Below, in pieces: positions 1 to 64,000 of a stretch of DNA of 64,000 bases. Origin of the DNA: an uncultured bacterium. Lineage in GTDB: Bacteria; Fidelibacterota; Marinisomatia; Marinisomatales; JACNKV01. The DNA lies in assembly GCA_964645915.1 (NCBI GenBank), contig CAZYDH010000004.1, forward strand, positions 7,224 through 71,223, in the 5' to 3' direction. Made by a program: the position numbers and the translations under genes. Position 1 is the stretch's first letter; every line of letters begins with the position of its first letter. The notes below the pieces were generated by a model, which saw only the letters and a list, made by a program, of their open reading frames with translations, had not been told where the DNA came from and searched no databases.

Positions 1-116
1 CACGCCTTCGCAACCCTTTCCGGTGTACGTAATAATCCTTCTCGTTCGGTATTTTCTCCTATTTCCTTTAGTAAGGTTGATGTGGAGTTTTCAATTATTT
101 TATTATTTAGTGACAT
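1..116 (-). CDS. folE: GTP cyclohydrolase I (FolE), N-terminal part only; the gene runs off the left edge
   Basis: Hand translation of the minus strand from the ATG (complement of 114-116) gives MSLNNKIIENSTSTLLKEIGENTEREGLLRTPERVAKA. The EGLxxTPxRxAKA block is typical of the FolE N-terminus. It is absent from the ORF track because it is truncated. Confidence 0.6.
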   Translation of the reverse strand, partial: MSLNNKIIENSTSTLLKEIGENTEREGLLRTPERVAKA

Positions 117-119
117 AGG

Positions 120-797
120 TTATTCCCAATTTTGCTCGTCCGGATCCTCATGGACTTTCGGTTTTAATGCCCAAACACCTAAATAGAATAACGGTGTATC
201 AACTAAAGCAACCAGCATTTTAAACAAGAAACCATTTCCTAATAACCCGGGGAAGCGCTCCCACTCCACTACTCCTGTGACACAAAGCAGGAGGATGACG
301 GTGGCAGTATCAACAAATTGTGATACAATTGTAGACCCGTTATTTCTGAGCCATAAATGTTTTCCTTTTGTCAGTCGTTTCCAAAAATGGAAAATACGAA
401 TATCGATAAACTGTGCCAATAAATAAGCAACCATTGAAGCAAAAACTGCAGGTCCAAACAGCCCAAATACTTTATTGAACATTTCACTTGAAACCGGCGA
501 CCACACTGTTTGTGGCATAGCATTAGCAACCAAAACGACTATCATCACAAAAACACTGGCTACAAATCCGGAAATAACCACTTGATCTGCTTTCTTTTTA
601 CCATATAGTTCTGAGATTAGATCTGTCACTAAGAACGTAATAGGATAAGGCAATATTCCGACAGACAATTCAAATGTAAACAATCCAAAAGGGGTCCATG
701 TAAAGAATTTTTGAAAGATTAAATTTGCTGTAATAAGTGAAGCGATAAAAATACCGCTTAATATCAAATAAAGTCGATTTTGAAATTCGTTTTTCAT
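120..797 (-). CDS. yhhQ: Queuosine precursor transporter (YhhQ/DUF165, VUT family) membrane protein
   Basis: 225 aa polytopic membrane protein. The YPITFLVTDLISELYG and WLRNNGSTIVSQFVDT blocks are characteristic of YhhQ. It lies between folE and queD. Confidence 0.8.
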   Translation of the reverse strand: MKNEFQNRLYLILSGIFIASLITANLIFQKFFTWTPFGLFTFELSVGILPYPITFLVTDLISELYGKKKADQVVISGFVASVFVMIVVLVANAMPQTVWSPVSSEMFNKVFGLFGPAVFASMVAYLLAQFIDIRIFHFWKRLTKGKHLWLRNNGSTIVSQFVDTATVILLLCVTGVVEWERFPGLLGNGFLFKMLVALVDTPLFYLGVWALKPKVHEDPDEQNWE

Positions 798-1198
798 CCG
801 TAATAATCCGTATAAATGGTTGGGGTTTCAATTAACCGGAGTCGAACCAATTTCGCCTCCGTAAGATCTTTTGCTATTTCCTGCCACATAAATTTGACCA
901 TATTCTCTGAAGAAGGTTGTTTGCCTTTAAACCAGGGAATATCTTTTTCTATCTGTGCATGATCAAACACATCCAATACATTTGCTTTTACAATCGAATT
1001 TAGTTTTCCTAAATCGACGATCCAGCCGGTATCAGGATTCATCTCACCTGTCACGGTCACGTGGAGTTCGTAATTATGTCCGTGGTTTTTTGCATCGACA
1101 CCAAAAACATCATGGTTTTCCTCTTTATTCCACGCTTCGTTATAGTATCGGTGGGCAGCACAATAGTGATATATTTTTGTGATTTGAGTTTTTGGCAT
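794..1198 (-). CDS. queD: 6-carboxy-5,6,7,8-tetrahydropterin synthase (QueD, PTPS family)
   Basis: 134 aa with the CAAHRY...HGHNYxLxV zinc/catalytic motifs. It overlaps yhhQ by 4 nt. Confidence 0.85.
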   Translation of the reverse strand: MPKTQITKIYHYCAAHRYYNEAWNKEENHDVFGVDAKNHGHNYELHVTVTGEMNPDTGWIVDLGKLNSIVKANVLDVFDHAQIEKDIPWFKGKQPSSENMVKFMWQEIAKDLTEAKLVRLRLIETPTIYTDYYG

Positions 1199-1292
1199 GA
1201 GTTTTTCTCTGTTAATCTACAAAAGATAACCGGGAAATTTACCCTCTATTCATTATTGTGTAAAAACAGAAAATACCTACTGGAGTTACCTG

Positions 1293-1946
1293 TCATTCAA
1301 CGTGCATACATCCGGATGGACAAAGATCAAACAAACAACAATGATGACAATCCGGTCGTCGTGCAATACAAATTTTTCTACCGTGGTCAATAATCAGATG
1401 TGTTATTGAAACCCAATCTTTTTCGGGAAATAATTCCATCATTTCAAATTCAATCTTTTTTGGATCTTTTGATTGAGTAAAACCTAACAGATTCATAATC
1501 CTAACCATGTGCGTATCGATCACCATCGCTGGAATACCGAACCATTGGCCCAATATACAATTTGCAGTTTTTCGACCGACTCCGGGCAATGAAGTCAATT
1601 CTGCCAAAGTATTAGGAACTTCTCCTTGATATTCATGTACAATTTTATCGCTACTGGCTATAATACTTTTGGCTTTTTGATTATGATATCCGCATGAGTG
1701 AATATCATTTGCTAATTCTTCAGGGTTTGCATTTGCAAAATCAATAGGTGATGAATATTTTCTAAACAAAGAGGGTGTAACCATATTGACACGTTTGTCG
1801 GTGCATTGAGCAGACAAAATGGTCGCCACCAATAATTCATGAGCTGATGAATAGGATAAAGATCCTTGTGGAGATGAATAATTCTTATATAGTCGAGATA
1901 GAACTTCTTTTGCACGAAGTTTCTTTTTAATCAATGACTCCGGCAT
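1293..1946 (-). CDS. nth: Endonuclease III (DNA glycosylase/AP lyase)
   Basis: HhH motif LPGVGRKTANCILG and a C-terminal 4Fe-4S Cys cluster (CIARRPDCHHCCLFDLC). I moved the start to M24 of the track ORF (MPESLIKKK...), because the longer ORF would overlap the upstream gene by 67 nt. Confidence 0.9.
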   Translation of the reverse strand: MPESLIKKKLRAKEVLSRLYKNYSSPQGSLSYSSAHELLVATILSAQCTDKRVNMVTPSLFRKYSSPIDFANANPEELANDIHSCGYHNQKAKSIIASSDKIVHEYQGEVPNTLAELTSLPGVGRKTANCILGQWFGIPAMVIDTHMVRIMNLLGFTQSKDPKKIEFEMMELFPEKDWVSITHLIIDHGRKICIARRPDCHHCCLFDLCPSGCMHVE

Positions 1947-1948
1947 AA

Positions 1949-2296
1949 TTATATATCTTTTAGTAATGAAGGTAAATTTTTTACAAGAGAAGATCTTGGG
2001 AGAATAAAGCCACATCCTGCTGATCGAAGTTTATCATGCAACAGTTTCTGTACTCGAGTCATTACACCAATAATAATCATTTCTTTATTCAAACTCCATA
2101 ATGTTGATATATGTGAAACCGTTCCATATCCCGGATCATCTAAATCCACAATCACAGCTTTTGTTCTTGAGGTAACCTGTTTATTCCAATCGGTTTTATT
2201 ATCTGCAAAAATCACACTTTTATCCAACTGGATAATGGATTCTGACAATTTAGTTCCCAATTTAAAATCTGAAGTAAAGATGATAATATCAGCCAC
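1949..2296 (-). CDS. Hypothetical small protein, possibly a degenerate CheY-like receiver fold
   Basis: 115 aa with an alternating beta/alpha-like pattern (DIIIFTSD, KAVIVDLDD, MIIIGVMT, GFILPRS). The conserved Lys of true receivers is not evident. It ends 2 nt before nth. Confidence 0.35.
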   Translation of the reverse strand: MADIIIFTSDFKLGTKLSESIIQLDKSVIFADNKTDWNKQVTSRTKAVIVDLDDPGYGTVSHISTLWSLNKEMIIIGVMTRVQKLLHDKLRSAGCGFILPRSSLVKNLPSLLKDI

Positions 2297-2316
2297 GTAT
2301 TTCCTCTATTTTTTGA

Positions 2317-3180
2317 TTAATCGATTTCAACTATCTTGTTTCTTTTATAATGTTTTCCGTCATAACATACTGTACAGGCAACGGTTTTTGGATCATGTTC
2401 AAAAAATAAAATCCAATTATTTTCGGTTGCGAGTTTTAACAAATCCTTTTTTTCCTGAATGGTTGTCATTGGCATAATATCATACGCCATAATCCACGGA
2501 ATGGGAATATGTGAAGCGGTTGGAATAAGATCTGCGGTAAACACCAAGGTTTTTTCATCATCATAAATTACAGGTATTAACTGTCCGGTTGTATGCCCGT
2601 TACTTATCATCACATCTACTCCGGGAAACAAAGAATTCCTTTTGGGAAAATTTGGTATATCTTTCACAAGTTGAATCATCTGATTTTCTTCAAGGACCTT
2701 CCAATCTGCTTCCATAAAACTACCTTGATCTTTTTCTCCGGGTGAGTTTGCCAATGTCCAGTTATCTTGATGAATCCAGTATCGTGCGTTAGGAAACACA
2801 GGTTTAATTTCCCCGTTTTGAATTTCGGTGTTACCTCCGATGTGATCAAAATGCAAGTGAGAGCAAATCACATCTGTGATATCTTCCGGAGTAAATCCTA
2901 ATTCACTCAAAGTATTTTGAAGATTTACAGATTCTGTATCTATTTTGTAGATATCCTTAAACTTGTCTTTCCATTTTGTGCCATTTCCGGTATCGATCAA
3001 TATTCTTCTATCTTTGCTTACAAGAAACAATGATCGTGTCACCATTTGGATCCGATTATTTTCATCTGTGGGGGATTCTTTTTCCCAAAGAGGTTTTGGA
3101 ATGATTCCAAACATGGCACCACCATCTAATCCGAATTTACTTGTTTCGATTCTGTATATAGTATATTCGCCAATTTTCAT
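2317..3180 (-). CDS. MBL-fold metallo-hydrolase
   Basis: 287 aa with the HxHxDH motif (SHLHFDHIGG) and downstream His/Asp ligands. Confidence 0.8.
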   Translation of the reverse strand: MKIGEYTIYRIETSKFGLDGGAMFGIIPKPLWEKESPTDENNRIQMVTRSLFLVSKDRRILIDTGNGTKWKDKFKDIYKIDTESVNLQNTLSELGFTPEDITDVICSHLHFDHIGGNTEIQNGEIKPVFPNARYWIHQDNWTLANSPGEKDQGSFMEADWKVLEENQMIQLVKDIPNFPKRNSLFPGVDVMISNGHTTGQLIPVIYDDEKTLVFTADLIPTASHIPIPWIMAYDIMPMTTIQEKKDLLKLATENNWILFFEHDPKTVACTVCYDGKHYKRNKIVEID

Positions 3181-3240
3181 TATAATCTCTTTACTATTTT
3201 TCAGATATTACCCGATATAAATATGTACTATATGAAATAT

Positions 3241-3717
3241 TTATCCGCCGTATTTCCAATTTGTATCGCTCATTAACAATGCTTCTTTTTCTTCTCGAAG
3301 AATCGTTTCCATAACTTCACAAATGAAGATGTTGTGATCACCGATGGAAGATTCCTCTCTCACTTCCGCTTCTAAGATCATTTGGATGTCTTCTAACAGA
3401 GGATTTCCAAGATCACTTACAATATATTTAAATGAGTTTATCTGTTCTGAGTCTTTCACTTTGATCTTAAAAAAAGAAGCCACCAGTTGTTGCTGATCCT
3501 TGGCAGGGAAATGAATTGCACATTTCTTAGAATTCTTAACCGCATTGTATATATCTGAACCTTCTCGTAAAGCCATCGAAATCAACGGAGGATTGATGGA
3601 TGATTGGATGAGAAAGGAAACAACCGCAGCAGAAGGACTCTCATTTTGCATGGCAGAAACGATATAAAGACCCGATGGTATTTTTCGTAAAATTAGTGTT
3701 TTTTGATTCAAATCCAT
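3241..3717 (-). CDS. Flavin reductase-like (FMN-binding split-barrel) domain protein
   Basis: 158 aa. The pattern AAVVSFLIQSSINPPLISMAL...IHFPAKDQQQLVASFF matches the flavin reductase domain core. Confidence 0.6.
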   Translation of the reverse strand: MDLNQKTLILRKIPSGLYIVSAMQNESPSAAVVSFLIQSSINPPLISMALREGSDIYNAVKNSKKCAIHFPAKDQQQLVASFFKIKVKDSEQINSFKYIVSDLGNPLLEDIQMILEAEVREESSIGDHNIFICEVMETILREEKEALLMSDTNWKYGG

Positions 3718-3733
3718 GATTTACCGTACAATT

Positions 3734-4447
3734 TTATTTTGAGTTTAACGTAACAAATACCTGAAATGATATTCCGGTAAGTCGTGAATATTCCGAAGGC
3801 AGTCCATAAAAATCTTTGATGGAATGCGGTGTGTCGCCATATCGTGATATATTTTCAGGACTGTCATATTTCCAAGTTGGATCAAAAATAGATGTGATCG
3901 GCATGGAATTAAAATCATGGAAATATCCGATTTCGTATCCAATCTTTTTTCCCGGTTTTCCTCCCAAAAGAAATCCAAGTCTTGAGCTTTTTCCATCGCT
4001 GATACCGTTTGAGATATACATCCATCGAAGCCCCCACCACGATAGCACTATTTTTCTTCCTGCTTTTCGTTCACGGAATTTATAATAAGTAAAATCCATG
4101 TTATAATTCGGATTAACACTTAAAGCAACATTGATCACATCCCATCGATCTTCTCGATTGAATACAACTCTGCTGTAATCGATTCCGGATCCATAGATTG
4201 GGACACCGAGTCTAAGACCAACATTACTCCAATTATTTATACCATAACGATACCAGATATATGGAAATGGAAAATTCTCGACTGCAAGCGCATACCCATA
4301 TTGCTTTTCTCCTTCTTCCATCCTGCCGTTTCCCACTGCAGGATGTGATGCGCATCCGGAGATTAGCAGCATGACAACCGGCAAAAGAAAAAGAAAGAAA
4401 GATGTTCTTTTCTCTAATGCTCGTTTAATTGTTTCCATTTTTTGCAT
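3734..4447 (-). CDS. Hypothetical lipoprotein (possible outer-membrane protein)
   Basis: Signal peptide with lipobox (LLISGC). The rest is rich in Gly/Tyr/Trp, which is beta-strand-like. Confidence 0.5.
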   Translation of the reverse strand: MQKMETIKRALEKRTSFFLFLLPVVMLLISGCASHPAVGNGRMEEGEKQYGYALAVENFPFPYIWYRYGINNWSNVGLRLGVPIYGSGIDYSRVVFNREDRWDVINVALSVNPNYNMDFTYYKFRERKAGRKIVLSWWGLRWMYISNGISDGKSSRLGFLLGGKPGKKIGYEIGYFHDFNSMPITSIFDPTWKYDSPENISRYGDTPHSIKDFYGLPSEYSRLTGISFQVFVTLNSK

Positions 4448-4455
4448 TTGCGTAC

Positions 4456-6243
4456 TTATTTCAAATAGATCATTTTTCTGCTAAACACAACCGGTGGATA
4501 ATCTTTTGTTTGTGCGCTGATCGTAATAAAATAAACTCCACTGGATAGCTGTAATCCTTCCCAATTAAAATTATAAGATCCTTTTGACAAGAGTTCATCT
4601 TCTACCAAAATCTCAATAATCCTTCCGGTTGCATCGGAAATATGCAGATTCACAACTGCAGATTCTATCATATCAAAGAAAATTGTTGTAGAATGATTAA
4701 ATGGGTTCGGATAATTTTGGTATAATGCAAAAATCGCCGGAATGAAAGGTGCCTGCGAATCCTCTTTCAATAAATTGGACTCTCCTAACGTAGTGTTTTG
4801 ACTTTTTGTCCACTTACCCCCATCCGGATTTCGCTCCTCCGAACTACCTTCAATTTTGTCCAACATTTTGCTTTCCAGAATTCTCCAGTCGTCATTCTCT
4901 AATTGCTCTTTTAGATGGATCCATGTTATCTGTTCTTTAATAACATCGAATGTAAAAGTGGAGTCATAAAATACTTCATTTATTAAATAACTTGGTTGGA
5001 TCTCCCAGATTAATTCTTCTTCATTAAAAACACCATACGTTCTCTGAAGATCCTCATATCCGGCAATTTCAATCGACCATGTATTTTCCGTTGGTGTAAC
5101 ATACCATTCGTTAATCCAGGCAGTCTCTTTCAAGGTACATAATTGATCTTCAGAATCACAAATAAACTCTCCATCAAACGTTATGGAATAGGTCTTGTCC
5201 GAATTTGTCGGGATGGTTTGAATGACCCGATCCGAGGAGATTAAGTTAGCATACTCCCAATAATCCGGGATTGTTAGCAATATTGTATCACCTTTCTCTA
5301 AAGATTTCTCTATTGGAATACTCAAATGCTCATTTTCCCAAGACAAGAAAAAATTATTAATCTCGAGATGTTCAGTCTTAATCAACAGTATTTTTACTTG
5401 ATGCTTATCATTTGGATGATAACCTGACATCCACATGGGTGGTAAGGATTGATAGTATTCTGTCTCTAATTGAAATTTATCTGATAATTCTCTAAATCTC
5501 TCAGTGAATTTATTGAGGATTTTACCTTGAATTGCTTTCCACTCAGTTGGAGTTATCATCATCCGATTCCTAATTGCAGATTGTACTTCAAAACAGGATT
5601 GAGAGAATTTCTCAGCAATATCTTGGTGAAATACTGTGTTTGTCACAGGTGTAAGTAAAGAAATATCGGTTTTGAGAAAAACTTTTATCCAAGGATGATC
5701 CCAACGTATTTCTTCATGTAAAAGTTGTGATAAGTCTTCGATAGCAGATATTGATAGATCAGGGAGTTCGTCTTTTAGAATATTTTGAAGTGTTAAATCG
5801 GTAAACTTTTCGATGGATAACGTCTGAATGTATTCAGCGTACGGTTCCAATTTTTCTTCAGAAACTGTTTGTTGTATCGATCTTCCAAAGGGTGGAGTGT
5901 CATCCTGAGATTCAATTAAATTTCCATTCTCCAATAAGATTTGCATTTTATAAAAATATCGTTGATCCTGTTTTATCTGATCATCACAATATCGTGTAGA
6001 CGTCGGTGTGACGGTATCAAGTTTTAGGAATGGTGACTGAAATTCGGTTTTTCGTAAAATGATTATTTCGACCGGATCAGTGTTTTCCGGTAAATCCCAT
6101 ACCAATAAAATGGAATGTGTTCCTTCGTATAATTCAAGTGCAATTCTGTCAGAATTTTGAGCAGATAGCTGCAAGATCAGGAACAAAATTGGGATGAAAG
6201 TGAATATTCTTTTGAATTGCCTCATGAAATGAAATCCTTGCAA
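4456..6243 (-). CDS. Secreted protein of unknown function with a T9SS C-terminal sorting domain
   Basis: 595 aa with an N-terminal signal peptide. The C-terminal ~80 aa (YQNYPNPFNHSTTIFF...GVYFITI...KMIYLK) fits the T9SS type A sorting domain pattern. Confidence 0.6.
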   Translation of the reverse strand: MQGFHFMRQFKRIFTFIPILFLILQLSAQNSDRIALELYEGTHSILLVWDLPENTDPVEIIILRKTEFQSPFLKLDTVTPTSTRYCDDQIKQDQRYFYKMQILLENGNLIESQDDTPPFGRSIQQTVSEEKLEPYAEYIQTLSIEKFTDLTLQNILKDELPDLSISAIEDLSQLLHEEIRWDHPWIKVFLKTDISLLTPVTNTVFHQDIAEKFSQSCFEVQSAIRNRMMITPTEWKAIQGKILNKFTERFRELSDKFQLETEYYQSLPPMWMSGYHPNDKHQVKILLIKTEHLEINNFFLSWENEHLSIPIEKSLEKGDTILLTIPDYWEYANLISSDRVIQTIPTNSDKTYSITFDGEFICDSEDQLCTLKETAWINEWYVTPTENTWSIEIAGYEDLQRTYGVFNEEELIWEIQPSYLINEVFYDSTFTFDVIKEQITWIHLKEQLENDDWRILESKMLDKIEGSSEERNPDGGKWTKSQNTTLGESNLLKEDSQAPFIPAIFALYQNYPNPFNHSTTIFFDMIESAVVNLHISDATGRIIEILVEDELLSKGSYNFNWEGLQLSSGVYFITISAQTKDYPPVVFSRKMIYLK

Positions 6244-6302
6244 TTCGCAATTTCACAGTATTTTAAAGAGAAGGCAAGTTATTATTTAATTAAATGATGT
6301 AT

Positions 6303-7997
6303 TTATTTGATTAAACAAATTTTACGAATGATCGTCTGATCACCTATATTTGCCCTAACAAAAAACATTCCACTCGCAATACTACCGGCATTCCATTCGT
6401 ACACATAATGGTCAGCTTCAATATAATTATTTATTAACGTCTGTACTACTTCTCCACGGAGATTAACAATATCAACTGTTAAATATCCCTTGATTTGAAC
6501 ATCAACAGTAAATTTTGTTTTTGCATTGAAAGGGTTGGGGTATGGATTTGATATGGAAAAGTTTGATGGGATGATAGTTTCATCATCTATGTGTGCAAAT
6601 CCATTATAATTTATCGCAGCCATTACATCAATCACTCCCCATCCATATTGATTATCAGGATTTTCTATGTTATCGGCAGTCATCATTAACGCTTCTCTCA
6701 CCATCGATGGTGTCCAGCCTGGATGAGCACTTAATATAATCGCGCAAGCTCCACCGATCAAGGGGGTCGAAAGGGATGTTCCGTTCGCTTCGTAATAATG
6801 TTCCGGGTTGTATGATCCCGCACAAAAGGTTGCAACTCCACGAGCGCAGATTTCAGGTTTTGTGCGTCCATCTGCCGTCGGGCCCCAAGAACTAAAAGAT
6901 GCAATGTGTCCCATAGAATCTACAGCACCACAGGTGATAACATTAAAGGCATCAGCTGGAGCGATCAATCCCTCCTCCCCTGAATTTCCAGCAGCTGTTG
7001 CAACGATCATTCCATTTGCAATTGCTTGGTTAACCGCAATGGTTGTCACAGCTGTCAATCCGTCTAAATCTGAACTTTCATACCAATCGATATATCCCAA
7101 TGAAGAAGAGGCAATATCTGCTCCATTTTCTTCTCCCCATTCTAATCCAGCGACATAGTAATCTTCCTCAATTGGTTGTTCATCCGTAATATCTTCAGTT
7201 TTAGCAAGTAAGAATTCTGCGTCATAAGCCGCGCCAACCAATACACTGTCTTTTCTACCACCTAATACCGAAAGCGTCACTGTCCCATGATTGTGCTGAC
7301 TGCTATGGTCTCCCAGTTCATTTTGGGTTTCACTGTCATTATTGATAAAATCCCATTCCCCTATAATTTTATCATTTTGGATGGCTTCATGATCTTTATA
7401 ATATCCGGTATCTAACATCAGCACTCTAACGCCTTGTCCAGCGAACCCTGCATTATGGGCTTCGATGACATTAATCTGGTTTAATTGGGAATATGATAAT
7501 CCATAAACCGTGGTTGTATTTGTTGTTTTTTGGACTCGGTGATTTAAAACATCTTCTTTACGTTTTCCTGCGAAAACGGGATGGATCTTTTTCACACAAT
7601 TCAACTCGTTTATCAAATAAATAGTTTCTTTTGTGGCACTTATTGAAACAGCATTTAACCATTTTGATTTGGTGCGAATTGTTCCACCAAGATCAACGAT
7701 TTGTTGGATGTATATCTGATTTACAGGGATGTCTTTTTCATCAACAATAAATGCACCTCTTGTTTTTCCTCGCCGATATTTTACTCGATTATCCATCTGC
7801 AATTCCAATTTGGATAACAACGTATCTGACTCTATTTCGGTAAGCCCCTTATCTTTAAAGAGAACCCAGACATGAATCTTATTTTCAGATCTTTTTCCAA
7901 TTTTAAATGTATTTTCATCAATTTCTGCACCCAAAATCCATGTTATTGATAACAGAAAAATGAAAACCATTTGATATATTTTTTGTGATTTAATCAT
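6303..7997 (-). CDS. S8 family (subtilisin-like) serine peptidase with a T9SS C-terminal sorting domain
   Basis: Catalytic triad blocks DTGY / HGT / GTSLSTP, a signal peptide, and a C-terminal NPYPNPFN...GMFFVRA...LIK sorting domain. Confidence 0.85.
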   Translation of the reverse strand: MIKSQKIYQMVFIFLLSITWILGAEIDENTFKIGKRSENKIHVWVLFKDKGLTEIESDTLLSKLELQMDNRVKYRRGKTRGAFIVDEKDIPVNQIYIQQIVDLGGTIRTKSKWLNAVSISATKETIYLINELNCVKKIHPVFAGKRKEDVLNHRVQKTTNTTTVYGLSYSQLNQINVIEAHNAGFAGQGVRVLMLDTGYYKDHEAIQNDKIIGEWDFINNDSETQNELGDHSSQHNHGTVTLSVLGGRKDSVLVGAAYDAEFLLAKTEDITDEQPIEEDYYVAGLEWGEENGADIASSSLGYIDWYESSDLDGLTAVTTIAVNQAIANGMIVATAAGNSGEEGLIAPADAFNVITCGAVDSMGHIASFSSWGPTADGRTKPEICARGVATFCAGSYNPEHYYEANGTSLSTPLIGGACAIILSAHPGWTPSMVREALMMTADNIENPDNQYGWGVIDVMAAINYNGFAHIDDETIIPSNFSISNPYPNPFNAKTKFTVDVQIKGYLTVDIVNLRGEVVQTLINNYIEADHYVYEWNAGSIASGMFFVRANIGDQTIIRKICLIK

Positions 7998-8139
7998 AAA
8001 ATAAAATAAGGATGATTTTCCTATTCTACAAACATTGAAGGACTTTCATATTTTCGATATTTTAAAAATATGAACTAAGGCAATACCCTTAAATCCACGA
8101 TGATGGTGAGTCCAATAGTATACGTATTATGTTTTTTAT

Positions 8140-10383
8140 TTATTGAGCGTCATTTACTGCAATGGCTGTCATATTGACAACATCTTCAACCGTACTTTCA
8201 GAGAACTGGAGTAAATGAACGGGTTTTGAAAGCCCCAGTAAAATCGGACCGATTGCTTTTGCATCAGCCAATTGCTTTAGTAGTTTGTATGCAATGTTTC
8301 CTGACGTCAAATCCGGGAAAATCAACACATTAGCTTCTTCTTGAAGTTTTGAGAACGGAAAATGCTCCTGAAGAAGTCTTGTGGAAACCGCTACATCAGC
8401 ATGCATTTCACCATCAACGATCAAATCAGGCGCTTTTTCCCAAACAATCTTAACCGCATCCTTTACTTTTTTAGACCATGGATGCGAAACACTCCCAAAG
8501 TTACTTGGACTAATCAGAGCAACTCGAGGGTCGATACCAAGTTTTTTTGCTTCATCAGCGGCTAAGATAGTTATTTCAGCCAACGCCTCTGCATCCGATT
8601 CAATATTGACCGTTACATCTGCAAAGAGTTTTATTTTATCTTTCAAGGCTAAAATATACATACCGGCTACGCGTGATATTCCCTCGCGAGGTTTCAGCAT
8701 CTGTAAGGCAGGTCTTAACGTGTCCGGATAATTTTGTGCTATTCCTGAAACCATTCCATCTGCATCTCCCATTTGGACCATCATCGGACCAAAATAATTT
8801 GTTCGTTTCATTAGTTCACATGCTCTTCTTCTTGTGACACCTTTTCGTTGCCGCATGCGATAAAATTCCATGCAATAATCTGCATGTAGAGGACTCTTAT
8901 TTGGCTTGATAATTTCCACACCCTCTAATGAAATATGTAATCTTTCAGCATTTTCTTTGATGATATCAGGATTACCTAACAAAATGGGGTTTGCAATACC
9001 TTCTGATACAATTTGACTACTGGCACGAATGATTCTATCACTTTCTCCTTCAGGGAATACAATTCGTTTTGGATTTTTTCTGGCTTTGTTTATGATACTA
9101 CGCATCAATTCTCGACTTTTCCCCAATCGCGCTTCTAACCTATCTCGGTACTCTTGAATATCGATCGTTTGTCCCGCGACTCCAGAATCCATGGCAGCTT
9201 TTGCAACCGCTGAAGCTTCCCAAATTAACACTCTCGGATCGAAAGGTTTTGGAATAATATATTCCCGACCAAACTCCAAATGATCCAATCCATATGCATC
9301 AATGACTTCATCCGGAACATCTTCTTTCGCCAATTCTGCTAATGCGATTGACGCCGCAACTTTCATCTCATCATTGATTGCAAGAGCATGTACATCCAAT
9401 GCTCCTCGGAAAATAAAAGGGAAACCCAACACGTTGTTAACTTGATTTGGATAATCAGAACGCCCTGTAGCCATAATAACATCTTCTCTTGCAGCTGTGG
9501 CATCAGGATAGGTGATTTCAGGGTCAGGATTTGCCATTGCAAAAACGATAGGATTATCTGCCATAGAACGAATCATTTCTTTCGTAACCAATCCGGCACG
9601 CGAAAGTCCAACAAATACATCTGCTCCGACCATAGCTTCTTCAATGGTTCGAAGATCGGTTTCAACTGCAAATTGTTCCTTATATTTATTCATCCCTTCT
9701 TTTCTGCCTTTAAAGACAACACCTTTGCTATCACACAAGATCACATTTTCACGTTTTAAACCAAACCGCAGGTAATGAGTTGCGCATGCAATTGCGGAGG
9801 CACCTGCACCACTCACGATCAAACGTAGATCTTCAATGTTTTTTTCAGCTAATTCCGCTGCATTCACCAAGGCAGCTGCAGAAATAATCGCCGTTCCATG
9901 CTGATCATCATGAAAAACCGGAATATCCATTTCATCGATCAATCGCTCTTCAATTTCAAAACACTCCGGAGCTTTTATGTCTTCTAAGTTTATTCCTCCA
10001 AAAGTAGGTTCCATTAATTTTACGGCTTCAATAAACTTTTCAACATCATGTGTATCTAACTCAATATCAAATACATCAATATCTGCAAATCGTTTAAATA
10101 AGACACCTTTTCCTTCCATAACCGGCTTCCCGGCAAGAGCTCCAATATCTCCTAAGCCCAAAACCGCTGTACCATTTGATATTACAGCAACTAAATTTGA
10201 TTTAGCGGTATATAAATTTGCCTTGGATGGATCGGCTTCAATTTCACGGCATGGTTCGGCTACTCCAGGCGTATAAGCCATAGATAGATCGTCTTGTGTA
10301 ATACATGGTTTTGTAGAAACGACTTCAATCTTTCCCGGACGTTTATTTTGATGATATTCGAGAGCTTGTTTTTTTGTAATCAT
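8140..10383 (-). CDS. maeB: NADP-dependent malic enzyme with a C-terminal phosphate acetyltransferase-like domain
   Basis: 747 aa. The N-terminal malic enzyme blocks (YTPGVA, NGTAVLGLGDIG, FGGINLEDI) and PTA-like C-terminal half are the typical MaeB architecture. Confidence 0.9.
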   Translation of the reverse strand: MITKKQALEYHQNKRPGKIEVVSTKPCITQDDLSMAYTPGVAEPCREIEADPSKANLYTAKSNLVAVISNGTAVLGLGDIGALAGKPVMEGKGVLFKRFADIDVFDIELDTHDVEKFIEAVKLMEPTFGGINLEDIKAPECFEIEERLIDEMDIPVFHDDQHGTAIISAAALVNAAELAEKNIEDLRLIVSGAGASAIACATHYLRFGLKRENVILCDSKGVVFKGRKEGMNKYKEQFAVETDLRTIEEAMVGADVFVGLSRAGLVTKEMIRSMADNPIVFAMANPDPEITYPDATAAREDVIMATGRSDYPNQVNNVLGFPFIFRGALDVHALAINDEMKVAASIALAELAKEDVPDEVIDAYGLDHLEFGREYIIPKPFDPRVLIWEASAVAKAAMDSGVAGQTIDIQEYRDRLEARLGKSRELMRSIINKARKNPKRIVFPEGESDRIIRASSQIVSEGIANPILLGNPDIIKENAERLHISLEGVEIIKPNKSPLHADYCMEFYRMRQRKGVTRRRACELMKRTNYFGPMMVQMGDADGMVSGIAQNYPDTLRPALQMLKPREGISRVAGMYILALKDKIKLFADVTVNIESDAEALAEITILAADEAKKLGIDPRVALISPSNFGSVSHPWSKKVKDAVKIVWEKAPDLIVDGEMHADVAVSTRLLQEHFPFSKLQEEANVLIFPDLTSGNIAYKLLKQLADAKAIGPILLGLSKPVHLLQFSESTVEDVVNMTAIAVNDAQ

Positions 10384-10603
10384 GATGGGGATTCTCCTGC
10401 AATATTAAATGATGTAGAATTTGGATATAGAAAGGAATAGGCTGGGATGTAAATATGATTGATTAAGTATTCCATTTGACCGTAACGTTACTATTTTGAA
10501 CCATTAATAAGAAAAAATATCTCGTTTTTCCTTAGATTTCCCTTACTATTACTTGCGTAAATTTAGACTGACAATTTTATGCAATGCCAGAAAAACATAA
10601 AAA

Positions 10604-10619
10604 AAGACAAATTTGTCTT
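10604..10619. promoter_or_regulatory. Perfect 16-nt palindrome AAGACAAATTTGTCTT, a candidate operator in the maeB / BPL-like divergent intergenic region
   Basis: Read directly from the sequence. It lies about 55 nt upstream of the ATG at 10674. Confidence 0.25.
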
Positions 10620-10673
10620 GTTTAAATTGTTGTGACTAAATTAATAAATATTTGATCACTAATAACTAAATAT

Positions 10674-11600
10674 ATGATCATTATAACTGAACACAAAACT
10701 TACTCAGAACATCTACTAGGGAAAGAAATCAACTGGATACCTGTCAAGTCAGATATCCCAAATAGTATTCTTTCATTATCTAAAAACCTTTTTCCAAAGA
10801 ATAATATTTTTTTCGGTGAAACCACAATTTTAAATCACTGGGATTTTGGTTTTATTACTGAACATTCTGAACAATCACAATATGATCTTTTAATTGAATC
10901 TGCTCGAACAGAAAAAGACCTACCTGATAACATATTTTGCTTCGCAGGATCCGGAGATAATTTTCATGGATTTAAAAACCGATCATGGGTTGCAAAATCA
11001 GGGAACATCCATTTATCAGTATTGTTTGCTCCAAATGCATCAATCAAACGATTTCCTGCCATTTTTCAGGCATTGCCTGCGGTCTCTGTTGCTCAAGCGA
11101 TCGATGAAATACCTTCTCTTAAAGGCAAATCCTTTATAAAATGGGTAAATGATATTTTAATTAATGATTCGAAAATCGGTGGAGTTTTAGCACATTCGCT
11201 CACAGCCGGTAATATCGTCAATTATTCCATTTTAGGGATTGGTAGTAACGTTAATACTATTCCCAATATAGTTAGAGATAAATTCACTCCAAAAGTTGGA
11301 GCGATAAACGAAATTATTTCTCCTGACAGCATACAACATCAATCACTTCTTCTTTCTATTCTGGAAAAATTAATGAACAACTATCAGAATTTACTCTCTA
11401 CTTCATCAGAAGCAATCCTTAACTTTTACAAAAACAGATTAGCGTATAAAGGAAAGATTATCAGAATAATCAATGATGAGGGAAACCTAATCGCAGAAGG
11501 CAAACTGGTCGGAGTAAACCAAAATCTTGAACTAATTCTTGAAGGACGTCCACAACCTATCCATATGGGAAGGCTGATTTTTATGAATACAGATAAGTAG
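10674..11600 (+). CDS. Biotin/lipoate protein ligase family protein (BirA-like, atypical glycine-rich loop)
   Basis: KWVNDILINDSKIGGVL matches the KWPND...GIL catalytic block. The canonical GRGRxGRxW loop is replaced by GSGDNFHGFKNRSW. No obvious N-terminal HTH. Confidence 0.55.
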   Translation: MIIITEHKTYSEHLLGKEINWIPVKSDIPNSILSLSKNLFPKNNIFFGETTILNHWDFGFITEHSEQSQYDLLIESARTEKDLPDNIFCFAGSGDNFHGFKNRSWVAKSGNIHLSVLFAPNASIKRFPAIFQALPAVSVAQAIDEIPSLKGKSFIKWVNDILINDSKIGGVLAHSLTAGNIVNYSILGIGSNVNTIPNIVRDKFTPKVGAINEIISPDSIQHQSLLLSILEKLMNNYQNLLSTSSEAILNFYKNRLAYKGKIIRIINDEGNLIAEGKLVGVNQNLELILEGRPQPIHMGRLIFMNTDK

Positions 11601-11648
11601 ATACTCCATGGAGTTTAATATACATTTAAAAAATAAATCTTTCGTATT

Positions 11649-12764
11649 CTATTCTGGGTGATTAAAGTGGGTCCCTTCTTTATACAAACGTTCAATTTCT
11701 GTTTTTACCCGTTCGGAAGCCTTTCCATCTAATTTGTAGAAATAGTAATCCCGATCCTTTTTTGCTGCTTCAATCATCTCTTTGGTTGGATGTAATGCTT
11801 TTTGAATTCCTTCTTTAAGTTCATCGGGATGGGATAAATGAACAAATGAATCTTTAAGAAATGTTCGATTATCAATGGTTAAAAGAGGTTCTCCATCGCT
11901 ATGTTTTAATAATTCATGATTCAAATCAAATATTACACCAATTTTTCCGGTTGCTAAAAATTCTGTCACAGCACCTGAGGCTTCAGAAACTAAAGTATCT
12001 GCCGCTGTCATTAATGGAAGAATACTATATTGATCAGGAGGAATAATCACTGCATGAGAATATTTTAAAATACGTCGTTCAAAGATTCTATGTTGACTGT
12101 GCCTGGCAAATTTCCCTCGCCAGGCGTAATGGTGTAGTTTTATAATGAGGTTGTAATTTTTGGTTGCTTCAAAGATAGCATCTTTCAGTTCATATGCACA
12201 AGTAGGCTTATAAGTTGGAGCAAATAATATGGTTTTTTTCTTTGGGTCTAATCCGAGGGATGATATTATCTTTTCTCGATCATTGTCCTTATTTTTGAAA
12301 TAAGTATCCAGTTTGGGGTATCCAACTTTATATACTTCAGATTGAAACAAACTTCCCGATTTATGCAATTGTTGCACTGAAAAATCCCCTTCAGCAAAAA
12401 TCATATATCGACCGGTCTTGTGTTTCTTTAATTCTCTAAATGTAACTGTTTTTGTAAAGGTGATTCCATGATAAACAAGACAAAGCAATGTTTGTCCATA
12501 ATCAGATTCCCTGACAACATCCGGAACAATTACAATATTAAATTTTTCTTTTTCATCAGAAATACGATATCCCTGTGATTCAAATTCTTTTAAATATTTA
12601 TAAGATAATTTTTTCGTAAATATACCAAAGACTCTTTTATTTTCATCGGTCAACGATAGGGCAACGTCATAACGAGGGTCCTTCTTGAACACTTCGATTA
12701 ACGAATCATAAGCCGTTTTGTGATATAAATAAAACATTTTGAATAAAATTTTTATTTTACTCAA
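11649..12764 (-). CDS. CDP-glycerol glycerophosphotransferase (TagB/TagF) family protein
   Basis: 371 aa. VGYPKLD, ILFAPTYKP, IIKLHH and SEASGAVTEF blocks match the Glyphos_transf pattern (GYPxxD / LYAPTxR / KxHP / SSxxxE). Confidence 0.7.
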   Translation of the reverse strand: MSKIKILFKMFYLYHKTAYDSLIEVFKKDPRYDVALSLTDENKRVFGIFTKKLSYKYLKEFESQGYRISDEKEKFNIVIVPDVVRESDYGQTLLCLVYHGITFTKTVTFRELKKHKTGRYMIFAEGDFSVQQLHKSGSLFQSEVYKVGYPKLDTYFKNKDNDREKIISSLGLDPKKKTILFAPTYKPTCAYELKDAIFEATKNYNLIIKLHHYAWRGKFARHSQHRIFERRILKYSHAVIIPPDQYSILPLMTAADTLVSEASGAVTEFLATGKIGVIFDLNHELLKHSDGEPLLTIDNRTFLKDSFVHLSHPDELKEGIQKALHPTKEMIEAAKKDRDYYFYKLDGKASERVKTEIERLYKEGTHFNHPE

Positions 12765-12767
12765 CGA

Positions 12768-13835
12768 TTACCGCTCCCATTTTTTTATCATCTGTCTAAT
12801 TTGCCATTTTCTAATAAAGTTCTTTGGTTTGGTTTTTAAAGTTTTATGGATTCCAGAACCTAAGATATTATTTATTTCTTCAATGACTCTTGATGCTGAT
12901 AGACCATCGGTATAAGGATGAATTTCATCTAAATATTGCAAACGATTATTCATGAATTCATCAGGATTTATTAGAGATCGTTCAATAGCGCCGTGCAAGT
13001 CATCCTTAGAATTGATATTTATTCCTTTATCTTTTCTTGCAATCGCTTTATAAGTAATAATGGGTTTATTCAAAACAAGATATTCATAAGCAACCGAAGA
13101 GGTATCGGTTATAAGAACATCTGCAATTTGCAAATATGGAAGAATATTTACATCGTTAATAATGGTTACATTTTGATTGCTTAATTCACAGTATTGCTGT
13201 TGTATTTTTTCATCCAATAGAGTGTGGAATTTCAATAAAATCTGATATGGAGCTTCTTTCAGTTTTGAAAAAGCAGGCAATAAATCCGGCGCGGATGTAT
13301 ATTTTGGTGGAAAGGTTGGAGCATATAATATGATGGGTTTTTTGGTGGAAAGATTGAGTTTTTCCATCATTTGTTGATTGATATTTTCCTTGTTAGAGAA
13401 CTGTGAAAACAAAGGGTCTAATTTAGCCCAACCGGTTTCACGAACAAAAAAGTGTCCATGTTGTTTTGCCAGACGATTGAAACCGTCTGTAGTATTTGGT
13501 CCAAATGTACAATATAAATCAAAGAATCCTGTAATACGATAAAACCCTTTAGGTTCATCATCTAACCCGTGAAAAATCTGTACCTTGAGTCCAGGCCAAA
13601 AATCGGGAACTATATTACCGGGTACAATCACTGCATCCGGATTAAAATTGATTACATCGGAAGATGTAAGCAATTTCTTACCTGGGACAGGGTAATCTTT
13701 TGCTGTACTACCAGTAAACCAGCAAACTTTACCACAATGATTTTTGTTAATAAATTTCTGAATAGGCTCTAATATCGAAAATGAATATGGTTTTGTTACA
13801 AAAAATAGATATTTATATAATGGAGAATTCATCAT
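12768..13835 (-). CDS. CDP-glycerol glycerophosphotransferase (TagB/TagF) family protein, paralog
   Basis: 355 aa. GWAKLDPLF, ILYAPTFPP, LLKFHTLL and ITDTSSVAYEYL blocks. There is a 3-nt gap to each neighbouring gene. Confidence 0.7.
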   Translation of the reverse strand: MMNSPLYKYLFFVTKPYSFSILEPIQKFINKNHCGKVCWFTGSTAKDYPVPGKKLLTSSDVINFNPDAVIVPGNIVPDFWPGLKVQIFHGLDDEPKGFYRITGFFDLYCTFGPNTTDGFNRLAKQHGHFFVRETGWAKLDPLFSQFSNKENINQQMMEKLNLSTKKPIILYAPTFPPKYTSAPDLLPAFSKLKEAPYQILLKFHTLLDEKIQQQYCELSNQNVTIINDVNILPYLQIADVLITDTSSVAYEYLVLNKPIITYKAIARKDKGININSKDDLHGAIERSLINPDEFMNNRLQYLDEIHPYTDGLSASRVIEEINNILGSGIHKTLKTKPKNFIRKWQIRQMIKKWER

Positions 13836-13838
13836 TCA

Positions 13839-14933
13839 CTAATATATTTCTTCCAATAGTTTATGCACCTGATATTTTGTAAGATTAACGATGTTATTAT
13901 CCATTCTTCCTTTAGTAAACGACTGATCAGTCAAGTCTTGTACATCTGATTTTTTTACTCCCCATTCTTGCAAGGAAACTTTTAATGTGCTTCCGGGGAT
14001 TTGTTTTAAACATTGTTCAAAATTAGAGAAACTATCAATACCTGTTTTTCTCATAATAATTGTTAATTCCTGTTCAATTGCATGTCTGTTTATTTGCAAT
14101 AATGGAATCAAAGGAAGTGAACAAGCAACACCATGCGGAATTCCAAAACGAATTGTTAGTGGATAACTGATAGAATGAGCCGCTGCAGTTTTCGTATTTG
14201 AAAATGCTAATCCTGCTAAATTAGAAGCTCGTAGTAATATATTTCTTAATTCAATATCTTGAGGGGTTTCTTTAAACTTAGTAATCGTTATTAAAATCAA
14301 ACAAATGGCTTCAATTGCATACTCTGTTGATTTTTTATTAGCATTTTTATTCCAAATAGCTTCAAAACTATGACTTAACGCATCCAAAGTTGTCGATAAA
14401 GAAATATGCAGGGGTAAGCTCAGTGTTAGTGTCCCATCCAAGATTGCTATATCAGGATAAAGATCGGGATGAGAAATTGAGTATTTTTTCTTTTCATTCA
14501 TATCCCATACTGTTGCCCACATCGTCACTTCGCTTCCTGTTCCGTGCGTAGTGGGGATGAAAACTCCCGGAACCCGATTAGCATACGGTGAGGTGATCGC
14601 CAATAATTTATTTAAATCTGTGATGTTTGTACCCATGGAGGCCATTACGACCTTTGCTGTATCCATAACCGAACCACCTCCAATTGCAACTACTCCATCA
14701 AAATTATTGGTTTTGCTAAACAGTACCGCTTTAAGGCAACTATCAAAGGTTGGATTCGATCCTATGTCACTAAAAATGATATTTTTATCAAATTCTGTAT
14801 TCAATTTTTGTAGATGTCTAATCTCAGGGGATGTAATAATCAAAGGGTTTTTCATGTTGAGTTCGCTTAGCTTCTCAAACAACGTGTTGACCCACTGATT
14901 GGTTTCTACGACATTTGTTGGATTAAAATACAC
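13839..14933 (-). CDS. Iron-containing (group III) alcohol dehydrogenase, phosphonoacetaldehyde reductase-like
   Basis: 364 aa with GGGSVMDTAK and His-rich metal-ligand blocks (LDALSHSFEA, AAAHSISYPL, GIPHG). It sits directly downstream of ppd/pepM. Confidence 0.7.
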   Translation of the reverse strand: MYFNPTNVVETNQWVNTLFEKLSELNMKNPLIITSPEIRHLQKLNTEFDKNIIFSDIGSNPTFDSCLKAVLFSKTNNFDGVVAIGGGSVMDTAKVVMASMGTNITDLNKLLAITSPYANRVPGVFIPTTHGTGSEVTMWATVWDMNEKKKYSISHPDLYPDIAILDGTLTLSLPLHISLSTTLDALSHSFEAIWNKNANKKSTEYAIEAICLILITITKFKETPQDIELRNILLRASNLAGLAFSNTKTAAAHSISYPLTIRFGIPHGVACSLPLIPLLQINRHAIEQELTIIMRKTGIDSFSNFEQCLKQIPGSTLKVSLQEWGVKKSDVQDLTDQSFTKGRMDNNIVNLTKYQVHKLLEEIY

Positions 14934-14953
14934 GAATTATCTGACAGTTTTTT

Positions 14954-16093
14954 TTATTTATTTTGAATGTATTTAATAAAGGCTTTTTTATTCTCGACAG
15001 GTTTAATAGTAGGACGTCCTAAATCCTCTCTCGATCCGGGTTTTACAATTACTTCTAAAAAATTAGGTCCATGTTCATTGTTTTTCAAAAACTCTATCCC
15101 TTTGGTTTTAAGGTCTTTCTCACTATTTATTGATAAGACATTTTTATATCCATTAGCTAAAACAAGACCTGAAATGTCAATATGATCAGCTGATGTTGCC
15201 TGACCCCCAACGGATTCATGAACTTGATTGTTAATCAAAATATGAAAAAAGTTTCTCGGATGTAATTTTCCTACGGTTGATAGGCTTCCCATATGCATGA
15301 TAAGGGCTCCGTCTCCATCAATACAAATGACTTTTCTATCTGAATTGGATATGGCAATTCCCAAAGCAATCGATGAGCAATGTCCCATGGAACCTACTGT
15401 AAGAAAATCCTTGCAATGAGGTTCGCCATTTTTGTGTCTAATCTCAAAAATCTCACGAGAAGTTTTTCCGGTAGTTGAAACAATAATTGCATCGTCAGAA
15501 AATGAACCTAATAAGATGTTCAATGCATTTTCTCGTGTCATCATTTTTGGATTGTCTGATGAAGGGTTTACTCGATATGGCTCGAATGTTCCTTTTTTAA
15601 TCACGAATACAAAGGGTCGGTTTTCAAATGTTGCTTTTTCAATTCCCTTCGCGATTTTTGCATCAACATCCTGTTCATCTTTAGATATAATTGAATAAGG
15701 CAAATCCAAAGATTTTAATAAATCAAGCTGGACTTCTCCTTGTTTAACATGTTGAGGTTCATCTTTTACGCCTGGTTCTCCTCGCCAACCTACGATAAGG
15801 AGCATCGGGATCGAATACACATCAGGGTCACATAACGATAAAAGTGGATTTACAGCATTTCCTAATCCTGAATTTTGCATATAAACGAGTGGGATTTTGT
15901 TTGTTCCAAGATAATATCCTGAGGCCAAAGCAATGGCATTACCTTCATTTGCAGCGGTAATATGATGTTCGTTGTCCACATTATCATCAATGCAAAGACA
16001 AAAATGCTTTAATAACGAATCCGGGACACCGGTGAAGAAATCAATCCCTTTTTCTGTCAGACTTTTGTAAAACTGTAAAGGATCAATGCTCAT
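14954..16093 (-). CDS. ppd: Phosphonopyruvate decarboxylase (ThDP-dependent)
   Basis: 379 aa. The N-terminal FFTGVPDSLLK block is typical of Ppd/AepY, and the ThDP motif is GDGALIMHMGSL...NN. It shares a 1-nt TAATG overlap with pepM. Confidence 0.85.
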   Translation of the reverse strand: MSIDPLQFYKSLTEKGIDFFTGVPDSLLKHFCLCIDDNVDNEHHITAANEGNAIALASGYYLGTNKIPLVYMQNSGLGNAVNPLLSLCDPDVYSIPMLLIVGWRGEPGVKDEPQHVKQGEVQLDLLKSLDLPYSIISKDEQDVDAKIAKGIEKATFENRPFVFVIKKGTFEPYRVNPSSDNPKMMTRENALNILLGSFSDDAIIVSTTGKTSREIFEIRHKNGEPHCKDFLTVGSMGHCSSIALGIAISNSDRKVICIDGDGALIMHMGSLSTVGKLHPRNFFHILINNQVHESVGGQATSADHIDISGLVLANGYKNVLSINSEKDLKTKGIEFLKNNEHGPNFLEVIVKPGSREDLGRPTIKPVENKKAFIKYIQNK

Positions 16094-17394
16094 TAGTATT
16101 CCTCTGGAATTAATGTTAATATTTCCTTAATCGGCATACAATATTCCTTGGAAGCTTCTAAACAACGATCATGCTTGAGAATAGTCTCTGCAGTTTTAAC
16201 CATAGACGGATATGCACTACGGACAAGATGGTTACCATAAATTACAATATTAACCCCCAAATCTTTGAGGTCGGTTTCTGTCATATGAGCAAATGTTGAA
16301 GGAACAACTACCAGAGGAACTTGTTTTTCAAATGATTGAAATTCTCGGCAAAATTCTTTAATCTCATTACCATCCTTTTCTTTACTATGGATCATGATAC
16401 CATCTGCTCCAGCATCAATATATGCTTTAGCTCTTGTTAAAGCATCTTCCATTCCATTCTTAAGTATTAAACTTTCAATCCGAGCAATGATCATAAAATC
16501 ATTTGTTACTAATGCTTTTTTACCGGTTTTAATTTTTTCCGAAAAATGCTCAATTGTGTCTTGTTCTTGAACGACATCGGTTCCAAATAATGAGTTTCGT
16601 TTTATACCAACTTTATCTTCAATTATGACAGCTGAAACACCCAAACGCTCTAAGGTTCGAACCCTAAACCGGAAATGCTCTATTTTTCCTCCGGTATCGC
16701 CATCCACTATAATGGGTTTAGTTGTAACTTCCAGTATTTCTTCTATTGTCTGGAATCTTGAAGAAAAATCTACAATTTCTGTATCTGGCTTACCTTTTGA
16801 AGTAGAAACAGTTAAACTACTTAACCATATTCCGTCAAATTCTTTCCTTACCCCACTATTTTCGATTTTTGCTTTTTCTACTATAAGACCCGTTAGGCCA
16901 TTATGCGCCTCAAGAATTCTTAATGTAGATTTCGCATTCAACAGTCTTTTTAACGATTTCAACCGAACATTTGGTGTGATACCCTTTTCTTTTAAGGTGT
17001 TAATTAATTGAGTAGACGATATCCCATCTGTATATTTAATTTCGACAAGTCTTCCACCCCATTCATTCAGTGCATCAATGACCCTTTGCCGAGTCTCTCG
17101 CTGGACACCTGTTTTCCAATCGTCCCCATGAACTACATAATCGGGTTTTATTTTTCTGAGATTGGGAACATAATCGAGGGACTCTTGTGAAATTACTTCA
17201 TGAACTCCTTTTATATTTTCAACAATGAGCTTCCTTTGTTTAAAAGGGATAAGAGGAAGTCGTTTATAACTTGCAATGGCTGCATCCGTCAACAACCCTA
17301 TAATCACGTCACCTAATTTTTTTGCTTCATTTATTATATTTAGATGCCCATGATGGATTAAATCTGCTGACATCCCTACATAAACCTTCTTCAT
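16093..17394 (-). CDS. pepM: Fused cytidylyltransferase (HxGH type) / phosphoenolpyruvate mutase
   Basis: 433 aa. The N-terminal ~130 aa is [15 protein letters not shown] (HxGH nucleotidyltransferase, TagD-like). The C-terminal domain carries the PepM-diagnostic EDKxxxxxNS motif ([10 protein letters not shown]). Confidence 0.9.
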
Positions 17395-17468
17395 TTTTTT
17401 CTCCGTTTCATTTCACATAATAGTATACATGAAATATATTATGACTTATTATATAAACAATTTAAGGA

Positions 17469-18662
17469 TTAAAATCCTTTTTCAGCTATAGAACAATCAT
17501 GTAATCCTGCATCATAGTCTTTTTTAGGAGTTCTCCAATCCCCATAGCGAAGGGTCAAGTATTCATCTACATGAGATGGTGTATGGATTTCTCTTCCTTC
17601 CCAAATGATTGTTTCCAAATTGGAATGGAATTTTTCATCAACCTGTTTTAAAGCATTAGTATCAATCCATCGATGAAATTTGCCCACATGATAGAGACAG
17701 AATAAATCTATATGAAAATTGATTTGTTTTAGTTTTTCCCATGGTGTTTTTATTTTCACAACTCTGGTATCACCGGGTATCCATGGACTATTTATAGGTT
17801 TCTTCTTCACAAGATATTTTGGGAAGAATTTTCCCCAAAGATTTAATACTTTTTGTGCATATTCTTCTGGGATTCCAAGATCCGCATCATAATCCCATGG
17901 GATTAAGTCACCATCTCTAACAATCCCCAAAAGAGTTCCGGCTTCCAACCAATGTGGTATATTATTTTCCTTTAGAATGTCGATTGTATAAAGGAGCATA
18001 TTTTTCATCCGTTGATGATATTTTTTTTCATGCAACTTAATCTTAATAGTCGGTGTAGCTTTGATAACTTTTTTTGGAGGAATTTCCTTGATAATTGGAT
18101 CATTTACAATGGTTATATCTTCAATTTGTTCAATCCAACCCGGAGAAAATTCAAGCCAATTCCCATATCTTTGAGTGAGATAATCTTCAGGATTTGATGG
18201 AGTTGGATATTGGTTTAAGTTTACACTAATAGAATCTAATTCATTAAAATAATGTTCATTAATCCATTTGCAATTTCTGTTTTTAACCCACCGATATTTG
18301 TCTTGATTTTTAAACTTAGGTGTGATAAACAACTTTTCCGCATCGCTTCTTCGTTTCCAGCTATTAAAAATTTCAACTCGACTGACATTTCCTGGGATCC
18401 ATTGTCTTCCTGAATTATCTGGATAACAATAAAATTTGTACAAGGGACCAAGTTCATTTTTTATAGATAGTAACTTTTCTAAAGAGTCTCCGGAAATAGA
18501 TATATAAATATTTTTTCTAGTGGGTAATTGTCTGTTATTTTTTTGTACCATTATTTCTAATAGTGTAAAATGATCTAACCAATAAGGAATCGCATATTTT
18601 TCGAGGATACGTGTTGTATCCCGAAATATTTTATTTTGTATTTTTGTCTTTATTTCCATCAA
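17469..18662 (-). CDS. LicD-family phosphotransferase with tandem LicD-like halves (N-terminal half degenerate)
   Basis: The C-terminal half has IPHWLEAGTLLGIVRDGDLIPWDYDADLGI, the LicD GTLLG...PWDxDxD motif. The N-terminal half has IPYWLDHFTLLEIM but no DxD. Confidence 0.7.
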   Translation of the reverse strand: MMEIKTKIQNKIFRDTTRILEKYAIPYWLDHFTLLEIMVQKNNRQLPTRKNIYISISGDSLEKLLSIKNELGPLYKFYCYPDNSGRQWIPGNVSRVEIFNSWKRRSDAEKLFITPKFKNQDKYRWVKNRNCKWINEHYFNELDSISVNLNQYPTPSNPEDYLTQRYGNWLEFSPGWIEQIEDITIVNDPIIKEIPPKKVIKATPTIKIKLHEKKYHQRMKNMLLYTIDILKENNIPHWLEAGTLLGIVRDGDLIPWDYDADLGIPEEYAQKVLNLWGKFFPKYLVKKKPINSPWIPGDTRVVKIKTPWEKLKQINFHIDLFCLYHVGKFHRWIDTNALKQVDEKFHSNLETIIWEGREIHTPSHVDEYLTLRYGDWRTPKKDYDAGLHDCSIAEKGF

Positions 18663-18682
18663 ATCAACTTACTATTCTGAGA

Positions 18683-20527
18683 CTATTGATTAAACTGAAT
18701 ATCATACAAATTTTTATACACACTATCATTTTTCATTAATTCTTCATGAGAACCAGTCTCAGATATTTCACCGTTTTTTAATACAATAATTTTATCCGCA
18801 TTCTTGATAGTTGAAAGCCGATGAGCTATCACAAGAGTTGTTCGATTCTTCATTAGTTTCTCTATCGCCACTTGAACGGCTAACTCAGATTTTGTGTCCA
18901 AAGATGATGTCGCTTCATCCAAAATTAAGATCGGTGGATTTTTCAATAATGCACGTGCAATTGCTAGTCTCTGACGTTGTCCTCCGGATAATCGAACTCC
19001 TTTATCTCCAACGATCGAATTCCACCCGTCCGGCATTTCTTCAATAAATTCAAGGGCATTTGCGGCTTTGGCCGCTTCCCGAATCGCATCCTCTGAAAGG
19101 CTCTCTAAACCATAAGCAATATTTGATTTGATTGTGTCATTAAAAAGAATGGTTTCTTGAGTTACGATTCCCATCTGTTCTCTTAGAGAAGATAGTGCAA
19201 CCTCACGAATGTCTTTACCATCAATCATGATCTTTCCACTAGTGACATCATAAAATCTAGGGATAAGGTCTGCAATGGTTGATTTACCTGCACCACTGGC
19301 TCCAACAACTGCGACGATCTCTCCTTTTTTCACAGAGAAAGAAATCCCATTTAAAACTTTAGTATCCTCTCCTTTATAATGAAAGTGGACATCTTCAAAT
19401 TGAATCCTATCTTTAAACCGTGAAGCTTGTACAGCATTTGGAACATCACAAATATCCGGAGCACGATCTAATACAGTATAAACCCGTTCAGCTGATGCCA
19501 TCCCTGCTTGCAACTCAACATTAACATTGCTCAATTTTCGTAACGGATCCATCACACTGAACATCAGTAAAACGAACCGAATAAAATCTTCTGAAGTCAT
19601 TGATTTTTCGACTAAGACATCCATTCCGCCCACCATGAGTAGAGACACCCCAATTCCAACCCCAATAGTTTCAGTAATGGGTGTAGATAAATGACGAAGT
19701 TTTGCGCGTCTGAAAATCAACTTAAAATATTTTTTTGTTTCCTTTAAAAACTTGGTTATTTCATATTGCTCCATTGAGAATGCTTTCACAATCCGAATGG
19801 ATGCAAGTGTTTCGGTGATAATATTGGTGATCCCCGCAATTTTACCGGCTGTTCGACGTGACTTTCTGCGAATACTACGTCCGATAGCAAAAATAGCAAT
19901 CCCTGAAACTGGGACAATAATCCCTGCAACCAATGTTAATTTTGGACTGATTATGAACATCAACGTTAAAAATGCTAAGATGTTGATCGGTTCAACAAAG
20001 AGTTTTTGAAAGCTTGTCGAAAGTGCACGACGCATATTCGCAACATCATTAACAACTATCGATGTAAGTTCTCCCGATTTTTTCCGATCAAAATAAGATA
20101 ACGATAATTGCTGAAATTTTACATAAAGACGATTTCTTAATTCCGTAATCAATTGAAATTGAACATAAGTAAGTAAGATATTCTTTAGATATAAAAATAC
20201 ATTTTTAACAGCGAAAACACTCAATAAATACACGCACAGCATTTTTAAAGTATCAACTGCAGTCTCTTGTAAAATTAGATTGTTCGTCCATAATTTTAAT
20301 CGGTCGTTCATCGATAAATCTGTCGCTGATTCTAATAGTTTACTTTCCCTAACCACATTTTCAAAATCGGCTAAAATACTATTTAATAGCGAAGCTGTCA
20401 GCCAAATGGAGATACTGTTAAATGAAACATAGATAAACGCTGCAAGAGTAGACCCCAACAAATAAAACCAATATTTTCCAACCAGTTTAAATAATCTTGT
20501 ATATAGAGATTTCGGTTTTTCGATCAT
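18683..20527 (-). CDS. ABC transporter, fused permease/ATPase (MsbA/exporter type)
   Basis: 614 aa with six predicted TM helices, then Walker A GASGAGKST, signature LSGGQRQR and Walker B ILILDEATS. Confidence 0.85.
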   Translation of the reverse strand: MIEKPKSLYTRLFKLVGKYWFYLLGSTLAAFIYVSFNSISIWLTASLLNSILADFENVVRESKLLESATDLSMNDRLKLWTNNLILQETAVDTLKMLCVYLLSVFAVKNVFLYLKNILLTYVQFQLITELRNRLYVKFQQLSLSYFDRKKSGELTSIVVNDVANMRRALSTSFQKLFVEPINILAFLTLMFIISPKLTLVAGIIVPVSGIAIFAIGRSIRRKSRRTAGKIAGITNIITETLASIRIVKAFSMEQYEITKFLKETKKYFKLIFRRAKLRHLSTPITETIGVGIGVSLLMVGGMDVLVEKSMTSEDFIRFVLLMFSVMDPLRKLSNVNVELQAGMASAERVYTVLDRAPDICDVPNAVQASRFKDRIQFEDVHFHYKGEDTKVLNGISFSVKKGEIVAVVGASGAGKSTIADLIPRFYDVTSGKIMIDGKDIREVALSSLREQMGIVTQETILFNDTIKSNIAYGLESLSEDAIREAAKAANALEFIEEMPDGWNSIVGDKGVRLSGGQRQRLAIARALLKNPPILILDEATSSLDTKSELAVQVAIEKLMKNRTTLVIAHRLSTIKNADKIIVLKNGEISETGSHEELMKNDSVYKNLYDIQFNQ

Positions 20528-20604
20528 TTATTTCATCTTTTTCAATTGTATCGAATTATGAAATATACATTAAAATTCTCAAAACTTTATGTCCTCAAAA
20601 TTGT

Positions 20605-21030
20605 TTACCGGATTTGTAATACCATTTTTTTATGAGGGATATTGGCTTCACAAAATTGTTTTCCTTCTGATCTAAAACCAAATTTCTCATAAAATGGAAT
20701 TACAGCTTCCTGAGCATTTAAATAAATATTTTTTTCAGTTGAATTCTTTTCTAAACAAAAGAGTACTAATTCAGACCCAACCTTTAATCCTCGAAATTGC
20801 TTCAATACTGCGAATCTTTCCAATTTCAACCCGTGTTTAGTTTTTCTCCATCTTGCAGTTGCAATCGGTTCTTCATTTATCTTTGCTAAAATGTGTTGAG
20901 AACTTTTATCGAATTCATCCATTTCAATATTTTCTTCAACATTTTGTTCCTCAATAAATACTTTTCTCCGAATTTCAAATGCGATATGCAATTCCTCTTC
21001 GGTTGTAATTCTATTTATACAAATAGTCAT
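20605..21030 (-). CDS. GNAT family N-acetyltransferase
   Basis: 141 aa. The RGLKVGSELV acetyl-CoA binding block fits the GNAT fold pattern. Confidence 0.8.
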   Translation of the reverse strand: MTICINRITTEEELHIAFEIRRKVFIEEQNVEENIEMDEFDKSSQHILAKINEEPIATARWRKTKHGLKLERFAVLKQFRGLKVGSELVLFCLEKNSTEKNIYLNAQEAVIPFYEKFGFRSEGKQFCEANIPHKKMVLQIR

Positions 21031-21060
21031 TATAAATGTATTAAAGAACGAAAAGAATTA

Positions 21061-21759
21061 TTACTTCTTCTCCGGACCTTCCCAAAGGATCGGATAAATT
21101 GATTCACCAAACATTCCAACATTCGCTTTATAAAATTCATTCAAATCTTGATGATCAAAAGGAGTTTTCATGCTTTTATTTTTTAGAGTATTCCCAAAAT
21201 AATTCCCCCCATACACATCAACCGATGATTGATGTCGCACCATTCTCACCGGATAGACATCTGCTTTAATGGCGGCCATTATATCACTATCTGAATCACC
21301 ATAATACATATCGAGTCCAAGATAATTCATAATTCTATGTTTGGTTGTAAACTTATTTCCTTCGATGTATTCTTTTGGACTAAAAAATAAATTCTTTTCC
21401 ACTTCAACGTTAAATCCAACGATATCAGAAAGGAATTCCGCAACATAATGACCGTTTTCACCCCCTCTTGCAGTGATAAAATAAACTTCATGTCCGTTTA
21501 AATGAAAATAACGGACAAGAGCAATGGTAGGAGTGATCGGAATAGATAATTCTCTATCACGAGCATTGATCCAGCCAAAATCAAGGCGGTTATTTTGATC
21601 TCTTGGTGCATCTTCAAACACATAACGAGAATATAGAACTGTGTCATCAATGTCAAAACCAACCTTCATAATTCCCGGTTGTGAAAAAAGAAATCCATTT
21701 AATATTATTCCTAATAATACCATTAAATAAAATTGTGTTTTTGTGGTGTTTATTTTCAT
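21061..21759 (-). CDS. Secreted HAD-superfamily class B acid phosphatase-like protein
   Basis: VGFDIDDTVLYS (DDDD-type motif I), ITAR and YGDSDSDI motifs. I moved the start to M45 (MKINTTKTQFYLMVLLG... signal peptide), because the longer ORF is antisense to hemW. Confidence 0.65.
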   Translation of the reverse strand: MKINTTKTQFYLMVLLGIILNGFLFSQPGIMKVGFDIDDTVLYSRYVFEDAPRDQNNRLDFGWINARDRELSIPITPTIALVRYFHLNGHEVYFITARGGENGHYVAEFLSDIVGFNVEVEKNLFFSPKEYIEGNKFTTKHRIMNYLGLDMYYGDSDSDIMAAIKADVYPVRMVRHQSSVDVYGGNYFGNTLKNKSMKTPFDHQDLNEFYKANVGMFGESIYPILWEGPEKK

Positions 21760-21788
21760 ATCGTTATCTGTCCTATGTAATTTATTGC

Positions 21789-22922
21789 GTGCAAACAGCG
21801 GGAATTTACATCCATATACCTTTTTGTAGGAAAAAATGTCTTTACTGCGATTTTTACTCCATTCCAAATGCAGATGATCTAATTCAACCATTCATTGATG
21901 CGCTTTGTATTGAAATCGAACAATGTAATATAGACATTTCTGACTGGCATTTTGATACATGTTTTATTGGGGGTGGAACACCCAGTATTCTTCATCCTAA
22001 TCAATTGGAACAATTACTCACCGCATTAGAAAAACATTTTAATATCCATCACTTTTCTGAATTCACCATCGAAGTGAATCCCGGAGAAATCTCTGAAAAT
22101 GCGTTAAACCAATTTCGATCATTAGGTATTAATCGTCTTTCATTGGGTATTCAATCTCTAAACTCAAATAATCTTAAAACCCTTGATCGAATTCACACCC
22201 CTGAACAGGCGATCCAATCAATTGAGTTAGCAAAAAAGATCGGTTTTGATAATATCTCTTGTGACCTTATCTATGGAATTCCAAATCAATCAATACAATC
22301 ATGGAAGGAGACTTTAAAAACCGTTATAAAACTTCAACCCGAACATCTTTCAGCCTATGAACTCACAGTTGAACCAAAGACACCACTTTACTCCATGGTC
22401 GCTTCAAATAAAATTCAAATGCCATCGGATTTAAGTATACTGAAAAAATCGCAATTAACTCATAATCTTCTAAACGAAAATGGATATGACAAATATGAGG
22501 TAAGTAATTATTCTATACCGGGTAAAAAGTGTGTACACAATTTACATTATTGGAGAATTGAACCATATTTAGGGTTGGGTCCTTCAGCACATAGTTTCGA
22601 TGGTACACAACGATATTCAAATCTGATTGATCTGCATCTATATATTGATAATTTACAGAACAATAAATCGGTTCAAAATCATCAGGAAACACTTACTGAA
22701 ATACAATTAACTAACGAAAAAATTGGATTCGGATTAAGGATGAAAGAAGGAATTAACTTGAATTCATTTTCTAAATCACAACAAGAGCAGATAACAATAT
22801 CTTTGAGTATAACTCAAGATAAATGGCCGGGATGTATACAGATCTGTGATGGTCAAATTTCTTTAACAGAAAAAGGAATAATTTTCGCAGATACGATAGC
22901 CGTTGATCTTTTTATTAACTAA
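21789..22922 (+). CDS. hemW: Radical SAM heme chaperone HemW (coproporphyrinogen III oxidase-like)
   Basis: GIYIHIPFCRKKCLYCDF (CxxxCxxC) near the N-terminus, and the HemN_C region. I propose a GTG start at 21789. The track start (ATG at 21681) adds 36 aa antisense to the neighbouring signal peptide. Confidence 0.8.
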   Translation: MQTAGIYIHIPFCRKKCLYCDFYSIPNADDLIQPFIDALCIEIEQCNIDISDWHFDTCFIGGGTPSILHPNQLEQLLTALEKHFNIHHFSEFTIEVNPGEISENALNQFRSLGINRLSLGIQSLNSNNLKTLDRIHTPEQAIQSIELAKKIGFDNISCDLIYGIPNQSIQSWKETLKTVIKLQPEHLSAYELTVEPKTPLYSMVASNKIQMPSDLSILKKSQLTHNLLNENGYDKYEVSNYSIPGKKCVHNLHYWRIEPYLGLGPSAHSFDGTQRYSNLIDLHLYIDNLQNNKSVQNHQETLTEIQLTNEKIGFGLRMKEGINLNSFSKSQQEQITISLSITQDKWPGCIQICDGQISLTEKGIIFADTIAVDLFIN

Positions 22923-22941
22923 AAAAGATCAATTTATACAC

Positions 22942-23730
22942 CTAATAGGTAAAATGCCTTATAGGTTCTCCTTCATCTTCGATATGAGACATCGCCTGGA
23001 TACCCATCTCTAAGTGATGATTTAGATATTTTTTTGTAATTGTACGGTCTGATTCTTCGGTTTTGACACCCTCAGGAGTTGTTGGGCGATCAGATACTAA
23101 CAGCAAAGCGCCGCGGTCTATATTATTGGCTAATCCGGTGATAAATAATGTTGCTGTCTCCATATCGATCGCCAATACACGCAATTTTTGAAGATATTGT
23201 CTAAATTCATCATCATGTTCCCATACCCGTCTGTTTGTTGTGTAAATGACTCCGGTTCGATAATCAAAATCATTTCTAACTAAAACATCAGAAACATATT
23301 TATGAAGTTTGAATGTCGGCATTGCAGGGACTTCTTTTGGGAAATAATCATCTCCCGTCCCCTCTCCTCGGATAGCAGCCATCGGTAAAATAAAATGTCC
23401 AATTTCTGTAGATTTTTTTAAGCCACCGCATTTACCAAGGAATAAGACTCCTTTTGGGGACGCTGCTGAAAGCAAATCCATCACTGTTGCAACATTAGCA
23501 CTCCCAATACCAAAATTGATGATACTTAACCCTTCTTTATTTGTAGCAGAAGTCATGGGGCCACCCACTCCTCTTATCGGGACATCAAAACGTTCTGCAA
23601 AATTCTCAACATAATTTTGAAAATTGGTTAATAAAATCCAATCACCGTATTCTTCAGGTGTTGTTCCTGTGTAACGTTTCAACCAATTTCGTGTAATTTT
23701 CTCTTTACTAATCACTTTATTTTCTCCCAT
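22942..23730 (-). CDS. AMP nucleosidase-like nucleoside phosphorylase (PNP_UDP_1 family)
   Basis: 262 aa. LLTNFQNYVENF and GKCGGL...MAAIRGEG...AIDMETA blocks resemble the AMP nucleosidase catalytic domain. Confidence 0.6.
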   Translation of the reverse strand: MGENKVISKEKITRNWLKRYTGTTPEEYGDWILLTNFQNYVENFAERFDVPIRGVGGPMTSATNKEGLSIINFGIGSANVATVMDLLSAASPKGVLFLGKCGGLKKSTEIGHFILPMAAIRGEGTGDDYFPKEVPAMPTFKLHKYVSDVLVRNDFDYRTGVIYTTNRRVWEHDDEFRQYLQKLRVLAIDMETATLFITGLANNIDRGALLLVSDRPTTPEGVKTEESDRTITKKYLNHHLEMGIQAMSHIEDEGEPIRHFTY

Positions 23731-23738
23731 TAAAATAT

Positions 23739-24512
23739 TTATTCTATACTACTTTTAATCGATATGGAAACAGGACAATGATCTGATCCCATGACATCAT
23801 CATGAATATCAGCATCTTTCACCTTACTAACAAATCCTTCGTTTACCCAAAAGTAATCAATCCTCCATCCGACATTCCTTGATCTCGCTCCAAAACGATA
23901 CGTCCACCAACTGTATCGATCAGGTTCTGGATGAAATAACCGAAATGTATCAACATATCCAAATTCCTCGTACTTATCGAGTAACGCTCGCTCTTCCGGT
24001 AAAAATCCTGATGTTTTCTTATTGTCTTTTGGGCGAGCAAGATCAATGGGTTTATGTGCAGTGTTCCAATCACCACCGACAACCACATTATTTCCAGAGT
24101 CCACTTGTTCATTTAATATTTTCAAAAGGTCTTCATAAAATTCAAGCTTATAATCTAATCTTTCTTGATCTCGCTGACCATTTGGAAAATAAATATTATA
24201 CAGTAAGAAATTCTCATGTTCTGTGATAAGAACTCTTCCTTCACGATCATATTTATCAATGCCTAAACCGTATTGAACATACAGCGGTTCTTCTTTACAA
24301 AAGGTTGCCACACCACTATACCCGGGCCGTTGAGCTGAATGCCAATAGGTATGATATTCATGATCAGATATCAAACGAGATGTCAGTTGCTCTTTATAGG
24401 CTTTTGTTTCCTGTAAACAAACGATATCCGGTTGAACCATGCTTAACCATCCAAGAAAATCTTTTCTTTCTGCAGCCCGCACACCATTCACATTCCATGA
24501 GTATATATTCAA
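23739..24512 (-). CDS. xthA: Exodeoxyribonuclease III
   Basis: 257 aa with YSWNVNGVRA, CLQETK, GDWNTAH and SDHCPV blocks. Confidence 0.9.
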   Translation of the reverse strand: MNIYSWNVNGVRAAERKDFLGWLSMVQPDIVCLQETKAYKEQLTSRLISDHEYHTYWHSAQRPGYSGVATFCKEEPLYVQYGLGIDKYDREGRVLITEHENFLLYNIYFPNGQRDQERLDYKLEFYEDLLKILNEQVDSGNNVVVGGDWNTAHKPIDLARPKDNKKTSGFLPEERALLDKYEEFGYVDTFRLFHPEPDRYSWWTYRFGARSRNVGWRIDYFWVNEGFVSKVKDADIHDDVMGSDHCPVSISIKSSIE

Positions 24513-24685
24513 TGAAGTTCTCTCTTTTGTGTAAAGTATTTATTTGAATTACAATATAGAATTTACACTTTCTCGATGATACACACAATTTTCGCTTTTC
24601 ATTTTTCAGGCTATTGAGGAATCATAATGTATAATATCATATTATTTATTAACTTGTATCTTAATATTATAGTCGGAGTTTTTAA

Positions 24686-25189
24686 ATGAACAAAAAGAAA
24701 CGAAAAAATAAACACTCTAAAAACAGTATTTTTTCTGTTTTATTTAATGAATATAGGTTTGAATTGACGGTTGGACTTCTGTTCAGCTTAGGGGTTTTTC
24801 TTTTGTGGGAAGACATGGAGATTAAGAATTTTGTATGGAATGCTATCGAAACTAGCGCAAGGTTTGCTGCGGATATAATTCTACTCTTTCTTTCCGGAGT
24901 AGCAAAAATAATTCGTTCAGTAGAAACTTCTGATGTAATTGGTTTGATTTTTATTATAAGTGCAGGAGTTCTCGTATTAGACCGAGTACGAATTCGAACA
25001 ATCGAACGGATGATCTTACCGGACACCTGTCCTAAGTGTGACGGTGATTTACAAAGAATACACCGAACATTAAAACACCGAATCCTTGAGATTATCATGA
25101 CGGCAAGGATCAAACATTATCGATGCAAAAATTGTTCCCATCAGTTCATAGCTGCTAAACGGAAGAAAAAAACAAGAATCACAGAGTGA
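24686..25189 (+). CDS. Hypothetical membrane protein with a C-terminal zinc ribbon
   Basis: Lys-rich N-terminus, about 3 hydrophobic helices, then CPKCDG...x26...CKNCSH. GGAG lies about 9 nt upstream of the ATG. I prefer it over the fully overlapping antisense ORF 24682-25113, which has low-complexity content. Confidence 0.45.
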   Translation: MNKKKRKNKHSKNSIFSVLFNEYRFELTVGLLFSLGVFLLWEDMEIKNFVWNAIETSARFAADIILLFLSGVAKIIRSVETSDVIGLIFIISAGVLVLDRVRIRTIERMILPDTCPKCDGDLQRIHRTLKHRILEIIMTARIKHYRCKNCSHQFIAAKRKKKTRITE

Positions 25190-25315
25190 AGTATTCTAAA
25201 TGCTAAATCATAGAATTTCTAATATATATAATATTCCCAAAAAAGGAATAATTCAGTCCATCAAACCGTTTGTTTTGCTTTTACAAACCTGTTAATTTCA
25301 CGGGCGATTTTTGTT

Positions 25316-25388
25316 GGCTCGATAGCTCAGTTGGTAGAGCAGAGGCCTGAAAAGCCTTGTGTCGATGGTTCGATTCCGTCTCGAGCCA
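25316..25388 (+). tRNA. tRNA-Phe (anticodon GAA)
   Basis: Manual cloverleaf: acceptor GGCTCGA/TCGAGCC, D-arm GCTCAGTTGGTAGAGC, anticodon loop CTGAAAA, T-arm GATGG-TTCGATT-CCGTC. CCA is not encoded. Confidence 0.9.
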
Positions 25389-25402
25389 CAAAAAATAAAA
25401 AT

Positions 25403-25424
25403 CCCGAATTTCTCGGGTTTTTTA
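25403..25424. terminator. Intrinsic terminator hairpin (CCCGA-attTC-TCGGG) flanked by an A-run and a T-run; probably bidirectional (tRNA-Phe / aroQ)
   Basis: Read directly: aaaaataaaaatCCCGAatttcTCGGGtttttt. It lies between the 3' end of the tRNA and the aroQ stop codon. Confidence 0.5.
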
Positions 25425-25426
25425 TT

Positions 25427-25855
25427 TTAATATAACGAACAAAGTAACTGGATCGCTTTTAAGTAGCCTTCTTTCCCCAGTCCTTTTAATTGTGTTACAC
25501 ACACTTCTTTGATAACCGATATTTTTCTAAACTCCTCACGTGTTTCAATATCACTTAAATGAACTTCTACCGTGGGAATTTTAACAGCTTCAATGGCATC
25601 TCGTATCGCATAGGAATAATGAGTAAAAGCACCCGGATTAATGATTATTCCGTCCGCCCAATCTATGGATTCATGAATACGATCTATGATCTCTCCTTCG
25701 TGATTGGATTGAAAAAATTTCAACATAACATCTAATAGTTTTGATTTGGAGACTAACCAGCCTTCAACTTGCTCTAAAGTTTCATTTCCATAAACATCCG
25801 GTTCACGCAACCCGAGTAAATTCAGATTCGGACCGTTGATGACTAATATTTTCAC
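25427..25855 (-). CDS. aroQ: Type II 3-dehydroquinate dehydratase
   Basis: 142 aa with ILVINGPNLNLLGxREPxxYG and the HxSN/INPGAxTHxS blocks. Confidence 0.9.
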   Translation of the reverse strand: MKILVINGPNLNLLGLREPDVYGNETLEQVEGWLVSKSKLLDVMLKFFQSNHEGEIIDRIHESIDWADGIIINPGAFTHYSYAIRDAIEAVKIPTVEVHLSDIETREEFRKISVIKEVCVTQLKGLGKEGYLKAIQLLCSLY

Positions 25856-26928
25856 AGCACCTCCAAAGATTGTACTATATCCTGATCTGATAGACTATCA
25901 TTCGTTATGGCATTTCCGATTCCATCGAGTAAGACAAAGTGAAGTTTGCCTTCATAATATTTTTTATCATGACGGATGGTTTTTAATATTTCATCATGAT
26001 CAGGGGTATCAAATTTTGGTAACGATAATTTTCTTAATGTTCCTTCAATTTCATTCCATTCACTTTTTGAAATCAATCCTTTTTTAAATGAAATATATCC
26101 ACTGCAGAGCATTCCGTAAGCCACAGCTTCACCATGTCTCAAAACACCATCATTGGTCAATGTCTCAAAAGCATGTCCGATCGTGTGTCCGAAATTCAAT
26201 ATTCTTCGCAGACCACTTTCATATTCATCAGTAGAAACGATGTTAGCTTTGATTTTACATGAACGTGCAATACTTTCTTCTAAAAGGGATTCATCGTTCA
26301 AATTATTTGGTAAAGAACCATCTGATATTTTTCGGAAGAATTCTTTATCCCTGATCAAACCATATTTAAGCATCTCAGCAAATCCGGACACTTTTTCTCT
26401 TTTAGGTAAAGTATCTAACAAATTAGGATCAATAATAACTTTTTTAGGTTGATAAATTGCACCCACCAAATTTTTTCCTTCAAGAAGATTTACTCCGGTT
26501 TTCCCTCCAATGGAGGAATCAATCATAGCTAATAAAGTCGTCGGAAATTGGATGTACTTGATCCCTCGCATATATGTGGATGCCACAAATCCGGTAACAT
26601 CTCCAACCACACCTCCACCCAAAGCAATCAATAGAGTATTTCGATCACAATTATTTGATAATAGCTGTCTATATAGTTTTTCTATTTGTGAAATAGATTT
26701 TGCTGACTCACCGCACGGAACTGTAATCAAATCACAAGGCAGTCCAACTTTTTTCATTGACATCAAAAGCAAAGTTCCATAGTCGTCCACAAGATTCGGC
26801 TGTGTTATTATCATCCATCGACTGACTTGATCCATCTTTGAATGACGATCTGCAAACGTAGATATAGCTCCTCTTTCAATATCAATCGAGTACGAACGTT
26901 GTTTAAGATTTACGGTGATAGACTGCAT
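25852..26928 (-). CDS. aroB: 3-dehydroquinate synthase
   Basis: 358 aa with LGGGVVGDVTGFVA, GGKTGVNL and HTIGHAFE blocks. Confidence 0.9.
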   Translation of the reverse strand: MQSITVNLKQRSYSIDIERGAISTFADRHSKMDQVSRWMIITQPNLVDDYGTLLLMSMKKVGLPCDLITVPCGESAKSISQIEKLYRQLLSNNCDRNTLLIALGGGVVGDVTGFVASTYMRGIKYIQFPTTLLAMIDSSIGGKTGVNLLEGKNLVGAIYQPKKVIIDPNLLDTLPKREKVSGFAEMLKYGLIRDKEFFRKISDGSLPNNLNDESLLEESIARSCKIKANIVSTDEYESGLRRILNFGHTIGHAFETLTNDGVLRHGEAVAYGMLCSGYISFKKGLISKSEWNEIEGTLRKLSLPKFDTPDHDEILKTIRHDKKYYEGKLHFVLLDGIGNAITNDSLSDQDIVQSLEVL

Positions 26929-26929
26929 A

Positions 26930-27466
26930 TTATTGATTCACTAGTTTACTAATTTCATTTACAACTTCAATCGGTGTCAAATCGTCTGTTATTATAGTGT
27001 GATCTGCTGTTTTCTCATAAAATGATCTCCGCTCTGACCAGATGGATTCCAACTGAGATAATAAAGGTTTGTCATGTTTCAACAGAGGTCTTTTTTCAAC
27101 ATTGCGAATTCGATGTTTGATAGTTTTTGGTTCAGCTTTTAACAGGATAGTCGTTCCATTTTTAGACATGATTTGTCGGTTCAATTTGTTCAGGACAATT
27201 CCCCCTCCGGTTGAAATGATCCTATCTTGTTTATCAGATATCCTTTTTAAAGTATCCGTTTCAATAATTCTAAAATGTTCTTTTCCATGAGTTTCAAATA
27301 TTTCCCGAATACTTTTGGCTTCTGTTAGTTCTATCTCTTCATCAATGTCGATGAATTCCAACCCTAATTCGCTTGCTGCGAGTTTTCCGACGGTGGTTTT
27401 CCAGCTTCCCATCATTCCGATGAGAAATATTGGTTTTTGGAGATTGATTTTTGATTTTTTCTTCAA
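26930..27466 (-). CDS. aroK: Shikimate kinase
   Basis: 178 aa with P-loop GMMGSWKTTVGK, DID and STGGG blocks. Confidence 0.85.
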   Translation of the reverse strand: MKKKSKINLQKPIFLIGMMGSWKTTVGKLAASELGLEFIDIDEEIELTEAKSIREIFETHGKEHFRIIETDTLKRISDKQDRIISTGGGIVLNKLNRQIMSKNGTTILLKAEPKTIKHRIRNVEKRPLLKHDKPLLSQLESIWSERRSFYEKTADHTIITDDLTPIEVVNEISKLVNQ

Positions 27467-27500
27467 GGTTTATTGAAGCATTTCTAATGTATTCTTAAAT

Positions 27501-28658
27501 CTAATTAAATCGATCTTTAATTGCGGAAATTGTATCTCCACCCGTCACTTCTAACAACGCATCTGCTAATACCAAACACACCATTGCTTCTCCAACAATG
27601 GAAGCTGCCGGAACCGCACAGGAGTCTGTCCGCTCTTTATGAGCTTTCGTTGGTTCTTTTGTATTAATATCAACCGATTTTAAAGGTTTGGTTAACGTTG
27701 GGATCGGTTTCATTACTGCCCGTAAAATAATCGGTTCACCATGACTTACTCCGCCTTCTATTCCACCGGAATTATTGGAATATCTAAAATAATCTTTCCC
27801 GTCAATTCCGATCTCATCATGTACTTCACTTCCAAATTGAGAAGCGAACCCAAATCCAAGACCTATTTCAACTCCTTTGATCGCATTAATGGACATAACA
27901 GCTTCTGTCAAACGCGAATTCAGTTTTCTATCCCAATGGACATATGAACCAAATCCTGTGGGAACTCCGGTTGCAATCACTTCAAAGACCCCACCTACTG
28001 AATCTCCATTCTTTTGGGCTCTTTGGATTACTTTAACCATTTTTGGTTCCACATCGGTATTCAAACATCTTACGAGAGATTTATCAGCTAGTTCATTCAA
28101 TTTTTCCGGATTCATATCTTCTGAAATCTTGGTTTGATCAATGACTTTATGAATCTGTGTCACTCGGCTTCCAACAGAAATTCCTACTTCTTTTAATAGT
28201 TTTCTACAAATCGATCCCAATGCAACCCTCATCGCAGTTTCACGCGCAGATGATCTTTCCAGCACATTTCGAATATCAGTAAATCCATATTTTTTTATAC
28301 CAGCTAAATCTGCATGTCCTGGTCGTGGAACCGTAACTGGTTTTATAGGATTCTCTTGGGGATCAATCGACATTCGTTCTTGCCAGTTTTCCCAATCTTT
28401 ATTTTGTATAAATAATCCGATCGGAGATCCTAATGTTTTTCCAAATCTTACCCCGGAAATGATTTCGGCATAATCCTGTTCGATCTTCATTCGCCCTCCA
28501 CGACCAAACCCCATTTGTCGTCGTGATAAATCTTTTTCAATCCATTTTTCTGATAATTCAAGCCCTGCGGGTAGCCCTTCGATAATCCCCATCAATCCTT
28601 TGCCATGGGATTCCCCTGCAGTCAAAAAACGTAATCTATTCATTACTCTGTTTCTCAA
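27501..28658 (-). CDS. aroC: Chorismate synthase
   Basis: FLTAGESHG, RPGHAD and GGxSxGE blocks. An alternative start at M6 (28643) is equally plausible. Confidence 0.9.
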   Translation of the reverse strand: MRNRVMNRLRFLTAGESHGKGLMGIIEGLPAGLELSEKWIEKDLSRRQMGFGRGGRMKIEQDYAEIISGVRFGKTLGSPIGLFIQNKDWENWQERMSIDPQENPIKPVTVPRPGHADLAGIKKYGFTDIRNVLERSSARETAMRVALGSICRKLLKEVGISVGSRVTQIHKVIDQTKISEDMNPEKLNELADKSLVRCLNTDVEPKMVKVIQRAQKNGDSVGGVFEVIATGVPTGFGSYVHWDRKLNSRLTEAVMSINAIKGVEIGLGFGFASQFGSEVHDEIGIDGKDYFRYSNNSGGIEGGVSHGEPIILRAVMKPIPTLTKPLKSVDINTKEPTKAHKERTDSCAVPAASIVGEAMVCLVLADALLEVTGGDTISAIKDRFN

Positions 28659-29484
28659 GATAATTATATAATTCGGTTTTGTTTACTTTTTTGGATAGTG
28701 ACTCATTAAACCAAATATCCAATGCGGACAGTCCTTGATACATCAACATAGACAGTCCCCCAATCGATCTTCCACCGATTTCATGATTCAATTTACGGAA
28801 TTGTGACCATACAGGGGTGTAAACGATATCAACAGCTATTTGAGTTGGAAATACATATTCTTTATACATCGGATTTTGATGCACTTGAGGAGACATTCCA
28901 ACCGATGTTCCGTTAATGATGACTGATGATTTTAAAATTTTGGATGGAATATTTTCCCAGGTTGCAACAGTCATTTTTTGTTTAGGAAACTGTTTCCGCA
29001 TGTCTTTTATTAATGATCGAGCTTTTTCTTCGGTTCGGTTAATAATCCAAATCTTATTTGCATTTTCAACGGATAGACCATACAAGATCGCTCTTGCTGC
29101 ACCTCCTGCACCCAATAAAATGAAGTCCCTATTCTGAATATCAATATTTAATGACGAAAGTGAATAAATGAATCCTATCCAATCTGTATTATAGCCAATT
29201 AATCTTCCACCTTCTCTGGAAATACAATTAACCGCACCAATATTTTTTGCATGTTCATCTAGTTTGTCTAAAAAGGGGATAACTTTTTGTTTATATGGGA
29301 TCGTGACGTTCAACCCTTCATATAATCCATTTCTAATATCAGAAATAACACTGCTTAATTCATGCTCTTTCACAGGATGGGCTTGGTGATTAGCATTCAA
29401 ATTCAAATCGCCGAATATTCGTCTATACATTGCCGGACTTAAACTATGTTCTACTGGATTACCGATTACTGCATATTGTTTCAT
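28636..29484 (-). CDS. aroE: Shikimate dehydrogenase
   Basis: 282 aa with GNPVEHSLSPAMY, NVTIPYK, NTDWIGF and GAGGAARA blocks. Confidence 0.85.
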   Translation of the reverse strand: MKQYAVIGNPVEHSLSPAMYRRIFGDLNLNANHQAHPVKEHELSSVISDIRNGLYEGLNVTIPYKQKVIPFLDKLDEHAKNIGAVNCISREGGRLIGYNTDWIGFIYSLSSLNIDIQNRDFILLGAGGAARAILYGLSVENANKIWIINRTEEKARSLIKDMRKQFPKQKMTVATWENIPSKILKSSVIINGTSVGMSPQVHQNPMYKEYVFPTQIAVDIVYTPVWSQFRKLNHEIGGRSIGGLSMLMYQGLSALDIWFNESLSKKVNKTELYNYLEKQSNE

Positions 29485-30623
29485 TATAGACGCTCAAATG
29501 CTTGATTTAAAATCTCTTCATTTGCACAAAGAGACACTCGAATAAATTCTTTACCCTGATTTCCTAATACCGACCCGGGAGTCACAAAAATATGGTGTTT
29601 CTTTAGTAACCAATCTGAAAATTCATCAGCATTTTTATATTTGTAGGGGATACTTGTCCACACAAACATCCCCGATTGATTATTCGAATATTTACATCCC
29701 AGTTTATCCAGAATTTGATAGACAATATTACGCCTTTTTTCATAGGCCATATTTAGTTCAGAAATCCATTCTTCTGAACTATTTAATGCCTTGATTGCAG
29801 CTTGTTGAATAGGGTAAAATAAACCTGAATCAACATGACTTCTTATATTAAGAACTGATTGTATTGCACTTGAAGATCCCGCCATTAATCCCACACGCCA
29901 CCCGGACATATTAAATGTTTTACTTAATGAATTTAATTCTATTGCTGTTTCCTTTGCGTTGGAGACTGATAAAATGCTATTCTGTGAATTATTTAAAATA
30001 AACCCATATGGATTATCATGACAAATCAGAACGTCATTTGACAATCCAAATTCAACTAACTTTTCAAATAATCTATGATTACCTTTTGCTCCTGTTGGCA
30101 TATGCGGATAATTCACCCACATCATTTTTACTTTACTTAAATCTTGATTTCTAATTTGATCTAGATCAGGTAACCATCCATTTTTCTCAGTCAGTAAATA
30201 TGATTTTGGAATTGCATCCGCGATAATTGTAGCATTTTTATATGTTGGATAACCCGGATCCGGGACAAGAACAATATCCCCGGGATTCAGAAAAGCTAGA
30301 GAAATAAAATTAATTCCTTCTTTGGAACCTGCTAAAGGGAGAATCTCATTTTTTGGAGATAATTTGACGTTAAAATATTTTAAATACCACTTAGAAATCG
30401 CTTCTCGTAATTCCAGTGAACTTCTGTAGGGTTGATATCCATGAAAATCAGATTGATTGGCAGTATTTGTAAGCGTAGCAATAACCGCTTGAGGAGGTTG
30501 CATGTCCGGATTTCCCAAACCTAAATTGATTAATGGTGGATTACCCAACTCCTCAATCTCTTGAAGTTTTTTTGAGAAATAATATTCTCCTATTGAAGCT
30601 GTTCTCTTTGATGGATTAATCAT
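29484..30623 (-). CDS. PLP-dependent class I/II aminotransferase (probable aromatic/prephenate aminotransferase by context)
   Basis: 379 aa with the SLSKTFNMSGWRVG PLP-lysine block. It is embedded in the aro operon with 1-nt and 8-nt overlaps to its neighbours. Confidence 0.7.
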   Translation of the reverse strand: MINPSKRTASIGEYYFSKKLQEIEELGNPPLINLGLGNPDMQPPQAVIATLTNTANQSDFHGYQPYRSSLELREAISKWYLKYFNVKLSPKNEILPLAGSKEGINFISLAFLNPGDIVLVPDPGYPTYKNATIIADAIPKSYLLTEKNGWLPDLDQIRNQDLSKVKMMWVNYPHMPTGAKGNHRLFEKLVEFGLSNDVLICHDNPYGFILNNSQNSILSVSNAKETAIELNSLSKTFNMSGWRVGLMAGSSSAIQSVLNIRSHVDSGLFYPIQQAAIKALNSSEEWISELNMAYEKRRNIVYQILDKLGCKYSNNQSGMFVWTSIPYKYKNADEFSDWLLKKHHIFVTPGSVLGNQGKEFIRVSLCANEEILNQAFERL

Positions 30624-31878
30624 GTTTTTCCATCACACTTTCCAACGCTTCAAAAAACTGAGGATAGGATATATTAACACAATTTTTATTATCTAGAACG
30701 ATTTCACCTTTTGCGATTAATCCAGCAATAGTAAATGCCATAGCAATTCGATGATCGCGAAATGTATTTATTTTTCCACCCTTAAGTTTTGTAGGTCCTT
30801 GAATGATAAAACCATCATCTAATTCTGTAATAGAAGCACCCATTGAAAGTAAATTTGAACAAATTGCATGAAGTCTGTCACATTCTTTAACTCGTAATTC
30901 CTCAGCTCCTCTAACTTCTGTGATACCTTCTGCTTGAGTTGCTAAAATGGCTAAAATTGGTAGTTCATCAATCAATCCAGGAATGGCTTCATTATCTAAA
31001 GTTATTCCACGCAATTCAGAATGTTTAATATGGATATCTCCCCTCGATTCCCCACATTCAGTTCTTTCATTATCAATTTTTATATTTCCGCCCATTTGTT
31101 TTAACACAGAGAAAAAACCGATTCGAGTAGGATTGATCGAAACATCACTCAAAACAAGATCTGATCCTTTAACTAATGTAGGTGCGGCTGCGAAAAAAGC
31201 TGCAGTTGAAGGATCAGCCGGAACAAACATATTAAATGGGGATAATTTACTTTTAAACGGAGAAATTGTGATTTCATTTCCATTTATTCGAATGTCGGCA
31301 TTCATGTTCAATAACATCTGCTCAGTATGATCGCGGGTCTTAATTGGTTCTATAACGGTTGTAGGTTCATCTGCTTTTAAACCGGCAAGGAGGACCGCTG
31401 ATTTTACCTGAGCACTTGCAATCGAGGGTGAATATTGGATCCCGTTCAATTTTACCGATTCTAATAATATCGGAAGATGTTCTTTTGTGCTTTTAATATT
31501 TGCACCCATTTGTGTTAATGGATCCATAATTCGTTTCATCGGACGTTTGGATAAAGATGCATCTCCTACAAATTTTGCTTTTATCCCCTGCCCTGCTAAT
31601 AATCCAATCAATAATCGAACAGTTGTTCCGGAATTACCACAATCCAAATCCATCGTGGGATGTTGAAATGGTCCACCGTTTATTAATAAAGTTGACCCAT
31701 CTTCTTCAATTTTTATTCCACACGATTCTAAGCATTTTCTAGTTGAATCAACATCCACTCCTGTAGATAAATTTGTAATTTGGCATTGTCCATCGGCTAA
31801 AGCCGCCAACATCAATGCTCGGTGTGAGATTGATTTATCTCCCGGAAATGTTAATTTACCACTTATCGCCATCTTCAA
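30616..31878 (-). CDS. aroA: 3-phosphoshikimate 1-carboxyvinyltransferase (EPSP synthase)
   Basis: 420 aa with PGDKSISHRALMLAAL, NSGTTVRLL and DHRIAMAF blocks. Confidence 0.9.
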   Translation of the reverse strand: MKMAISGKLTFPGDKSISHRALMLAALADGQCQITNLSTGVDVDSTRKCLESCGIKIEEDGSTLLINGGPFQHPTMDLDCGNSGTTVRLLIGLLAGQGIKAKFVGDASLSKRPMKRIMDPLTQMGANIKSTKEHLPILLESVKLNGIQYSPSIASAQVKSAVLLAGLKADEPTTVIEPIKTRDHTEQMLLNMNADIRINGNEITISPFKSKLSPFNMFVPADPSTAAFFAAAPTLVKGSDLVLSDVSINPTRIGFFSVLKQMGGNIKIDNERTECGESRGDIHIKHSELRGITLDNEAIPGLIDELPILAILATQAEGITEVRGAEELRVKECDRLHAICSNLLSMGASITELDDGFIIQGPTKLKGGKINTFRDHRIAMAFTIAGLIAKGEIVLDNKNCVNISYPQFFEALESVMEKHD

Positions 31879-33217
31879 TTCGGTTCAATTCTTCAGAGGC
31901 AAGAAATGCTAATTCAATCGCTTGACTCGCATTCAACCTCGGATCACAATGAGTGCGGTAGCGATTTGTTAAATCTTTTTCAGAAATATCTGCGATTCCT
32001 CCTGTACATTCGGTCACGTTTTGTCCTGTCATTTCCAAATGGAGCCCCCCCGCGTGTGTTCCTTCAGTGCGATGGATTCTTATATTATGTTTTACCTCCG
32101 TCAACACATGGTCAAATGGACGTGTTTTCAATTCCCCACTACTTTTTATTGTATTCCCGTGCATCGGATCGCAGGACCACACAACTGTTCGTCCTTCAGA
32201 TTCAATCCTATTGATTATCTTTGGTAAAATATCACAGATTTTATTATGCCCAAATCGAGTAATTAATGTAATTCTCCCTGGGATATCATTTGGATTAAGA
32301 ATATCCAATAATTTTACTAATTCATCTAAATCTGTTTTCGGTCCACATTTAATACCGATCGGATTTTCAATTCCTCTGCAAAACTCAACATGTGCACTGT
32401 CAATAAACCGAGTTCTGTCACCAATCCATACAAAATGTGCTGAGGTATTGTATACTAAACCCGTTATGGAATCTTGTCGTGTTAATGCTTCTTCAAAGGG
32501 TAGTAAAAGCGCTTCATGGCTTGTATAAAAATCAACTTTTCGCAACTGGGAAGTATTATTTGACGTGATACCCAGTGCTTCCATAAAATGCAAATTCTCC
32601 TGAATTTGATCTGCCAAATGTCTGTATCGATCTCCCTGCGGATCACTTTTTACGAAACCCATATTCCAAGAATGAACATGTTTTAGATCAGCATATCCTC
32701 CATCGGCAAATGCTCTTAAGAGATTTAAAGTTGAAGCTGATTGAGAATACGCTTTAAGCATCCGTGATGGATTTGGTTTTCTATTTTCTAAATCAAACTC
32801 GATACCATTTATAATATCTCCCATATAACTTGGTAACGTTTCATCACCTTGTGTTTCGGTAGGAAATGATCTTGGCTTAGCAAACTGTCCGGCAATTCTT
32901 CCCATTCGTACGATGGGAAGCCTTGTCCCATGGGTAAGAATGGCTGCCATCTGTAGAATCACTCTAAATGTATCCCTTATTGAATCCGCGTTGAATTCTG
33001 TAAAACTTTCGGCACAATCTCCTCCCTGCAAAAGGAAACCATTTCCCTCGGCAACTTTTGCAAGAGAGTCTCTTAGCAAACGGACTTCACCGGCAAATAC
33101 TAATGGTGGAAAGTCTCCTAATACTTTTACAACTTTGTCTAACTTATTTTTGTCAGAATATTCCGGAGCATATTTAACAGTAAAATTCTTCCAACTATCT
33201 TTTTGCCAAGGGTTCAT
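31856..33217 (-). CDS. Class II (plant/actinobacterial type) 3-deoxy-7-phosphoheptulonate (DAHP) synthase
   Basis: 453 aa. Its length and blocks (QGGDCAESF, RMGRIAGQFAKPRS, WIGDRTR, DPMHGNT) fit type II DAHPS. Confidence 0.85.
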   Translation of the reverse strand: MNPWQKDSWKNFTVKYAPEYSDKNKLDKVVKVLGDFPPLVFAGEVRLLRDSLAKVAEGNGFLLQGGDCAESFTEFNADSIRDTFRVILQMAAILTHGTRLPIVRMGRIAGQFAKPRSFPTETQGDETLPSYMGDIINGIEFDLENRKPNPSRMLKAYSQSASTLNLLRAFADGGYADLKHVHSWNMGFVKSDPQGDRYRHLADQIQENLHFMEALGITSNNTSQLRKVDFYTSHEALLLPFEEALTRQDSITGLVYNTSAHFVWIGDRTRFIDSAHVEFCRGIENPIGIKCGPKTDLDELVKLLDILNPNDIPGRITLITRFGHNKICDILPKIINRIESEGRTVVWSCDPMHGNTIKSSGELKTRPFDHVLTEVKHNIRIHRTEGTHAGGLHLEMTGQNVTECTGGIADISEKDLTNRYRTHCDPRLNASQAIELAFLASEELNRIEDGDKW

Positions 33218-33218
33218 T

Positions 33219-33941
33219 TCATTTATTATTTAATTGTTTATGAAGTGTCTCGGTAGAACCGATTAATTTTTTGATCATATCTTGAGTAAATGGATTATAG
33301 CGTTGAAGGTCCGAATATAGTTCCCACGAGTCATGGCAGGTTTGTTCGACTAAATCTAATAAATCTCTAAATCCTTGTGTATCGATCATGGTTTTTTTTA
33401 TTCCAAATTCTTTTAACATTCTTCCTAAAAAATGAGTTACTCCCTGAGTGTTAGCAGCCAAACGATCATGTTCTTCAGGTGATATTTCTATTATCTGCAT
33501 TCCTTGATCTCGGAAAAAACGCTTCCAGAATTTAAATTGATTTTGGGTATCTCTGGTATTATTCATCATCATTTTTAAACGATTGTTAGATAGAAATGAA
33601 TCCGGTCCAAACATCGGATGAGTTGCAATAATTCCAACTGAGACGGGTAACTTACTAAGCATAACCTTCGCCGGATGAATTTTAACTGAACACACATCAA
33701 CAACCGTTGTGTTTTCTCTCAACAAAGGAGATATCTTCTCAATGGTTGCATCAAATTTATTGATAGGAACTGCGATAAAGATCACTTTCTCTTCAAGAAC
33801 TTTATCGAGTGATACAAACTCAACACCAGAGAAAGGAGACTGTGACTTTGGATCATATACTTTGATCGGAAATCCTTTTTGAAGAATGTTGGCTAATACT
33901 TTACCAAATCTCCCAAATCCAATTATACCTACGCTATTCAT
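33219..33941 (-). CDS. tyrA: Prephenate/arogenate dehydrogenase (short form, no ACT domain)
   Basis: 240 aa with the N-terminal Rossmann motif GIIGFGRFG and the ATHPMFGP block. Confidence 0.75.
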   Translation of the reverse strand: MNSVGIIGFGRFGKVLANILQKGFPIKVYDPKSQSPFSGVEFVSLDKVLEEKVIFIAVPINKFDATIEKISPLLRENTTVVDVCSVKIHPAKVMLSKLPVSVGIIATHPMFGPDSFLSNNRLKMMMNNTRDTQNQFKFWKRFFRDQGMQIIEISPEEHDRLAANTQGVTHFLGRMLKEFGIKKTMIDTQGFRDLLDLVEQTCHDSWELYSDLQRYNPFTQDMIKKLIGSTETLHKQLNNK

Positions 33942-34510
33942 TGTGTATCCATCCTCTTTACTCCTAAGAATAATGTCAAATTATGTTTCAAATCGTGAAT
34001 ACTTTCTTTTAACACATCTAATCCATAAAGGTCCGCACACGATTTGCTGGCAATGACACCTGCCGTTTTGGGTAATTTTCCTTCTGAAAGTCTTCGAGCA
34101 GCTTCTGCTGTATCATCTTCTTCTATAAGAGGTCGTGTCCAAAAATGTTCACTCAAATAATCCTTGCATTGTCGGAGTGCCTGTTGGTGTGAATGTATCT
34201 CGGTAATATCGCCAACATAAGTTCCCACAAGCCCTAGAAGGTTTTGGTCCACAGGAATATGAAACATTTCAATGATCTCACAACGATATTTTGCTAAGGC
34301 TTCTACACTTTCAATAACAACACCTCCTTGGGCATTTTCCATGGCAAAGATACCATAATCAGTTTCCCCAGTTTCAACGTTTGCAAGAACATGTTCAGAT
34401 GAAATCTGATAAACTATTTTAACTCCTTCCAGACCATGGTTATATGCGAACTCGTGAGCTGCTTGTTCGGAGAAGCTACCTTTTCCACCTTGTATCCCAA
34501 TTTGGATCAT
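33938..34510 (-). CDS. pheA: Prephenate dehydratase, catalytic PDT domain only (no ACT regulatory domain)
   Basis: The QGGKGSFSEQAA block. The protein ends just after the NLTLF (N-x-TRF-like) motif where the ACT domain normally begins. I place the start at M7 of the track ORF (AAAGGAAAT RBS 5-6 nt upstream); the M1 ATG abuts the terminator U-tract. Confidence 0.75.
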   Translation of the reverse strand: MIQIGIQGGKGSFSEQAAHEFAYNHGLEGVKIVYQISSEHVLANVETGETDYGIFAMENAQGGVVIESVEALAKYRCEIIEMFHIPVDQNLLGLVGTYVGDITEIHSHQQALRQCKDYLSEHFWTRPLIEEDDTAEAARRLSEGKLPKTAGVIASKSCADLYGLDVLKESIHDLKHNLTLFLGVKRMDTQ

Positions 34511-34531
34511 TATTTCATTTCCTTTCATTAA

Positions 34532-34557
34532 TAAAAAACCCCGAAAATTTCGGGGTT
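34532..34557 (-). terminator. Strong intrinsic terminator immediately upstream of pheA (candidate attenuator terminator)
   Basis: The minus strand reads AACCCCGAAATTTTCGGGGTTTTTTAT: a GC-rich stem plus a 6-U tract, ending about 20 nt before the pheA start codon. Confidence 0.65.
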
Positions 34558-34587
34558 AGGCTCACTGACTTTAAATACACGTATGAT

Positions 34588-34647
34588 TCAATGGCAGTTT
34601 CCCAACCCATACACAATATATTTAAAGTAATAACATCTTGTTTTCAT
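34588..34647 (-). CDS. Candidate Tyr/Phe-rich leader peptide (19 aa: MKTRCYYFKYIVYGLGNCH)
   Basis: Hand translation of the minus strand. 5 of residues 6-13 are Tyr/Phe. It lies between chorismate mutase and the terminator and is too short for the ORF track. No clear SD. Confidence 0.35.
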   Translation of the reverse strand: MKTRCYYFKYIVYGLGNCH

Positions 34648-34688
34648 GATATTCAAGTTAATTGAAGAAATCCAGTTATTGCAAGTGA

Positions 34689-34961
34689 TTATTTTTCGTG
34701 CTGAACATCTTTCGCTGTTTGAAAGATCGAAGTGAATATTCGTTTGATTTGTTTACGCGTCAATGGGTCATTCGTTTGATTATATAAACGATTTAATATT
34801 GCTTTTTCACGTTCAGTATCTTCAATATTCATCTCGGCTTTCTTTTTTAACTCACCTACTGAACGAGCAATATCCATTCTCTTCACCAAAAGATCAAGAA
34901 GCTCATGATCTATCTTATCAATTTTATCCCGTAAATATTTGAGAGTTTTTTCTTGTTCCAT
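34689..34961 (-). CDS. Chorismate mutase (AroQ class, monofunctional)
   Basis: 90 aa. LRDKIDKIDHELLDLLVKRMDIARSVGELKK matches the helical CM_2 domain pattern. Confidence 0.85.
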   Translation of the reverse strand: MEQEKTLKYLRDKIDKIDHELLDLLVKRMDIARSVGELKKKAEMNIEDTEREKAILNRLYNQTNDPLTRKQIKRIFTSIFQTAKDVQHEK

Positions 34962-34986
34962 ATGCAGACAAAGTGGAGATGAAAAA

Positions 34987-35646
34987 CTATTTCAAGCAAT
35001 AATTATTTTCAAGTAACCAATATTGGAGTTTCTCCAAGTTTTCAAAGACATATGCATCCGTTTCTTTGAGTCTAGAATAGCTTGTATGACCACCTGCCAC
35101 AAGTGCACATTGAGCACCAATTGCTCTCGCCACATCCAAATCATGAAGAGTATCTCCAATAAATAAGACATCGTTTGGGTTAATATTTAACGATTCCACC
35201 CACAGTTTACCTGCTTCTGTTTTTCCATGGGCATAATGATCATCCTGTCCAATAACTTTCTCAAAGTAAAGCGCTAATTCATGATGGTCGATAAGTGTAT
35301 CTAACATTTGTTGTCTCGCAGCAGACAGTAAAGATTGCGTGATCCCTTTTAGTTGTATATCTGCCATTAATGATCGAGCTCCCACATGGAGTTCCGGTTC
35401 AAATTGAAGATTTGTGTATTCTTCAATAAACTCGGTCCCAACAACTGTAAACGGATTTTTATTAAAATCAAAACCCAGTCGTTTGTAATAATCAATAACC
35501 GGAAATGTAAAAATCTTTAAGTAACTCTCCTTTTCTATCGTCGGGAGATCATACCTTTTTAACACAATATTAATTGCTTTTATGGACAACCATAAATCAT
35601 CCAATAATGTTCCGTTCCAATCCCAAATGATATGTTTAATTTTCAT
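34987..35646 (-). CDS. HAD-IA family hydrolase (phosphoglycolate phosphatase-like)
   Basis: 219 aa with motif I IIWDWNGTLLDD and motif IV GDTLHD. Confidence 0.8.
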   Translation of the reverse strand: MKIKHIIWDWNGTLLDDLWLSIKAINIVLKRYDLPTIEKESYLKIFTFPVIDYYKRLGFDFNKNPFTVVGTEFIEEYTNLQFEPELHVGARSLMADIQLKGITQSLLSAARQQMLDTLIDHHELALYFEKVIGQDDHYAHGKTEAGKLWVESLNINPNDVLFIGDTLHDLDVARAIGAQCALVAGGHTSYSRLKETDAYVFENLEKLQYWLLENNYCLK

Positions 35647-35734
35647 GTGTTTCCAGTTATGTAATTCTATTATTCTATTTTAATTCAGTTATTAAGAGAC
35701 GCAGATTACATAAAAAAGACTGTATTTTTCTATA

Positions 35735-36364
35735 TTGATTATGACTATTTTTTCCATCATAGACCCACTGAGTAAGGCTCTTGTAAATCTCCCAGGGAAC
35801 GCTGCCCATCAAAAAATGATCACAATTCCTAGAGCTTTTGCTGACCCACCATATTCCGAATCTGATTCAAAACCAGCAGCGGTTTTGATTTTATTATTTC
35901 CTGACAAGAAAGATATTCGGTTCTTTTTGACTAAGCGCACTCATGATGTTGCTCATCATAAAGGACAGATCTCATTACCCGGGGGTGCTCAAGAAAATAG
36001 TGAATCACTGTCGAATACTGCTCTTAGAGAGACTGAAGAAGAAATTGGAATTAATTCCAGCAAGATATCAATAATAGGAAATCTCTCATCTTTATTTATT
36101 CCGTTTACAGGTTTTACCGTTCATCCGTTTATAGGTTGGATGAAGAATTTTCCGACTGTCAGCCCCGATACAAATGAAGTTAGTCATCTGTTTTCAGTAT
36201 CAATTTATGATCTGATTAATGATGAAAATGTAAAACAGGAAAAAATTATTTATCAGGAGCAAAAGATTACGCTCCCCTATTATCATCTTAAAAATGAAAA
36301 AGTGTGGGGTGCAACAGCGATGATCCTTTCTGAGTTTAAAACGATTTTAAGGAAGTTAATATGA
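35735..36364 (+). CDS. NUDIX hydrolase, CoA pyrophosphatase-like
   Basis: Nudix box GQISLPGGAQENSESLSNTALRETEEEIGI, plus an upstream LLF.....RT block as in NudL/PCD1. The track start is TTG (35735); an ATG at 35741 is an alternative. Confidence 0.75.
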   Translation: MIMTIFSIIDPLSKALVNLPGNAAHQKMITIPRAFADPPYSESDSKPAAVLILLFPDKKDIRFFLTKRTHDVAHHKGQISLPGGAQENSESLSNTALRETEEEIGINSSKISIIGNLSSLFIPFTGFTVHPFIGWMKNFPTVSPDTNEVSHLFSVSIYDLINDENVKQEKIIYQEQKITLPYYHLKNEKVWGATAMILSEFKTILRKLI

Positions 36365-36624
36365 AATTCTCACGCTGGCTAAATTCTCTTACCGGGTTGG
36401 ATCACTTTATTATCCTTTCCATTTTAGTAACATCAGGACTTCTTGCCTGGCAGACATTAAAATTCATCCAAACTTGGTATAATGAACAACAAAAAGACAA
36501 TCCATATGCAAAGGAAATGCGGATATCACCTATAGCAATATTTTCTATTACCGTTCCATACAGTCTTATAATTTATCGTTTAATTGGAGTTTATTTTACG
36601 GCGTGGTTAAAACAGATATTCTGA
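36361..36624 (+). CDS. Hypothetical small membrane protein
   Basis: 87 aa with two hydrophobic helices and a 4-nt ATGA overlap with the upstream NUDIX gene. Confidence 0.4.
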   Translation: MKFSRWLNSLTGLDHFIILSILVTSGLLAWQTLKFIQTWYNEQQKDNPYAKEMRISPIAIFSITVPYSLIIYRLIGVYFTAWLKQIF

Positions 36625-36643
36625 TTTAGTTGAGATCATTCGT

Positions 36644-37153
36644 TTATAATTCTTCTGATTCCGATAATCTTAACCCATAATAGAATTGCCCATATTCTAT
36701 TCCATCAAATTCTGCTACCTTCGGTAAATGCCCCCATTTTTCAAATTCGTATTTCTCCAGAAATTTGATGCTGGTTTTATTACTCTCAATCAAAATCGCA
36801 AATAATGTTTTTATTTGAAGGGCAGAACACATATCAATCGCATTCTCCATGAGATTGGAACCAACACCCCTATCATGATAATCGAAGTGCACATAGAAAC
36901 TGACTTCAGCAGTATTACGAAGTGCCATACGTCCGGTTCGGTAAGGACTGAATGTTAAATATCCGACAATTATGTCATCATATATCGCAACAAGAATAGG
37001 GTGTTTATCCGGATCATGTTTTTTAAACCACTCTTTTCGTTCCTCAATAGAAAAAGGAGTTATATCAGCTGTTTTTTGACCTGACAAAATTGCTTGATTA
37101 TATATATCAACCAAAGCGGGAAGATCATCAAGGGTTGCAATTCGAATCTTCAA
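36644..37153 (-). CDS. GNAT N-acetyltransferase, phosphinothricin/methionine-sulfoximine acetyltransferase-like
   Basis: 169 aa. IRIATLDDLPALVDIYNQAI...TPFSIEERKEWF and RGVGSNLM blocks are typical of the PAT/MddA subfamily. Confidence 0.7.
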   Translation of the reverse strand: MKIRIATLDDLPALVDIYNQAILSGQKTADITPFSIEERKEWFKKHDPDKHPILVAIYDDIIVGYLTFSPYRTGRMALRNTAEVSFYVHFDYHDRGVGSNLMENAIDMCSALQIKTLFAILIESNKTSIKFLEKYEFEKWGHLPKVAEFDGIEYGQFYYGLRLSESEEL

Positions 37154-37179
37154 TTTCTTATGACGTACGCAGTGACGGA

Positions 37180-37773
37180 TTAGTATTTAAGGTGATATTG
37201 GATTCCAATACCACCACCTAAACCTATTGGTACAGCTTTCCCAAATATTATGTCCAATCTGAATTCGACCGGAATGATTACTTTATTAGATAATTTGATC
37301 TCATGACCGATTGCAAAAGGGAATCCTATTGTAACTCCAGTGCCATTAAGAAACACATGAGCACTTGCACCTGTAATTACATAATATTGATAAGCGATTA
37401 TCCTTTTTACCAGTCCGCCGGTTTGAATTGTACAAATCGTTCCCCAATTCCACCTTGCACTACCAGTTAAGGATGGATAGAACTTCTTTTCCCAATAATA
37501 TAAACGATGGAACCCAACCTCTCCTCCAACATGTAGGTCACTTCGCACCTTTTTGTATATTTGTAACAAACCTTTATAATTGAAATGATCCCAGCCGACC
37601 AATCCTTCATCGGTTATTTCGGAATATTCAGGAATATCCATCGCCTCAGATATATTCACGTGGGTATATCCAAAATTGTTTTGAACATTTACGTAATACT
37701 GAGCAGAACCATTCATCACAAAAATAAATAGAATTGAGAAGAAGGTTATTTTTTGGATGAATTGAATTTTCAT
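37180..37773 (-). CDS. Outer-membrane beta-barrel protein (porin-family-like)
   Basis: Signal peptide, alternating Gly/aromatic beta-strand pattern, and a C-terminus ending in an aromatic residue (QYHLKY). Confidence 0.55.
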   Translation of the reverse strand: MKIQFIQKITFFSILFIFVMNGSAQYYVNVQNNFGYTHVNISEAMDIPEYSEITDEGLVGWDHFNYKGLLQIYKKVRSDLHVGGEVGFHRLYYWEKKFYPSLTGSARWNWGTICTIQTGGLVKRIIAYQYYVITGASAHVFLNGTGVTIGFPFAIGHEIKLSNKVIIPVEFRLDIIFGKAVPIGLGGGIGIQYHLKY

Positions 37774-37810
37774 AATGTCTTCCGATAATTGATTTAAGGA
37801 ATATCTGATA

Positions 37811-38662
37811 CTATTTCTTTTTTTTCTTTCTCATGGCTGCAAGCAATGACCAAGCTGCATTTGGAACTTTTTCTAGATCATTAAATTCACCGGCTCCTTT
37901 CAACCATTCACCACCATCAATTGTCACGACCTCACCGTTGATATATGCGGCGTAATCACTAACTAGAAATGATGCGAGATTGGTTAATTCATCGTGTTCT
38001 CCAAATCGATTGAGAGGAATACGTTTTTTCATCTTTTTTTCAATTCCCAGTCCCGGTGGAACCAATCGACTCCATGCTCCTTCAGTTGGGAAGGGTCCTG
38101 GGGCAATAGCAACTGATCGAATTCCGTCTTTCGCCCATTCTACTGCCAATGAACGGGTAAGTGCTAAGACACCCGCCTTTGCTGCTGCAGATGGTACAAC
38201 ATATCCACTTCCTGTCCATGCATATGTTGTCACAATATTTAAAATAGTTCCCTTTCCATTTTTTCTCATCTCTTTTCCAACAGCTTGTGTCATATTGAAT
38301 GTTCCATTTAGAACAATATCGACAACAACTTTGAAAGCTCCTTCAGATAAATATTTTGTGGGAGAAATGAAATTCCCGGCTGCGTTATTGACTAAAATAT
38401 CAATTGAGCCAAAAGTCTCTATTGCTTTGGATACTACATTTTTTATTTCAGCCGGTTTTCGCACATCACACGCAATTGCAAGGACATTTGCTCCGGTTTT
38501 CTTTAATTCAACCGCCGCATCATCCAGAACATCTTGTTTTCGACTGGAAATAACTAAATTTGCTCCTAACTCACCAAACCTATAAGCCATGGATTTTCCC
38601 AATCCGGTTCCTCCTCCGGTAATAATAATCGTCTTTTCTTTTAATAAATCAGATTGAAACAT
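37811..38662 (-). CDS. SDR family oxidoreductase, 2,4-dienoyl-CoA reductase-like
   Basis: 283 aa with TGGGTGLG cofactor motif, NNAAGNF, and the SAAKAG active-site region seen in the DECR-like subgroup. Confidence 0.8.
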   Translation of the reverse strand: MFQSDLLKEKTIIITGGGTGLGKSMAYRFGELGANLVISSRKQDVLDDAAVELKKTGANVLAIACDVRKPAEIKNVVSKAIETFGSIDILVNNAAGNFISPTKYLSEGAFKVVVDIVLNGTFNMTQAVGKEMRKNGKGTILNIVTTYAWTGSGYVVPSAAAKAGVLALTRSLAVEWAKDGIRSVAIAPGPFPTEGAWSRLVPPGLGIEKKMKKRIPLNRFGEHDELTNLASFLVSDYAAYINGEVVTIDGGEWLKGAGEFNDLEKVPNAAWSLLAAMRKKKKK

Positions 38663-38847
38663 TCTATTCTCCTTCTCGAATTAAGGATAAATATACAGAC
38701 AAACTAATATTACGCGTAATGCAGGAGTGAGTTAATCCTTATTAAAATAGTTCGTGATTCTATATTGAACCAGCTTGCCCTAAGGATAAAACAGCTTTAA
38801 ATTACTATAGATGATGTATCTTAATTTGTTGCTAAAAAGGAGTTATT

Positions 38848-40191
38848 TTGCCTAAAAAGAAATCAAAATCCCTTCCAAAAATATTTGTTCTTGATACCAA
38901 TGTTCTTCTACATGATTCTACATCATTTCTTCAATTTGATGAGCATGATATTGCGATTCCAATAACGGTTCTTGAAGAATTAGACAAATTTAAACGTGGA
39001 CATGAACTTATTAATTTTCATGCAAGAGAATGTCTAAGAGTTCTTGACAATATCACAGGTGATGTCCTCTTTGAAGAAGGCGTTACACTTAACAAAGATC
39101 ACGGGAAAGTTCGTGTCGTTGTGGACAACGAATGGGACGAGACACTTTTGTCTACCTTTTCTGAAGACACACCGGATAATCGAATCTTAAACAGCGCATA
39201 TCGATTAGCAAACACTCTCAAGGAAAGAATGATTATTCTGGTTTCAAAGGATACTAACCTTCGATTAAAAGCGAAATCTCTTGGATTAATGGCTCAGGAT
39301 TACACGACGGACAAAGTCGAAAGTCATGATAAACTGTATACAGGAATTCGGTTAGTGGAAAATGTAAATGAAGCATCGATTGATTCACTCCATACAGCAC
39401 CCTATCAATTGGAAGCAACCCAAGTACAGGAAGATATCCAACCTGAACCAAATGAGAATTTTATTTTAAGAAATAATCAAAAATCAGTTCTTGCAACGTA
39501 CGATGCATTTGATGACTATTATGTCCGGATCAATAAAGAAGCTGCTTACGGAATCACACCAAGAAACGCTGAGCAGTCATTTGCTCTAAAGGCATTAACC
39601 AATCCTCGTATTCAACTGGTAACTATATCCGGAAAAGCGGGAACCGGAAAAACATTACTCGCACTTGCCGGGGCTCTAGAATGCCGATCTCAATACCGAC
39701 AGATCTTTCTTGCACGCCCGATCATACCATTAAGCAATCGAGATATTGGGTTTCTACCCGGAGATATTGAGTCCAAGATCGGACCTTACATGCAACCTCT
39801 TTATGATAACTTATCCGTGATCAAACATCAATTTAGAGAAGAGGATGATCGCTTTAGAAAAATTAATGAAATGCAAGAATCTGAAAAACTTCTTATCACA
39901 CCATTAGCCTACATCCGAGGTAGAAGTTTCCAGAAAGTGTATTTTATTGTAGATGAAGCACAAAACCTTACTCCTCACGAAGTCAAGACAATTATAACCC
40001 GAGCCGGAGAAGGAACAAAAATCATTTTCACCGGAGATATTCATCAGATTGACCAACCCTATCTTGATTCATTATCAAATGGACTGTCCTATATTATTAA
40101 TCGAATGCGTGGACAGAAAGTCTTTGCACATGTCACATTAGAGAAGGGTGAACGATCACCGCTGGCTGAATTGGCGAGTGAGTTACTTTAA
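38848..40191 (+). CDS. PhoH-family ATPase with an N-terminal PIN domain (YlaK-like)
   Basis: 447 aa with N-terminal [11 protein letters not shown] (PIN), Walker A GKAGTGKT and Walker B IVDEAQN. TTG start, with AAGGAG 6 nt upstream. Confidence 0.85.
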
Positions 40192-40215
40192 ACAAAAACG
40201 AAAAAGAGAATTTAC

Positions 40216-40638
40216 ATGACTGAAACCAACATCAATAATAAACTTGAATTTCTACTTGATTTTAAGGGAATCGAAACACTCAAAAAATTAGCTTTATGGA
40301 GTAAGTTTGTAGGAATTATGAACATTTTAGTTGGAGTTTTATATACGTTATCGATTTTTATCGGAGCAATCCCTGCAGTTATTATTGGAGTCATTTATAT
40401 TTTGATCGGGACAAAACTGAATACTGCATCTGCTCAATTGAAGTTTAGCCTCGAAACGAAAGAATCAGAGGGGTTTGTTTCAGCAATCGATAATATAAGA
40501 TCATCCATTTATTTAAATGGAATTCTCTTTATCATTTCTTTGGTGATCTTTGCGTTAGTACTCTTATTCCTTTTACTATTTGGAAGTGTATTTAGAGATA
40601 TATTATATGAGCTTACCGGGAATTATTCTCTTATATAA
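40216..40638 (+). CDS. Hypothetical membrane protein
   Basis: 140 aa with 3-4 hydrophobic helices and no recognisable motif. Confidence 0.45.
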   Translation: MTETNINNKLEFLLDFKGIETLKKLALWSKFVGIMNILVGVLYTLSIFIGAIPAVIIGVIYILIGTKLNTASAQLKFSLETKESEGFVSAIDNIRSSIYLNGILFIISLVIFALVLLFLLLFGSVFRDILYELTGNYSLI

Positions 40639-40662
40639 GCCCTCGATTTACAAACCAGAAAT

Positions 40663-40971
40663 TTATGGAACCAAATCCTTTTTGATTTTATCTAATTTTT
40701 CATCCGCTTTTTCTTCAACAGTTTTCTTGATCCATTCTGTTCCTTTTTCAACAGATTCTTGAGCTGATTTTTTCACCTCTTCCAGTGATTCCGGGACTTC
40801 CTGTCCGGTTCCGATCATAAAAGCGATATACAGAACGAAAATTGCGGCAACAACCAAAACAAGTTTAATCAACTTTTTAACGACACCAATCAAAATTATG
40901 ATCGACAGAACAACAGCGATCATCAGATATAATGGATTCGACGTTAATGTGTTTATTATATTTTCTAACAT
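40663..40971 (-). CDS. Hypothetical small membrane protein with a charged C-terminal tail
   Basis: 102 aa with two TM helices, then a Glu/Lys-rich tail. Confidence 0.4.
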   Translation of the reverse strand: MLENIINTLTSNPLYLMIAVVLSIIILIGVVKKLIKLVLVVAAIFVLYIAFMIGTGQEVPESLEEVKKSAQESVEKGTEWIKKTVEEKADEKLDKIKKDLVP

Positions 40972-40992
40972 TCTAAGTGCCCTTTGTCCTTT

Positions 40993-41928
40993 TTATTCTG
41001 TTTTAGATCGTTGTATAAATTTGGTTTTAGCTCGATTAATCAATCCGCTTTTCTTTTCATATTCATCAATTAATTCTAATACCCGCGGATCACTCGACAT
41101 CTCTATCGTTAACGCTTCTAACCATCCTCTCTTCGAAATAATTTCCTTTTTAGAGTTAAAACGGATTTTTATCACTCCCATATAATAACCGTCTTTACCG
41201 ATTTGGGTAATTAGTGTCCCGTTAATTTCTTCGGGTGTCTTCACCAGAGATTGACTATGACTTCCGATTATAACATCGATCCCTGAAATTGTTTCAGCAA
41301 GTTTCTTGTCTTGATCAAGTCCTTGATGTGTTAAAACAATTAAGATATCAACTTTGTTTCTTAATTTTTTTATCTTTGATCGAACGACTGTAACAGGATC
41401 AGGAACTTGAATGGAGGCCTGTACTTCCTTGGGATAATATCGAAATATATTTTTATTGATCACTCCAATAATCCCTATTTTCTTTCTTCCTCTCAAAATG
41501 ATCTTTTCTGTTAAAGCACCTTTTAACCATTCAGATGAATAATTAGAGATCACGATATCTGATCCTGTATTCCTTAAGAAAGTTTCTTGGTACATTTGTC
41601 CACGGGTCAATTCTTGATCCCCGGGTAAAATTGCATCATATGGAATTAGTTTATACGCTTCGGTGATCAGACTATCTTTCAACGGACGGTAAACTGGAGA
41701 AAACAGATCCCCTGCATCTACGATTACAGCATTGGGGTGAGATTGAAGAAATGTTCGAACATAATGTACCCGTTTTTCCATCGAACCCAGTGGATGATCC
41801 GGACAATAACAATTCTCGAGTGCACCGTTTGTATTATTGGAATGTAAAATGTAAATGGTTTCAGAATCAGAATATCCAAAATCTGAAGCCAGAATGAATA
41901 ACGTAATATATAGAAATAATGTTCTCAT
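40993..41928 (-). CDS. Secreted metallophosphoesterase (5'-nucleotidase/UshA N-terminal domain-like)
   Basis: Signal peptide, then ILHSNNTNG, DAGDLF, PGDQE, THQG and GSHSQ metallophosphatase motifs. Confidence 0.65.
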   Translation of the reverse strand: MRTLFLYITLFILASDFGYSDSETIYILHSNNTNGALENCYCPDHPLGSMEKRVHYVRTFLQSHPNAVIVDAGDLFSPVYRPLKDSLITEAYKLIPYDAILPGDQELTRGQMYQETFLRNTGSDIVISNYSSEWLKGALTEKIILRGRKKIGIIGVINKNIFRYYPKEVQASIQVPDPVTVVRSKIKKLRNKVDILIVLTHQGLDQDKKLAETISGIDVIIGSHSQSLVKTPEEINGTLITQIGKDGYYMGVIKIRFNSKKEIISKRGWLEALTIEMSSDPRVLELIDEYEKKSGLINRAKTKFIQRSKTE

Positions 41929-42042
41929 GCGTTAATTAGAAAATGAAGGTATTTACATGTAATATTCAAGAAATATTTTGCGTACATAAATCAATTTTTC
42001 AGAGTAATTTTCACCCTGTTTTTTTATGAGTTTTTAACTATT

Positions 42043-42115
42043 GCCACTGTAGCTCAGATGGTAGAGCAGTTCATTCGTAATGAACGGGTCGGGGGTTCGA
42101 GTCCCTTCAGTGGCT
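42043..42115 (+). tRNA. tRNA-Thr (anticodon CGT)
   Basis: Manual cloverleaf: acceptor GCCACTG/CAGTGGC, D-arm GCTCAGATGGTAGAGC, anticodon stem GTTCA/TGAAC with loop TTCGTAA, T-loop TTCGAGT. The T-stem has two G-U pairs. Confidence 0.85.
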
Positions 42116-42117
42116 CA

Positions 42118-42141
42118 AAAGGGCCGTAAAGCCCTTTTTTT
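42118..42141. terminator. Intrinsic terminator hairpin (GGGC-cgtaaa-GCCC) with flanking A- and T-runs; probably bidirectional
   Basis: Read directly: aaaaGGGCcgtaaaGCCCttttttt. It lies between tRNA-Thr and the stop codon of the convergent SDR gene at 42143. Confidence 0.5.
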
Positions 42142-42142
42142 A

Positions 42143-42898
42143 TTATCTAAAATACGATGCTCCGTTTATATCCAGAATTGCACCAGTTGTGTATTTAGAA
42201 TCTTCAGAAGCAAGATATAGAATTGCACGTGCGATCTCAATCGGTTCAGCCATTCTCTTTAAGGGAGTATCTTTTAAAAGGTTTACTTTTTCTTTATCTG
42301 TCAAGAAGTCTTCTCCCATCTCCGTTTTTGTAAATCCGGGCGCAACAGCATTGACATAGATATTATATTTCCCCAATGCTTTCGCCATCGACTGAGTCAA
42401 AGAATTTAAGCCTGCTTTACTTACTCCGTATGCCATTTGATGAGGTTCTCCTCTAAAGGCACCACGGGAAGACACATTTATAATTCTACCTCCGTTATTC
42501 TTTATCATCTCTTTGGAAACCAGATAACTTATATTCGCAACCGAGATCAAATTTGTTTTTAGAATATTGTCCCAAGCATTCACCCATGTTTTATACTCCA
42601 CCTGATCAATGGGATGAAAATCTGAAATCCCTGCATTATTCACAAGAATGTCGATGGAGCCAAAGGATTTTACAAAACTTTCAATGAGTCTTTTTGCTTT
42701 TGACTCTTTTGAAATATCTGCTTTAAAAATATGATGTCCCTCACCTTGAAGCTCCTTTATTGTATTATGTGCAGCATTGTCATCGTCATGATAATTGATG
42801 CCAACCAAAGCACCTAGTTTAGAAAATTCAATGGCTGTTTGACGTCCAATTCCCTTCGATCCACCGGTAATCAATACCTTTTTCCCAATAAACTCCAT
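42143..42898 (-). CDS. SDR family oxidoreductase (FabG-like 3-oxoacyl reductase)
   Basis: 251 aa with TGGSKGIG, NNAG and YxxxK (YGVSKAG). Confidence 0.85.
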   Translation of the reverse strand: MEFIGKKVLITGGSKGIGRQTAIEFSKLGALVGINYHDDDNAAHNTIKELQGEGHHIFKADISKESKAKRLIESFVKSFGSIDILVNNAGISDFHPIDQVEYKTWVNAWDNILKTNLISVANISYLVSKEMIKNNGGRIINVSSRGAFRGEPHQMAYGVSKAGLNSLTQSMAKALGKYNIYVNAVAPGFTKTEMGEDFLTDKEKVNLLKDTPLKRMAEPIEIARAILYLASEDSKYTTGAILDINGASYFR

Positions 42899-42926
42899 AT
42901 TAATTTCCTTTATTTATCAATACAAA

Positions 42927-43844
42927 TCAGGTTTCAATGATCGATGCAAATGTCCTCTTGATTCCATACCGATATTTCACGGATGGATAACCAAAGATTA
43001 CAAAGAGTCCTTCTCTGCTTTTGTATTTAATTTTATGATCTTCTCTAAATTTCTTCGCTTTTTTTCCTACTTGAATAAAAGGATGGATCCCCCCTATCAT
43101 ACACGAGCCTAATCCAAGGCTTTCTCCGGCGATCATTGCGTATGTTGCTGCAATAATTGGATCAGCGGGATCTGAGTAAGGTGTCCCATAAAAATAAATA
43201 GCCAAAGGAGCACTGTAATTGATCAAATTATTCCCTTTGTCCATTTCATCCGTATAGGCTGTGTAAAGAGGTTTCATGAATTCATTTAACATTTCTGTTG
43301 TCTCTTTACTACTGAATAATCGCAAAAGCCCCAGAACAAACTTCGAGGTAATAAATTTTATTCCTTTTAAATACTCTGAAAAGTCTTTTGCGAACTGCTC
43401 TGTCTTATCTCGCCCATTCAAGACTAATAGGTGTACATCGGATGGTGGAATCCCCATCGGGGCCGTCTTGGCTGCCGAAATAATCTGATCGATCTTATCA
43501 GATTCGACTTCTCTATTCTCAAACTCACGTATACTTCTCCGATGCTGAAATAATGAAAGCAATTGATGATAATCTGCCATATCTTCTTTGGGTGGTATTC
43601 GGAATAAATCTTTTGGCGAAGTTTCCCTTTTATTGATTTCTATTGCCCCGGTTGGACATATCGCCATGCAATGCCCGCAGCCAACACATCCAAACATGGA
43701 AGAAGAAATGACCTCCACCAAATTGTTTTCAAGTTTTAGATTGAATCCTTTACATACTGTAATACATTTTCCGCACCCATTACACAACGAAGGGATAATG
43801 GTAATTTCGGCACTGTCTTTTACTCTTGATGTTGGTAAAGCCAT
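42927..43844 (-). CDS. Nitroreductase-family protein with an N-terminal 2x[4Fe-4S] ferredoxin domain
   Basis: CNGCGKCITVC and CVGCGHCMAICP clusters, followed by the RRSIREF nitroreductase block. Confidence 0.7.
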   Translation of the reverse strand: MALPTSRVKDSAEITIIPSLCNGCGKCITVCKGFNLKLENNLVEVISSSMFGCVGCGHCMAICPTGAIEINKRETSPKDLFRIPPKEDMADYHQLLSLFQHRRSIREFENREVESDKIDQIISAAKTAPMGIPPSDVHLLVLNGRDKTEQFAKDFSEYLKGIKFITSKFVLGLLRLFSSKETTEMLNEFMKPLYTAYTDEMDKGNNLINYSAPLAIYFYGTPYSDPADPIIAATYAMIAGESLGLGSCMIGGIHPFIQVGKKAKKFREDHKIKYKSREGLFVIFGYPSVKYRYGIKRTFASIIET

Positions 43845-43901
43845 AATGAGCTCGATTATTGTTGATTAATATCGACCCTAAGTTGACGAGTGAGTATCAC
43901 A

Positions 43902-44324
43902 TTAAAATTTTTCTACATCCAATAATTCCACTTCAAATATCAACGTAGCGTTTGGAGGGATCACACCTCCTGCACCCTGTGCACCATATCCTAATTCCGA
44001 GGGAATGGTTAATGTGCGTTTTCCACCAACTTTCATTCCATCAAATCCTTCATCCCAACCTTTAATTACCATCCCCACGCCTAAAGTAAAAACAAAAGGT
44101 TCTCTTCCCGGACTTTTAGAAGAATCAAATATGCTACCGTCTTCTAGTCTCCCGGTATAATGTACGGTGATCTTGTCCATTTTTTCTGCAAGGACACCTT
44201 CTCCAATTTGTTGGTCTGTTATTTTTAATCCGCTTTCCATTACAATCTCCTTTGGTGATGTACATCCACTATTCATTAATAAAAGTATATTCATTGAGAA
44301 CAATATTGATAAGATGTTTTTCAT
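43902..44324 (-). CDS. FKBP-type peptidyl-prolyl cis-trans isomerase (lipoprotein)
   Basis: Lipobox (NSGC) and FKBP blocks VHYTGRLEDGSIFDSS, VIKGWDEG and IPSELGYG. Confidence 0.9.
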   Translation of the reverse strand: MKNILSILFSMNILLLMNSGCTSPKEIVMESGLKITDQQIGEGVLAEKMDKITVHYTGRLEDGSIFDSSKSPGREPFVFTLGVGMVIKGWDEGFDGMKVGGKRTLTIPSELGYGAQGAGGVIPPNATLIFEVELLDVEKF

Positions 44325-44469
44325 ATTCTCTCCTTAGCGAAAGTAAAAGTTACAAAAGTTTTTTGCTTGAAAGTTCTTGTATTTTTCTATTGAAATTGCG
44401 GATCAACAATTGTCTCCTTGCTGATAAATCACATCTTTTTTTAATTCCACAGACTGAATAAATTGAGGT

Positions 44470-45768
44470 ATGGTACAAGAGACAGAATCTCCGTTTAATC
44501 AACATCTCCCGCCACTGGCAGACAGGGTACGTCCAAAAATAATTGATGAATTTCTGGGACAGACACACTTAACCGGTCCAGGGAAAATACTTTCAAAGAT
44601 CATGCAAAGTAACTCCATTTTCTCAATGATCTTGTGGGGTCCTCCCGGAACGGGAAAAACAACACTAGCCAGAATAATTGCTCAATCGGTTGATGCTGAT
44701 ATTTATGAAGTTTCCGCAGTCTCAAGTGGTGTAAAAGATCTGCGAAAAATTATAGCTACTGCAGTGACCAATAAACAAATCGGTCGATTAACCATTTTAT
44801 TTATTGACGAAATCCATAGATTCAGTAAATCACAACAAGATGCCTTATTGCATGCAGTTGAAGAAGGTACTGTGACATTGATAGGAGCAACGACCGAAAA
44901 TCCATCTTTTGAAGTCATTTCCCCCTTACTCTCACGCTGTCGTGTGCTTGTGCTAAAATCATTATCTGAGACAGCACTTTCTTCCATTTTAGAGCAAGCT
45001 TTTGAAAAGGATATTCTATTTCAAAACAACTCAATTAAATTAGATCCTCAAGTAAAAACAAATCTAATTCAGTCATCAGGTGGTGACGCTCGTAAAATGA
45101 TGAACACTTTGGATGTCTGTATAAATCTTGCAGGACAAACCGGACATATCACACCTGAAATTCTTTCTGAAGCTTTACAACACAAAACTCAGATTTATGA
45201 CAAACAGGGTGACTATCATTATGACACGATAAGTGCATTTATAAAGTCTGTCCGTGGTAGCGATCCGGATGCAGCGGTATATTGGTTAGCAGTTATGCTT
45301 GAAGGTGGAGAAAAACCGGAGTTTATTGCTCGACGCTTAATTATTCTAGCTTCAGAAGATATTGGGAATGCCGATCCGATGGGATTATCAGTTGCTGTCT
45401 CAGGTTTTCAGGCAGTCCATATGATCGGATTACCTGAAGCTGCCATTATCTTATCCCAGGTAACAACATATCTAGCAAGTGCCCCAAAATCAAATGCAGC
45501 TAATTCTGCGATCCAAAAAGCTATGCAAGATGTAAAAAATGATGGAACTCCAAATGTCCCTCTGCATTTACGTAATGCACCTACAAGCCTAATGAAATCA
45601 TTGGATTACGGAAAAGATTATGACTATCCACACAATCATCCTGATCATTTTACTCCGGTAAATTATTTCCCTGATGGGCAACAAAACTCTTATTATAAAC
45701 CTAGTAACCTTGGGTATGAAAAATACATTTTATCTCGACTGAAAAAGTATTGGGAAAAACGATACTAA
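44470..45768 (+). CDS. rarA: Replication-associated recombination protein A (AAA+ ATPase)
   Basis: 432 aa with LWGPPGTGKTT, FIDEIHRF and the MgsA C-terminal blocks (YDxxSAFIKSxRGSDPDAA, YxYPH). Confidence 0.9.
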   Translation: MVQETESPFNQHLPPLADRVRPKIIDEFLGQTHLTGPGKILSKIMQSNSIFSMILWGPPGTGKTTLARIIAQSVDADIYEVSAVSSGVKDLRKIIATAVTNKQIGRLTILFIDEIHRFSKSQQDALLHAVEEGTVTLIGATTENPSFEVISPLLSRCRVLVLKSLSETALSSILEQAFEKDILFQNNSIKLDPQVKTNLIQSSGGDARKMMNTLDVCINLAGQTGHITPEILSEALQHKTQIYDKQGDYHYDTISAFIKSVRGSDPDAAVYWLAVMLEGGEKPEFIARRLIILASEDIGNADPMGLSVAVSGFQAVHMIGLPEAAIILSQVTTYLASAPKSNAANSAIQKAMQDVKNDGTPNVPLHLRNAPTSLMKSLDYGKDYDYPHNHPDHFTPVNYFPDGQQNSYYKPSNLGYEKYILSRLKKYWEKRY

Positions 45769-45769
45769 A

Positions 45770-48700
45770 ATGAAAATAACAAGAATTACCTCTATTTTAC
45801 TTAGTCTGACTGTACTATTATCAGCAGAGGGAAGGCTACGTCTTGTTAAAGCGGATAAATTAGAAAATATCACTGTAAACGATCAGTCAATACAAGTTCT
45901 TAGTGGAGATGTTATTTTTGATAAAGATGGTCTTACTATATCTTGTCGTAAAGCAGAATACCGTGAATCAATAGATCAGGGTTGGATGATCGATTCGGTT
46001 GTTGTTTATGATGAAGATATGGTACTTACATGTGACTCATTACATTTTGATTCTCCAACTGATCTTTTGATGGCGTTTAATAATACAAAGATCGCAGATG
46101 AAGACTATGAGCTTCTTTGTGACTCACTATATTTTTATACTGAAATAGATAGCGGGATAGCCATCGGAAACACCCGATTATCCCAAATCAATCAAGTCAT
46201 CACTGCTGATACAATTACTTATGTAAAATCTTCAAATAATAATGCCGTTTCTTACACTGCTTCCGGAAATGTTACTATCAGTGAACAAGATCGAACCGCA
46301 ACTTGCGGGATTGCAAAATATAACCATACTGACGAAATGACTCGATTGATCTTAGAACCAAAAGTGATTGAAAGTGGTCGAATATTATCCGGGAATGAGA
46401 TTGTTCTCCAATATAAAGACAAAGAATTAAATTATTTAGAAATACCATCTCATGCACACGTTGTTTCTCCTATAACTGGATGGAGAAATATTTTTCTCCC
46501 TGATGATTCAACAAGGACGATTAAACAATCTTTATCTTTCGATGATGAACTAACCGGGAAAACACTCCAAGGGTATTTCAAAGATGGAGTACTGGATTCT
46601 ATGCGAATCGAAGGAATGGCAACAACTTTATTTCACTTTTTCGAGGATTCCCTTTATCAAGGAGTCAATAATGCGTCCGGAGATACAATTTCACTGTATT
46701 TCTTGGAGAACGATTTAAATCATATTATTGTTTCCGGAGGAAGTCAGGGAATTTATACTCCGGATTCCATTAGCCAAGAGATGGACTCACCTGTTTCATA
46801 CGAATCTGAAATAATTGATTTTAAAGTCCCTGATGAGGTAACAACTTTACAAGAAAATGCCAAGCTTCACTATGAGGACATCGATTTGTTAGCTGGATAT
46901 GTAGATGTGGATTGGAGTACAAATCTTCTATACGCTTTACCTGCAGCACCCGGTGATTCTGTTATAGTCCCCATACAACCGTCTTTACTCCAAACGGGGC
47001 AAGAACCCATGGATGGAGATACAATGACCTTTAATTTATATACACAACACGGAAAGGTCATAAAAGGAGCTACAAAAGTTGAAGATGGTTTCTATTATGG
47101 GGAAGAGATCAGGAATGAAGATAAATCAATAATTTTTGTTCAAAAAAGTCTTTACACAACCTGTGACCTGAAGTTACCGCATTTTCATTTTGACAGCGAT
47201 AAAATGAAATTGATCCAAAATGATAAAGTTATTGCAAAACCGGTTGTGCTATATATTTCAGGCATACCGATCTTTGCACTTCCTTTTGCTATTTTTCCTC
47301 ATCAAGGAGGTTCTCGTCATTCCGGATGGATCATGCCTTCTTATGGTGAATCCCGTATCCGTGGACAATTTCTTGACGGTTTAGGTTATTATTGGGCACC
47401 TAATCCGTATTGGGATACAAAGTTTATTCTCAATTTTGCTGATCGACAGGGCATTACATTAAAAACGTTGAATCGTTATAAAAAACGATATAAATATTCT
47501 GGGAACTTACACTTAGAAACTCTTCAATTCTTAACGGGAGGTGAAAATGATATAATTGGTATTAAAGATGCCCGTAAAACGGATTATGTCATTAAATGGG
47601 ATCATAATCAAGTATTACGCAGACAGCAAACGTTTAATGTCAATGCTAAGTATTATAGTAATGGCGACTATAACCATTCAACGGGACTTCAACAAACAAA
47701 ACGATTAAAACAACAGGCTATCTCAAATGCAACATATAGAAAAAGTTGGAAAAAATCGAATAACTCAATTAGTTTGAATTTTAATGTAACACAAGATTTG
47801 ATGTCAAATTCTAGAATTGATTCAAACTCGGTCTTTTATCAAACTCCTAAATCAGCCTTAGATAAGATAACTCATTTTACTTCTACCCTTCCTACTCTCT
47901 CCTTTCGGAAAGGGACTAAGTTGATGTTCCCAACAAACCGTTCGGAAAAAAGTTGGTATCACTCTATCTCATGGAGTTATTCAAATAACTTTACACATAA
48001 ATTAAAAACCTGGTATCAAGCTGAAGAATTTATTGATGAAGATAGTACTAGCACTTATCAATGGAAATTGGATAAAAATGGAGAAGGTGTTGAGCATTCT
48101 GAGCATAATAGAGTTATGAATCATTCTCTTTCACTTAACACAACACAAAAAATATTTCGCTATATCTCTCTTGTGCCCAGTTTATCACTTCAATCCAAAT
48201 GGGTTGAATCTTATATGGAAGCAGCATTAAATGATTCAGGTGAAGTCTATTTATATGAGAAACCTGGTTTTGCAGCAAAAACCACCGGAAATTTCAAACT
48301 GAATTCAAGTACAAGTATCTATGGATACTTCCCTGTTAGTATTGGTCCCTTAAAAGCGATACGTCACGTGATTACTCCAAAAGTTGGATACTCTTATACA
48401 CCCGATTTTTCAAAGCCCATCTTTGGTTTTGATCCCGGATATTATAAAACATCTTTAGACACAACCTGGGATCGATTTAAAGGGACAGATGCCGGCGCAA
48501 CTCCTAACCAAGAAAAACAATTAATGACATTTTCCATCCGGAATATTGTAAAAGCCAAAGTTTTATCAGATAATGAAACTGAAAAGAAAATTGATCTCTT
48601 TTCCTGGAATATGTTCTCATCATATAATTTTGCTGCTGATGAATTTCGTTTAAGTAATTTATCTTCTACGATCAATACAAAAATTGCTAATCTTTTCAGG

Positions 48701-49288
48701 TTGGATGTGTCAATGACTCATGATTTTTATCAATATGCAGATGGAAAACGAATTCACAAATTCAATCGACTTGAAAACAATCTAATATTTCCTCGACTAA
48801 CAAAGTTAAGTTTTTCTACCGGATTCAATTTTTCAGGAAAGCGATTAAAAGGAGCTCGAGAACAAGCACTAACCGACACCACCTCTATTGACACCACAAG
48901 TGAAATGAATAGAACTCCATTTAATGATTATGATTTACCTTTAGAAGGTGGAAAATTCTGGTCAACCAGATTGTCATTACGGTATTCGCTTGAAAATCTT
49001 GATCCGTTAAATTCAACAAAGACTTTTTGGTTAAACTCTTCTTCATCTATTCAATTAACAGAGAATTGGAAACTAAAATATAATGCCCGATTTAACATGA
49101 TTGATAAAACATTGATCAGTCATACGGTTTCATTATACCGCGATCTTCACTGCTGGGAACTTTCGCTGAATTGGACTCCAAACGGGTACGGACAAGGAGT
49201 CTATTTAAAAATTAATGTGAAATCACCTACATTGAGTGATTTGAAAATTGAACAGCGTGGAGGAATATTCCAAAGCCGTTCCTGGTAA
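45770..49288 (+). CDS. lptD: LPS-assembly protein LptD-like outer-membrane protein (OstA N-terminal domain plus a very large beta-barrel)
   Basis: 1172 aa with a signal peptide and OstA-like N-terminal repeats. The core block YTTCDL..PHFHF...PIFALPFAIFP...RHSGWIMPSYG...YYWAPNPYWD matches the LptD signature region. Confidence 0.7.
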   Translation: MKITRITSILLSLTVLLSAEGRLRLVKADKLENITVNDQSIQVLSGDVIFDKDGLTISCRKAEYRESIDQGWMIDSVVVYDEDMVLTCDSLHFDSPTDLLMAFNNTKIADEDYELLCDSLYFYTEIDSGIAIGNTRLSQINQVITADTITYVKSSNNNAVSYTASGNVTISEQDRTATCGIAKYNHTDEMTRLILEPKVIESGRILSGNEIVLQYKDKELNYLEIPSHAHVVSPITGWRNIFLPDDSTRTIKQSLSFDDELTGKTLQGYFKDGVLDSMRIEGMATTLFHFFEDSLYQGVNNASGDTISLYFLENDLNHIIVSGGSQGIYTPDSISQEMDSPVSYESEIIDFKVPDEVTTLQENAKLHYEDIDLLAGYVDVDWSTNLLYALPAAPGDSVIVPIQPSLLQTGQEPMDGDTMTFNLYTQHGKVIKGATKVEDGFYYGEEIRNEDKSIIFVQKSLYTTCDLKLPHFHFDSDKMKLIQNDKVIAKPVVLYISGIPIFALPFAIFPHQGGSRHSGWIMPSYGESRIRGQFLDGLGYYWAPNPYWDTKFILNFADRQGITLKTLNRYKKRYKYSGNLHLETLQFLTGGENDIIGIKDARKTDYVIKWDHNQVLRRQQTFNVNAKYYSNGDYNHSTGLQQTKRLKQQAISNATYRKSWKKSNNSISLNFNVTQDLMSNSRIDSNSVFYQTPKSALDKITHFTSTLPTLSFRKGTKLMFPTNRSEKSWYHSISWSYSNNFTHKLKTWYQAEEFIDEDSTSTYQWKLDKNGEGVEHSEHNRVMNHSLSLNTTQKIFRYISLVPSLSLQSKWVESYMEAALNDSGEVYLYEKPGFAAKTTGNFKLNSSTSIYGYFPVSIGPLKAIRHVITPKVGYSYTPDFSKPIFGFDPGYYKTSLDTTWDRFKGTDAGATPNQEKQLMTFSIRNIVKAKVLSDNETEKKIDLFSWNMFSSYNFAADEFRLSNLSSTINTKIANLFRLDVSMTHDFYQYADGKRIHKFNRLENNLIFPRLTKLSFSTGFNFSGKRLKGAREQALTDTTSIDTTSEMNRTPFNDYDLPLEGGKFWSTRLSLRYSLENLDPLNSTKTFWLNSSSSIQLTENWKLKYNARFNMIDKTLISHTVSLYRDLHCWELSLNWTPNGYGQGVYLKINVKSPTLSDLKIEQRGGIFQSRSW

Positions 49289-49323
49289 TTCTGAAACAAG
49301 TGTAATTAACGAAAGGATATCCA

Positions 49324-50283
49324 ATGTTTTTACAAAAAAGAACTCATTACTTCAGCTTACTGTTCGCTTTATATCTGATTTGTTTTTCCGGTTGTACAGT
49401 ACTCAAATCTTTAGACTCAACACAAAAATTCTCTTTTGCCGTTCTTGCTGATCCCAGGCATGGAGGTGAGACATGGATTAACACTCTTTCGGAAATACGC
49501 GATCGAAATGTAAACTCAGACCCTAAATTTGATCCTGTTGAATTAGTGCTTGTTGCTGGAGATATTGACCCAATTGATATACGACATAATGAATACAAGA
49601 AGGTTTTTTCTCAAAATGATAATAGTCCGGTTTTCTTACCCGTCATCGGTAATCATGAGTTCGAGGATGATGGTAAACATTTTCGCTATGTAAGAGATAC
49701 GATGATTCCTTCTATAGCAAACGCCGTCCGTAGACATCCAACTTCATGCGATTATTATTATGACTATAAAAATGTCCGGTTCATAATAGTTGATGGTTAT
49801 ACAGATCTAGGAGATCGTGGTGTTATAAATCCCGATGGGAGACAATGGGTTGAACAAACCATTAAGTCAACACCCGTAACGACGGATCATATTTTTATCT
49901 CGTTTCATGAGCCTGCTTTCCCTCGATATCGACATATTAATGATTCATTTAATGCAGATCCTGAAAAGCGAGATGCTTTTTGGAAAATGTTACTGAATTA
50001 CAAAGATAAAGTTCGAGCGGTTTTGGTCGGTCATACGCATTATTATTATCGTTTATGTATTAATGATCCTGCGGGAATCTCTGCAAATGATATGGATGCT
50101 TTTCCAATCGAAGAAGGTGGAATTTATCAGATAGATGCAGGATCATCAGGTAACAGCGATAAAAGCACAATTGTACAAACCCAAGTAAACGGTAAAAATG
50201 TATCCTTCAAGGTTCTTCAAGCTGACTATGGGAGTGACAAACCTTTTAGTAAAATTGATGAGTGGAAGATTACCGGAGATTAA
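49324..50283 (+). CDS. Metallophosphoesterase lipoprotein (calcineurin-like)
   Basis: Lipobox (FSGC) and GDID, GNHE and VGHTH motifs. Confidence 0.65.
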   Translation: MFLQKRTHYFSLLFALYLICFSGCTVLKSLDSTQKFSFAVLADPRHGGETWINTLSEIRDRNVNSDPKFDPVELVLVAGDIDPIDIRHNEYKKVFSQNDNSPVFLPVIGNHEFEDDGKHFRYVRDTMIPSIANAVRRHPTSCDYYYDYKNVRFIIVDGYTDLGDRGVINPDGRQWVEQTIKSTPVTTDHIFISFHEPAFPRYRHINDSFNADPEKRDAFWKMLLNYKDKVRAVLVGHTHYYYRLCINDPAGISANDMDAFPIEEGGIYQIDAGSSGNSDKSTIVQTQVNGKNVSFKVLQADYGSDKPFSKIDEWKITGD

Positions 50284-50475
50284 TAAATACTCAAAACCAG
50301 ATTTACATAAACCGGTATGTCAACCTTAGGATCTTGTAAAAGTTAATATTGGTATGTTACAAATATTTAACAGATTAGATTATTAAAATATTAACGATTT
50401 AAACTTTTTTAATTTTTTCGTTCATTCTATCTTCTGAAAGTCAGAAATTCTTCTAATAAATTAGAGGAAAATATT

Positions 50476-50805
50476 ATGATCTGTCCGGAATGTTTAGTAG
50501 AATATGTTGAAGGAGCTGAGGTTTGTGCAGATTGCAAAGTATCTCTAGTAGATGCCGAACCATTAGATTTACCTTTACAAGAAATAGAGTGGGTTAAATT
50601 ATCACCTGTTTCCGGTCAAGTCTATGCTGAAATGGTTGCAGAGGTATTGAGTAATGAAAATATTCCAAATTATATTAAAGCAGATTGGGCTGAGTCAGCT
50701 TTTAGTATTTCAGCAGTAAATCTTCCTGGGACAAAAGTTGTTATTTATGTCCCAGTAGATTATCAAACAAAAGCCGAAGCAATTTTGAACGATATAGTGG
50801 GCTAG
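50476..50805 (+). CDS. Hypothetical protein: N-terminal zinc ribbon plus DUF2007-like domain
   Basis: 109 aa with CPEC...x13...CADC, then a small alpha/beta region. It ends 3 nt before hisS. Confidence 0.45.
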   Translation: MICPECLVEYVEGAEVCADCKVSLVDAEPLDLPLQEIEWVKLSPVSGQVYAEMVAEVLSNENIPNYIKADWAESAFSISAVNLPGTKVVIYVPVDYQTKAEAILNDIVG

Positions 50806-50808
50806 ATT

Positions 50809-52068
50809 ATGGGGCAACAACGGATTCATTCAATAAAAGGCACTAACGATATTCTCCCGGATACTTCCGAACAATGGCAGTTGTTGGAATCAAAACTACA
50901 TCAGTTTATGGAAAAATACGGATATAATGAAATTCGAACACCTGTTTTTGAAAAAACATCCTTATTTGCCAGAGGTGTCGGTGAAGAAACCGATATCGTT
51001 TCCAAAGAAATGTATAATTGGGTTGATCAAGGTGGAACGGCTCTTACGTTAAAACCTGAGTTGACCGCACCGGTCGTTCGATCATTTATCCAACATAATC
51101 TGGATAAATTATCTCCGATTACAAAACTATATTATTTTGACGCACTTTTCCGAAGAGAACGACCTCAAAAAGGACGATACCGTCAATTTCATCAATTTGG
51201 AGTTGAAGCGTTTGGATCTTCGTATCCGGAACAAGACGCGGAGGTCATCGATATTGCATGGTCGTTTTTTCAATCCATTGAATTGACCTCTATCAAACTC
51301 AATTTGAACAGTATCGGGTCTAAAGAATGTCGTAATCAATACCGTACTGCGCTGCAGGATTTTCTACGACCTTATTTCAATGATCTTTCTGAGACAAGTC
51401 AACATCGATTTGAAACAAACCCACTACGGATATTAGACACAAAATCTCCTCAAGAAATTGAAATATTACAAGAGGCTCCTAGTATTACGGACTACCATAC
51501 CACTGAAGATGCAAAACATTTTGATGAAGTAAAAACAAACCTAGATGCTTTAGGCATCCCCTTCACATTAAATCATAGAATGGTACGAGGATTAGATTAC
51601 TATACACGGACAACCTTCGAAATTACATCTGAAGATCTTGGAGCTCAAGACGCACTTTGCGGTGGAGGCAGATATGACAATTTAGTTGAAACTCTCGGAG
51701 GAAAACCCACACCGGCGATCGGATTTGCTGCAGGCGTTGAAAGATTAATGTTACTTCTAAACTCGGAGAAATTTGTAAAAGAATCAGCGGTTCAAGCTTA
51801 CTTTATCTGTTTGGGAGATACTCCTCGAACATTTGTCGCAAAAACAGTAAATGAGCTTCGACAGAAAGGGCTTATTGTTCAATCAGACATGCTACGTCGT
51901 AGTATGAAAGCTCAATTAAGAGATGCAAATCGAGGAAATGCAATTCATGCTGTTATTATTGGTGAAGAAGAATTTTCCTCACAAACGGCAATCATCAAAG
52001 ATCTAAAATCAGGATCGCAAACATCAGTATCTTTTGACCAGTTAACTAACTACTTTCTCAATAAATAA
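50809..52068 (+). CDS. hisS: Histidine--tRNA ligase
   Basis: 419 aa with class II motifs (FRRERPQKGRYRQFHQ, GGGRYD) and an anticodon-binding C-terminus. Confidence 0.9.
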   Translation: MGQQRIHSIKGTNDILPDTSEQWQLLESKLHQFMEKYGYNEIRTPVFEKTSLFARGVGEETDIVSKEMYNWVDQGGTALTLKPELTAPVVRSFIQHNLDKLSPITKLYYFDALFRRERPQKGRYRQFHQFGVEAFGSSYPEQDAEVIDIAWSFFQSIELTSIKLNLNSIGSKECRNQYRTALQDFLRPYFNDLSETSQHRFETNPLRILDTKSPQEIEILQEAPSITDYHTTEDAKHFDEVKTNLDALGIPFTLNHRMVRGLDYYTRTTFEITSEDLGAQDALCGGGRYDNLVETLGGKPTPAIGFAAGVERLMLLLNSEKFVKESAVQAYFICLGDTPRTFVAKTVNELRQKGLIVQSDMLRRSMKAQLRDANRGNAIHAVIIGEEEFSSQTAIIKDLKSGSQTSVSFDQLTNYFLNK

Positions 52069-52110
52069 TAGATCATAAACAATATAAATCGGATACGGAC
52101 TTAAACGAAA

Positions 52111-54606
52111 ATGGCAAAATCATTACTAATTGTTGAATCTCCTTCTAAAGCAAAAACGATATCTAAATATTTAGGAAAAGAATATGAAGTTCTCGCCTGT
52201 GTCGGTCATGTAAAGGATCTACCCAAAAAAGATCTTGGGATTGATATTGAAAATGATTTTGAAATGACACTTCAGGTACTCCCTGATCGAAAATCCTTCA
52301 TTCGAGAATTAAAGACAAAATCTAAACAGGTTGAAACGGTGATCATTGCTACAGACCCTGATCGTGAAGGAGAAGCAATAGCAGATCATATTGCCACCGA
52401 AATCCCTAAGGCTAAATTAAAGCGAGTCCAATTTACTGAGATAACAAAGCAAGGCGTTCTTGATGGAATGTCTCATTCTTCCGTTATTGATCAAAATATG
52501 GTTTCAGCCCAAAAAACCCGTCGAATAATCGATCGTCTGGTAGGATATAAAATTTCTCCTTTATTATGGAATACCCTTCAGAAAAATATGCGGTTTGTAA
52601 AAACAGCTTTATCAGCCGGACGTGTTCAGTCTGCAGCTGTGAAAATTATCGTGGATCGTGACCGTGAAAGAGCACGTTTTAGACAAGCTGAATATTATGA
52701 TCTAACAGCCATTCTTGCTACAAAGGAGAATGAAACTTTTCAATCTCGACTTTTCCAACTTGAAGGTGAAAAATTAGCGCGCGGAACAGATTTTGATAAA
52801 ACGACCGGACAATTAAAAAATAATAATCGAATTCTACTTAATCAATCTGATGCAGAAGATCTAAAAGATAAATTGGTCAAAGGAGTATGGGTTGTAAATA
52901 AAATTGAGAATAAACCGCAAACATCCCGTCCTTCCCCACCTTTTACGACCAGCACTCTCCAACAGGAATCTGGACGAAAACTGAATTTTACGGCTAGAAA
53001 AACGATGCGGACTGCTCAGCAATTGTACGAATCGGGTTTTATTACTTACATGCGTACCGACTCAACACATTTATCTCAAGAAGCATTAAATGCAGCTCGT
53101 AATTATATTAGCCATGCTTACGGAAATGAAGCTTTACCTAAAAAACCAAATATTTATGTTACAAAAGTAAAAAATGCACAAGAAGCTCATGAAGCAATCC
53201 GTCCTGCAGGTGATAAATTTGTTTCCCCTGATATTATTTTAAACTCACTAGGCAAAGATGCTGCTCGTCTTTATGAATTAATTTGGAAACGTACAATCGC
53301 TTCTCAGATGCTACCTGCAAAATTAATGCAGACGATAGCCCATATTACCAACCAAAATGCTGTTTTTCGATCCCAAGGAAAGGTTATTCTTTTTGCGGGG
53401 TACATGCAAATCTATGTTGAAGGACGAGAGGAGGCTAAGAAAAAATCTGACCAAGTTATTTTGCCGTCCTTAGCAGAAAAAGATGAATTGTCATGCCAAT
53501 CCATTGATGTAGCCGATCACAATACAAAACCTCCTGCACGTTATTCTGAAGCGGCTCTGATTAAAGAACTTGAATCTCAAGGAATCGGACGTCCCTCCAC
53601 ATATGCATCGATCATTGATACAATTCAACGACGAGAATATGTTCGTGTTGAAAAAAGAAAACTCATCCCGACCTACATCGCTGTAGCCGTAACCCAATTA
53701 CTTGAAAATCATTTCGAATCGTTAGTTGATGCTACATTTACAGCAAAAATGGAGGACAATCTTGATGAAATTTCTCGAGGTGAACGTAAAGCATTACCAT
53801 TTATGAATACATTTTATTTTGGTTCAGAAAAACAAGTCGGATTAGATAAAATGCTTTCATCTGAAGTTGATATAAGGAAAGCCTGTTCTCTTAATACACA
53901 TGGTGATCTAGTGGAAGGAAGGATCGGTCAATTTGGTCCGTTTTTAAAAGCAAATGAAAAAACAAAAGCCATTCCGTTAAGTGTGGCTTTGGGAGATCTA
54001 ACACCTGAAAAAATTCAAGAATTGATCAATAAACCTGATAAAACCGACACTTCTGTTGGAACAGATCCAGAGTCAGGAGAAGAAATTTATTTAAAAGAAG
54101 GACCCTACGGATTCTACGTTCAGCTTGGTGACACCAATAAAAGGAAATCACTTTTAAAAGGAACAGATCCAGATGATGTTACCCTTGAAACCGCAGTAGC
54201 CTTGCTGTCACTTCCAAAATTATTAGGTAAACATCCAGAGTCAGGAGAAGAAATTTATTCTGATCTTGGTCGGTATGGCCCTTACATCCGTTGTGGAAAA
54301 TCCAACGCAAAACTTTTACCTCCCTTGACACCTATTAATATCAACTTAGAACAAGCTGTTGAAGTCCTAAAGAAAAGGACAACGGGTTCAGTTGAGATCA
54401 GAGTAGTTGGGGATCATCCGGTTTCCGGTGAGTCATTAATTATTAAAAAAGGTCGTTACGGTCCATACATAACTGATGGAAAAATCAATGCTCCATTACC
54501 AAAGAACTCCGATCCGGAGACCATCGAATTTGATCAAGTGGTTTCAGTGATTGATAATCGTCGTGCAAACCCACCTAAAAAACGACCTAGAAGAAGAAAG
54601 AAATAA
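52111..54606 (+). CDS. topA: DNA topoisomerase I
   Basis: 831 aa with Toprim LLIVESPSKAKTI and DPDREGE, active-site Tyr block GFITYMRTDS, C-terminal GxYGPY repeat modules and a basic tail. Confidence 0.92.
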   Translation: MAKSLLIVESPSKAKTISKYLGKEYEVLACVGHVKDLPKKDLGIDIENDFEMTLQVLPDRKSFIRELKTKSKQVETVIIATDPDREGEAIADHIATEIPKAKLKRVQFTEITKQGVLDGMSHSSVIDQNMVSAQKTRRIIDRLVGYKISPLLWNTLQKNMRFVKTALSAGRVQSAAVKIIVDRDRERARFRQAEYYDLTAILATKENETFQSRLFQLEGEKLARGTDFDKTTGQLKNNNRILLNQSDAEDLKDKLVKGVWVVNKIENKPQTSRPSPPFTTSTLQQESGRKLNFTARKTMRTAQQLYESGFITYMRTDSTHLSQEALNAARNYISHAYGNEALPKKPNIYVTKVKNAQEAHEAIRPAGDKFVSPDIILNSLGKDAARLYELIWKRTIASQMLPAKLMQTIAHITNQNAVFRSQGKVILFAGYMQIYVEGREEAKKKSDQVILPSLAEKDELSCQSIDVADHNTKPPARYSEAALIKELESQGIGRPSTYASIIDTIQRREYVRVEKRKLIPTYIAVAVTQLLENHFESLVDATFTAKMEDNLDEISRGERKALPFMNTFYFGSEKQVGLDKMLSSEVDIRKACSLNTHGDLVEGRIGQFGPFLKANEKTKAIPLSVALGDLTPEKIQELINKPDKTDTSVGTDPESGEEIYLKEGPYGFYVQLGDTNKRKSLLKGTDPDDVTLETAVALLSLPKLLGKHPESGEEIYSDLGRYGPYIRCGKSNAKLLPPLTPININLEQAVEVLKKRTTGSVEIRVVGDHPVSGESLIIKKGRYGPYITDGKINAPLPKNSDPETIEFDQVVSVIDNRRANPPKKRPRRRKK
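54065..54091 (+). repeat. 27-nt perfect direct repeat, copy 1 (ATCCAGAGTCAGGAGAAGAAATTTATT), inside topA
   Basis: Identical 27-mer at 54233-54259, offset 168 nt (in frame). It encodes PESGEEIY at the start of two TopA C-terminal repeat modules. Confidence 0.9.
54233..54259 (+). repeat. 27-nt perfect direct repeat, copy 2, inside topA
   Basis: See copy 1 at 54065-54091. Confidence 0.9.
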
Positions 54607-54629
54607 GTACAGTTTCATTAAGGATAATT

Positions 54630-55937
54630 ATGAATTTAAAATCAATTGAAAATATTGTATCACTCTCTAAACGCCGAGGATTTATTTTCCAAAGTTCTGA
54701 AATTTATGGCGGTCTGGGATCCACATGGGATTATGGTCCGTTAGGCGTCGAAATGAAACGGAAAGTGAAAAACTTCTGGTGGCATGAAATGGTGACATCC
54801 CGTGATAATATTGTTGGGATGGACGCATCCATTCTTATGCATCCAAATGTATGGGAAGCTAGTGGTCATGTATCCAATTTCCATGATCCTATGGTGGATT
54901 GTAAGCATTGTAAGTCTAGATATCGTGCTGATCATATTGATCTGGATAAACCCTGTAAAAAATGTGGAATAAAAGATTGGACAGAACCTCGACAATTTAA
55001 TTTAATGTTTAAAACAGCCATCGGTCCGGTTGTTGATTCAGGAGAAATCACCTACCTACGTCCTGAAACTGCACAGGGTATTTTTGTTAATTATTCGAAT
55101 GTGCAAACTACTTCAAGACAAAAAATTCCATTTGGCATTGCTCAACTTGGAAAAGCGTTTCGGAATGAAATCACAACAGGTAACTTTTTATTCCGTACAC
55201 GAGAGTTTGAACAAATGGAGATGGAATTCTTTGTTCATCCTAAAGAAACAAGGGAATGGTTAGACTATTGGAGTAATGAACGACTTAATTGGTTTAAGCG
55301 TCTTGGAGTTTCTCCGGATAAATTACGGTTACGCGCACACGGTGACGATGAATTAGCCCACTACTCTTCAGCCTGTTATGATGTTGAGTATGAATTCCCA
55401 TTTGGATGGTCTGAACTTGAAGGGATAGCCGATCGCGGAACATTCGATCTTGACCAACACAACGAACATAGCGGGAAAAAACAAAATTATTTTGATCCAC
55501 AAACTAATCAAAGATATGTACCTGCGGTTGTTGAATCTTCAGCAGGAGTCGATCGGGCATTTTTGACTTGCCTGGTAGATGCCTATACTGAAGAAGAAGT
55601 AAATGGAGAAAAACGGACTGTCTTAAAATTATCCCCTCAAATCGCACCGATTACTTGTGCGGTATTTCCTTTGGTGAAAAAAGACGGTCAACCGGAAGTC
55701 GCTCAAAAGATCGTAAAAGATATTCGAAAAGAATTTAGCTCATTCTTCGACCTGGGTGGTTCAATCGGAAAACGATATCGCCGTCAAGATGAAGCCGGAA
55801 CCCCATTTGGAGTAACGGTTGATCATGACACAATGGAAGATGGAACCGTCACTTTACGAGATCGTGATACAATGGAACAAATCCGTATTCCTGCAGAATC
55901 GGTAGTAAAAGTTTTAAGAGAAAAAATAGAGCAATAA
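54630..55937 (+). CDS. glyQS: Glycine--tRNA ligase (dimeric alpha2 type)
   Basis: 435 aa with YGGLGSTWDYGPLG, LRPETAQGIFVNY and FRNEITxxxFxFRxREFEQMEMEFF blocks. Confidence 0.9.
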   Translation: MNLKSIENIVSLSKRRGFIFQSSEIYGGLGSTWDYGPLGVEMKRKVKNFWWHEMVTSRDNIVGMDASILMHPNVWEASGHVSNFHDPMVDCKHCKSRYRADHIDLDKPCKKCGIKDWTEPRQFNLMFKTAIGPVVDSGEITYLRPETAQGIFVNYSNVQTTSRQKIPFGIAQLGKAFRNEITTGNFLFRTREFEQMEMEFFVHPKETREWLDYWSNERLNWFKRLGVSPDKLRLRAHGDDELAHYSSACYDVEYEFPFGWSELEGIADRGTFDLDQHNEHSGKKQNYFDPQTNQRYVPAVVESSAGVDRAFLTCLVDAYTEEEVNGEKRTVLKLSPQIAPITCAVFPLVKKDGQPEVAQKIVKDIRKEFSSFFDLGGSIGKRYRRQDEAGTPFGVTVDHDTMEDGTVTLRDRDTMEQIRIPAESVVKVLREKIEQ

Positions 55938-55997
55938 TCTTTCCATCAATACTCCTCATTTTTTCGAATTTCTAATTTTCTAACTCGAGGTTTTTCT

Positions 55998-57692
55998 ATG
56001 TCTAAAACATTCCGTTCTATCTTACTATCGTCGATCATTTTATTACCGCATTTACTTTTCTCTAAACCTGTATATGCTGAAAATGGTCTCGTCGTTTCTG
56101 CAAGTGAATTAGCTTCCAAAGTTGGAGTTGAGATCATGAAAAAAGGCGGTAATGCGATCGATGCTGCAGTCGCCACCGGATTTGCTCTAGCGGTTACTTT
56201 TCCACAAGCAGGAAATTTAGGTGGGGGAGGTTTCCTTGTTGCAAGGATGGAAAATGGAGAAACATTTACGCTAGATTTCCGAGAAGTTGCTCCTAAATCT
56301 GCCCACCGAGATATGTATCTGGATGAAAATGATGAAGTCATCAGAGGGATGTCTCTCTATTCTCATCAAGCCGCCGGTGTTCCGGGTACGGTTGACGGAT
56401 TGTTAAAGGTTTTTAATGACTACGGATCTGGGAACATCACATTAAGACAGATTTTATCTCCTGCAATCCAATTAGCAAAAAATGGATTTGAAATATCTCA
56501 CGATTTTGCAAATCACTTAAATATGTACAAAGGGTTATTTGTATATAATGAAGGTGCTTCTGACATTTTTATTAAAAAAGATAGTTCCGCATGGGAATAC
56601 AATGATCAATTAGTACAAGCCGATCTGGCAAAAACTTTGATTAAAATATCTCAACAAGGCAGAAACGGTTTTTATTCAGGTAAAACAGCTGATTTAATTG
56701 TAAAAGAAATGCAAAAAGGGAATGGTCTTATAACAAAAGAAGATCTCTCTGAATACCAATCTGTTTATAGACAACCCGTAAAAGGACGTTTTCGAAATGT
56801 CGATGTGCTATCGATGGGACCACCCAGCTCCGGCGGTTTGCTTTTGGTTAATATGTTGAATATGTTGGATACATTCCCACTGGATTCTATCGGTTGGAAT
56901 TCATCAAAATATATCCACCTTTTAACGGAAGTTGAACGTCGTGCGTATGCCGATCGAGCTGAGCATCTAGGAGATCCGGAATTTTGGGATAATCCATATT
57001 CAATGTTTTTATCAACTGATTATGCTCAAAATCGGGCATCGACCATATCAATGGATGCTGCCACACTCAGTGAAGCTGTATCTTCCGGAGACCCTACACC
57101 ATATGAAAGTCGTGAGACTACGCATTATTCCGTTGCAGATATTCATGGAAATTGTGTTAGCGTAACCATTACTCTAAACACAAGTTACGGATGCGGTGTC
57201 GTCGTAAAGGGAGCTGGATTTTTCCTCAATAATGAAATGGATGACTTTTCATCAAAACCCGGAACAGCCAATATTTTTGGATTGATCGGGAATGAAGCAA
57301 ATTCTATTCAATCAGGGAAACGCCCATTAAGCTCTATGACTCCAACAATTCTTTTAAAAGATGATAAGCCCTATTTAATCATCGGCTCACCCGGCGGATC
57401 TACAATTATTACCACCGTGATGCAGGTTATCCTAAATTCTGTAGTCTACGGAATGAATATCGAAGATGCTATCTCAGCTCCACGTGTCCATTCTCAATGG
57501 ATTCCTGATTTAATAACGGTTGAACCGTTCAGTTTGTCTTCCGATGTTAGAGTTTCTCTGGAAAATTTGGGTCATAAAATACAACCTTACCGTTGGGGAA
57601 AGATTGGTCATGCAAACGGAATTATGATTGGTGAAAATGGAATGTACGGTGGAGCTGATCCTCGCGGGAATAATTCAGCAATTGGTTTCTAA
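55998..57692 (+). CDS. ggt: Gamma-glutamyltransferase
   Basis: 564 aa with a signal peptide, the autoprocessing/catalytic Thr block ETTHYSV, and the GSPGGSTI block. Confidence 0.9.
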   Translation: MSKTFRSILLSSIILLPHLLFSKPVYAENGLVVSASELASKVGVEIMKKGGNAIDAAVATGFALAVTFPQAGNLGGGGFLVARMENGETFTLDFREVAPKSAHRDMYLDENDEVIRGMSLYSHQAAGVPGTVDGLLKVFNDYGSGNITLRQILSPAIQLAKNGFEISHDFANHLNMYKGLFVYNEGASDIFIKKDSSAWEYNDQLVQADLAKTLIKISQQGRNGFYSGKTADLIVKEMQKGNGLITKEDLSEYQSVYRQPVKGRFRNVDVLSMGPPSSGGLLLVNMLNMLDTFPLDSIGWNSSKYIHLLTEVERRAYADRAEHLGDPEFWDNPYSMFLSTDYAQNRASTISMDAATLSEAVSSGDPTPYESRETTHYSVADIHGNCVSVTITLNTSYGCGVVVKGAGFFLNNEMDDFSSKPGTANIFGLIGNEANSIQSGKRPLSSMTPTILLKDDKPYLIIGSPGGSTIITTVMQVILNSVVYGMNIEDAISAPRVHSQWIPDLITVEPFSLSSDVRVSLENLGHKIQPYRWGKIGHANGIMIGENGMYGGADPRGNNSAIGF

Positions 57693-59149
57693 TAATTAAA
57701 ATCGCTATCCCCAATAAATTCTCTTAAAATAGAAATTCCGGGGACAATATTTTCATCAATTGACTCGAAAAAAGTCAATAGTAGGTTCAGTTGATCTATT
57801 CTTTGTTGCTCAACTCCGGTAGATTTTAAATCGCGGAGTAATGGCTTAGCATATTTTCCAAGAACCGGAATTTCATAAATCAATGAAGAGTTGAACATAA
57901 TATCTGCTTCCTCTTGAAACGGAAAAATATGCTTTTCTTCTCCTTGCCGAACAGATGCCCATCTTTTGATTGTTTTTTCAACCGGATATCCTCTAAACTT
58001 ATGGTCTCTAACGATCCGTCTTAGCAGTCGATTATCTGATGTGGAAATTCGATGATTTGCGTCCATGTTCATCTGCGTAATTGCACTAATGTAAATCTTT
58101 TGGAGATGATCCTTTCCAAGGCTGGATGTCAATTTTGGATTCAATCCGTGAATACCCTCAAATAGGATAAAATCCCAGGGTCCAAGCCGAACAGTCTTAT
58201 CCGTATCTTTTCCCACTCCTGTTACAAAATCGAATTTTCTTACCGGTATTTCTTCACCATTTAACAATTTTTGAATTCGCTCACTTAATAGTGGAATGTC
58301 TACTACATCAATATTTTCAAAATCTTGTTCACCTTTTTCATTTCGTGGAATAAATTTTCGATCGACGAAGTAATCATCCATTGAAATTTGTATAGTATTG
58401 AATCCATTTACTCTCAGTTGAATTCCAAGACGCTTGGCAAAGGTTGTTTTTCCTGATGAAGAAGGACCTGCGATTGTAATAATCTTTTTCATCGGAAAAT
58501 TATCAGCTAATTGATCTGCAATAATGCTGATCTTCTTTTCGTGTAAACCTTCAGCAACTAATATCATTTCCATAATATCACCAGCCCGAATAAATTCATT
58601 TATCTCACGAATTGTAGACACCCCTAAAATCGAGCCCCACTGCTCATGTTCTTCTATAATTGAGAAGAGCTTAGGCTGATCTTTAAAAGGAGTTTTTCCT
58701 TTCTCACTATTAAAAACTCTAAATAAAAACCCATCATTATATTTAATGAGTGAAAAAACATTCAGCAGAGATTTATTCGTTTCAGCTGAACCAATTTGAA
58801 GATCCCAGTGTTGACCAAATCGAATTACAGGAACGGGATCAACACCCCATTGATTCAATAATTCGATTTTACTCTTTGAGTCCATCAGTATCAACTTTTC
58901 CATGATGGATCCTTTGGAGGGTTTTTCTAGCTCGACAAGAGTGGGATCTGAGACCCAATCATTTAATAGTTTTTCAAGTTGACTGATCTCTTCTTCAGTT
59001 ATTTCTTCCCAACTAGCTTCATGACAAAATAGTCCATCTGAAAACGAGTGTTCAATTACAATCTGGCGTGGAGCAAACAATTCATTGAATGCCTTTGCTA
59101 AAAGGAAGACAAGAGTATTTAAAACAGGTTCAGATATCAACGCGTTCAT
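57689..59149 (-). CDS. Uridine kinase/phosphoribulokinase-family P-loop kinase with a long N-terminal domain
   Basis: 486 aa with Walker [15 protein letters not shown] in the C-terminal half and PRK-family blocks ([11 protein letters not shown]). The N-terminal ~210 aa are of unassigned function. Confidence 0.6.
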
Positions 59150-59565
59150 TCTCCAATTATTTTCACCAATACCCTTTTGTTTCGTCGACCGTCAAATTCA
59201 CCATAAAATATTTGTTCCCAAGTCCCTAAATGTAATTTGCCATTTGTGATTGCGACCGTGACTTCTCGCCCCATAATTTGTCTTTTATGATGTGCGTCGC
59301 CATTATCTTCTCCGGTTAGATTATGGTCATATTGATGAATAGGTTCATGCGGAGCTAATTTTTCTAACCAACGTTTATAATCTTTATGTAGACCGGATTC
59401 ATCATCATTGATAAAAACTGATGCTGTAATATGCATCGCATTAACTAAACAAAATCCTTCTTGAATATTACTGTCTGCCACGATGGATTCTACATCATGC
59501 GTGATGTTCACGAAATCCATCCGTTTGGGAATATTAAACCATAATTCTTTTGTAAATGACTTCAT
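59146..59565 (-). CDS. yjbQ: YjbQ/UPF0047 family protein (secondary thiamine-phosphate synthase)
   Basis: 139 aa with [25 protein letters not shown] and GTWQxI-like ([13 protein letters not shown]) blocks. Confidence 0.85.
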
Positions 59566-59575
59566 CTATCCACCA

Positions 59576-59728
59576 CTAATTAACCAGCACATAATAAATC
59601 ACGTAAACCCAAGACAACAGTCCGTGGATAATCGCCCAAAATACTGATTTATTGGTTGCAAATGAGATTACCATCGCCAACGCTGAACCAAATGTGACTC
59701 CCTTTTTTATTACTTCGTTTCGATCCAT
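59576..59728 (-). CDS. Unannotated small membrane protein (50 aa)
   Basis: Hand translation: MDRNEVIKKGVTFGSALAMVISFATNKSVFWAIIHGLLSWVYVIYYVLVN. A perfect AAGGAGG lies 6 nt upstream of the ATG. Two hydrophobic segments. It is below the ORF-track length cutoff. Confidence 0.45.
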   Translation of the reverse strand: MDRNEVIKKGVTFGSALAMVISFATNKSVFWAIIHGLLSWVYVIYYVLVN

Positions 59729-59737
59729 ATTTCCTCC

Positions 59738-60913
59738 TTATCGCTTTTTATATATTAATCGGTCTTCAATTAATTGTATTAAGATAGATGCCCCGGTCAA
59801 TAATGCTTTTTCATTGAAATTGTAGTAAGAACTATGATGCGGAATTTCACCCGGTTCCACTCCTTCAGGAGATGCGCCAACAAATAAAAAACTGCCGGGA
59901 ATTTTCTGTAGATAAAAACTAAAATCTTCTCCTCCCATAGATTTATGCTCAACCGTTGTATCGATTCCCGTTATTTTTTCCGCAGATTGTCTTAAAATTT
60001 GGAATGCTTTTTGATGATTGATCGTGGGTGGATAACCATCAATATAATCCAATTCTATTTTAGCCCCGGTTGATGTTTCCAGTCCTTTGATTATTTCTTT
60101 CATTCTTGTTTTTATCATCGTACGGTTTTCTTCGGTATATGCTCGGGCGGTTCCTTCCATGTGTGCTTCAGCGGAGATGATGTTAAAGTTGCTTCCGGCA
60201 TGGAATTTTCCCACGGTCACTACCGTACTATCCAGGGGATTAGTATTTCGACTAACGATGGTTTGCAAAGCTGTTACGAGTTGTGTCCCCACTACTACCG
60301 CATCTATTGTACCTTGAGGAGCTGCTCCATGTCCGCCAACACCTTTTATTTCAATTCTAAATTCATCCGCTGCTGCTAATATAGGTCCGGCTTGACCTCC
60401 TAATTTTCCTAAAGGTAAATAATTCCACAAATGGATACCATAAATTTCGTCAACACCTTCTAAACAACCATCGTTGATCATATATTTTGCACCACCTTCT
60501 CTCTCTTCAGATGGTTGAAATATGAATTTTATCGTTCCATCAATTTTATCTGACATTTGGGTCAAAACTTGTGCCGCACCCAACAACATTGCTACATGTC
60601 CATCATGACCACAGGCATGCATCACTCCATCATGAACTGATTTATAATCATTAGTCCCAGTTTCTTGTATTGGTAAAGCATCCATATCTGCACGTAATGC
60701 GATTACCGGTGTTTTTGCTTTCCCTTTTAACGTACCGATTACACCTGTTTTACCAACGCCAGTTTGGACATCCAGTCCATAAGATTTTAGTTTATCGGCG
60801 ATCAATTGACTGGTTCGGACTTCGTTAAAACCTAATTCCGGATGTTTATGAATATCTCTACGAGTTTCAATAATCTCTTTTTCAATTTGACGAATGTCAG
60901 AATGTATATTCAT
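59738..60913 (-). CDS. M20 family amidohydrolase (N-acyl-L-amino acid amidohydrolase/hippuricase-like)
   Basis: 391 aa with IHKHPELGFNE, RADMDALP, HACGHDGH and FQPSEE blocks. Confidence 0.85.
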   Translation of the reverse strand: MNIHSDIRQIEKEIIETRRDIHKHPELGFNEVRTSQLIADKLKSYGLDVQTGVGKTGVIGTLKGKAKTPVIALRADMDALPIQETGTNDYKSVHDGVMHACGHDGHVAMLLGAAQVLTQMSDKIDGTIKFIFQPSEEREGGAKYMINDGCLEGVDEIYGIHLWNYLPLGKLGGQAGPILAAADEFRIEIKGVGGHGAAPQGTIDAVVVGTQLVTALQTIVSRNTNPLDSTVVTVGKFHAGSNFNIISAEAHMEGTARAYTEENRTMIKTRMKEIIKGLETSTGAKIELDYIDGYPPTINHQKAFQILRQSAEKITGIDTTVEHKSMGGEDFSFYLQKIPGSFLFVGASPEGVEPGEIPHHSSYYNFNEKALLTGASILIQLIEDRLIYKKR

Positions 60914-61719
60914 TATATTGATCCCAATTGATTAATTGTTTCCTTAATTAAAGCAGAAAAATCGTTTTTTGCTAAATCTGCTGTTTCCATGACTTCCTGA
61001 TGAGTCAGTGGCTGGTCGGTTATTCCTGCAGCATAATTTGTCAGACAGGATATCCCAATCGCTTTGATCCCAAGATCACCTGCTGTTTCGATCTCCGGGG
61101 CCGTACTCATTCCGACGGCCGTTCCATTCAGCGATAGAAAATATTGAATCTCACCCGGTGTTTCATAAACGGGTCCTTGTGTCCAGCAATATCCTCCTTC
61201 TGCAATTGGTACATGGGTAAGTTCCGAAGCTTTTCGAACCATATTGAGGATATTCTCAAAGTAATATGGAGCTTGATCTACCCAACTCGGATCTTTTGAA
61301 GAATTTCTAAATGTGCAATCTAAATGTCGTGTTATTAGCATCAATTTTCCCGGCGGAAATTCTTTCTTCATCGATCCAGCAGCATTTGTGATAATTATGT
61401 ATTTTATTCCTAATGCTTTGAATAATCGAATTGGGAGAGTAACCGTGTCAATAGAATGCCCTTCATAAAAATGAAATCGTCCTCTGGCAGCAACTAAGGA
61501 AATGTTATCTAATTTACCAAATACAAATTCTCCTGCATGCCCTTCAACTGTTGGTTGAGGATATCCTTTGATTGATGCATATGGAATCACGGTTGGATCG
61601 GTAAAATTCTCAGTAAAATCACCTAAACCGGACCCTAAAACAATGGCAATTTTTCCCTGAAACTTTGTCCTATTAAGTATATCCTTTGCCATATTTTGTA
61701 GTTCAATACTCATATTCAA
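60913..61719 (-). CDS. punA: Purine nucleoside phosphorylase (PunA/PNP family 2)
   Basis: 268 aa with LGSGLG, EGHAGEFVFG, GRFHFYEG, TNAAG and GMSTAPE blocks. Confidence 0.85.
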   Translation of the reverse strand: MNMSIELQNMAKDILNRTKFQGKIAIVLGSGLGDFTENFTDPTVIPYASIKGYPQPTVEGHAGEFVFGKLDNISLVAARGRFHFYEGHSIDTVTLPIRLFKALGIKYIIITNAAGSMKKEFPPGKLMLITRHLDCTFRNSSKDPSWVDQAPYYFENILNMVRKASELTHVPIAEGGYCWTQGPVYETPGEIQYFLSLNGTAVGMSTAPEIETAGDLGIKAIGISCLTNYAAGITDQPLTHQEVMETADLAKNDFSALIKETINQLGSI

Positions 61720-62768
61720 TTTCCTTTTTTAGTTTTAACGACCAATTGCCCACAACCTGCATCAATAGTCGTCCCCTTGCTATGCCGAATGGTCACTGTA
61801 AATCTCGCATCTTGTAATTCAGAATAAAACAGCTGTAATTGTTTATCACTTGGTCTCTCGTAAGCACCACCAATCTCATTATACGGTATTAGATTCACTT
61901 TACACGGAAGTCCTGCGATCAACTGTTTTAATTGTTTCGCATCATTAATTGAATCATTTACATTTTTTAACAGAACATATTCAAAGGTGATCATTCGTTT
62001 AGATGATTCATAATAATTCTGTGCAGATTCCATCAGTGATTTTAATGAATATGTTTCAGTAATTGGCATTGTTTTCTCACGACTTTTCTGTGAAGTCCCA
62101 TTCAGACTAATTGCAAGTTTAAATCGATGTTTTTCTTCGGTAAAACGAATGATCTTTGGTACGATCCCCGCAGTAGATATTGTAATTCGTCTTGCACCTA
62201 AATTGATTCCATTTTTTGCATTTAGTAAGTTTGCAGCTTTGATTGAATTTTGATAGTTAAGAAATGGTTCACCCATACCCATAAACACAACATTTGTAAT
62301 CGTTGATTTACTTAAATCCTGTAAATATAAAAATTGTTCCACAATCTCACCGGCCATTAAGTTTCTTTGATATGTCATCGTTCCTGTAGCGCAAAATCGG
62401 CATCCGACAGCACATCCGATCTGCGTGGACAAACAAACCGTTGTTCTCTTTTTATCCTTCATCAACACTGCTTCAACAGCATTACCGTCTTTCAGTGTAA
62501 ACAGATATTTTTGAGTGCCGGACGTTAAATTACCCGTGATCTTACTCGGCAAGATACTTCGGATATTCGATTTTTCTTCCAATTTTTTTATCAGTGATTT
62601 CGGGATGTTTTTCATTTCGTCAAAACGGGTGATATTGTGTTTATAAACCCATTGAAAGATTTGTTTTGCCCGATATTTCGGTTCATCCATATGTTCGAGT
62701 GTCACTTCCATCTCCTGAAGTGTCATACCTACCCAATGAACTTTTTTCTTTTTTTCTGCGTAGAACAT
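61716..62768 (-). CDS. rlmN: 23S rRNA (adenine2503-C2)-methyltransferase, radical SAM
   Basis: 350 aa with YRAKQIFQWVY, CAVGCRFCATG and GMGEP, plus a C-terminal DAGCGQL block. Confidence 0.9.
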   Translation of the reverse strand: MFYAEKKKKVHWVGMTLQEMEVTLEHMDEPKYRAKQIFQWVYKHNITRFDEMKNIPKSLIKKLEEKSNIRSILPSKITGNLTSGTQKYLFTLKDGNAVEAVLMKDKKRTTVCLSTQIGCAVGCRFCATGTMTYQRNLMAGEIVEQFLYLQDLSKSTITNVVFMGMGEPFLNYQNSIKAANLLNAKNGINLGARRITISTAGIVPKIIRFTEEKHRFKLAISLNGTSQKSREKTMPITETYSLKSLMESAQNYYESSKRMITFEYVLLKNVNDSINDAKQLKQLIAGLPCKVNLIPYNEIGGAYERPSDKQLQLFYSELQDARFTVTIRHSKGTTIDAGCGQLVVKTKKGN

Positions 62769-62885
62769 CTGTAGAATTTCTTACAACAATCTGAGATGAA
62801 CAAGACAAACAAATTGATTTAGGAGAAAGGTGCGTGTAAGTTTCACCCCTTATTATTTGAATCGTAACATTAAATTAGGACAACC

Positions 62886-63869
62886 ATGAGTGAACATAAC
62901 GATTTACATTTATTAGAAAAGCTGACCGATGCTCGACAGATATTTCTTTCAGAGATTGGAAAAACGATTGTCGGTCAAACAAACGTTTTAGATCACATTT
63001 TAATTGCGATGTTTTGCAAGGGACATACGTTGCTGGTCGGAGTCCCCGGGTTAGCGAAAACCTTGATGATCAAATCCATGGCAGATCTTTTAGATTTATC
63101 ATTTAGCAGAATTCAGTTTACACCGGATCTTATGCCCAGTGATATCACCGGAACCGAGATCATCCAAGACGATCAAACCACAGGTCAGCGGAAATTCCAT
63201 TTTTATAAAGGTCCGGTTTTTGGTAATATTATTCTCGCAGATGAAATAAATCGAACACCTCCAAAAACACAAGCTGCTCTTCTTGAAGCAATGCAAGAAC
63301 ACAAAGTTACCACCGGTGGAAAAACGTATGAATTGGATGAACCCTTCTTTGTTTTAGCTACCCAAAATCCAATTGAGCAAGAAGGAACTTACCCACTTCC
63401 GGAAGCACAATTAGATCGATTTATGTTTAATATTAAAATCGATTACCCGTCTCGAAAAGAAGAAGTGCAGATCGTGCAATCTACTACCGGACAATCCGTA
63501 TCATCTTTAGATAAAGTTATTAAACGCGAAGATATTCTATTGTATCAGGATTTAATTCGACGGGTACCCATTGCAGAAAATGTCGTTGAATTTGCGGTTG
63601 ATCTTGTAGCATCAACCCGACCGGAATCTAGTCAATCTCCTTCATTCATTAAAGAATGGATTGATTGGGGTGCAGGTCCACGTGCATCACAATATTTAAT
63701 TCTGGGCGCAAAAACAAAAGCTGCTTTAGAGGGTAGACCTACACCTTCTGTTCAAGATGTAAAAGATTTGGCTTTACCGGTTCTAAGACACAGAGTTCTC
63801 ACCAATTTCAACGCAGAAGCTGAAGGACTTAGTACAGACGATATTCTATTAAAATTGTTGGAAAGATAA
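62886..63869 (+). CDS. MoxR-family AAA+ ATPase
   Basis: 327 aa with Walker A GVPGLAKT, Walker B ILADEINR, and the ATQNPIEQEGTYPLPEAQLDRF block. Confidence 0.9.
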   Translation: MSEHNDLHLLEKLTDARQIFLSEIGKTIVGQTNVLDHILIAMFCKGHTLLVGVPGLAKTLMIKSMADLLDLSFSRIQFTPDLMPSDITGTEIIQDDQTTGQRKFHFYKGPVFGNIILADEINRTPPKTQAALLEAMQEHKVTTGGKTYELDEPFFVLATQNPIEQEGTYPLPEAQLDRFMFNIKIDYPSRKEEVQIVQSTTGQSVSSLDKVIKREDILLYQDLIRRVPIAENVVEFAVDLVASTRPESSQSPSFIKEWIDWGAGPRASQYLILGAKTKAALEGRPTPSVQDVKDLALPVLRHRVLTNFNAEAEGLSTDDILLKLLER

Positions 63870-63878
63870 ACTCTTCTG

Positions 63879-64000
63879 ATGATCGATAAACGAAAATATC
63901 TCCAACCCGAAATGGCCGCAAAATTGAGGAATATGTCCTTGCGAGCCCGAATGGTTGTGGAGGGTTTTATCATCGGGAATCATAAAAGCCCCTACCATGG
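63879..64000 (+). CDS. DUF58 domain protein, N-terminal part only; the gene runs off the right edge
   Basis: Hand translation: MIDKRKYLQPEMAAKLRNMSLRARMVVEGFIIGNHKSPYHG. The EGxxxGxHxSPxxG block is the DUF58 N-terminal signature. This is the canonical MoxR partner. Confidence 0.6.
   Translation, partial: MIDKRKYLQPEMAAKLRNMSLRARMVVEGFIIGNHKSPYH

Follow-up and report, generated by a model that had tools for sequence, protein, structure and literature searches.

A putative hydroxyethylphosphonate operon combining TagF-like and LicD-like transferases in Marinimicrobia

Several described systems resemble parts of the locus reported here. In the fosfomycin cluster of Streptomyces wedmorensis, Fom1 joins an N-terminal PF01467 domain to a C-terminal PEP mutase (PepM), and a PhpC/FomC-type Fe-dependent alcohol dehydrogenase (Fe-ADH) is found in the same cluster. 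There, Fom3 methylates CMP-HEP, and later hydrolysis yields the free antibiotic. In the TagB/TagF/TarF/TarL family, which shares PF04464 with the capsule polymerase Cps3D, all characterised enzymes use CDP-glycerol or CDP-ribitol to our knowledge, and we know of none with a CMP-phosphonate donor. In the Lic1/LicD system of Haemophilus and Neisseria LOS, a small CDP-activated head group, phosphocholine, is attached in the cytoplasm to a lipid-linked glycan, which is flipped afterwards. Pnt clusters combine PepM and Ppd with a branch-point enzyme, nucleotidyl activation and transfer to a surface glycan; examples are the AEP of Bacteroides fragilis polysaccharide B, PntC-LicD of Treponema and Atopobium, and the hydroxyethylphosphonate (HEP) phosphonoglycans of Glycomyces and Stackebrandtia. 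LicD-like phosphotransferases have been noted beside ppm (PMC6697681). HEP esters are known on exopolysaccharide, and on glycans they form an established product class (PMC8942020, PMC13576164).

The locus belongs to a marine SAR406/Marinimicrobia bacterium. Seven tightly packed genes, all on the minus strand, occupy positions 11649-20527 of the window, the 64,000-nucleotide stretch that was analysed. They encode two TagF-like transferases, a PhpC-like Fe-ADH, Ppd, a cytidylyltransferase-PepM fusion, a duplicated LicD-like transferase and an MsbA-like ABC transporter. Intergenic gaps are 3, 3, 20, 74 and 20 nt, and the ppd start lies on the pepM stop with a 1-nt overlap (TAATG). The ORFs are maximal, so that some TTG or GTG starts are uncertain. 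This arrangement agrees exactly with a previous sequence-only reading, whose motifs [25 protein letters not shown]...NN and GGGSVMDTAK were all found in the translations, and the profiles it proposed for searching (TIGR02320, PF13714, PF01467, TIGR03297, PF00465, PF04464 and PF04991) all matched. The same seven genes recur in the same order in many Marinimicrobia contigs, with protein identity down to about 50%, which argues against a chance juxtaposition. The block had also been described as an AT-rich island. The direction of this difference is real, if weakly confirmed (gene-level Mann-Whitney test of island versus rest, p 0.01 for GC and 0.06 for GC3), but its size is just about 2 points (34.5% GC versus 36.6% in the rest), and the composition of the island lies inside the range of single housekeeping genes.

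The fusion protein (16093-17394) begins with a cytidylyltransferase domain (aa 4-136, 16987-17385; PF01467, 64.6 bits) that carries an HHGH motif and is predicted to convert CTP and HEP to CMP-HEP. Its PepM domain (aa 148-432, 16099-16953; TIGR02320, 405 bits for a cutoff of 320; PF13714, 201.7 bits) would convert PEP to phosphonopyruvate; it contains the motif [10 protein letters not shown] and matches the PepM structure 1M1B (E 8.5e-43). Both domains and motifs of the fusion, as read earlier, are thus confirmed. The cytidylyltransferase domain is 68% identical (90/133, ungapped; E 2e-57) to the CyTase domain of Fom1 (PDB 5X3D), for which formation of CMP-HEP from HEP was shown biochemically (Cho 2017, as cited in PMC6697681), and this likeness makes the predicted activation of HEP well supported. 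By itself, the domain does not specify HEP, since CT-PepM fusions from Clostridium clusters of the AEP type show the same degree of similarity (about 68%).

Ppd (14954-16093; TIGR03297, 471 bits for a cutoff of 312.5, full length) would irreversibly decarboxylate phosphonopyruvate to phosphonoacetaldehyde, which a group III Fe/Zn alcohol dehydrogenase (13839-14933; PF00465 and PF25137) is predicted to reduce to HEP. Like PhpC, FomC and DhpG, this enzyme is a group III metal-dependent ADH encoded directly after ppd, with TIGR03405 (Phn_Fe-ADH) as its best NCBIfam model, 93 bits above the next family. At 260 bits, it falls under the 423.7 cutoff of this curated equivalog, as does every pepM-linked ADH tested. 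We counted this shortfall against the reading of the operon as a system for decoration with HEP. PhpC-type enzymes are very divergent, with a mean identity of 39% (PMC13576164). No AEP transaminase was found in the window, either by tblastn with five pepM-linked class-V aminotransferases (best E 0.3) or in Pfam and NCBIfam scans of its larger ORFs, where PF00266 was absent; its absence had been noticed earlier from the letters alone. The other competing branch-point enzymes, MpnS/HepD and Fom3, are likewise missing from the window. PepM and Ppd accompanied by a PhpC-like Fe-ADH, in the absence of a transaminase, point to HEP as the end product, in support of the product first proposed.

A comparison of 80 CT-PepM loci from many phyla places these enzymes in a wider context. 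A homologue of the Fe-ADH follows ppd in 62 of the 80, while an Aminotran_5 gene is present in seven. Downstream sequence was sufficient in 54 loci, and here the Fe-ADH gene is directly followed by a TagF-like gene in 23 and by a LicD-like gene in 10. With 33/54 loci showing one or the other, the proposed wiring of the transferases to the phosphonate pathway is borne out. Judged by gene order, many phyla share a cassette of CT-PepM, Ppd and Fe-ADH with a TagF-like or LicD-like gene immediately after them. Most lineages have one TagF-like or one LicD-like gene; the two occur together in just three loci, all from Marinimicrobia, and almost never elsewhere. This suggests that they are alternative terminal transferases of one cassette. 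Transferase content also varies among related Marinimicrobia: L006 has three TagF-like genes and no LicD, and L013 has one TagF-like gene plus LicD.

TagF-like transferase B (12768-13835; 355 aa) matches PF04464 with 84.6 bits (cutoff 22). Its AF2 model (pLDDT 87.4) has TagF 3L7x as top Foldseek PDB match (TM 0.67-0.70, E 3e-14). Residues H89 and H204 align with two conserved histidine columns of 45 pepM-linked homologues, and H204 also aligns with the histidine of TagF 'LLRMHYL'. Transferase A (11649-12764; 371 aa; PF04464, 52.8 bits, cutoff 22) is a divergent paralogue with conserved H99 and H211; its closest match in the PDB is Cps3D, a TagF-like capsule polymerase (E 8e-07). It forms a separate Marinimicrobia clade and is paired with B in every case. 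Both proteins share with the TagF family a PF04464 score above the gathering threshold and the two conserved histidines, and the model of B has a TagF-like GT-B fold; they differ in their low identity to the family (15-18%), in their small size and in lacking the N-terminal domain of the polymerases. The TagF-like proteins all fall far under the cutoffs of NCBIfam equivalogs (43 bits versus 550 for TarF). We predict that B is a CMP-HEP:acceptor phosphonyl transferase and A a second CMP-HEP-dependent transferase, each probably making single additions. A CMP-phosphonate donor, as genomic context predicts, would be unprecedented for the PF04464 family, and we found no discussion of such transferases in phosphonate tailoring in the searchable literature.

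The LicD-like gene (17469-18662) encodes two halves that align at 28% identity (E 2e-17), confirming the tandem LicD seen before. The N-terminal half (about 18063-18662), which has lost the DxD motif, is degenerate: in the alignment, its 'PTRKNIYIS' stands opposite 'PWDYDADLG' of the C-terminal half. The latter (about 17472-18062) alone matches PF04991 (63.6 bits, aa 231-328) and, as in the LicD family generally, retains the DxD motif and aligns, this motif included, to the FKRP catalytic domain (6KAJ). This duplicated architecture of about 397 aa is essentially confined to Marinimicrobia; an identical database protein has 396 aa, one codon less. The presence of three transferases for one head group was counted against decoration with HEP.

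The ABC gene (18683-20527) encodes a half-transporter with six TM segments and an NBD. Its best NCBIfam model is MsbA (TIGR02203), matched over the full length with 514 bits, under the equivalog cutoff of 602; this, too, was held against the HEP-decoration reading. Rather than an exporter belonging to the island, as had been thought, it is a conserved backbone gene that borders a variable cassette. In relatives, it is found with 54-81% identity upstream of the HEP cassette and likewise upstream of a pepM-free one. The next backbone neighbours, a GNAT acetyltransferase (20605-21030) and a HAD class-B acid-phosphatase-like gene (21061-21891), both on the minus strand and identified by Pfam and NCBIfam matches, are conserved in position upstream of this gene in L001, L010, L081-L087 and L091, whichever cassette follows. 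L091 and L085 share the backbone ExoPhos, HAD, AlgE, Cpn10, GNAT, MsbA-like ABC and, farther on, DUF1015. In place of pepM, the same site there holds LicD and one TagF-like gene, a pair of NTP-transferase genes, a sulfotransferase gene and one for WaaF, the LPS heptosyltransferase (TIGR02195, 178.6 bits for a cutoff of 134.6). Such a sister cassette points to variable decoration of the LPS core. The organism has an LPS pathway, with LptD at 45770-49288; no glycosyltransferase is encoded in the window.

Our preferred reading, which we hold to be reasonably probable, is that the operon serves HEP synthesis, activation with CMP by the Fom1-like domain and transfer to a cell-envelope glycolipid in Marinimicrobia. 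The three cytoplasmic transferases, that is, the two TagF-like GT-B enzymes and the LicD-like enzyme with its single intact catalytic half, would each move hydroxyethylphosphonyl from CMP-HEP to a hydroxyl group on a lipid-linked acceptor, with release of CMP. The adjoining MsbA-like transporter, the probable flippase, would then carry the decorated acceptor across the inner membrane. The LPS/LOS core is the most likely candidate for this acceptor, because the operon adjoins an MsbA-like gene at a site where relatives hold another head-group cassette that includes waaF; this assignment is drawn from gene neighbourhood in relatives. Addition of a CMP-activated head group to a lipid-linked glycan ahead of flipping would parallel Lic1. 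Unlike Lic1, the locus has no licA, licB or licC, its LicD-like halves are fused in tandem with one degenerate, and the predicted head group is a phosphonate instead of a phosphate ester.

Other readings assign the transferases differently. The TagF-like enzymes might use CDP-glycerol or CDP-ribitol made elsewhere to form a phosphodiester linker, leaving CMP-HEP to the LicD-like enzyme only. This would fit the donors of all characterised PF04464 enzymes, and the TagF-like gene in the pepM-free cassette of L091 indicates that the family is not tied to phosphonates at this locus. LicD-like enzymes are, moreover, published candidates for CMP-phosphonate transfer (PMC6697681). We nevertheless consider it unlikely: the window has no tagD or tarIJ-type gene, and in 23 LicD-free loci from at least six phyla a TagF-like gene directly follows the Fe-ADH, so that CMP-HEP would be left with no transferase. 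The product might instead be a phosphonolipid or phosphono-glycolipid, in which HEP would be placed as a head group on diacylglycerol or glycosyl-diacylglycerol, to be flipped by the ABC transporter. The adjoining MsbA-type lipid flippase, the lack of a glycosyltransferase in the operon and the best NCBIfam model of the LicD-like protein (Mycoplasma glycolipid cholinephosphotransferase Mf1, 58.7 bits, far under the 225 cutoff) speak for it. Yet the locus has no CDP-alcohol phosphatidyltransferase-type gene of the kind employed by predicted phosphonolipid clusters (PMC8942020), and other phyla have the cassette within polysaccharide loci, in L014 beside a Wzx-like Polysacc_synt gene; this makes a phosphonolipid quite improbable.

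The sequence-only reading had raised the hypothesis of a 'phosphono-teichoic' oligomer or polymer. The TagF-like pair would then act as primase and polymerase, each HEP hydroxyl would be esterified by the next phosphonate, and the ABC transporter would export the chain. In its favour, HEP combines a primary hydroxyl with a phosphonate, a formal analogy to glycerol phosphate; the always paired, divergent paralogues recall TagB/TagF; and the closest solved structures are the polymerases TagF, TarL and Cps3D. The LicD-family proteins FKTN and FKRP extend ribitol phosphate on ribitol phosphate, and FKRP is matched by the C-terminal LicD-like half. Nothing positive emerged for such a polymer, however, and we regard it as very unlikely. 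A single TagF-like or LicD-like gene completes the cassette across phyla, the number of transferases varies between relatives such as L006 and L013, and 355-371 aa is the size of single-addition TagB/TarF enzymes, compared with 560-730 aa for polymerases. The transporter is of MsbA type instead of the TagGH ABC-2 type of teichoic acids, the waaF-containing sister cassette indicates core decoration, and no report of an HEP polymer was found in the searchable literature. Finally, fosfomycin biosynthesis also starts with a Fom1-like fusion and a PhpC-like ADH (PMC6697681, PMC13576164), and a diffusible phosphonate made via CMP-HEP could be expelled by the ABC transporter as an efflux pump. This is scarcely credible here: Fom3-type B12 radical SAM, Fom4, FomD, HepD, MpnS, NRPS and ATP-grasp genes are all missing, the only radical SAM gene nearby is HemW, and three of the seven genes encode glycan- or lipid-directed transferases. 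Where the fosfomycin cluster continues with Fom3, CMP-HEP formation would here be followed by three group transferases.

On these grounds, the locus would be a variant of known phosphonoglycan tailoring clusters. It departs from most described Pnt examples, which are of AEP type with LicC-like PF12804 activators, and from Pnt clusters in its combination of three transferases, its position beside an MsbA-like gene and its host from an uncultured marine phylum. Enzyme families, synteny and the cross-phylum cassette can be read directly from the sequences, and decoration of an envelope glycolipid with HEP is their probable purpose. Marinimicrobia thereby become a candidate source of phosphonate esters in ocean dissolved organic matter.

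Seven minus-strand ORFs occupy positions 11649-20527 of the window, at the places assigned to them by the sequence-only reading; spacers of 3, 3, 20, 74 and 20 nt separate them, except at TAATG, where pepM shares one base with ppd. All family calls of that reading were borne out by HMM searches (TIGR02320, PF01467, TIGR03297, PF00465, PF04464 and PF04991), and all the motifs it cited were recovered in the translated ORFs. The PepM domain scores 405.3 bits against the TIGR02320 equivalog (cutoff 319.55) and its translation contains the EDKxxxxxNS motif, which sets PepM apart from its relatives in the isocitrate-lyase superfamily (PMC6697681). It is fused, in the Fom1-type architecture, to an N-terminal PF01467 cytidylyltransferase (CyTase) domain (64.6 bits) with an HHGH motif. 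This domain aligns without gaps to the CyTase domain of Fom1 (PDB 5X3D; 68% identity, E 2e-57), which converts 2-hydroxyethylphosphonate (HEP) and CTP to CMP-HEP in the account of Cho 2017 given by PMC6697681. Because the CT-PepM fusions of aminoethylphosphonate (AEP)-type clusters are equally similar, the substrate should be set by the branch-point enzyme and not by the CT domain. One or two extra stand-alone genes for PF01467-like cytidylyltransferases, 27-35% identical to the fused CT domain, were observed in archaeal and CPR loci (Nanoarchaeota, Methanosarcinales and Saccharibacteria MAGs). They lie directly upstream of the fusion in four loci (L016:148-690, L017:4205-4747, L036:978-1547 and L033:10001-10384) and about 3 kb upstream of it in a fifth (L047:6386-7182).

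The second enzyme, Ppd, also passes its equivalog cutoff (TIGR03297, 471.4 versus 312.5 bits) and contains the ThDP-binding domains PF02776 and PF02775 with a GDG...NN motif; the PepM and Ppd steps together commit the pathway irreversibly to phosphonoacetaldehyde. The branch point falls to the Fe-ADH, which belongs to PF00465 and PF25137 and in which GGGS and D/H metal-ligand motifs are seen by eye. Its closest curated family is TIGR03405, 93 bits ahead of ErcA; it fails the cutoff of that family (260 versus 423.7 bits), as do ten other pepM-linked ADHs (146-335 bits), and TIGR03405 as now curated appears to be tuned to PsrA-like sequences. PhpC-type reductases are very divergent (PMC13576164). 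An Fe-ADH homologue directly follows ppd in 62 of 80 CT-PepM loci, an Aminotran_5 gene taking its place in only seven; this position, like the best match to TIGR03405, argues for a phosphonoacetaldehyde reductase. The window holds no AEP transaminase, as had been claimed: tblastn with five pepM-linked class-V aminotransferases returned nothing better than E 0.3. The AEP pathway was rejected on this absence and on the rarity of the AEP type among related loci. Later chemistry of the methylphosphonate or fosfomycin type was likewise rejected, since no Fom3, Fom4, MpnS or HepD was found within the window and the neighboring radical SAM gene is hemW. With the Fe-ADH at the branch point, a Fom1-like CyTase and none of these four enzymes, the best-supported product route predicted from sequence is HEP, then CMP-HEP.

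Where would CMP-HEP go? We mapped the genes of the 80 CT-PepM loci by iterative profile searches seeded with the window proteins. Among the 54 loci with at least 1 kb of sequence past the Fe-ADH, 23 have a TagF-like and 10 a LicD-like gene in the next position, and three additional loci have one or the other a gene further along. Pfam confirmed PF04464 in examples from Bacteroidales, Planctomycetota, Ignavibacteria and Cloacimonadota, and PF04991 in an example from Bacteroidia. Altogether, 31 loci contain a TagF-like gene and 22 a LicD-like gene; the two are found together in only three loci, all of them from Marinimicrobia. CT-PepM, Ppd and Fe-ADH with one TagF-like or LicD-like gene are thus a widespread four-gene cassette, whose last step can apparently be carried out by either transferase family. 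From this pattern across loci, which we regard as strong contextual evidence, CMP-HEP is the predicted donor of the TagF-like enzymes. LicD-like enzymes have already been mentioned in phosphonate clusters (PMC6697681). As for enzymes of the glycerophosphotransferase type, we found no mention of them in phosphonate or pepM clusters in the literature searched, and a prior mention in Yu 2013 or Yu 2014 is possible.

In some loci the Fe-ADH is separated from the TagF-like or LicD-like gene by a gene for a Wzx-like flippase (Polysacc_synt; L014:13513-14796, with similar ORFs at L026:13547-14830 and L034:13593-14846), and the HEP cassette there forms part of a Wzx-dependent polysaccharide locus. In Bacteroidales, the TagF-like gene of the cassette is followed by an ORF of about 1000-1200 aa. 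The one scanned for domains (L027:14827-18210) has a YidC-like (60KD_IMP) N-terminal domain and a weak sulfatase/LtaS-like domain, and could encode a transferase or hydrolase that acts outside the cytoplasm and is linked to the phosphonate cassette; ORFs of similar size follow the TagF-like gene in L019, L042, L043, L053, L056, L060, L067 and L078.

The block in the window carries two TagF-like genes and one LicD-like gene. TagF-like A (11649-12764, 371 aa) and B (12768-13835, 355 aa) both pass the PF04464 gathering threshold of 22.1 bits, with 52.8 and 84.6 bits, respectively. The AF2 model of B (pLDDT 87.4) has the GT-B-like fold expected of the family, its top Foldseek match in the PDB being TagF 3L7x (TM 0.67-0.70). 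The catalytic histidines of TagF are H444 and H584. Residues H89 of B and H99 of A match TagF H444 by motif ('FHG'/'YHG'), while H204 of B aligns with the His of TagF 'LLRMHYL'; the columns of H89/H204 in B and H99/H211 in A are 95% conserved among 45 pepM-linked homologues. Against the NCBIfam equivalogs TarF, TarL and TarB, A and B reach 22-43 bits versus cutoffs of 500-1000, and we know of no sequence rule that separates primases from polymerases in this family. A neighbor-joining tree of TagF-like proteins, built with no outgroups, is star-like and places A and B in separate clades. The LicD-like gene (17469-18662) is a true internal duplication, as its description as a tandem LicD had implied: its halves are 28% identical (E 2e-17). 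The C-terminal half passes PF04991 (63.6 bits), and its 'PWDYDADLG' aligns with 'PWDYDVDLG' of FKRP; the N-terminal half, though homologous, has lost the DxD motif.

A CT-PepM protein search with one genome per species returned more than 584 relatives, the closest among the matches listed being Candidatus Neomarinimicrobiota (Marinimicrobia/SAR406) MAGs at 70-88% identity. TagF-like B has 1815 database homologues, and the best 120 of these, with identities of 54% or more, are drawn largely from marine metagenome sources such as Tara and JGI. The seven-gene order is kept in Marinimicrobia MAGs and in contigs of marine metagenomes even where individual proteins are only about 50% identical, which argues that selection acts on the block as a whole; the context downstream of it differs between lineages. 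Transferase content also differs among the HEP clusters of Marinimicrobia: L006 has three TagF-like genes (8562-9701, 13566-15835) and no LicD, and in L013 the only TagF-like gene lies upstream of pepM, and a gene for a 374-aa LicD-like protein comes after the Fe-ADH (7534-8661, 13526-14650). The impression that the island is AT-rich holds in direction (34.5% GC versus 36.6% in the rest of the window, gene-level p = 0.01), but the difference is a slight 2 points. An origin by horizontal transfer, considered on composition, was not sustained in view of this small difference and of borders with no tRNA or mobility gene. The promoter/terminator scan gave 49 promoter-like sites where 49.8 were expected and no convincing internal terminator, and an Rfam scan of the window found two tRNAs and no riboswitch.

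The other large ORFs scanned in the window are housekeeping only: malic enzyme/PTA, BirA, GNAT, HAD phosphatase, HemW, PNP, a shikimate/aromatic operon, LptD, tRNA synthetases and topoisomerase I. The aromatic amino-acid operon (25852-34528, minus strand) comprises prephenate dehydratase, prephenate dehydrogenase, class-II DAHP synthase, EPSP synthase, an aminotransferase, shikimate dehydrogenase, chorismate synthase, shikimate kinase and DHQ synthase. The maximal ORF of HemW (21681-22922, plus strand, GTG start) overlaps by about 210 nt the 5' part of the HAD phosphatase ORF (21061-21891, minus strand), and the true start of one or both probably lies further inside. T9SS C-terminal sorting domains were seen on two neighboring secreted proteins (4456-6243 and 6303-7997, minus strand), one a subtilase S8, the other with no further recognizable domain. 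A 311-aa ORF (40993-41928, minus strand) has no Pfam match at E 1e-4, its top NCBIfam match being 'UshA-like (seleno)protein' (126 bits, below the cutoff of 275); ORFs 3734-4447, 24686-25189 and 37180-37773 (167-237 aa) have no match in Pfam or NCBIfam.

The ABC half-transporter, called an exporter in the sequence-only reading, was considered as a dedicated phosphonate exporter. Instead, it proves to be an MsbA-like backbone gene conserved across contigs. It scores 514.4 bits against MsbA TIGR02203, below the equivalog cutoff of 602, yet this full-length match is still the best among 190 ABC models, and the orthologue in the metagenome relative L091 scores 529 bits. A metagenome search with the ABC protein revealed a conserved backbone, shared by the window, of Exo_endo_phos, (PNP), HAD phosphatase, (alginate-export porin, Cpn10), GNAT and ABC genes. 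In two of the relatives (L091:7499-12924 and L085:9927 onward), the MsbA-like gene and a downstream DUF1015 gene, itself seen in L081, enclose a different, pepM-free cassette: a single-domain LicD (210 aa), an NTP-transferase, an NTP_transf_3 gene, a TagF-like PF04464 gene and the heptosyltransferase WaaF (TIGR02195, 178.6 bits versus an equivalog cutoff of 134.6), with a sulfotransferase gene on the opposite strand. As the same backbone flanks either the HEP or the pepM-free cassette, head-group cassettes are swapped at the site beside the MsbA-like gene. Since one of these cassettes, the pepM-free one, includes an LPS inner-core enzyme and the window organism is a diderm with LptD, we infer that the acceptor is the LPS/LOS core or another lipid-linked glycan; no glycosyltransferase was found within the window. 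The lipid-linked acceptor would be decorated on the cytoplasmic face and then flipped by the MsbA-like transporter. The proposed decoration has an analogue in Haemophilus, where LicD adds phosphocholine to LOS.

The sequence-only reading went further and raised a 'phosphono-teichoic' hypothesis, an HEP oligomer or polymer built by the two TagF-like enzymes. In one form of it, this pair, perhaps helped by the LicD-like enzyme, would join HEP to HEP as a short oligo- or poly-HEP carried by LPS core or a lipid. The A and B paralogues are indeed paired without exception, and both enzyme families include members that add alditol phosphate to alditol phosphate. However, nothing speaks positively for such a chain: a single transferase is enough in most phyla, A and B measure 355-371 aa compared with chain lengths of 583-1149 aa in the solved polymerases TarL, TagF and Cps3D, and related Marinimicrobia have one, two or three TagF-like copies with LicD present or absent, a variation that looks like variable multi-site decoration. 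The wall teichoic acid pathway also fails, with no TagO, TagA, TagD or TagGH within the window and, unlike the TagGH ABC-2 exporter, an MsbA-type transporter in a diderm host. We therefore hold the chain to be very improbable; more likely than this, PF04464 includes widespread, unrecognised putative CMP-phosphonate:glycan phosphonyl transferases.

That the TagF-like enzymes use a CDP-alditol made elsewhere is unlikely, since 23 LicD-less cassettes would then have no CMP-HEP transferase. A phosphonolipid product, for which a CDP-alcohol phosphatidyltransferase-type gene is absent, is quite unlikely, and a diffusible natural product, tailoring genes being absent, can almost be dismissed. Surface decoration through HEP and CMP-HEP, by contrast, is supported by the pathway genes, the Fom1-like CyTase and the cassette shared across loci.

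The locus is thus a variation on known phosphonoglycan tailoring clusters, made notable by its TagF-like transferases, the triple-transferase architecture of Marinimicrobia, the exchange of cassettes beside msbA and a plausible tie to marine HEP esters. To our knowledge, little is known of which organisms and enzymes attach HEP to glycans, and SAR406 has previously been flagged only by gene surveys; the locus is a concrete, abundant candidate for this attachment and puts forward particular transferases for the 'phosphonyl tailoring' step that is missing. Should the cassette be confirmed biochemically, the substrates of the TagF family would widen from CDP-alditols to CMP-phosphonates. A poly-HEP, if true, would be a C-P analogue of teichoic acid in a Gram-negative marine phylum and could feed the HEP pool that resists hydrolysis in marine dissolved organic matter. 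Finally, that cassettes are exchanged next to msbA suggests that LPS head groups vary from strain to strain in this uncultured phylum, a variation relevant to interactions with phages and grazers.

Follow-up and report, generated by a model that had tools for sequence, protein, structure and literature searches.

The 160 nt that separate pheA from a chorismate mutase gene (minus strand) in a genome of the Fidelibacterota (Marinimicrobia/SAR406) very probably form a ribosome-mediated transcription attenuator, by which a 10-gene phenylalanine, tyrosine and shikimate unit would respond to how much charged tRNA-Tyr and tRNA-Phe is available. Promoter-like boxes, a 19-codon ORF, an antiterminator strand and a terminator all lie in this gap. 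The window (the whole stretch of DNA that was analysed) was 64 kb long, and a preliminary description of it had proposed a leader-peptide attenuator here from four features: a terminator, an aromatic-rich mini-ORF, an antiterminator pairing and a helix like the 1:2 helix of known attenuators. All four were confirmed at their minus-strand positions, and the attenuator reading is favoured by sequence comparison (56 homologous leaders, a covarying antiterminator, compensatory changes in the terminator, conservation of codon class, and Trp codons that track trp genes).

The leader region and the unit downstream

The upstream gene encodes an AroQ-type chorismate mutase of 90 aa (34689-34961, minus strand; Pfam CM_2, E 5.6e-22). 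This gene precedes the attenuator and is not controlled by it, and a chorismate mutase gene was found directly 5' of the leader in most of the related loci checked. The controlled unit (25427-34510, minus strand; Pfam and ORF coordinates) runs in the order pheA, tyrA, class II DAHP synthase, aroA, aminotransferase, aroE, aroC, aroK, aroB and aroQ, which is pheA plus nine genes by Pfam, not plus the ten counted originally. The ATG at 34510 is the pheA start backed by homologues; an SD-like GAAAGGAAA was read 8 nt 5' of it (34518-34526, minus strand), and a GAAAGGAA motif is kept 5' of pheA both within the trpA 3' coding end and in non-coding DNA. The unit is closed directly 3' of aroQ by a terminator (25390-25426, minus strand; hairpin and T-run scan, -11.4 kcal/mol), which was the sole other strong minus-strand terminator of the 64 kb window; no further attenuator-like terminators were found in the window, and no trp genes elsewhere in it.

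Two promoter-like hexamers were read 5' of the leader ORF, a -35-like TTGCAA (34679-34684, minus strand) placed 18 nt 5' of a -10-like TAACTT (34655-34660, minus strand), the latter being 7 nt 5' of the leader ATG and assigned also from its spacing in relatives. A TAnnnT ending 7-8 nt 5' of the leader ATG was present in 46 of 56 leaders (82%) vs. 26 of 845 ordinary ORF starts (3%), and a TTG 16-19 nt 5' of the -10-like box in 59% of leaders vs. 0.4% of ordinary ORF starts. SD-like motifs were found in 2 of 56 leaders, compared with 61 of 81 pheA starts. The position of the -10-like box, 7 nt before the ATG, implies a leaderless leader mRNA, from which the mini-ORF is probably translated; promoter and leaderless start alike are predicted from consensus sequences. 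The boxes resemble an ordinary sigma-70 -35/-10 pair, and a Bacteroidetes-type -33/-7 promoter (TAnnTTTG) was rejected, as TAACTTGA of the window does not fit. As a TTG-N16-19-TAnnnT arrangement stands 5' of the leader ATG, the attenuator would head its own transcription unit, and the original placement of the element inside an operon, fed by read-through from upstream, was abandoned.

The leader ORF encodes MKTRCYYFKYIVYGLGNCH and ends in a stop (19 codons, 34588-34647, minus strand; ORF reading and homologous ORFs in relatives). Five of its 19 codons specify Tyr or Phe, 5' of pheA and tyrA, and these putative regulatory codons fall within codons 6-13 (34609-34632, minus strand) as Y6, Y7 and F8 (34632-34624), Y10 (34620-34618) and Y13 (34611-34609), in agreement with the four Tyr and one Phe in eight codons described earlier. 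The intrinsic terminator AACCCCGAAAUUUUCGGGGUU (34533-34557, minus strand; folding and RNAalifold) has a 9-bp stem, a 3-nt loop and six U; its stem (34557-34537) was calculated at -12.3 to -12.8 kcal/mol, with six T at 34538-34533. The strong stem about 20 nt before pheA was thus as first described (the pheA ATG is 22 nt past the end of the T-run), with the end at 34532 being one base too far.

The antiterminator 5' strand GGGUUGGG (34601-34608, minus strand; duplex prediction and comparison) occupies codons 14-16 and begins 18 nt 5' of the stop. Its partner CCUAACCC (34553-34560, minus strand; duplex prediction, with helix positions 5-7 covarying) lies partly within the terminator 5' arm, and the pairing includes one G-U pair. 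The two structures share nucleotides and are mutually exclusive, as had been proposed. With RNAduplex, ACUG:CAGU extended the antiterminator to -18.0 kcal/mol vs. -10.1 ± 2.9 for shuffled sequences, a value that 3 of 200 shuffles reached.

A further helix, P1, pairs a 5' strand overlapping the aromatic codons (34607-34633, minus strand) with a 3' strand in the spacer (34562-34586, minus strand), both taken from minimum-free-energy folds. The pairing ACUUUAAAUA : UAUUUAAAGU plus GUAUG : CAUAC belongs to the minimum-free-energy fold of the window sequence, with a duplex of -18.1 kcal/mol vs. -7.7 ± 2.4 for shuffles (0 of 200 reached it). The 1:2-like helix anticipated at this site was accordingly present in the window; among relatives it was significant in 13 of 33 (about 40%), so P1 was not treated as a core feature and was rejected as a universal 1:2 helix of the family.

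Homologous leaders and their codon content

Homologous leaders with mini-ORF, antiterminator and terminator were found at 56 loci of the phylum, the arrangement recurring 5' of pheA in 32 other species-level genomes and 5' of trpE in 23 distinct leaders. The search for relatives that had been suggested thus yielded a leader-like aromatic mini-ORF and terminator directly 5' of pheA in 33 of 80 species-level Fidelibacterota loci, with one of the 33 pheA-type loci cut by its contig end. A covariance model (R1), seeded with 32 pheA-type leaders and the window sequence, gave a single match in the window (34530-34647, 66.4 bits, the window sequence itself being in the seed) and detected non-seed trpE-type leaders at 36-115 bits. 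The ORF frame, the spacing between ATG and -10-like box, the position of the antiterminator relative to the stop and the aromatic positions were kept across the 56 leaders.

The antiterminator was present in 33 of 33 pheA-type leaders, the equivalent GGGUU... strand lying within the last ORF codons in every one, and duplexes averaged -18.3 kcal/mol for cognate, -12.4 for non-cognate and about -9 for shuffled strands. Covariation was counted on an anchored gapless helix with permutation and sliding controls; the permutation control is the only fair one, as the anchor was picked to maximise pairing. Canonical cells made up 79.7% of the anchored helix vs. 68.5 ± 1.6% in permutations (0 of 500 reached this), and double-sided changes were counted in 59 cells vs. 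27 ± 4 (0 of 500). Column-based covariation on the MAFFT alignments A2 and A4, from which RNAalifold recovered the terminator only, was dropped in favour of the anchored count because MAFFT had set the GGGUU strands of the subfamilies out of register. In the RNAalifold consensus, compensatory changes were seen at 5 of the 8 pairs of the terminator stem.

F, Y and W account for 30% of the peptide residues (31 leaders). In the G-V-L* subfamily, what is conserved at the aromatic positions is the class of codon, TAT and TAC both being used, and the codons flanking them vary freely. In the last three leader codons, conservation extends to the nucleotides themselves (GGG GUU UUG).

Codon content and operon content have co-evolved. 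In relatives where the leader precedes trpEGDCFBA-pheA-tyrA-aro, Trp codons are always present, typically as YYSWYWFF, and deletion of the trp genes, the state seen in the window, goes with loss of Trp codons from the leader. At least one Trp codon was found in 23 of 23 trpE-type leaders and at least two in 20 of 23, compared with 6 of 31 and 0 of 31 of the tabulated pheA-type leaders; these are raw counts that ignore kinship, and one subfamily dominates the trpE-type set. The only trp-less loci keeping two Trp codons were L006 and L020; fresh trp-deletion scars are present in three loci, these two included. From these sequences, the amino acids sensed by the leader appear to track which aromatic-pathway genes follow.

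Proposed mechanism and alternative explanations

In the proposed mechanism, transcription would begin at the sigma-70-like promoter of the gap 5' of pheA, within 0-2 nt of the leader AUG; a start at, or 1-2 nt from, the AUG would have the 19-codon ORF translated from a leaderless 5' end. With Tyr and Phe plentiful, the ribosome would reach the UGA and cover GGGUUGGG, leaving the terminator 5' arm free; the terminator hairpin would then form and RNA polymerase would halt 22 nt 5' of pheA. With Tyr-tRNA or Phe-tRNA scarce, the ribosome would stall at codons 6-8 (YYF), melt P1 and expose GGGUUGGG, which would pair with the emerging CCUAACCC, sequester the terminator 5' arm and allow read-through. 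P1, in which the spacer pairs with the aromatic codons, is probably a 1:2-type anti-antiterminator or a pause hairpin in this lineage.

The antiterminator strand begins 8-18 nt 5' of the stop in all leaders (8, 10-11 or 18 nt). By the geometry of the window, GGGUUGGG is left free by a ribosome at Y6, Y7 or F8, as had been predicted for stalling at the Tyr/Phe codons generally, and not by one at Y13; a stall at Y13 would cover it and one at Y10 would do so in part, so that only Y6, Y7 and F8 would be well-placed sensors. Folding, which had been proposed as a check, placed P1 in the minimum-free-energy fold, and terminator and antiterminator were compared with the ribosome footprint masked. At full length and at equilibrium, whichever state was folded, the terminator won in 29-33 of 33 loci. 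As the terminator is favoured whatever is masked, the model relies on co-transcriptional kinetics, and as equilibrium folding did not discriminate, pairing of the terminator 5' arm before the 3' arm exists was assessed instead. The probability that the 5' arm was already sequestered was 0.73 for a ribosome on the first aromatic codon, and fell to 0.22 on the last and 0.20 on the stop. Without a ribosome, predicted antiterminator formation was 0.71 vs. 0.73 during the stall, and P1 failed to outcompete the antiterminator at equilibrium. Given that the antiterminator is predicted to form as readily without a ribosome, and that P1, which should block this, reached significance in only 13 of the 33 relatives, a classical no-translation termination state is no more than putative here.

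Formation of the antiterminator without a ribosome in the folding model would also be expected if the switch is real and set by a trans-acting factor, such as a TRAP-type RNA-binding protein, an uncharged tRNA (T-box) or a small RNA. Distant trpE loci carry a GGGUGGCACCGCG motif that points the same way and which we take to be T-box-like, and such factors are used by aromatic supraoperons elsewhere, e.g. TRAP in Bacillus subtilis (PMC3064811). This explanation is nonetheless improbable. No T-box or other riboswitch match was found in Rfam, even at E <= 10, which also bears on the ligand-binding RNA motif raised beforehand as an alternative; the Rfam T-box search was negative in the window and in 20 related loci. 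The leader has one GAG and zero UAG triplets, and hence no TRAP-type repeat array (the 9-11 (G/U)AG repeats looked for in it). The 5' half keeps codon class (TAT/TAC, Y/F swaps) and not nucleotides, unlike a binding site, and the fixed distances between stop and antiterminator are explained only by a ribosome.

Ribosome-mediated attenuation was also weighed against the possibility that the hairpin and T-run are a plain terminator of the chorismate mutase gene, the mini-ORF an AT-rich chance product, and pheA dependent on unregulated leakage or a different start. The terminator does lie 3' of the chorismate mutase gene and would stop its transcripts too, but it is placed 130 nt beyond the chorismate mutase stop and just 22 nt 5' of pheA, and the mini-ORF is separated from the chorismate mutase gene by a promoter-like site. 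The aromatic codons TAT and TTT are frequent wherever DNA is AT-rich, and in 9 of 33 loci the aromatic run by itself was non-significant. In the window, five aromatic codons in an 8-codon stretch were matched by 1.7% of dinucleotide shuffles (p = 0.017), and the median across loci was likewise p = 0.017. Against a chance product stand the frame, both spacings and the aromatic positions kept in the 56 leaders, the antiterminator covariation and the tracking of trp genes by Trp codons, which together leave this explanation highly improbable. That the mini-ORF is instead an arrest peptide sensing free aromatic amino acids in the ribosome tunnel (TnaC-like), or a trans-acting peptide, and not a sensor of tRNA charging, is scarcely credible: trans functions are known for some leader peptides (peTrpL, PMC7298713) and the C-terminus is conserved as G-L or G-V, but there it is the nucleotides that are conserved (GGG GUU UUG), which pairing with AACCC explains, the remaining peptide varies freely apart from its aromatic class, and the termination-prone default geometry fits biosynthetic attenuators.

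Relation to known attenuators and significance

Rfam scans covered three sets: positions 33500-35800 of the window, with matches accepted to E <= 10; 20 related loci, at the gathering threshold; and the leader regions of two loci, L084 (a trpE-type operon with a W/Y/F leader) and L164. Across these, only sub-threshold, terminator-driven matches were obtained, and the element thus belongs to no curated family. The E. coli pheA attenuator (pheL) has a short ORF rich in the pathway amino acid, mutually exclusive antiterminator and terminator, and a terminator just 5' of pheA (PMC3082878, PMC11802643). The Marinimicrobia leader shares the gene and the attenuation logic with pheL (RF01859, Phe_leader), without detectable homology of sequence or structure; with RF01859 the window was negative at E <= 10, and L084 scored 23.7 bits vs. 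a gathering threshold of 55. Whereas pheL senses Phe alone and controls one gene, the Marinimicrobia leader would sense Tyr and Phe (and Trp in relatives) and control 10-17 genes, and its ORF lacks an SD and is probably leaderless.

The four-segment logic is shared with trpL (RF00513, Trp_leader), and in relatives the element likewise precedes trpE and carries two Trp codons. RF00513 matched the window at 25.1 bits (E 0.032, 34530-34610, over GGUUGG and the terminator) and L084 at 16.4 bits, vs. a gathering threshold of 41; the match being under the Rfam threshold, the element is not a member of Trp_leader. Unlike in trpL, the regulatory codons are mixed aromatic, and the 1:2 helix spares the antiterminator strand itself, crosses it topologically and is unconserved. 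A leaderless rnTrpL has been described in Sinorhizobium meliloti (PMC6614838).

In Corynebacterium glutamicum, aroR-aroF is summarised as a Phe-Tyr-Phe leader peptide that acts by ribosome stalling on an aro operon containing DAHP synthase (Neshat et al. 2014 via PMC11802643). As given in that secondary account, it resembles the present element in its mixed aromatic codons 5' of an aro operon; it differs in belonging to the Actinobacteria, in having three regulatory codons vs. five to eight here, and in lacking control of pheA, tyrA or trp genes. No homology is expected.

Attenuation had been thought unusual for the FCB group, which does not hold: the Bacteroidete tryptophan peptide leader RNA (RF01692) is an FCB-group leader-peptide attenuator 5' of trp genes (PMC2864571). 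It shares with the Marinimicrobia leader the superphylum and the position 5' of aromatic biosynthesis genes, and is unlike it in having Trp-only codons and controlling the trp operon alone. RF01692 (gathering 49 bits) gave no match in the window or L084 at E <= 10, and none at gathering in 20 related loci.

The aromatic supraoperon of Bacillus subtilis nests trp genes with tyrA and aro genes, and TRAP binds (G/U)AG repeats there (PMC3064811). Nested trp genes and a terminator/antiterminator choice are common to both systems, but the B. subtilis sensor is the TRAP protein and its attenuator lies inside the supraoperon just 5' of trpE, whereas the sensor proposed here is the translating ribosome and the Marinimicrobia attenuator precedes its whole unit. 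Leaderless leader ORFs, with no SD and <=1 nt from a mapped transcription start, regulate amino acid genes in Deinococcus deserti and mycobacteria (PMC4007540; bioRxiv 10.1101/834739). These belong to other phyla and concern other amino acids; an ORF start at or near the transcription start, without an SD, is shared, being predicted here from promoter spacing.

In the literature searched, no paper on attenuation in Marinimicrobia was found, and we know of no gene-regulatory mechanism described for SAR406/Marinimicrobia. The element would extend classical Yanofsky-type attenuation to this marine phylum, which is known almost entirely from uncultured organisms, makes an RNA element absent from Rfam available to annotators, and is suited to direct testing in marine metatranscriptomes and heterologous reporters. 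The leaders form a series: first the trp-phe-tyr-aro super-operon, still intact and with its leader W/Y/F, next fresh deletions of trp in which W codons persist, and last old deletions with Y/F-only leaders. This series marks the lineages whose trp genes were deleted from this operon, and would be unusually direct evolutionary evidence for leader-peptide codons as the sensor. A wider reading is somewhat favoured, namely that a leaderless multivalent attenuator is found throughout the Fidelibacterota, in which one mini-ORF senses Trp, Tyr and Phe over a super-operon of 16-17 genes and its codons have been repeatedly re-tuned after independent trp deletions. If so, the scarred intermediates with old codons would be a natural evolutionary experiment, and codon content would be selected to match operon content.

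Organization of the window operon and its leader

Comparative sequence evidence identifies the element between the chorismate mutase gene and pheA as a genuine and conserved attenuator of the leader-peptide kind, predicted to respond to Tyr and Phe. Every component listed in the preliminary description was located on the minus strand where it had been placed: a 19-codon leader ORF (MKTRCYYFKYIVYGLGNCH, 34647-34588), antiterminator strands GGGUUGGG (34608-34601, 5') and CCUAACCC (34560-34553, 3'), a helix of the aromatic codons with the spacer (P1, ACUUUAAAUA/UAUUUAAAGU, lengthened by GUAUG/CAUAC), and a terminator (AACCCCGAAAUUUUCGGGGUU then six U, 34557-34533). P1 and the terminator were both present in the minimum-free-energy fold, and the terminator was also called by a consensus scan. 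Duplex energies were -18.0 kcal/mol for the antiterminator (shuffles -10.1 ± 2.9) and -18.1 kcal/mol for P1 (shuffles -7.7 ± 2.4); for the aromatic codon run, P = 0.017 against shuffles.

Genes for a HAD hydrolase (34987-35646) and a 90-aa AroQ-type chorismate mutase (34689-34961) precede the leader on the minus strand, the latter separated from pheA (prephenate dehydratase) by 160 nt. Downstream of pheA, Pfam and ORF calls placed tyrA, class II DAHP synthase, aroA, an aminotransferase, aroE, aroC, aroK, aroB and aroQ in that order on the same strand, and a strong intrinsic terminator directly 3' of aroQ (AAAAACCCGAGAAAUUCGGGAUUUUU, 25426-25390, minus strand, -11.4 kcal/mol) closes the 10-gene unit pheA-aroQ. 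The class I/II aminotransferase gene (29484-30623, minus strand) was absent from the position between aroA and aroE in related loci L081 and L084, the latter having a 53-aa ORF instead. No further attenuator-like terminator was found in the 64-kb window, and tblastn returned no trpE/G/D/C/F/B/A homologue anywhere in it; either the organism's trp genes lie outside this stretch or it is auxotrophic for tryptophan. The pheA start was set at the ATG at 34510 by alignment of 14 homologues. An identical public protein (P0001, 196 aa) begins at an upstream ATG (34528); the homologues and a conserved SD-like GAAAGGAAA (34526-34518) indicate 34510 (190 aa) as the probable true start.

The stretch that separates the chorismate mutase stop codon from the leader ORF contains TTGCAA-18 nt-TAACTT-7 nt-ATG, the last triplet being the leader start. 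TAnnnT ending exactly 7 or 8 nt before ATG was found at 46/56 leaders (82%) vs. 26/845 ordinary ORF starts of the same loci (3.1%), and together with TTG 16-19 nt further upstream at 59% vs. 0.4%. An SD-like tetramer preceded 2/56 leader ATGs vs. 61/81 pheA ATGs. These patterns suggest that the attenuator stands at the start of a separate transcription unit, contrary to the earlier view of an element buried inside the operon, and that the mRNA on which the leader ORF is read would be leaderless, or nearly so, at its 5' end. Comparable leaderless leaders are known from Deinococcus deserti (PMC4007540), Sinorhizobium meliloti (PMC6614838) and mycobacteria (bioRxiv 10.1101/834739).

Related leaders and operon types

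The nearest pheA relatives (70-89% identity) were all Candidatus Neomarinimicrobiota (= Marinimicrobia = Fidelibacterota), a phylum of the FCB group. Across 80 species-representative loci around pheA, a full trpA abutted pheA in 43 and was followed by a 168-nt gap in one; a leader lay directly before pheA, as in the window, in 33 (pheA-type), and trp-deletion scars were present in 3. Every leader-bearing locus had a mini-ORF in which an 8-codon stretch held 3-7 aromatic codons, mostly 5-7; the mini-ORF ended 8-18 nt past a GGGUU-type motif and was followed by a hairpin (AACCCCG...CGGGGUU) and 6-9 U. For the 43 trpA-pheA genomes, upstream order was obtained from longer contigs and by scanning metagenomes with TrpE. 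Chorismate mutase is followed by a gap of ~185 nt and then by trpE-G-D-C-F-B-A-pheA-tyrA-DAHPS-aroA-aroE-aroC-aroK-aroB-aroQ. This gap houses the same kind of leader (trpE-type; e.g. MNNMNTKNYYSWYWFFNQEGVL in L084). A covariance model seeded with pheA-type leaders only, the window sequence among them, gave one match in the window (itself a seed), matched trpE-type leaders at 36-115 bits and gave zero matches in non-Fidelibacterota trpE loci; therefore, the two types are one homologous family.

The window region may be a mosaic. Its chorismate mutase is 70-71% identical to those of related loci L051/L052, whose leader peptides are also similar; its pheA (33938-34510) has its closest counterparts in the L001-L022 group, which contains trp genes (84-89% identity), and is only 76-77% identical to L051/L052. 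L058 has a TPP riboswitch (RF00059, 62 bits; 2321-2419, minus strand) whose distance upstream from the leader is ~0.4 kb. The chorismate mutase-trpE gap of L107 (~2600-2760) holds a TAACTT box, an open frame (...SSWWNYYRQKY...) without a start codon and a poor terminator, and may be a decayed attenuator.

The probable RNA switch and the ribosome as its proposed sensor

The ORF 3' end can pair with the terminator 5' arm in 33/33 pheA-type leaders (-11 to -30 kcal/mol; terminators of the same leaders, -11 to -18 kcal/mol). Mean antiterminator duplex energy was -18.3 kcal/mol for cognate strands, -12.4 for non-cognate strands (other subfamilies) and about -9 for shuffles. To count covariation, the helices were aligned without gaps on their GGG:CCC core; in this register, helix positions 5-7 vary among U-A, G-C, A-U and C-G. 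Among 39 distinct rows, canonical pairs filled 79.7% of cells vs. 68.5 ± 1.6% after column permutation, and double-sided changes 59 cells vs. 27 ± 4, neither value being reached in any of 500 permutations. RNAalifold recovered the terminator with compensatory changes at 5/8 pairs. Full-length equilibrium folds favored the terminator in every state, and the model therefore depends on co-transcriptional order.

In each subfamily the antiterminator strand begins close to the stop codon (8, 10-11 or 18 nt upstream), and a ribosome terminating there must therefore cover it. Nascent RNA extending to the terminator loop was folded with the ribosome footprint masked. The probability that the terminator 5' arm was already sequestered was 0.73 when the ribosome sat on the first aromatic codon, 0.22 when it sat on the last and 0.20 when it had reached the stop. 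A ribosome stalled at Y13, and partly at Y10, of the window leader would itself mask GGGUUGGG; Y6, Y7 and F8 are the plausible sensor codons. Within one subfamily (25 leaders), codons 9, 10, 13, 15 and 16 were aromatic in 22-25/25, with TAT and TAC both in use (11:10 and 17:7) and some exchange of Y for F; adjacent codons varied freely in amino acid, and the last three (GGG GUU UUG) were kept as nucleotides.

P1, previously likened to the classical 1:2 helix, stood up in the window, where it was the strongest of the whole set, but was significant in only 13/33 relatives. P1 and the antiterminator cross topologically there and have no common strand; because P1 is made first and the strands cross rather than being shared, any exclusion between them would be kinetic. 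On untranslated RNA the antiterminator is still predicted to form at equilibrium despite P1 (0.71); in E. coli trp, untranslated transcripts terminate.

Sensor codons, trp gene content and known systems

Among distinct peptides, trpE-type leaders had at least one Trp codon in 23/23 and at least two in 20/23, vs. 6/31 and 0/31 for pheA-type leaders (Fisher P = 5e-10 and 6e-12, respectively, kinship ignored); 3 of the 6 single Trp codons lay within the UGGGG antiterminator strand, outside the aromatic run. Several peptide subfamilies showed Trp-codon loss, and a pheA tree, scored roughly by Fitch parsimony, required at least 13 arrangement changes with a trp-containing root. Judged by these leaders, sensor codons follow operon content and co-evolved with trp gene deletion.

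Scar loci (L006:2555-3000, L020:2657-3000, L021:2542-3000, L043:2805-3000) carry a leader and terminator, after which either the opening ~8-50 trpE codons (MDKTQLT...) or a remnant of the trpA 3' end is joined on immediately ahead of pheA. In L006 and L020 (outside the Trp-codon table), ~40-50 codons from the start of trpE are fused to the trpA 3' end in what looks like a fresh deletion, and both leaders keep two Trp codons. The L043 scar is shorter, with the Trp codons already gone; the window has neither scar nor Trp codons.

At distant trpE loci of other phyla (L142, L149, L151, L155-L158, L160-L162, L166; trpE 45-49% identity), GGGUGGCACCGCG and then a terminator occur about 50-150 nt upstream of trpE; this motif resembles a T-box, suggesting that trpE may be controlled by tRNA sensing at these loci. 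In L163 (~5900-6035) and L164 (6754-6873), mini-ORFs with WWW (e.g. MKNITESYYHLKNQTIENSWWWHCKHINMTQ) and a terminator precede trpE; the L164 region gave a weak Bacteroid-trp match (26.3 bits, gathering score 49).

The element belongs to no curated Rfam family: Trp_leader scored 25.1 bits in the window, below the gathering score of 41, and Phe_leader and Bacteroid-trp had no match there (Phe_leader in L084, 23.7 bits vs. 55). Its logic is the same as that of classical leader-peptide attenuators. The earlier argument that attenuation is unusual in the FCB group was overstated, since RF01692 already records it there (PMC2864571). Corynebacterium glutamicum aroR likewise places a mixed Phe/Tyr leader peptide before an aro operon (PMC11802643). 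In Bacillus subtilis the trp operon is nested within a larger aromatic supraoperon and is also controlled by attenuation, although there the sensor is TRAP (PMC3064811).

Nothing on attenuation in Marinimicrobia turned up in the literature collection searched. The probable attenuator lies in a phylum for which we know of no described regulation, and its further appeal is that the sensor codons appear to have co-evolved with trp deletion.
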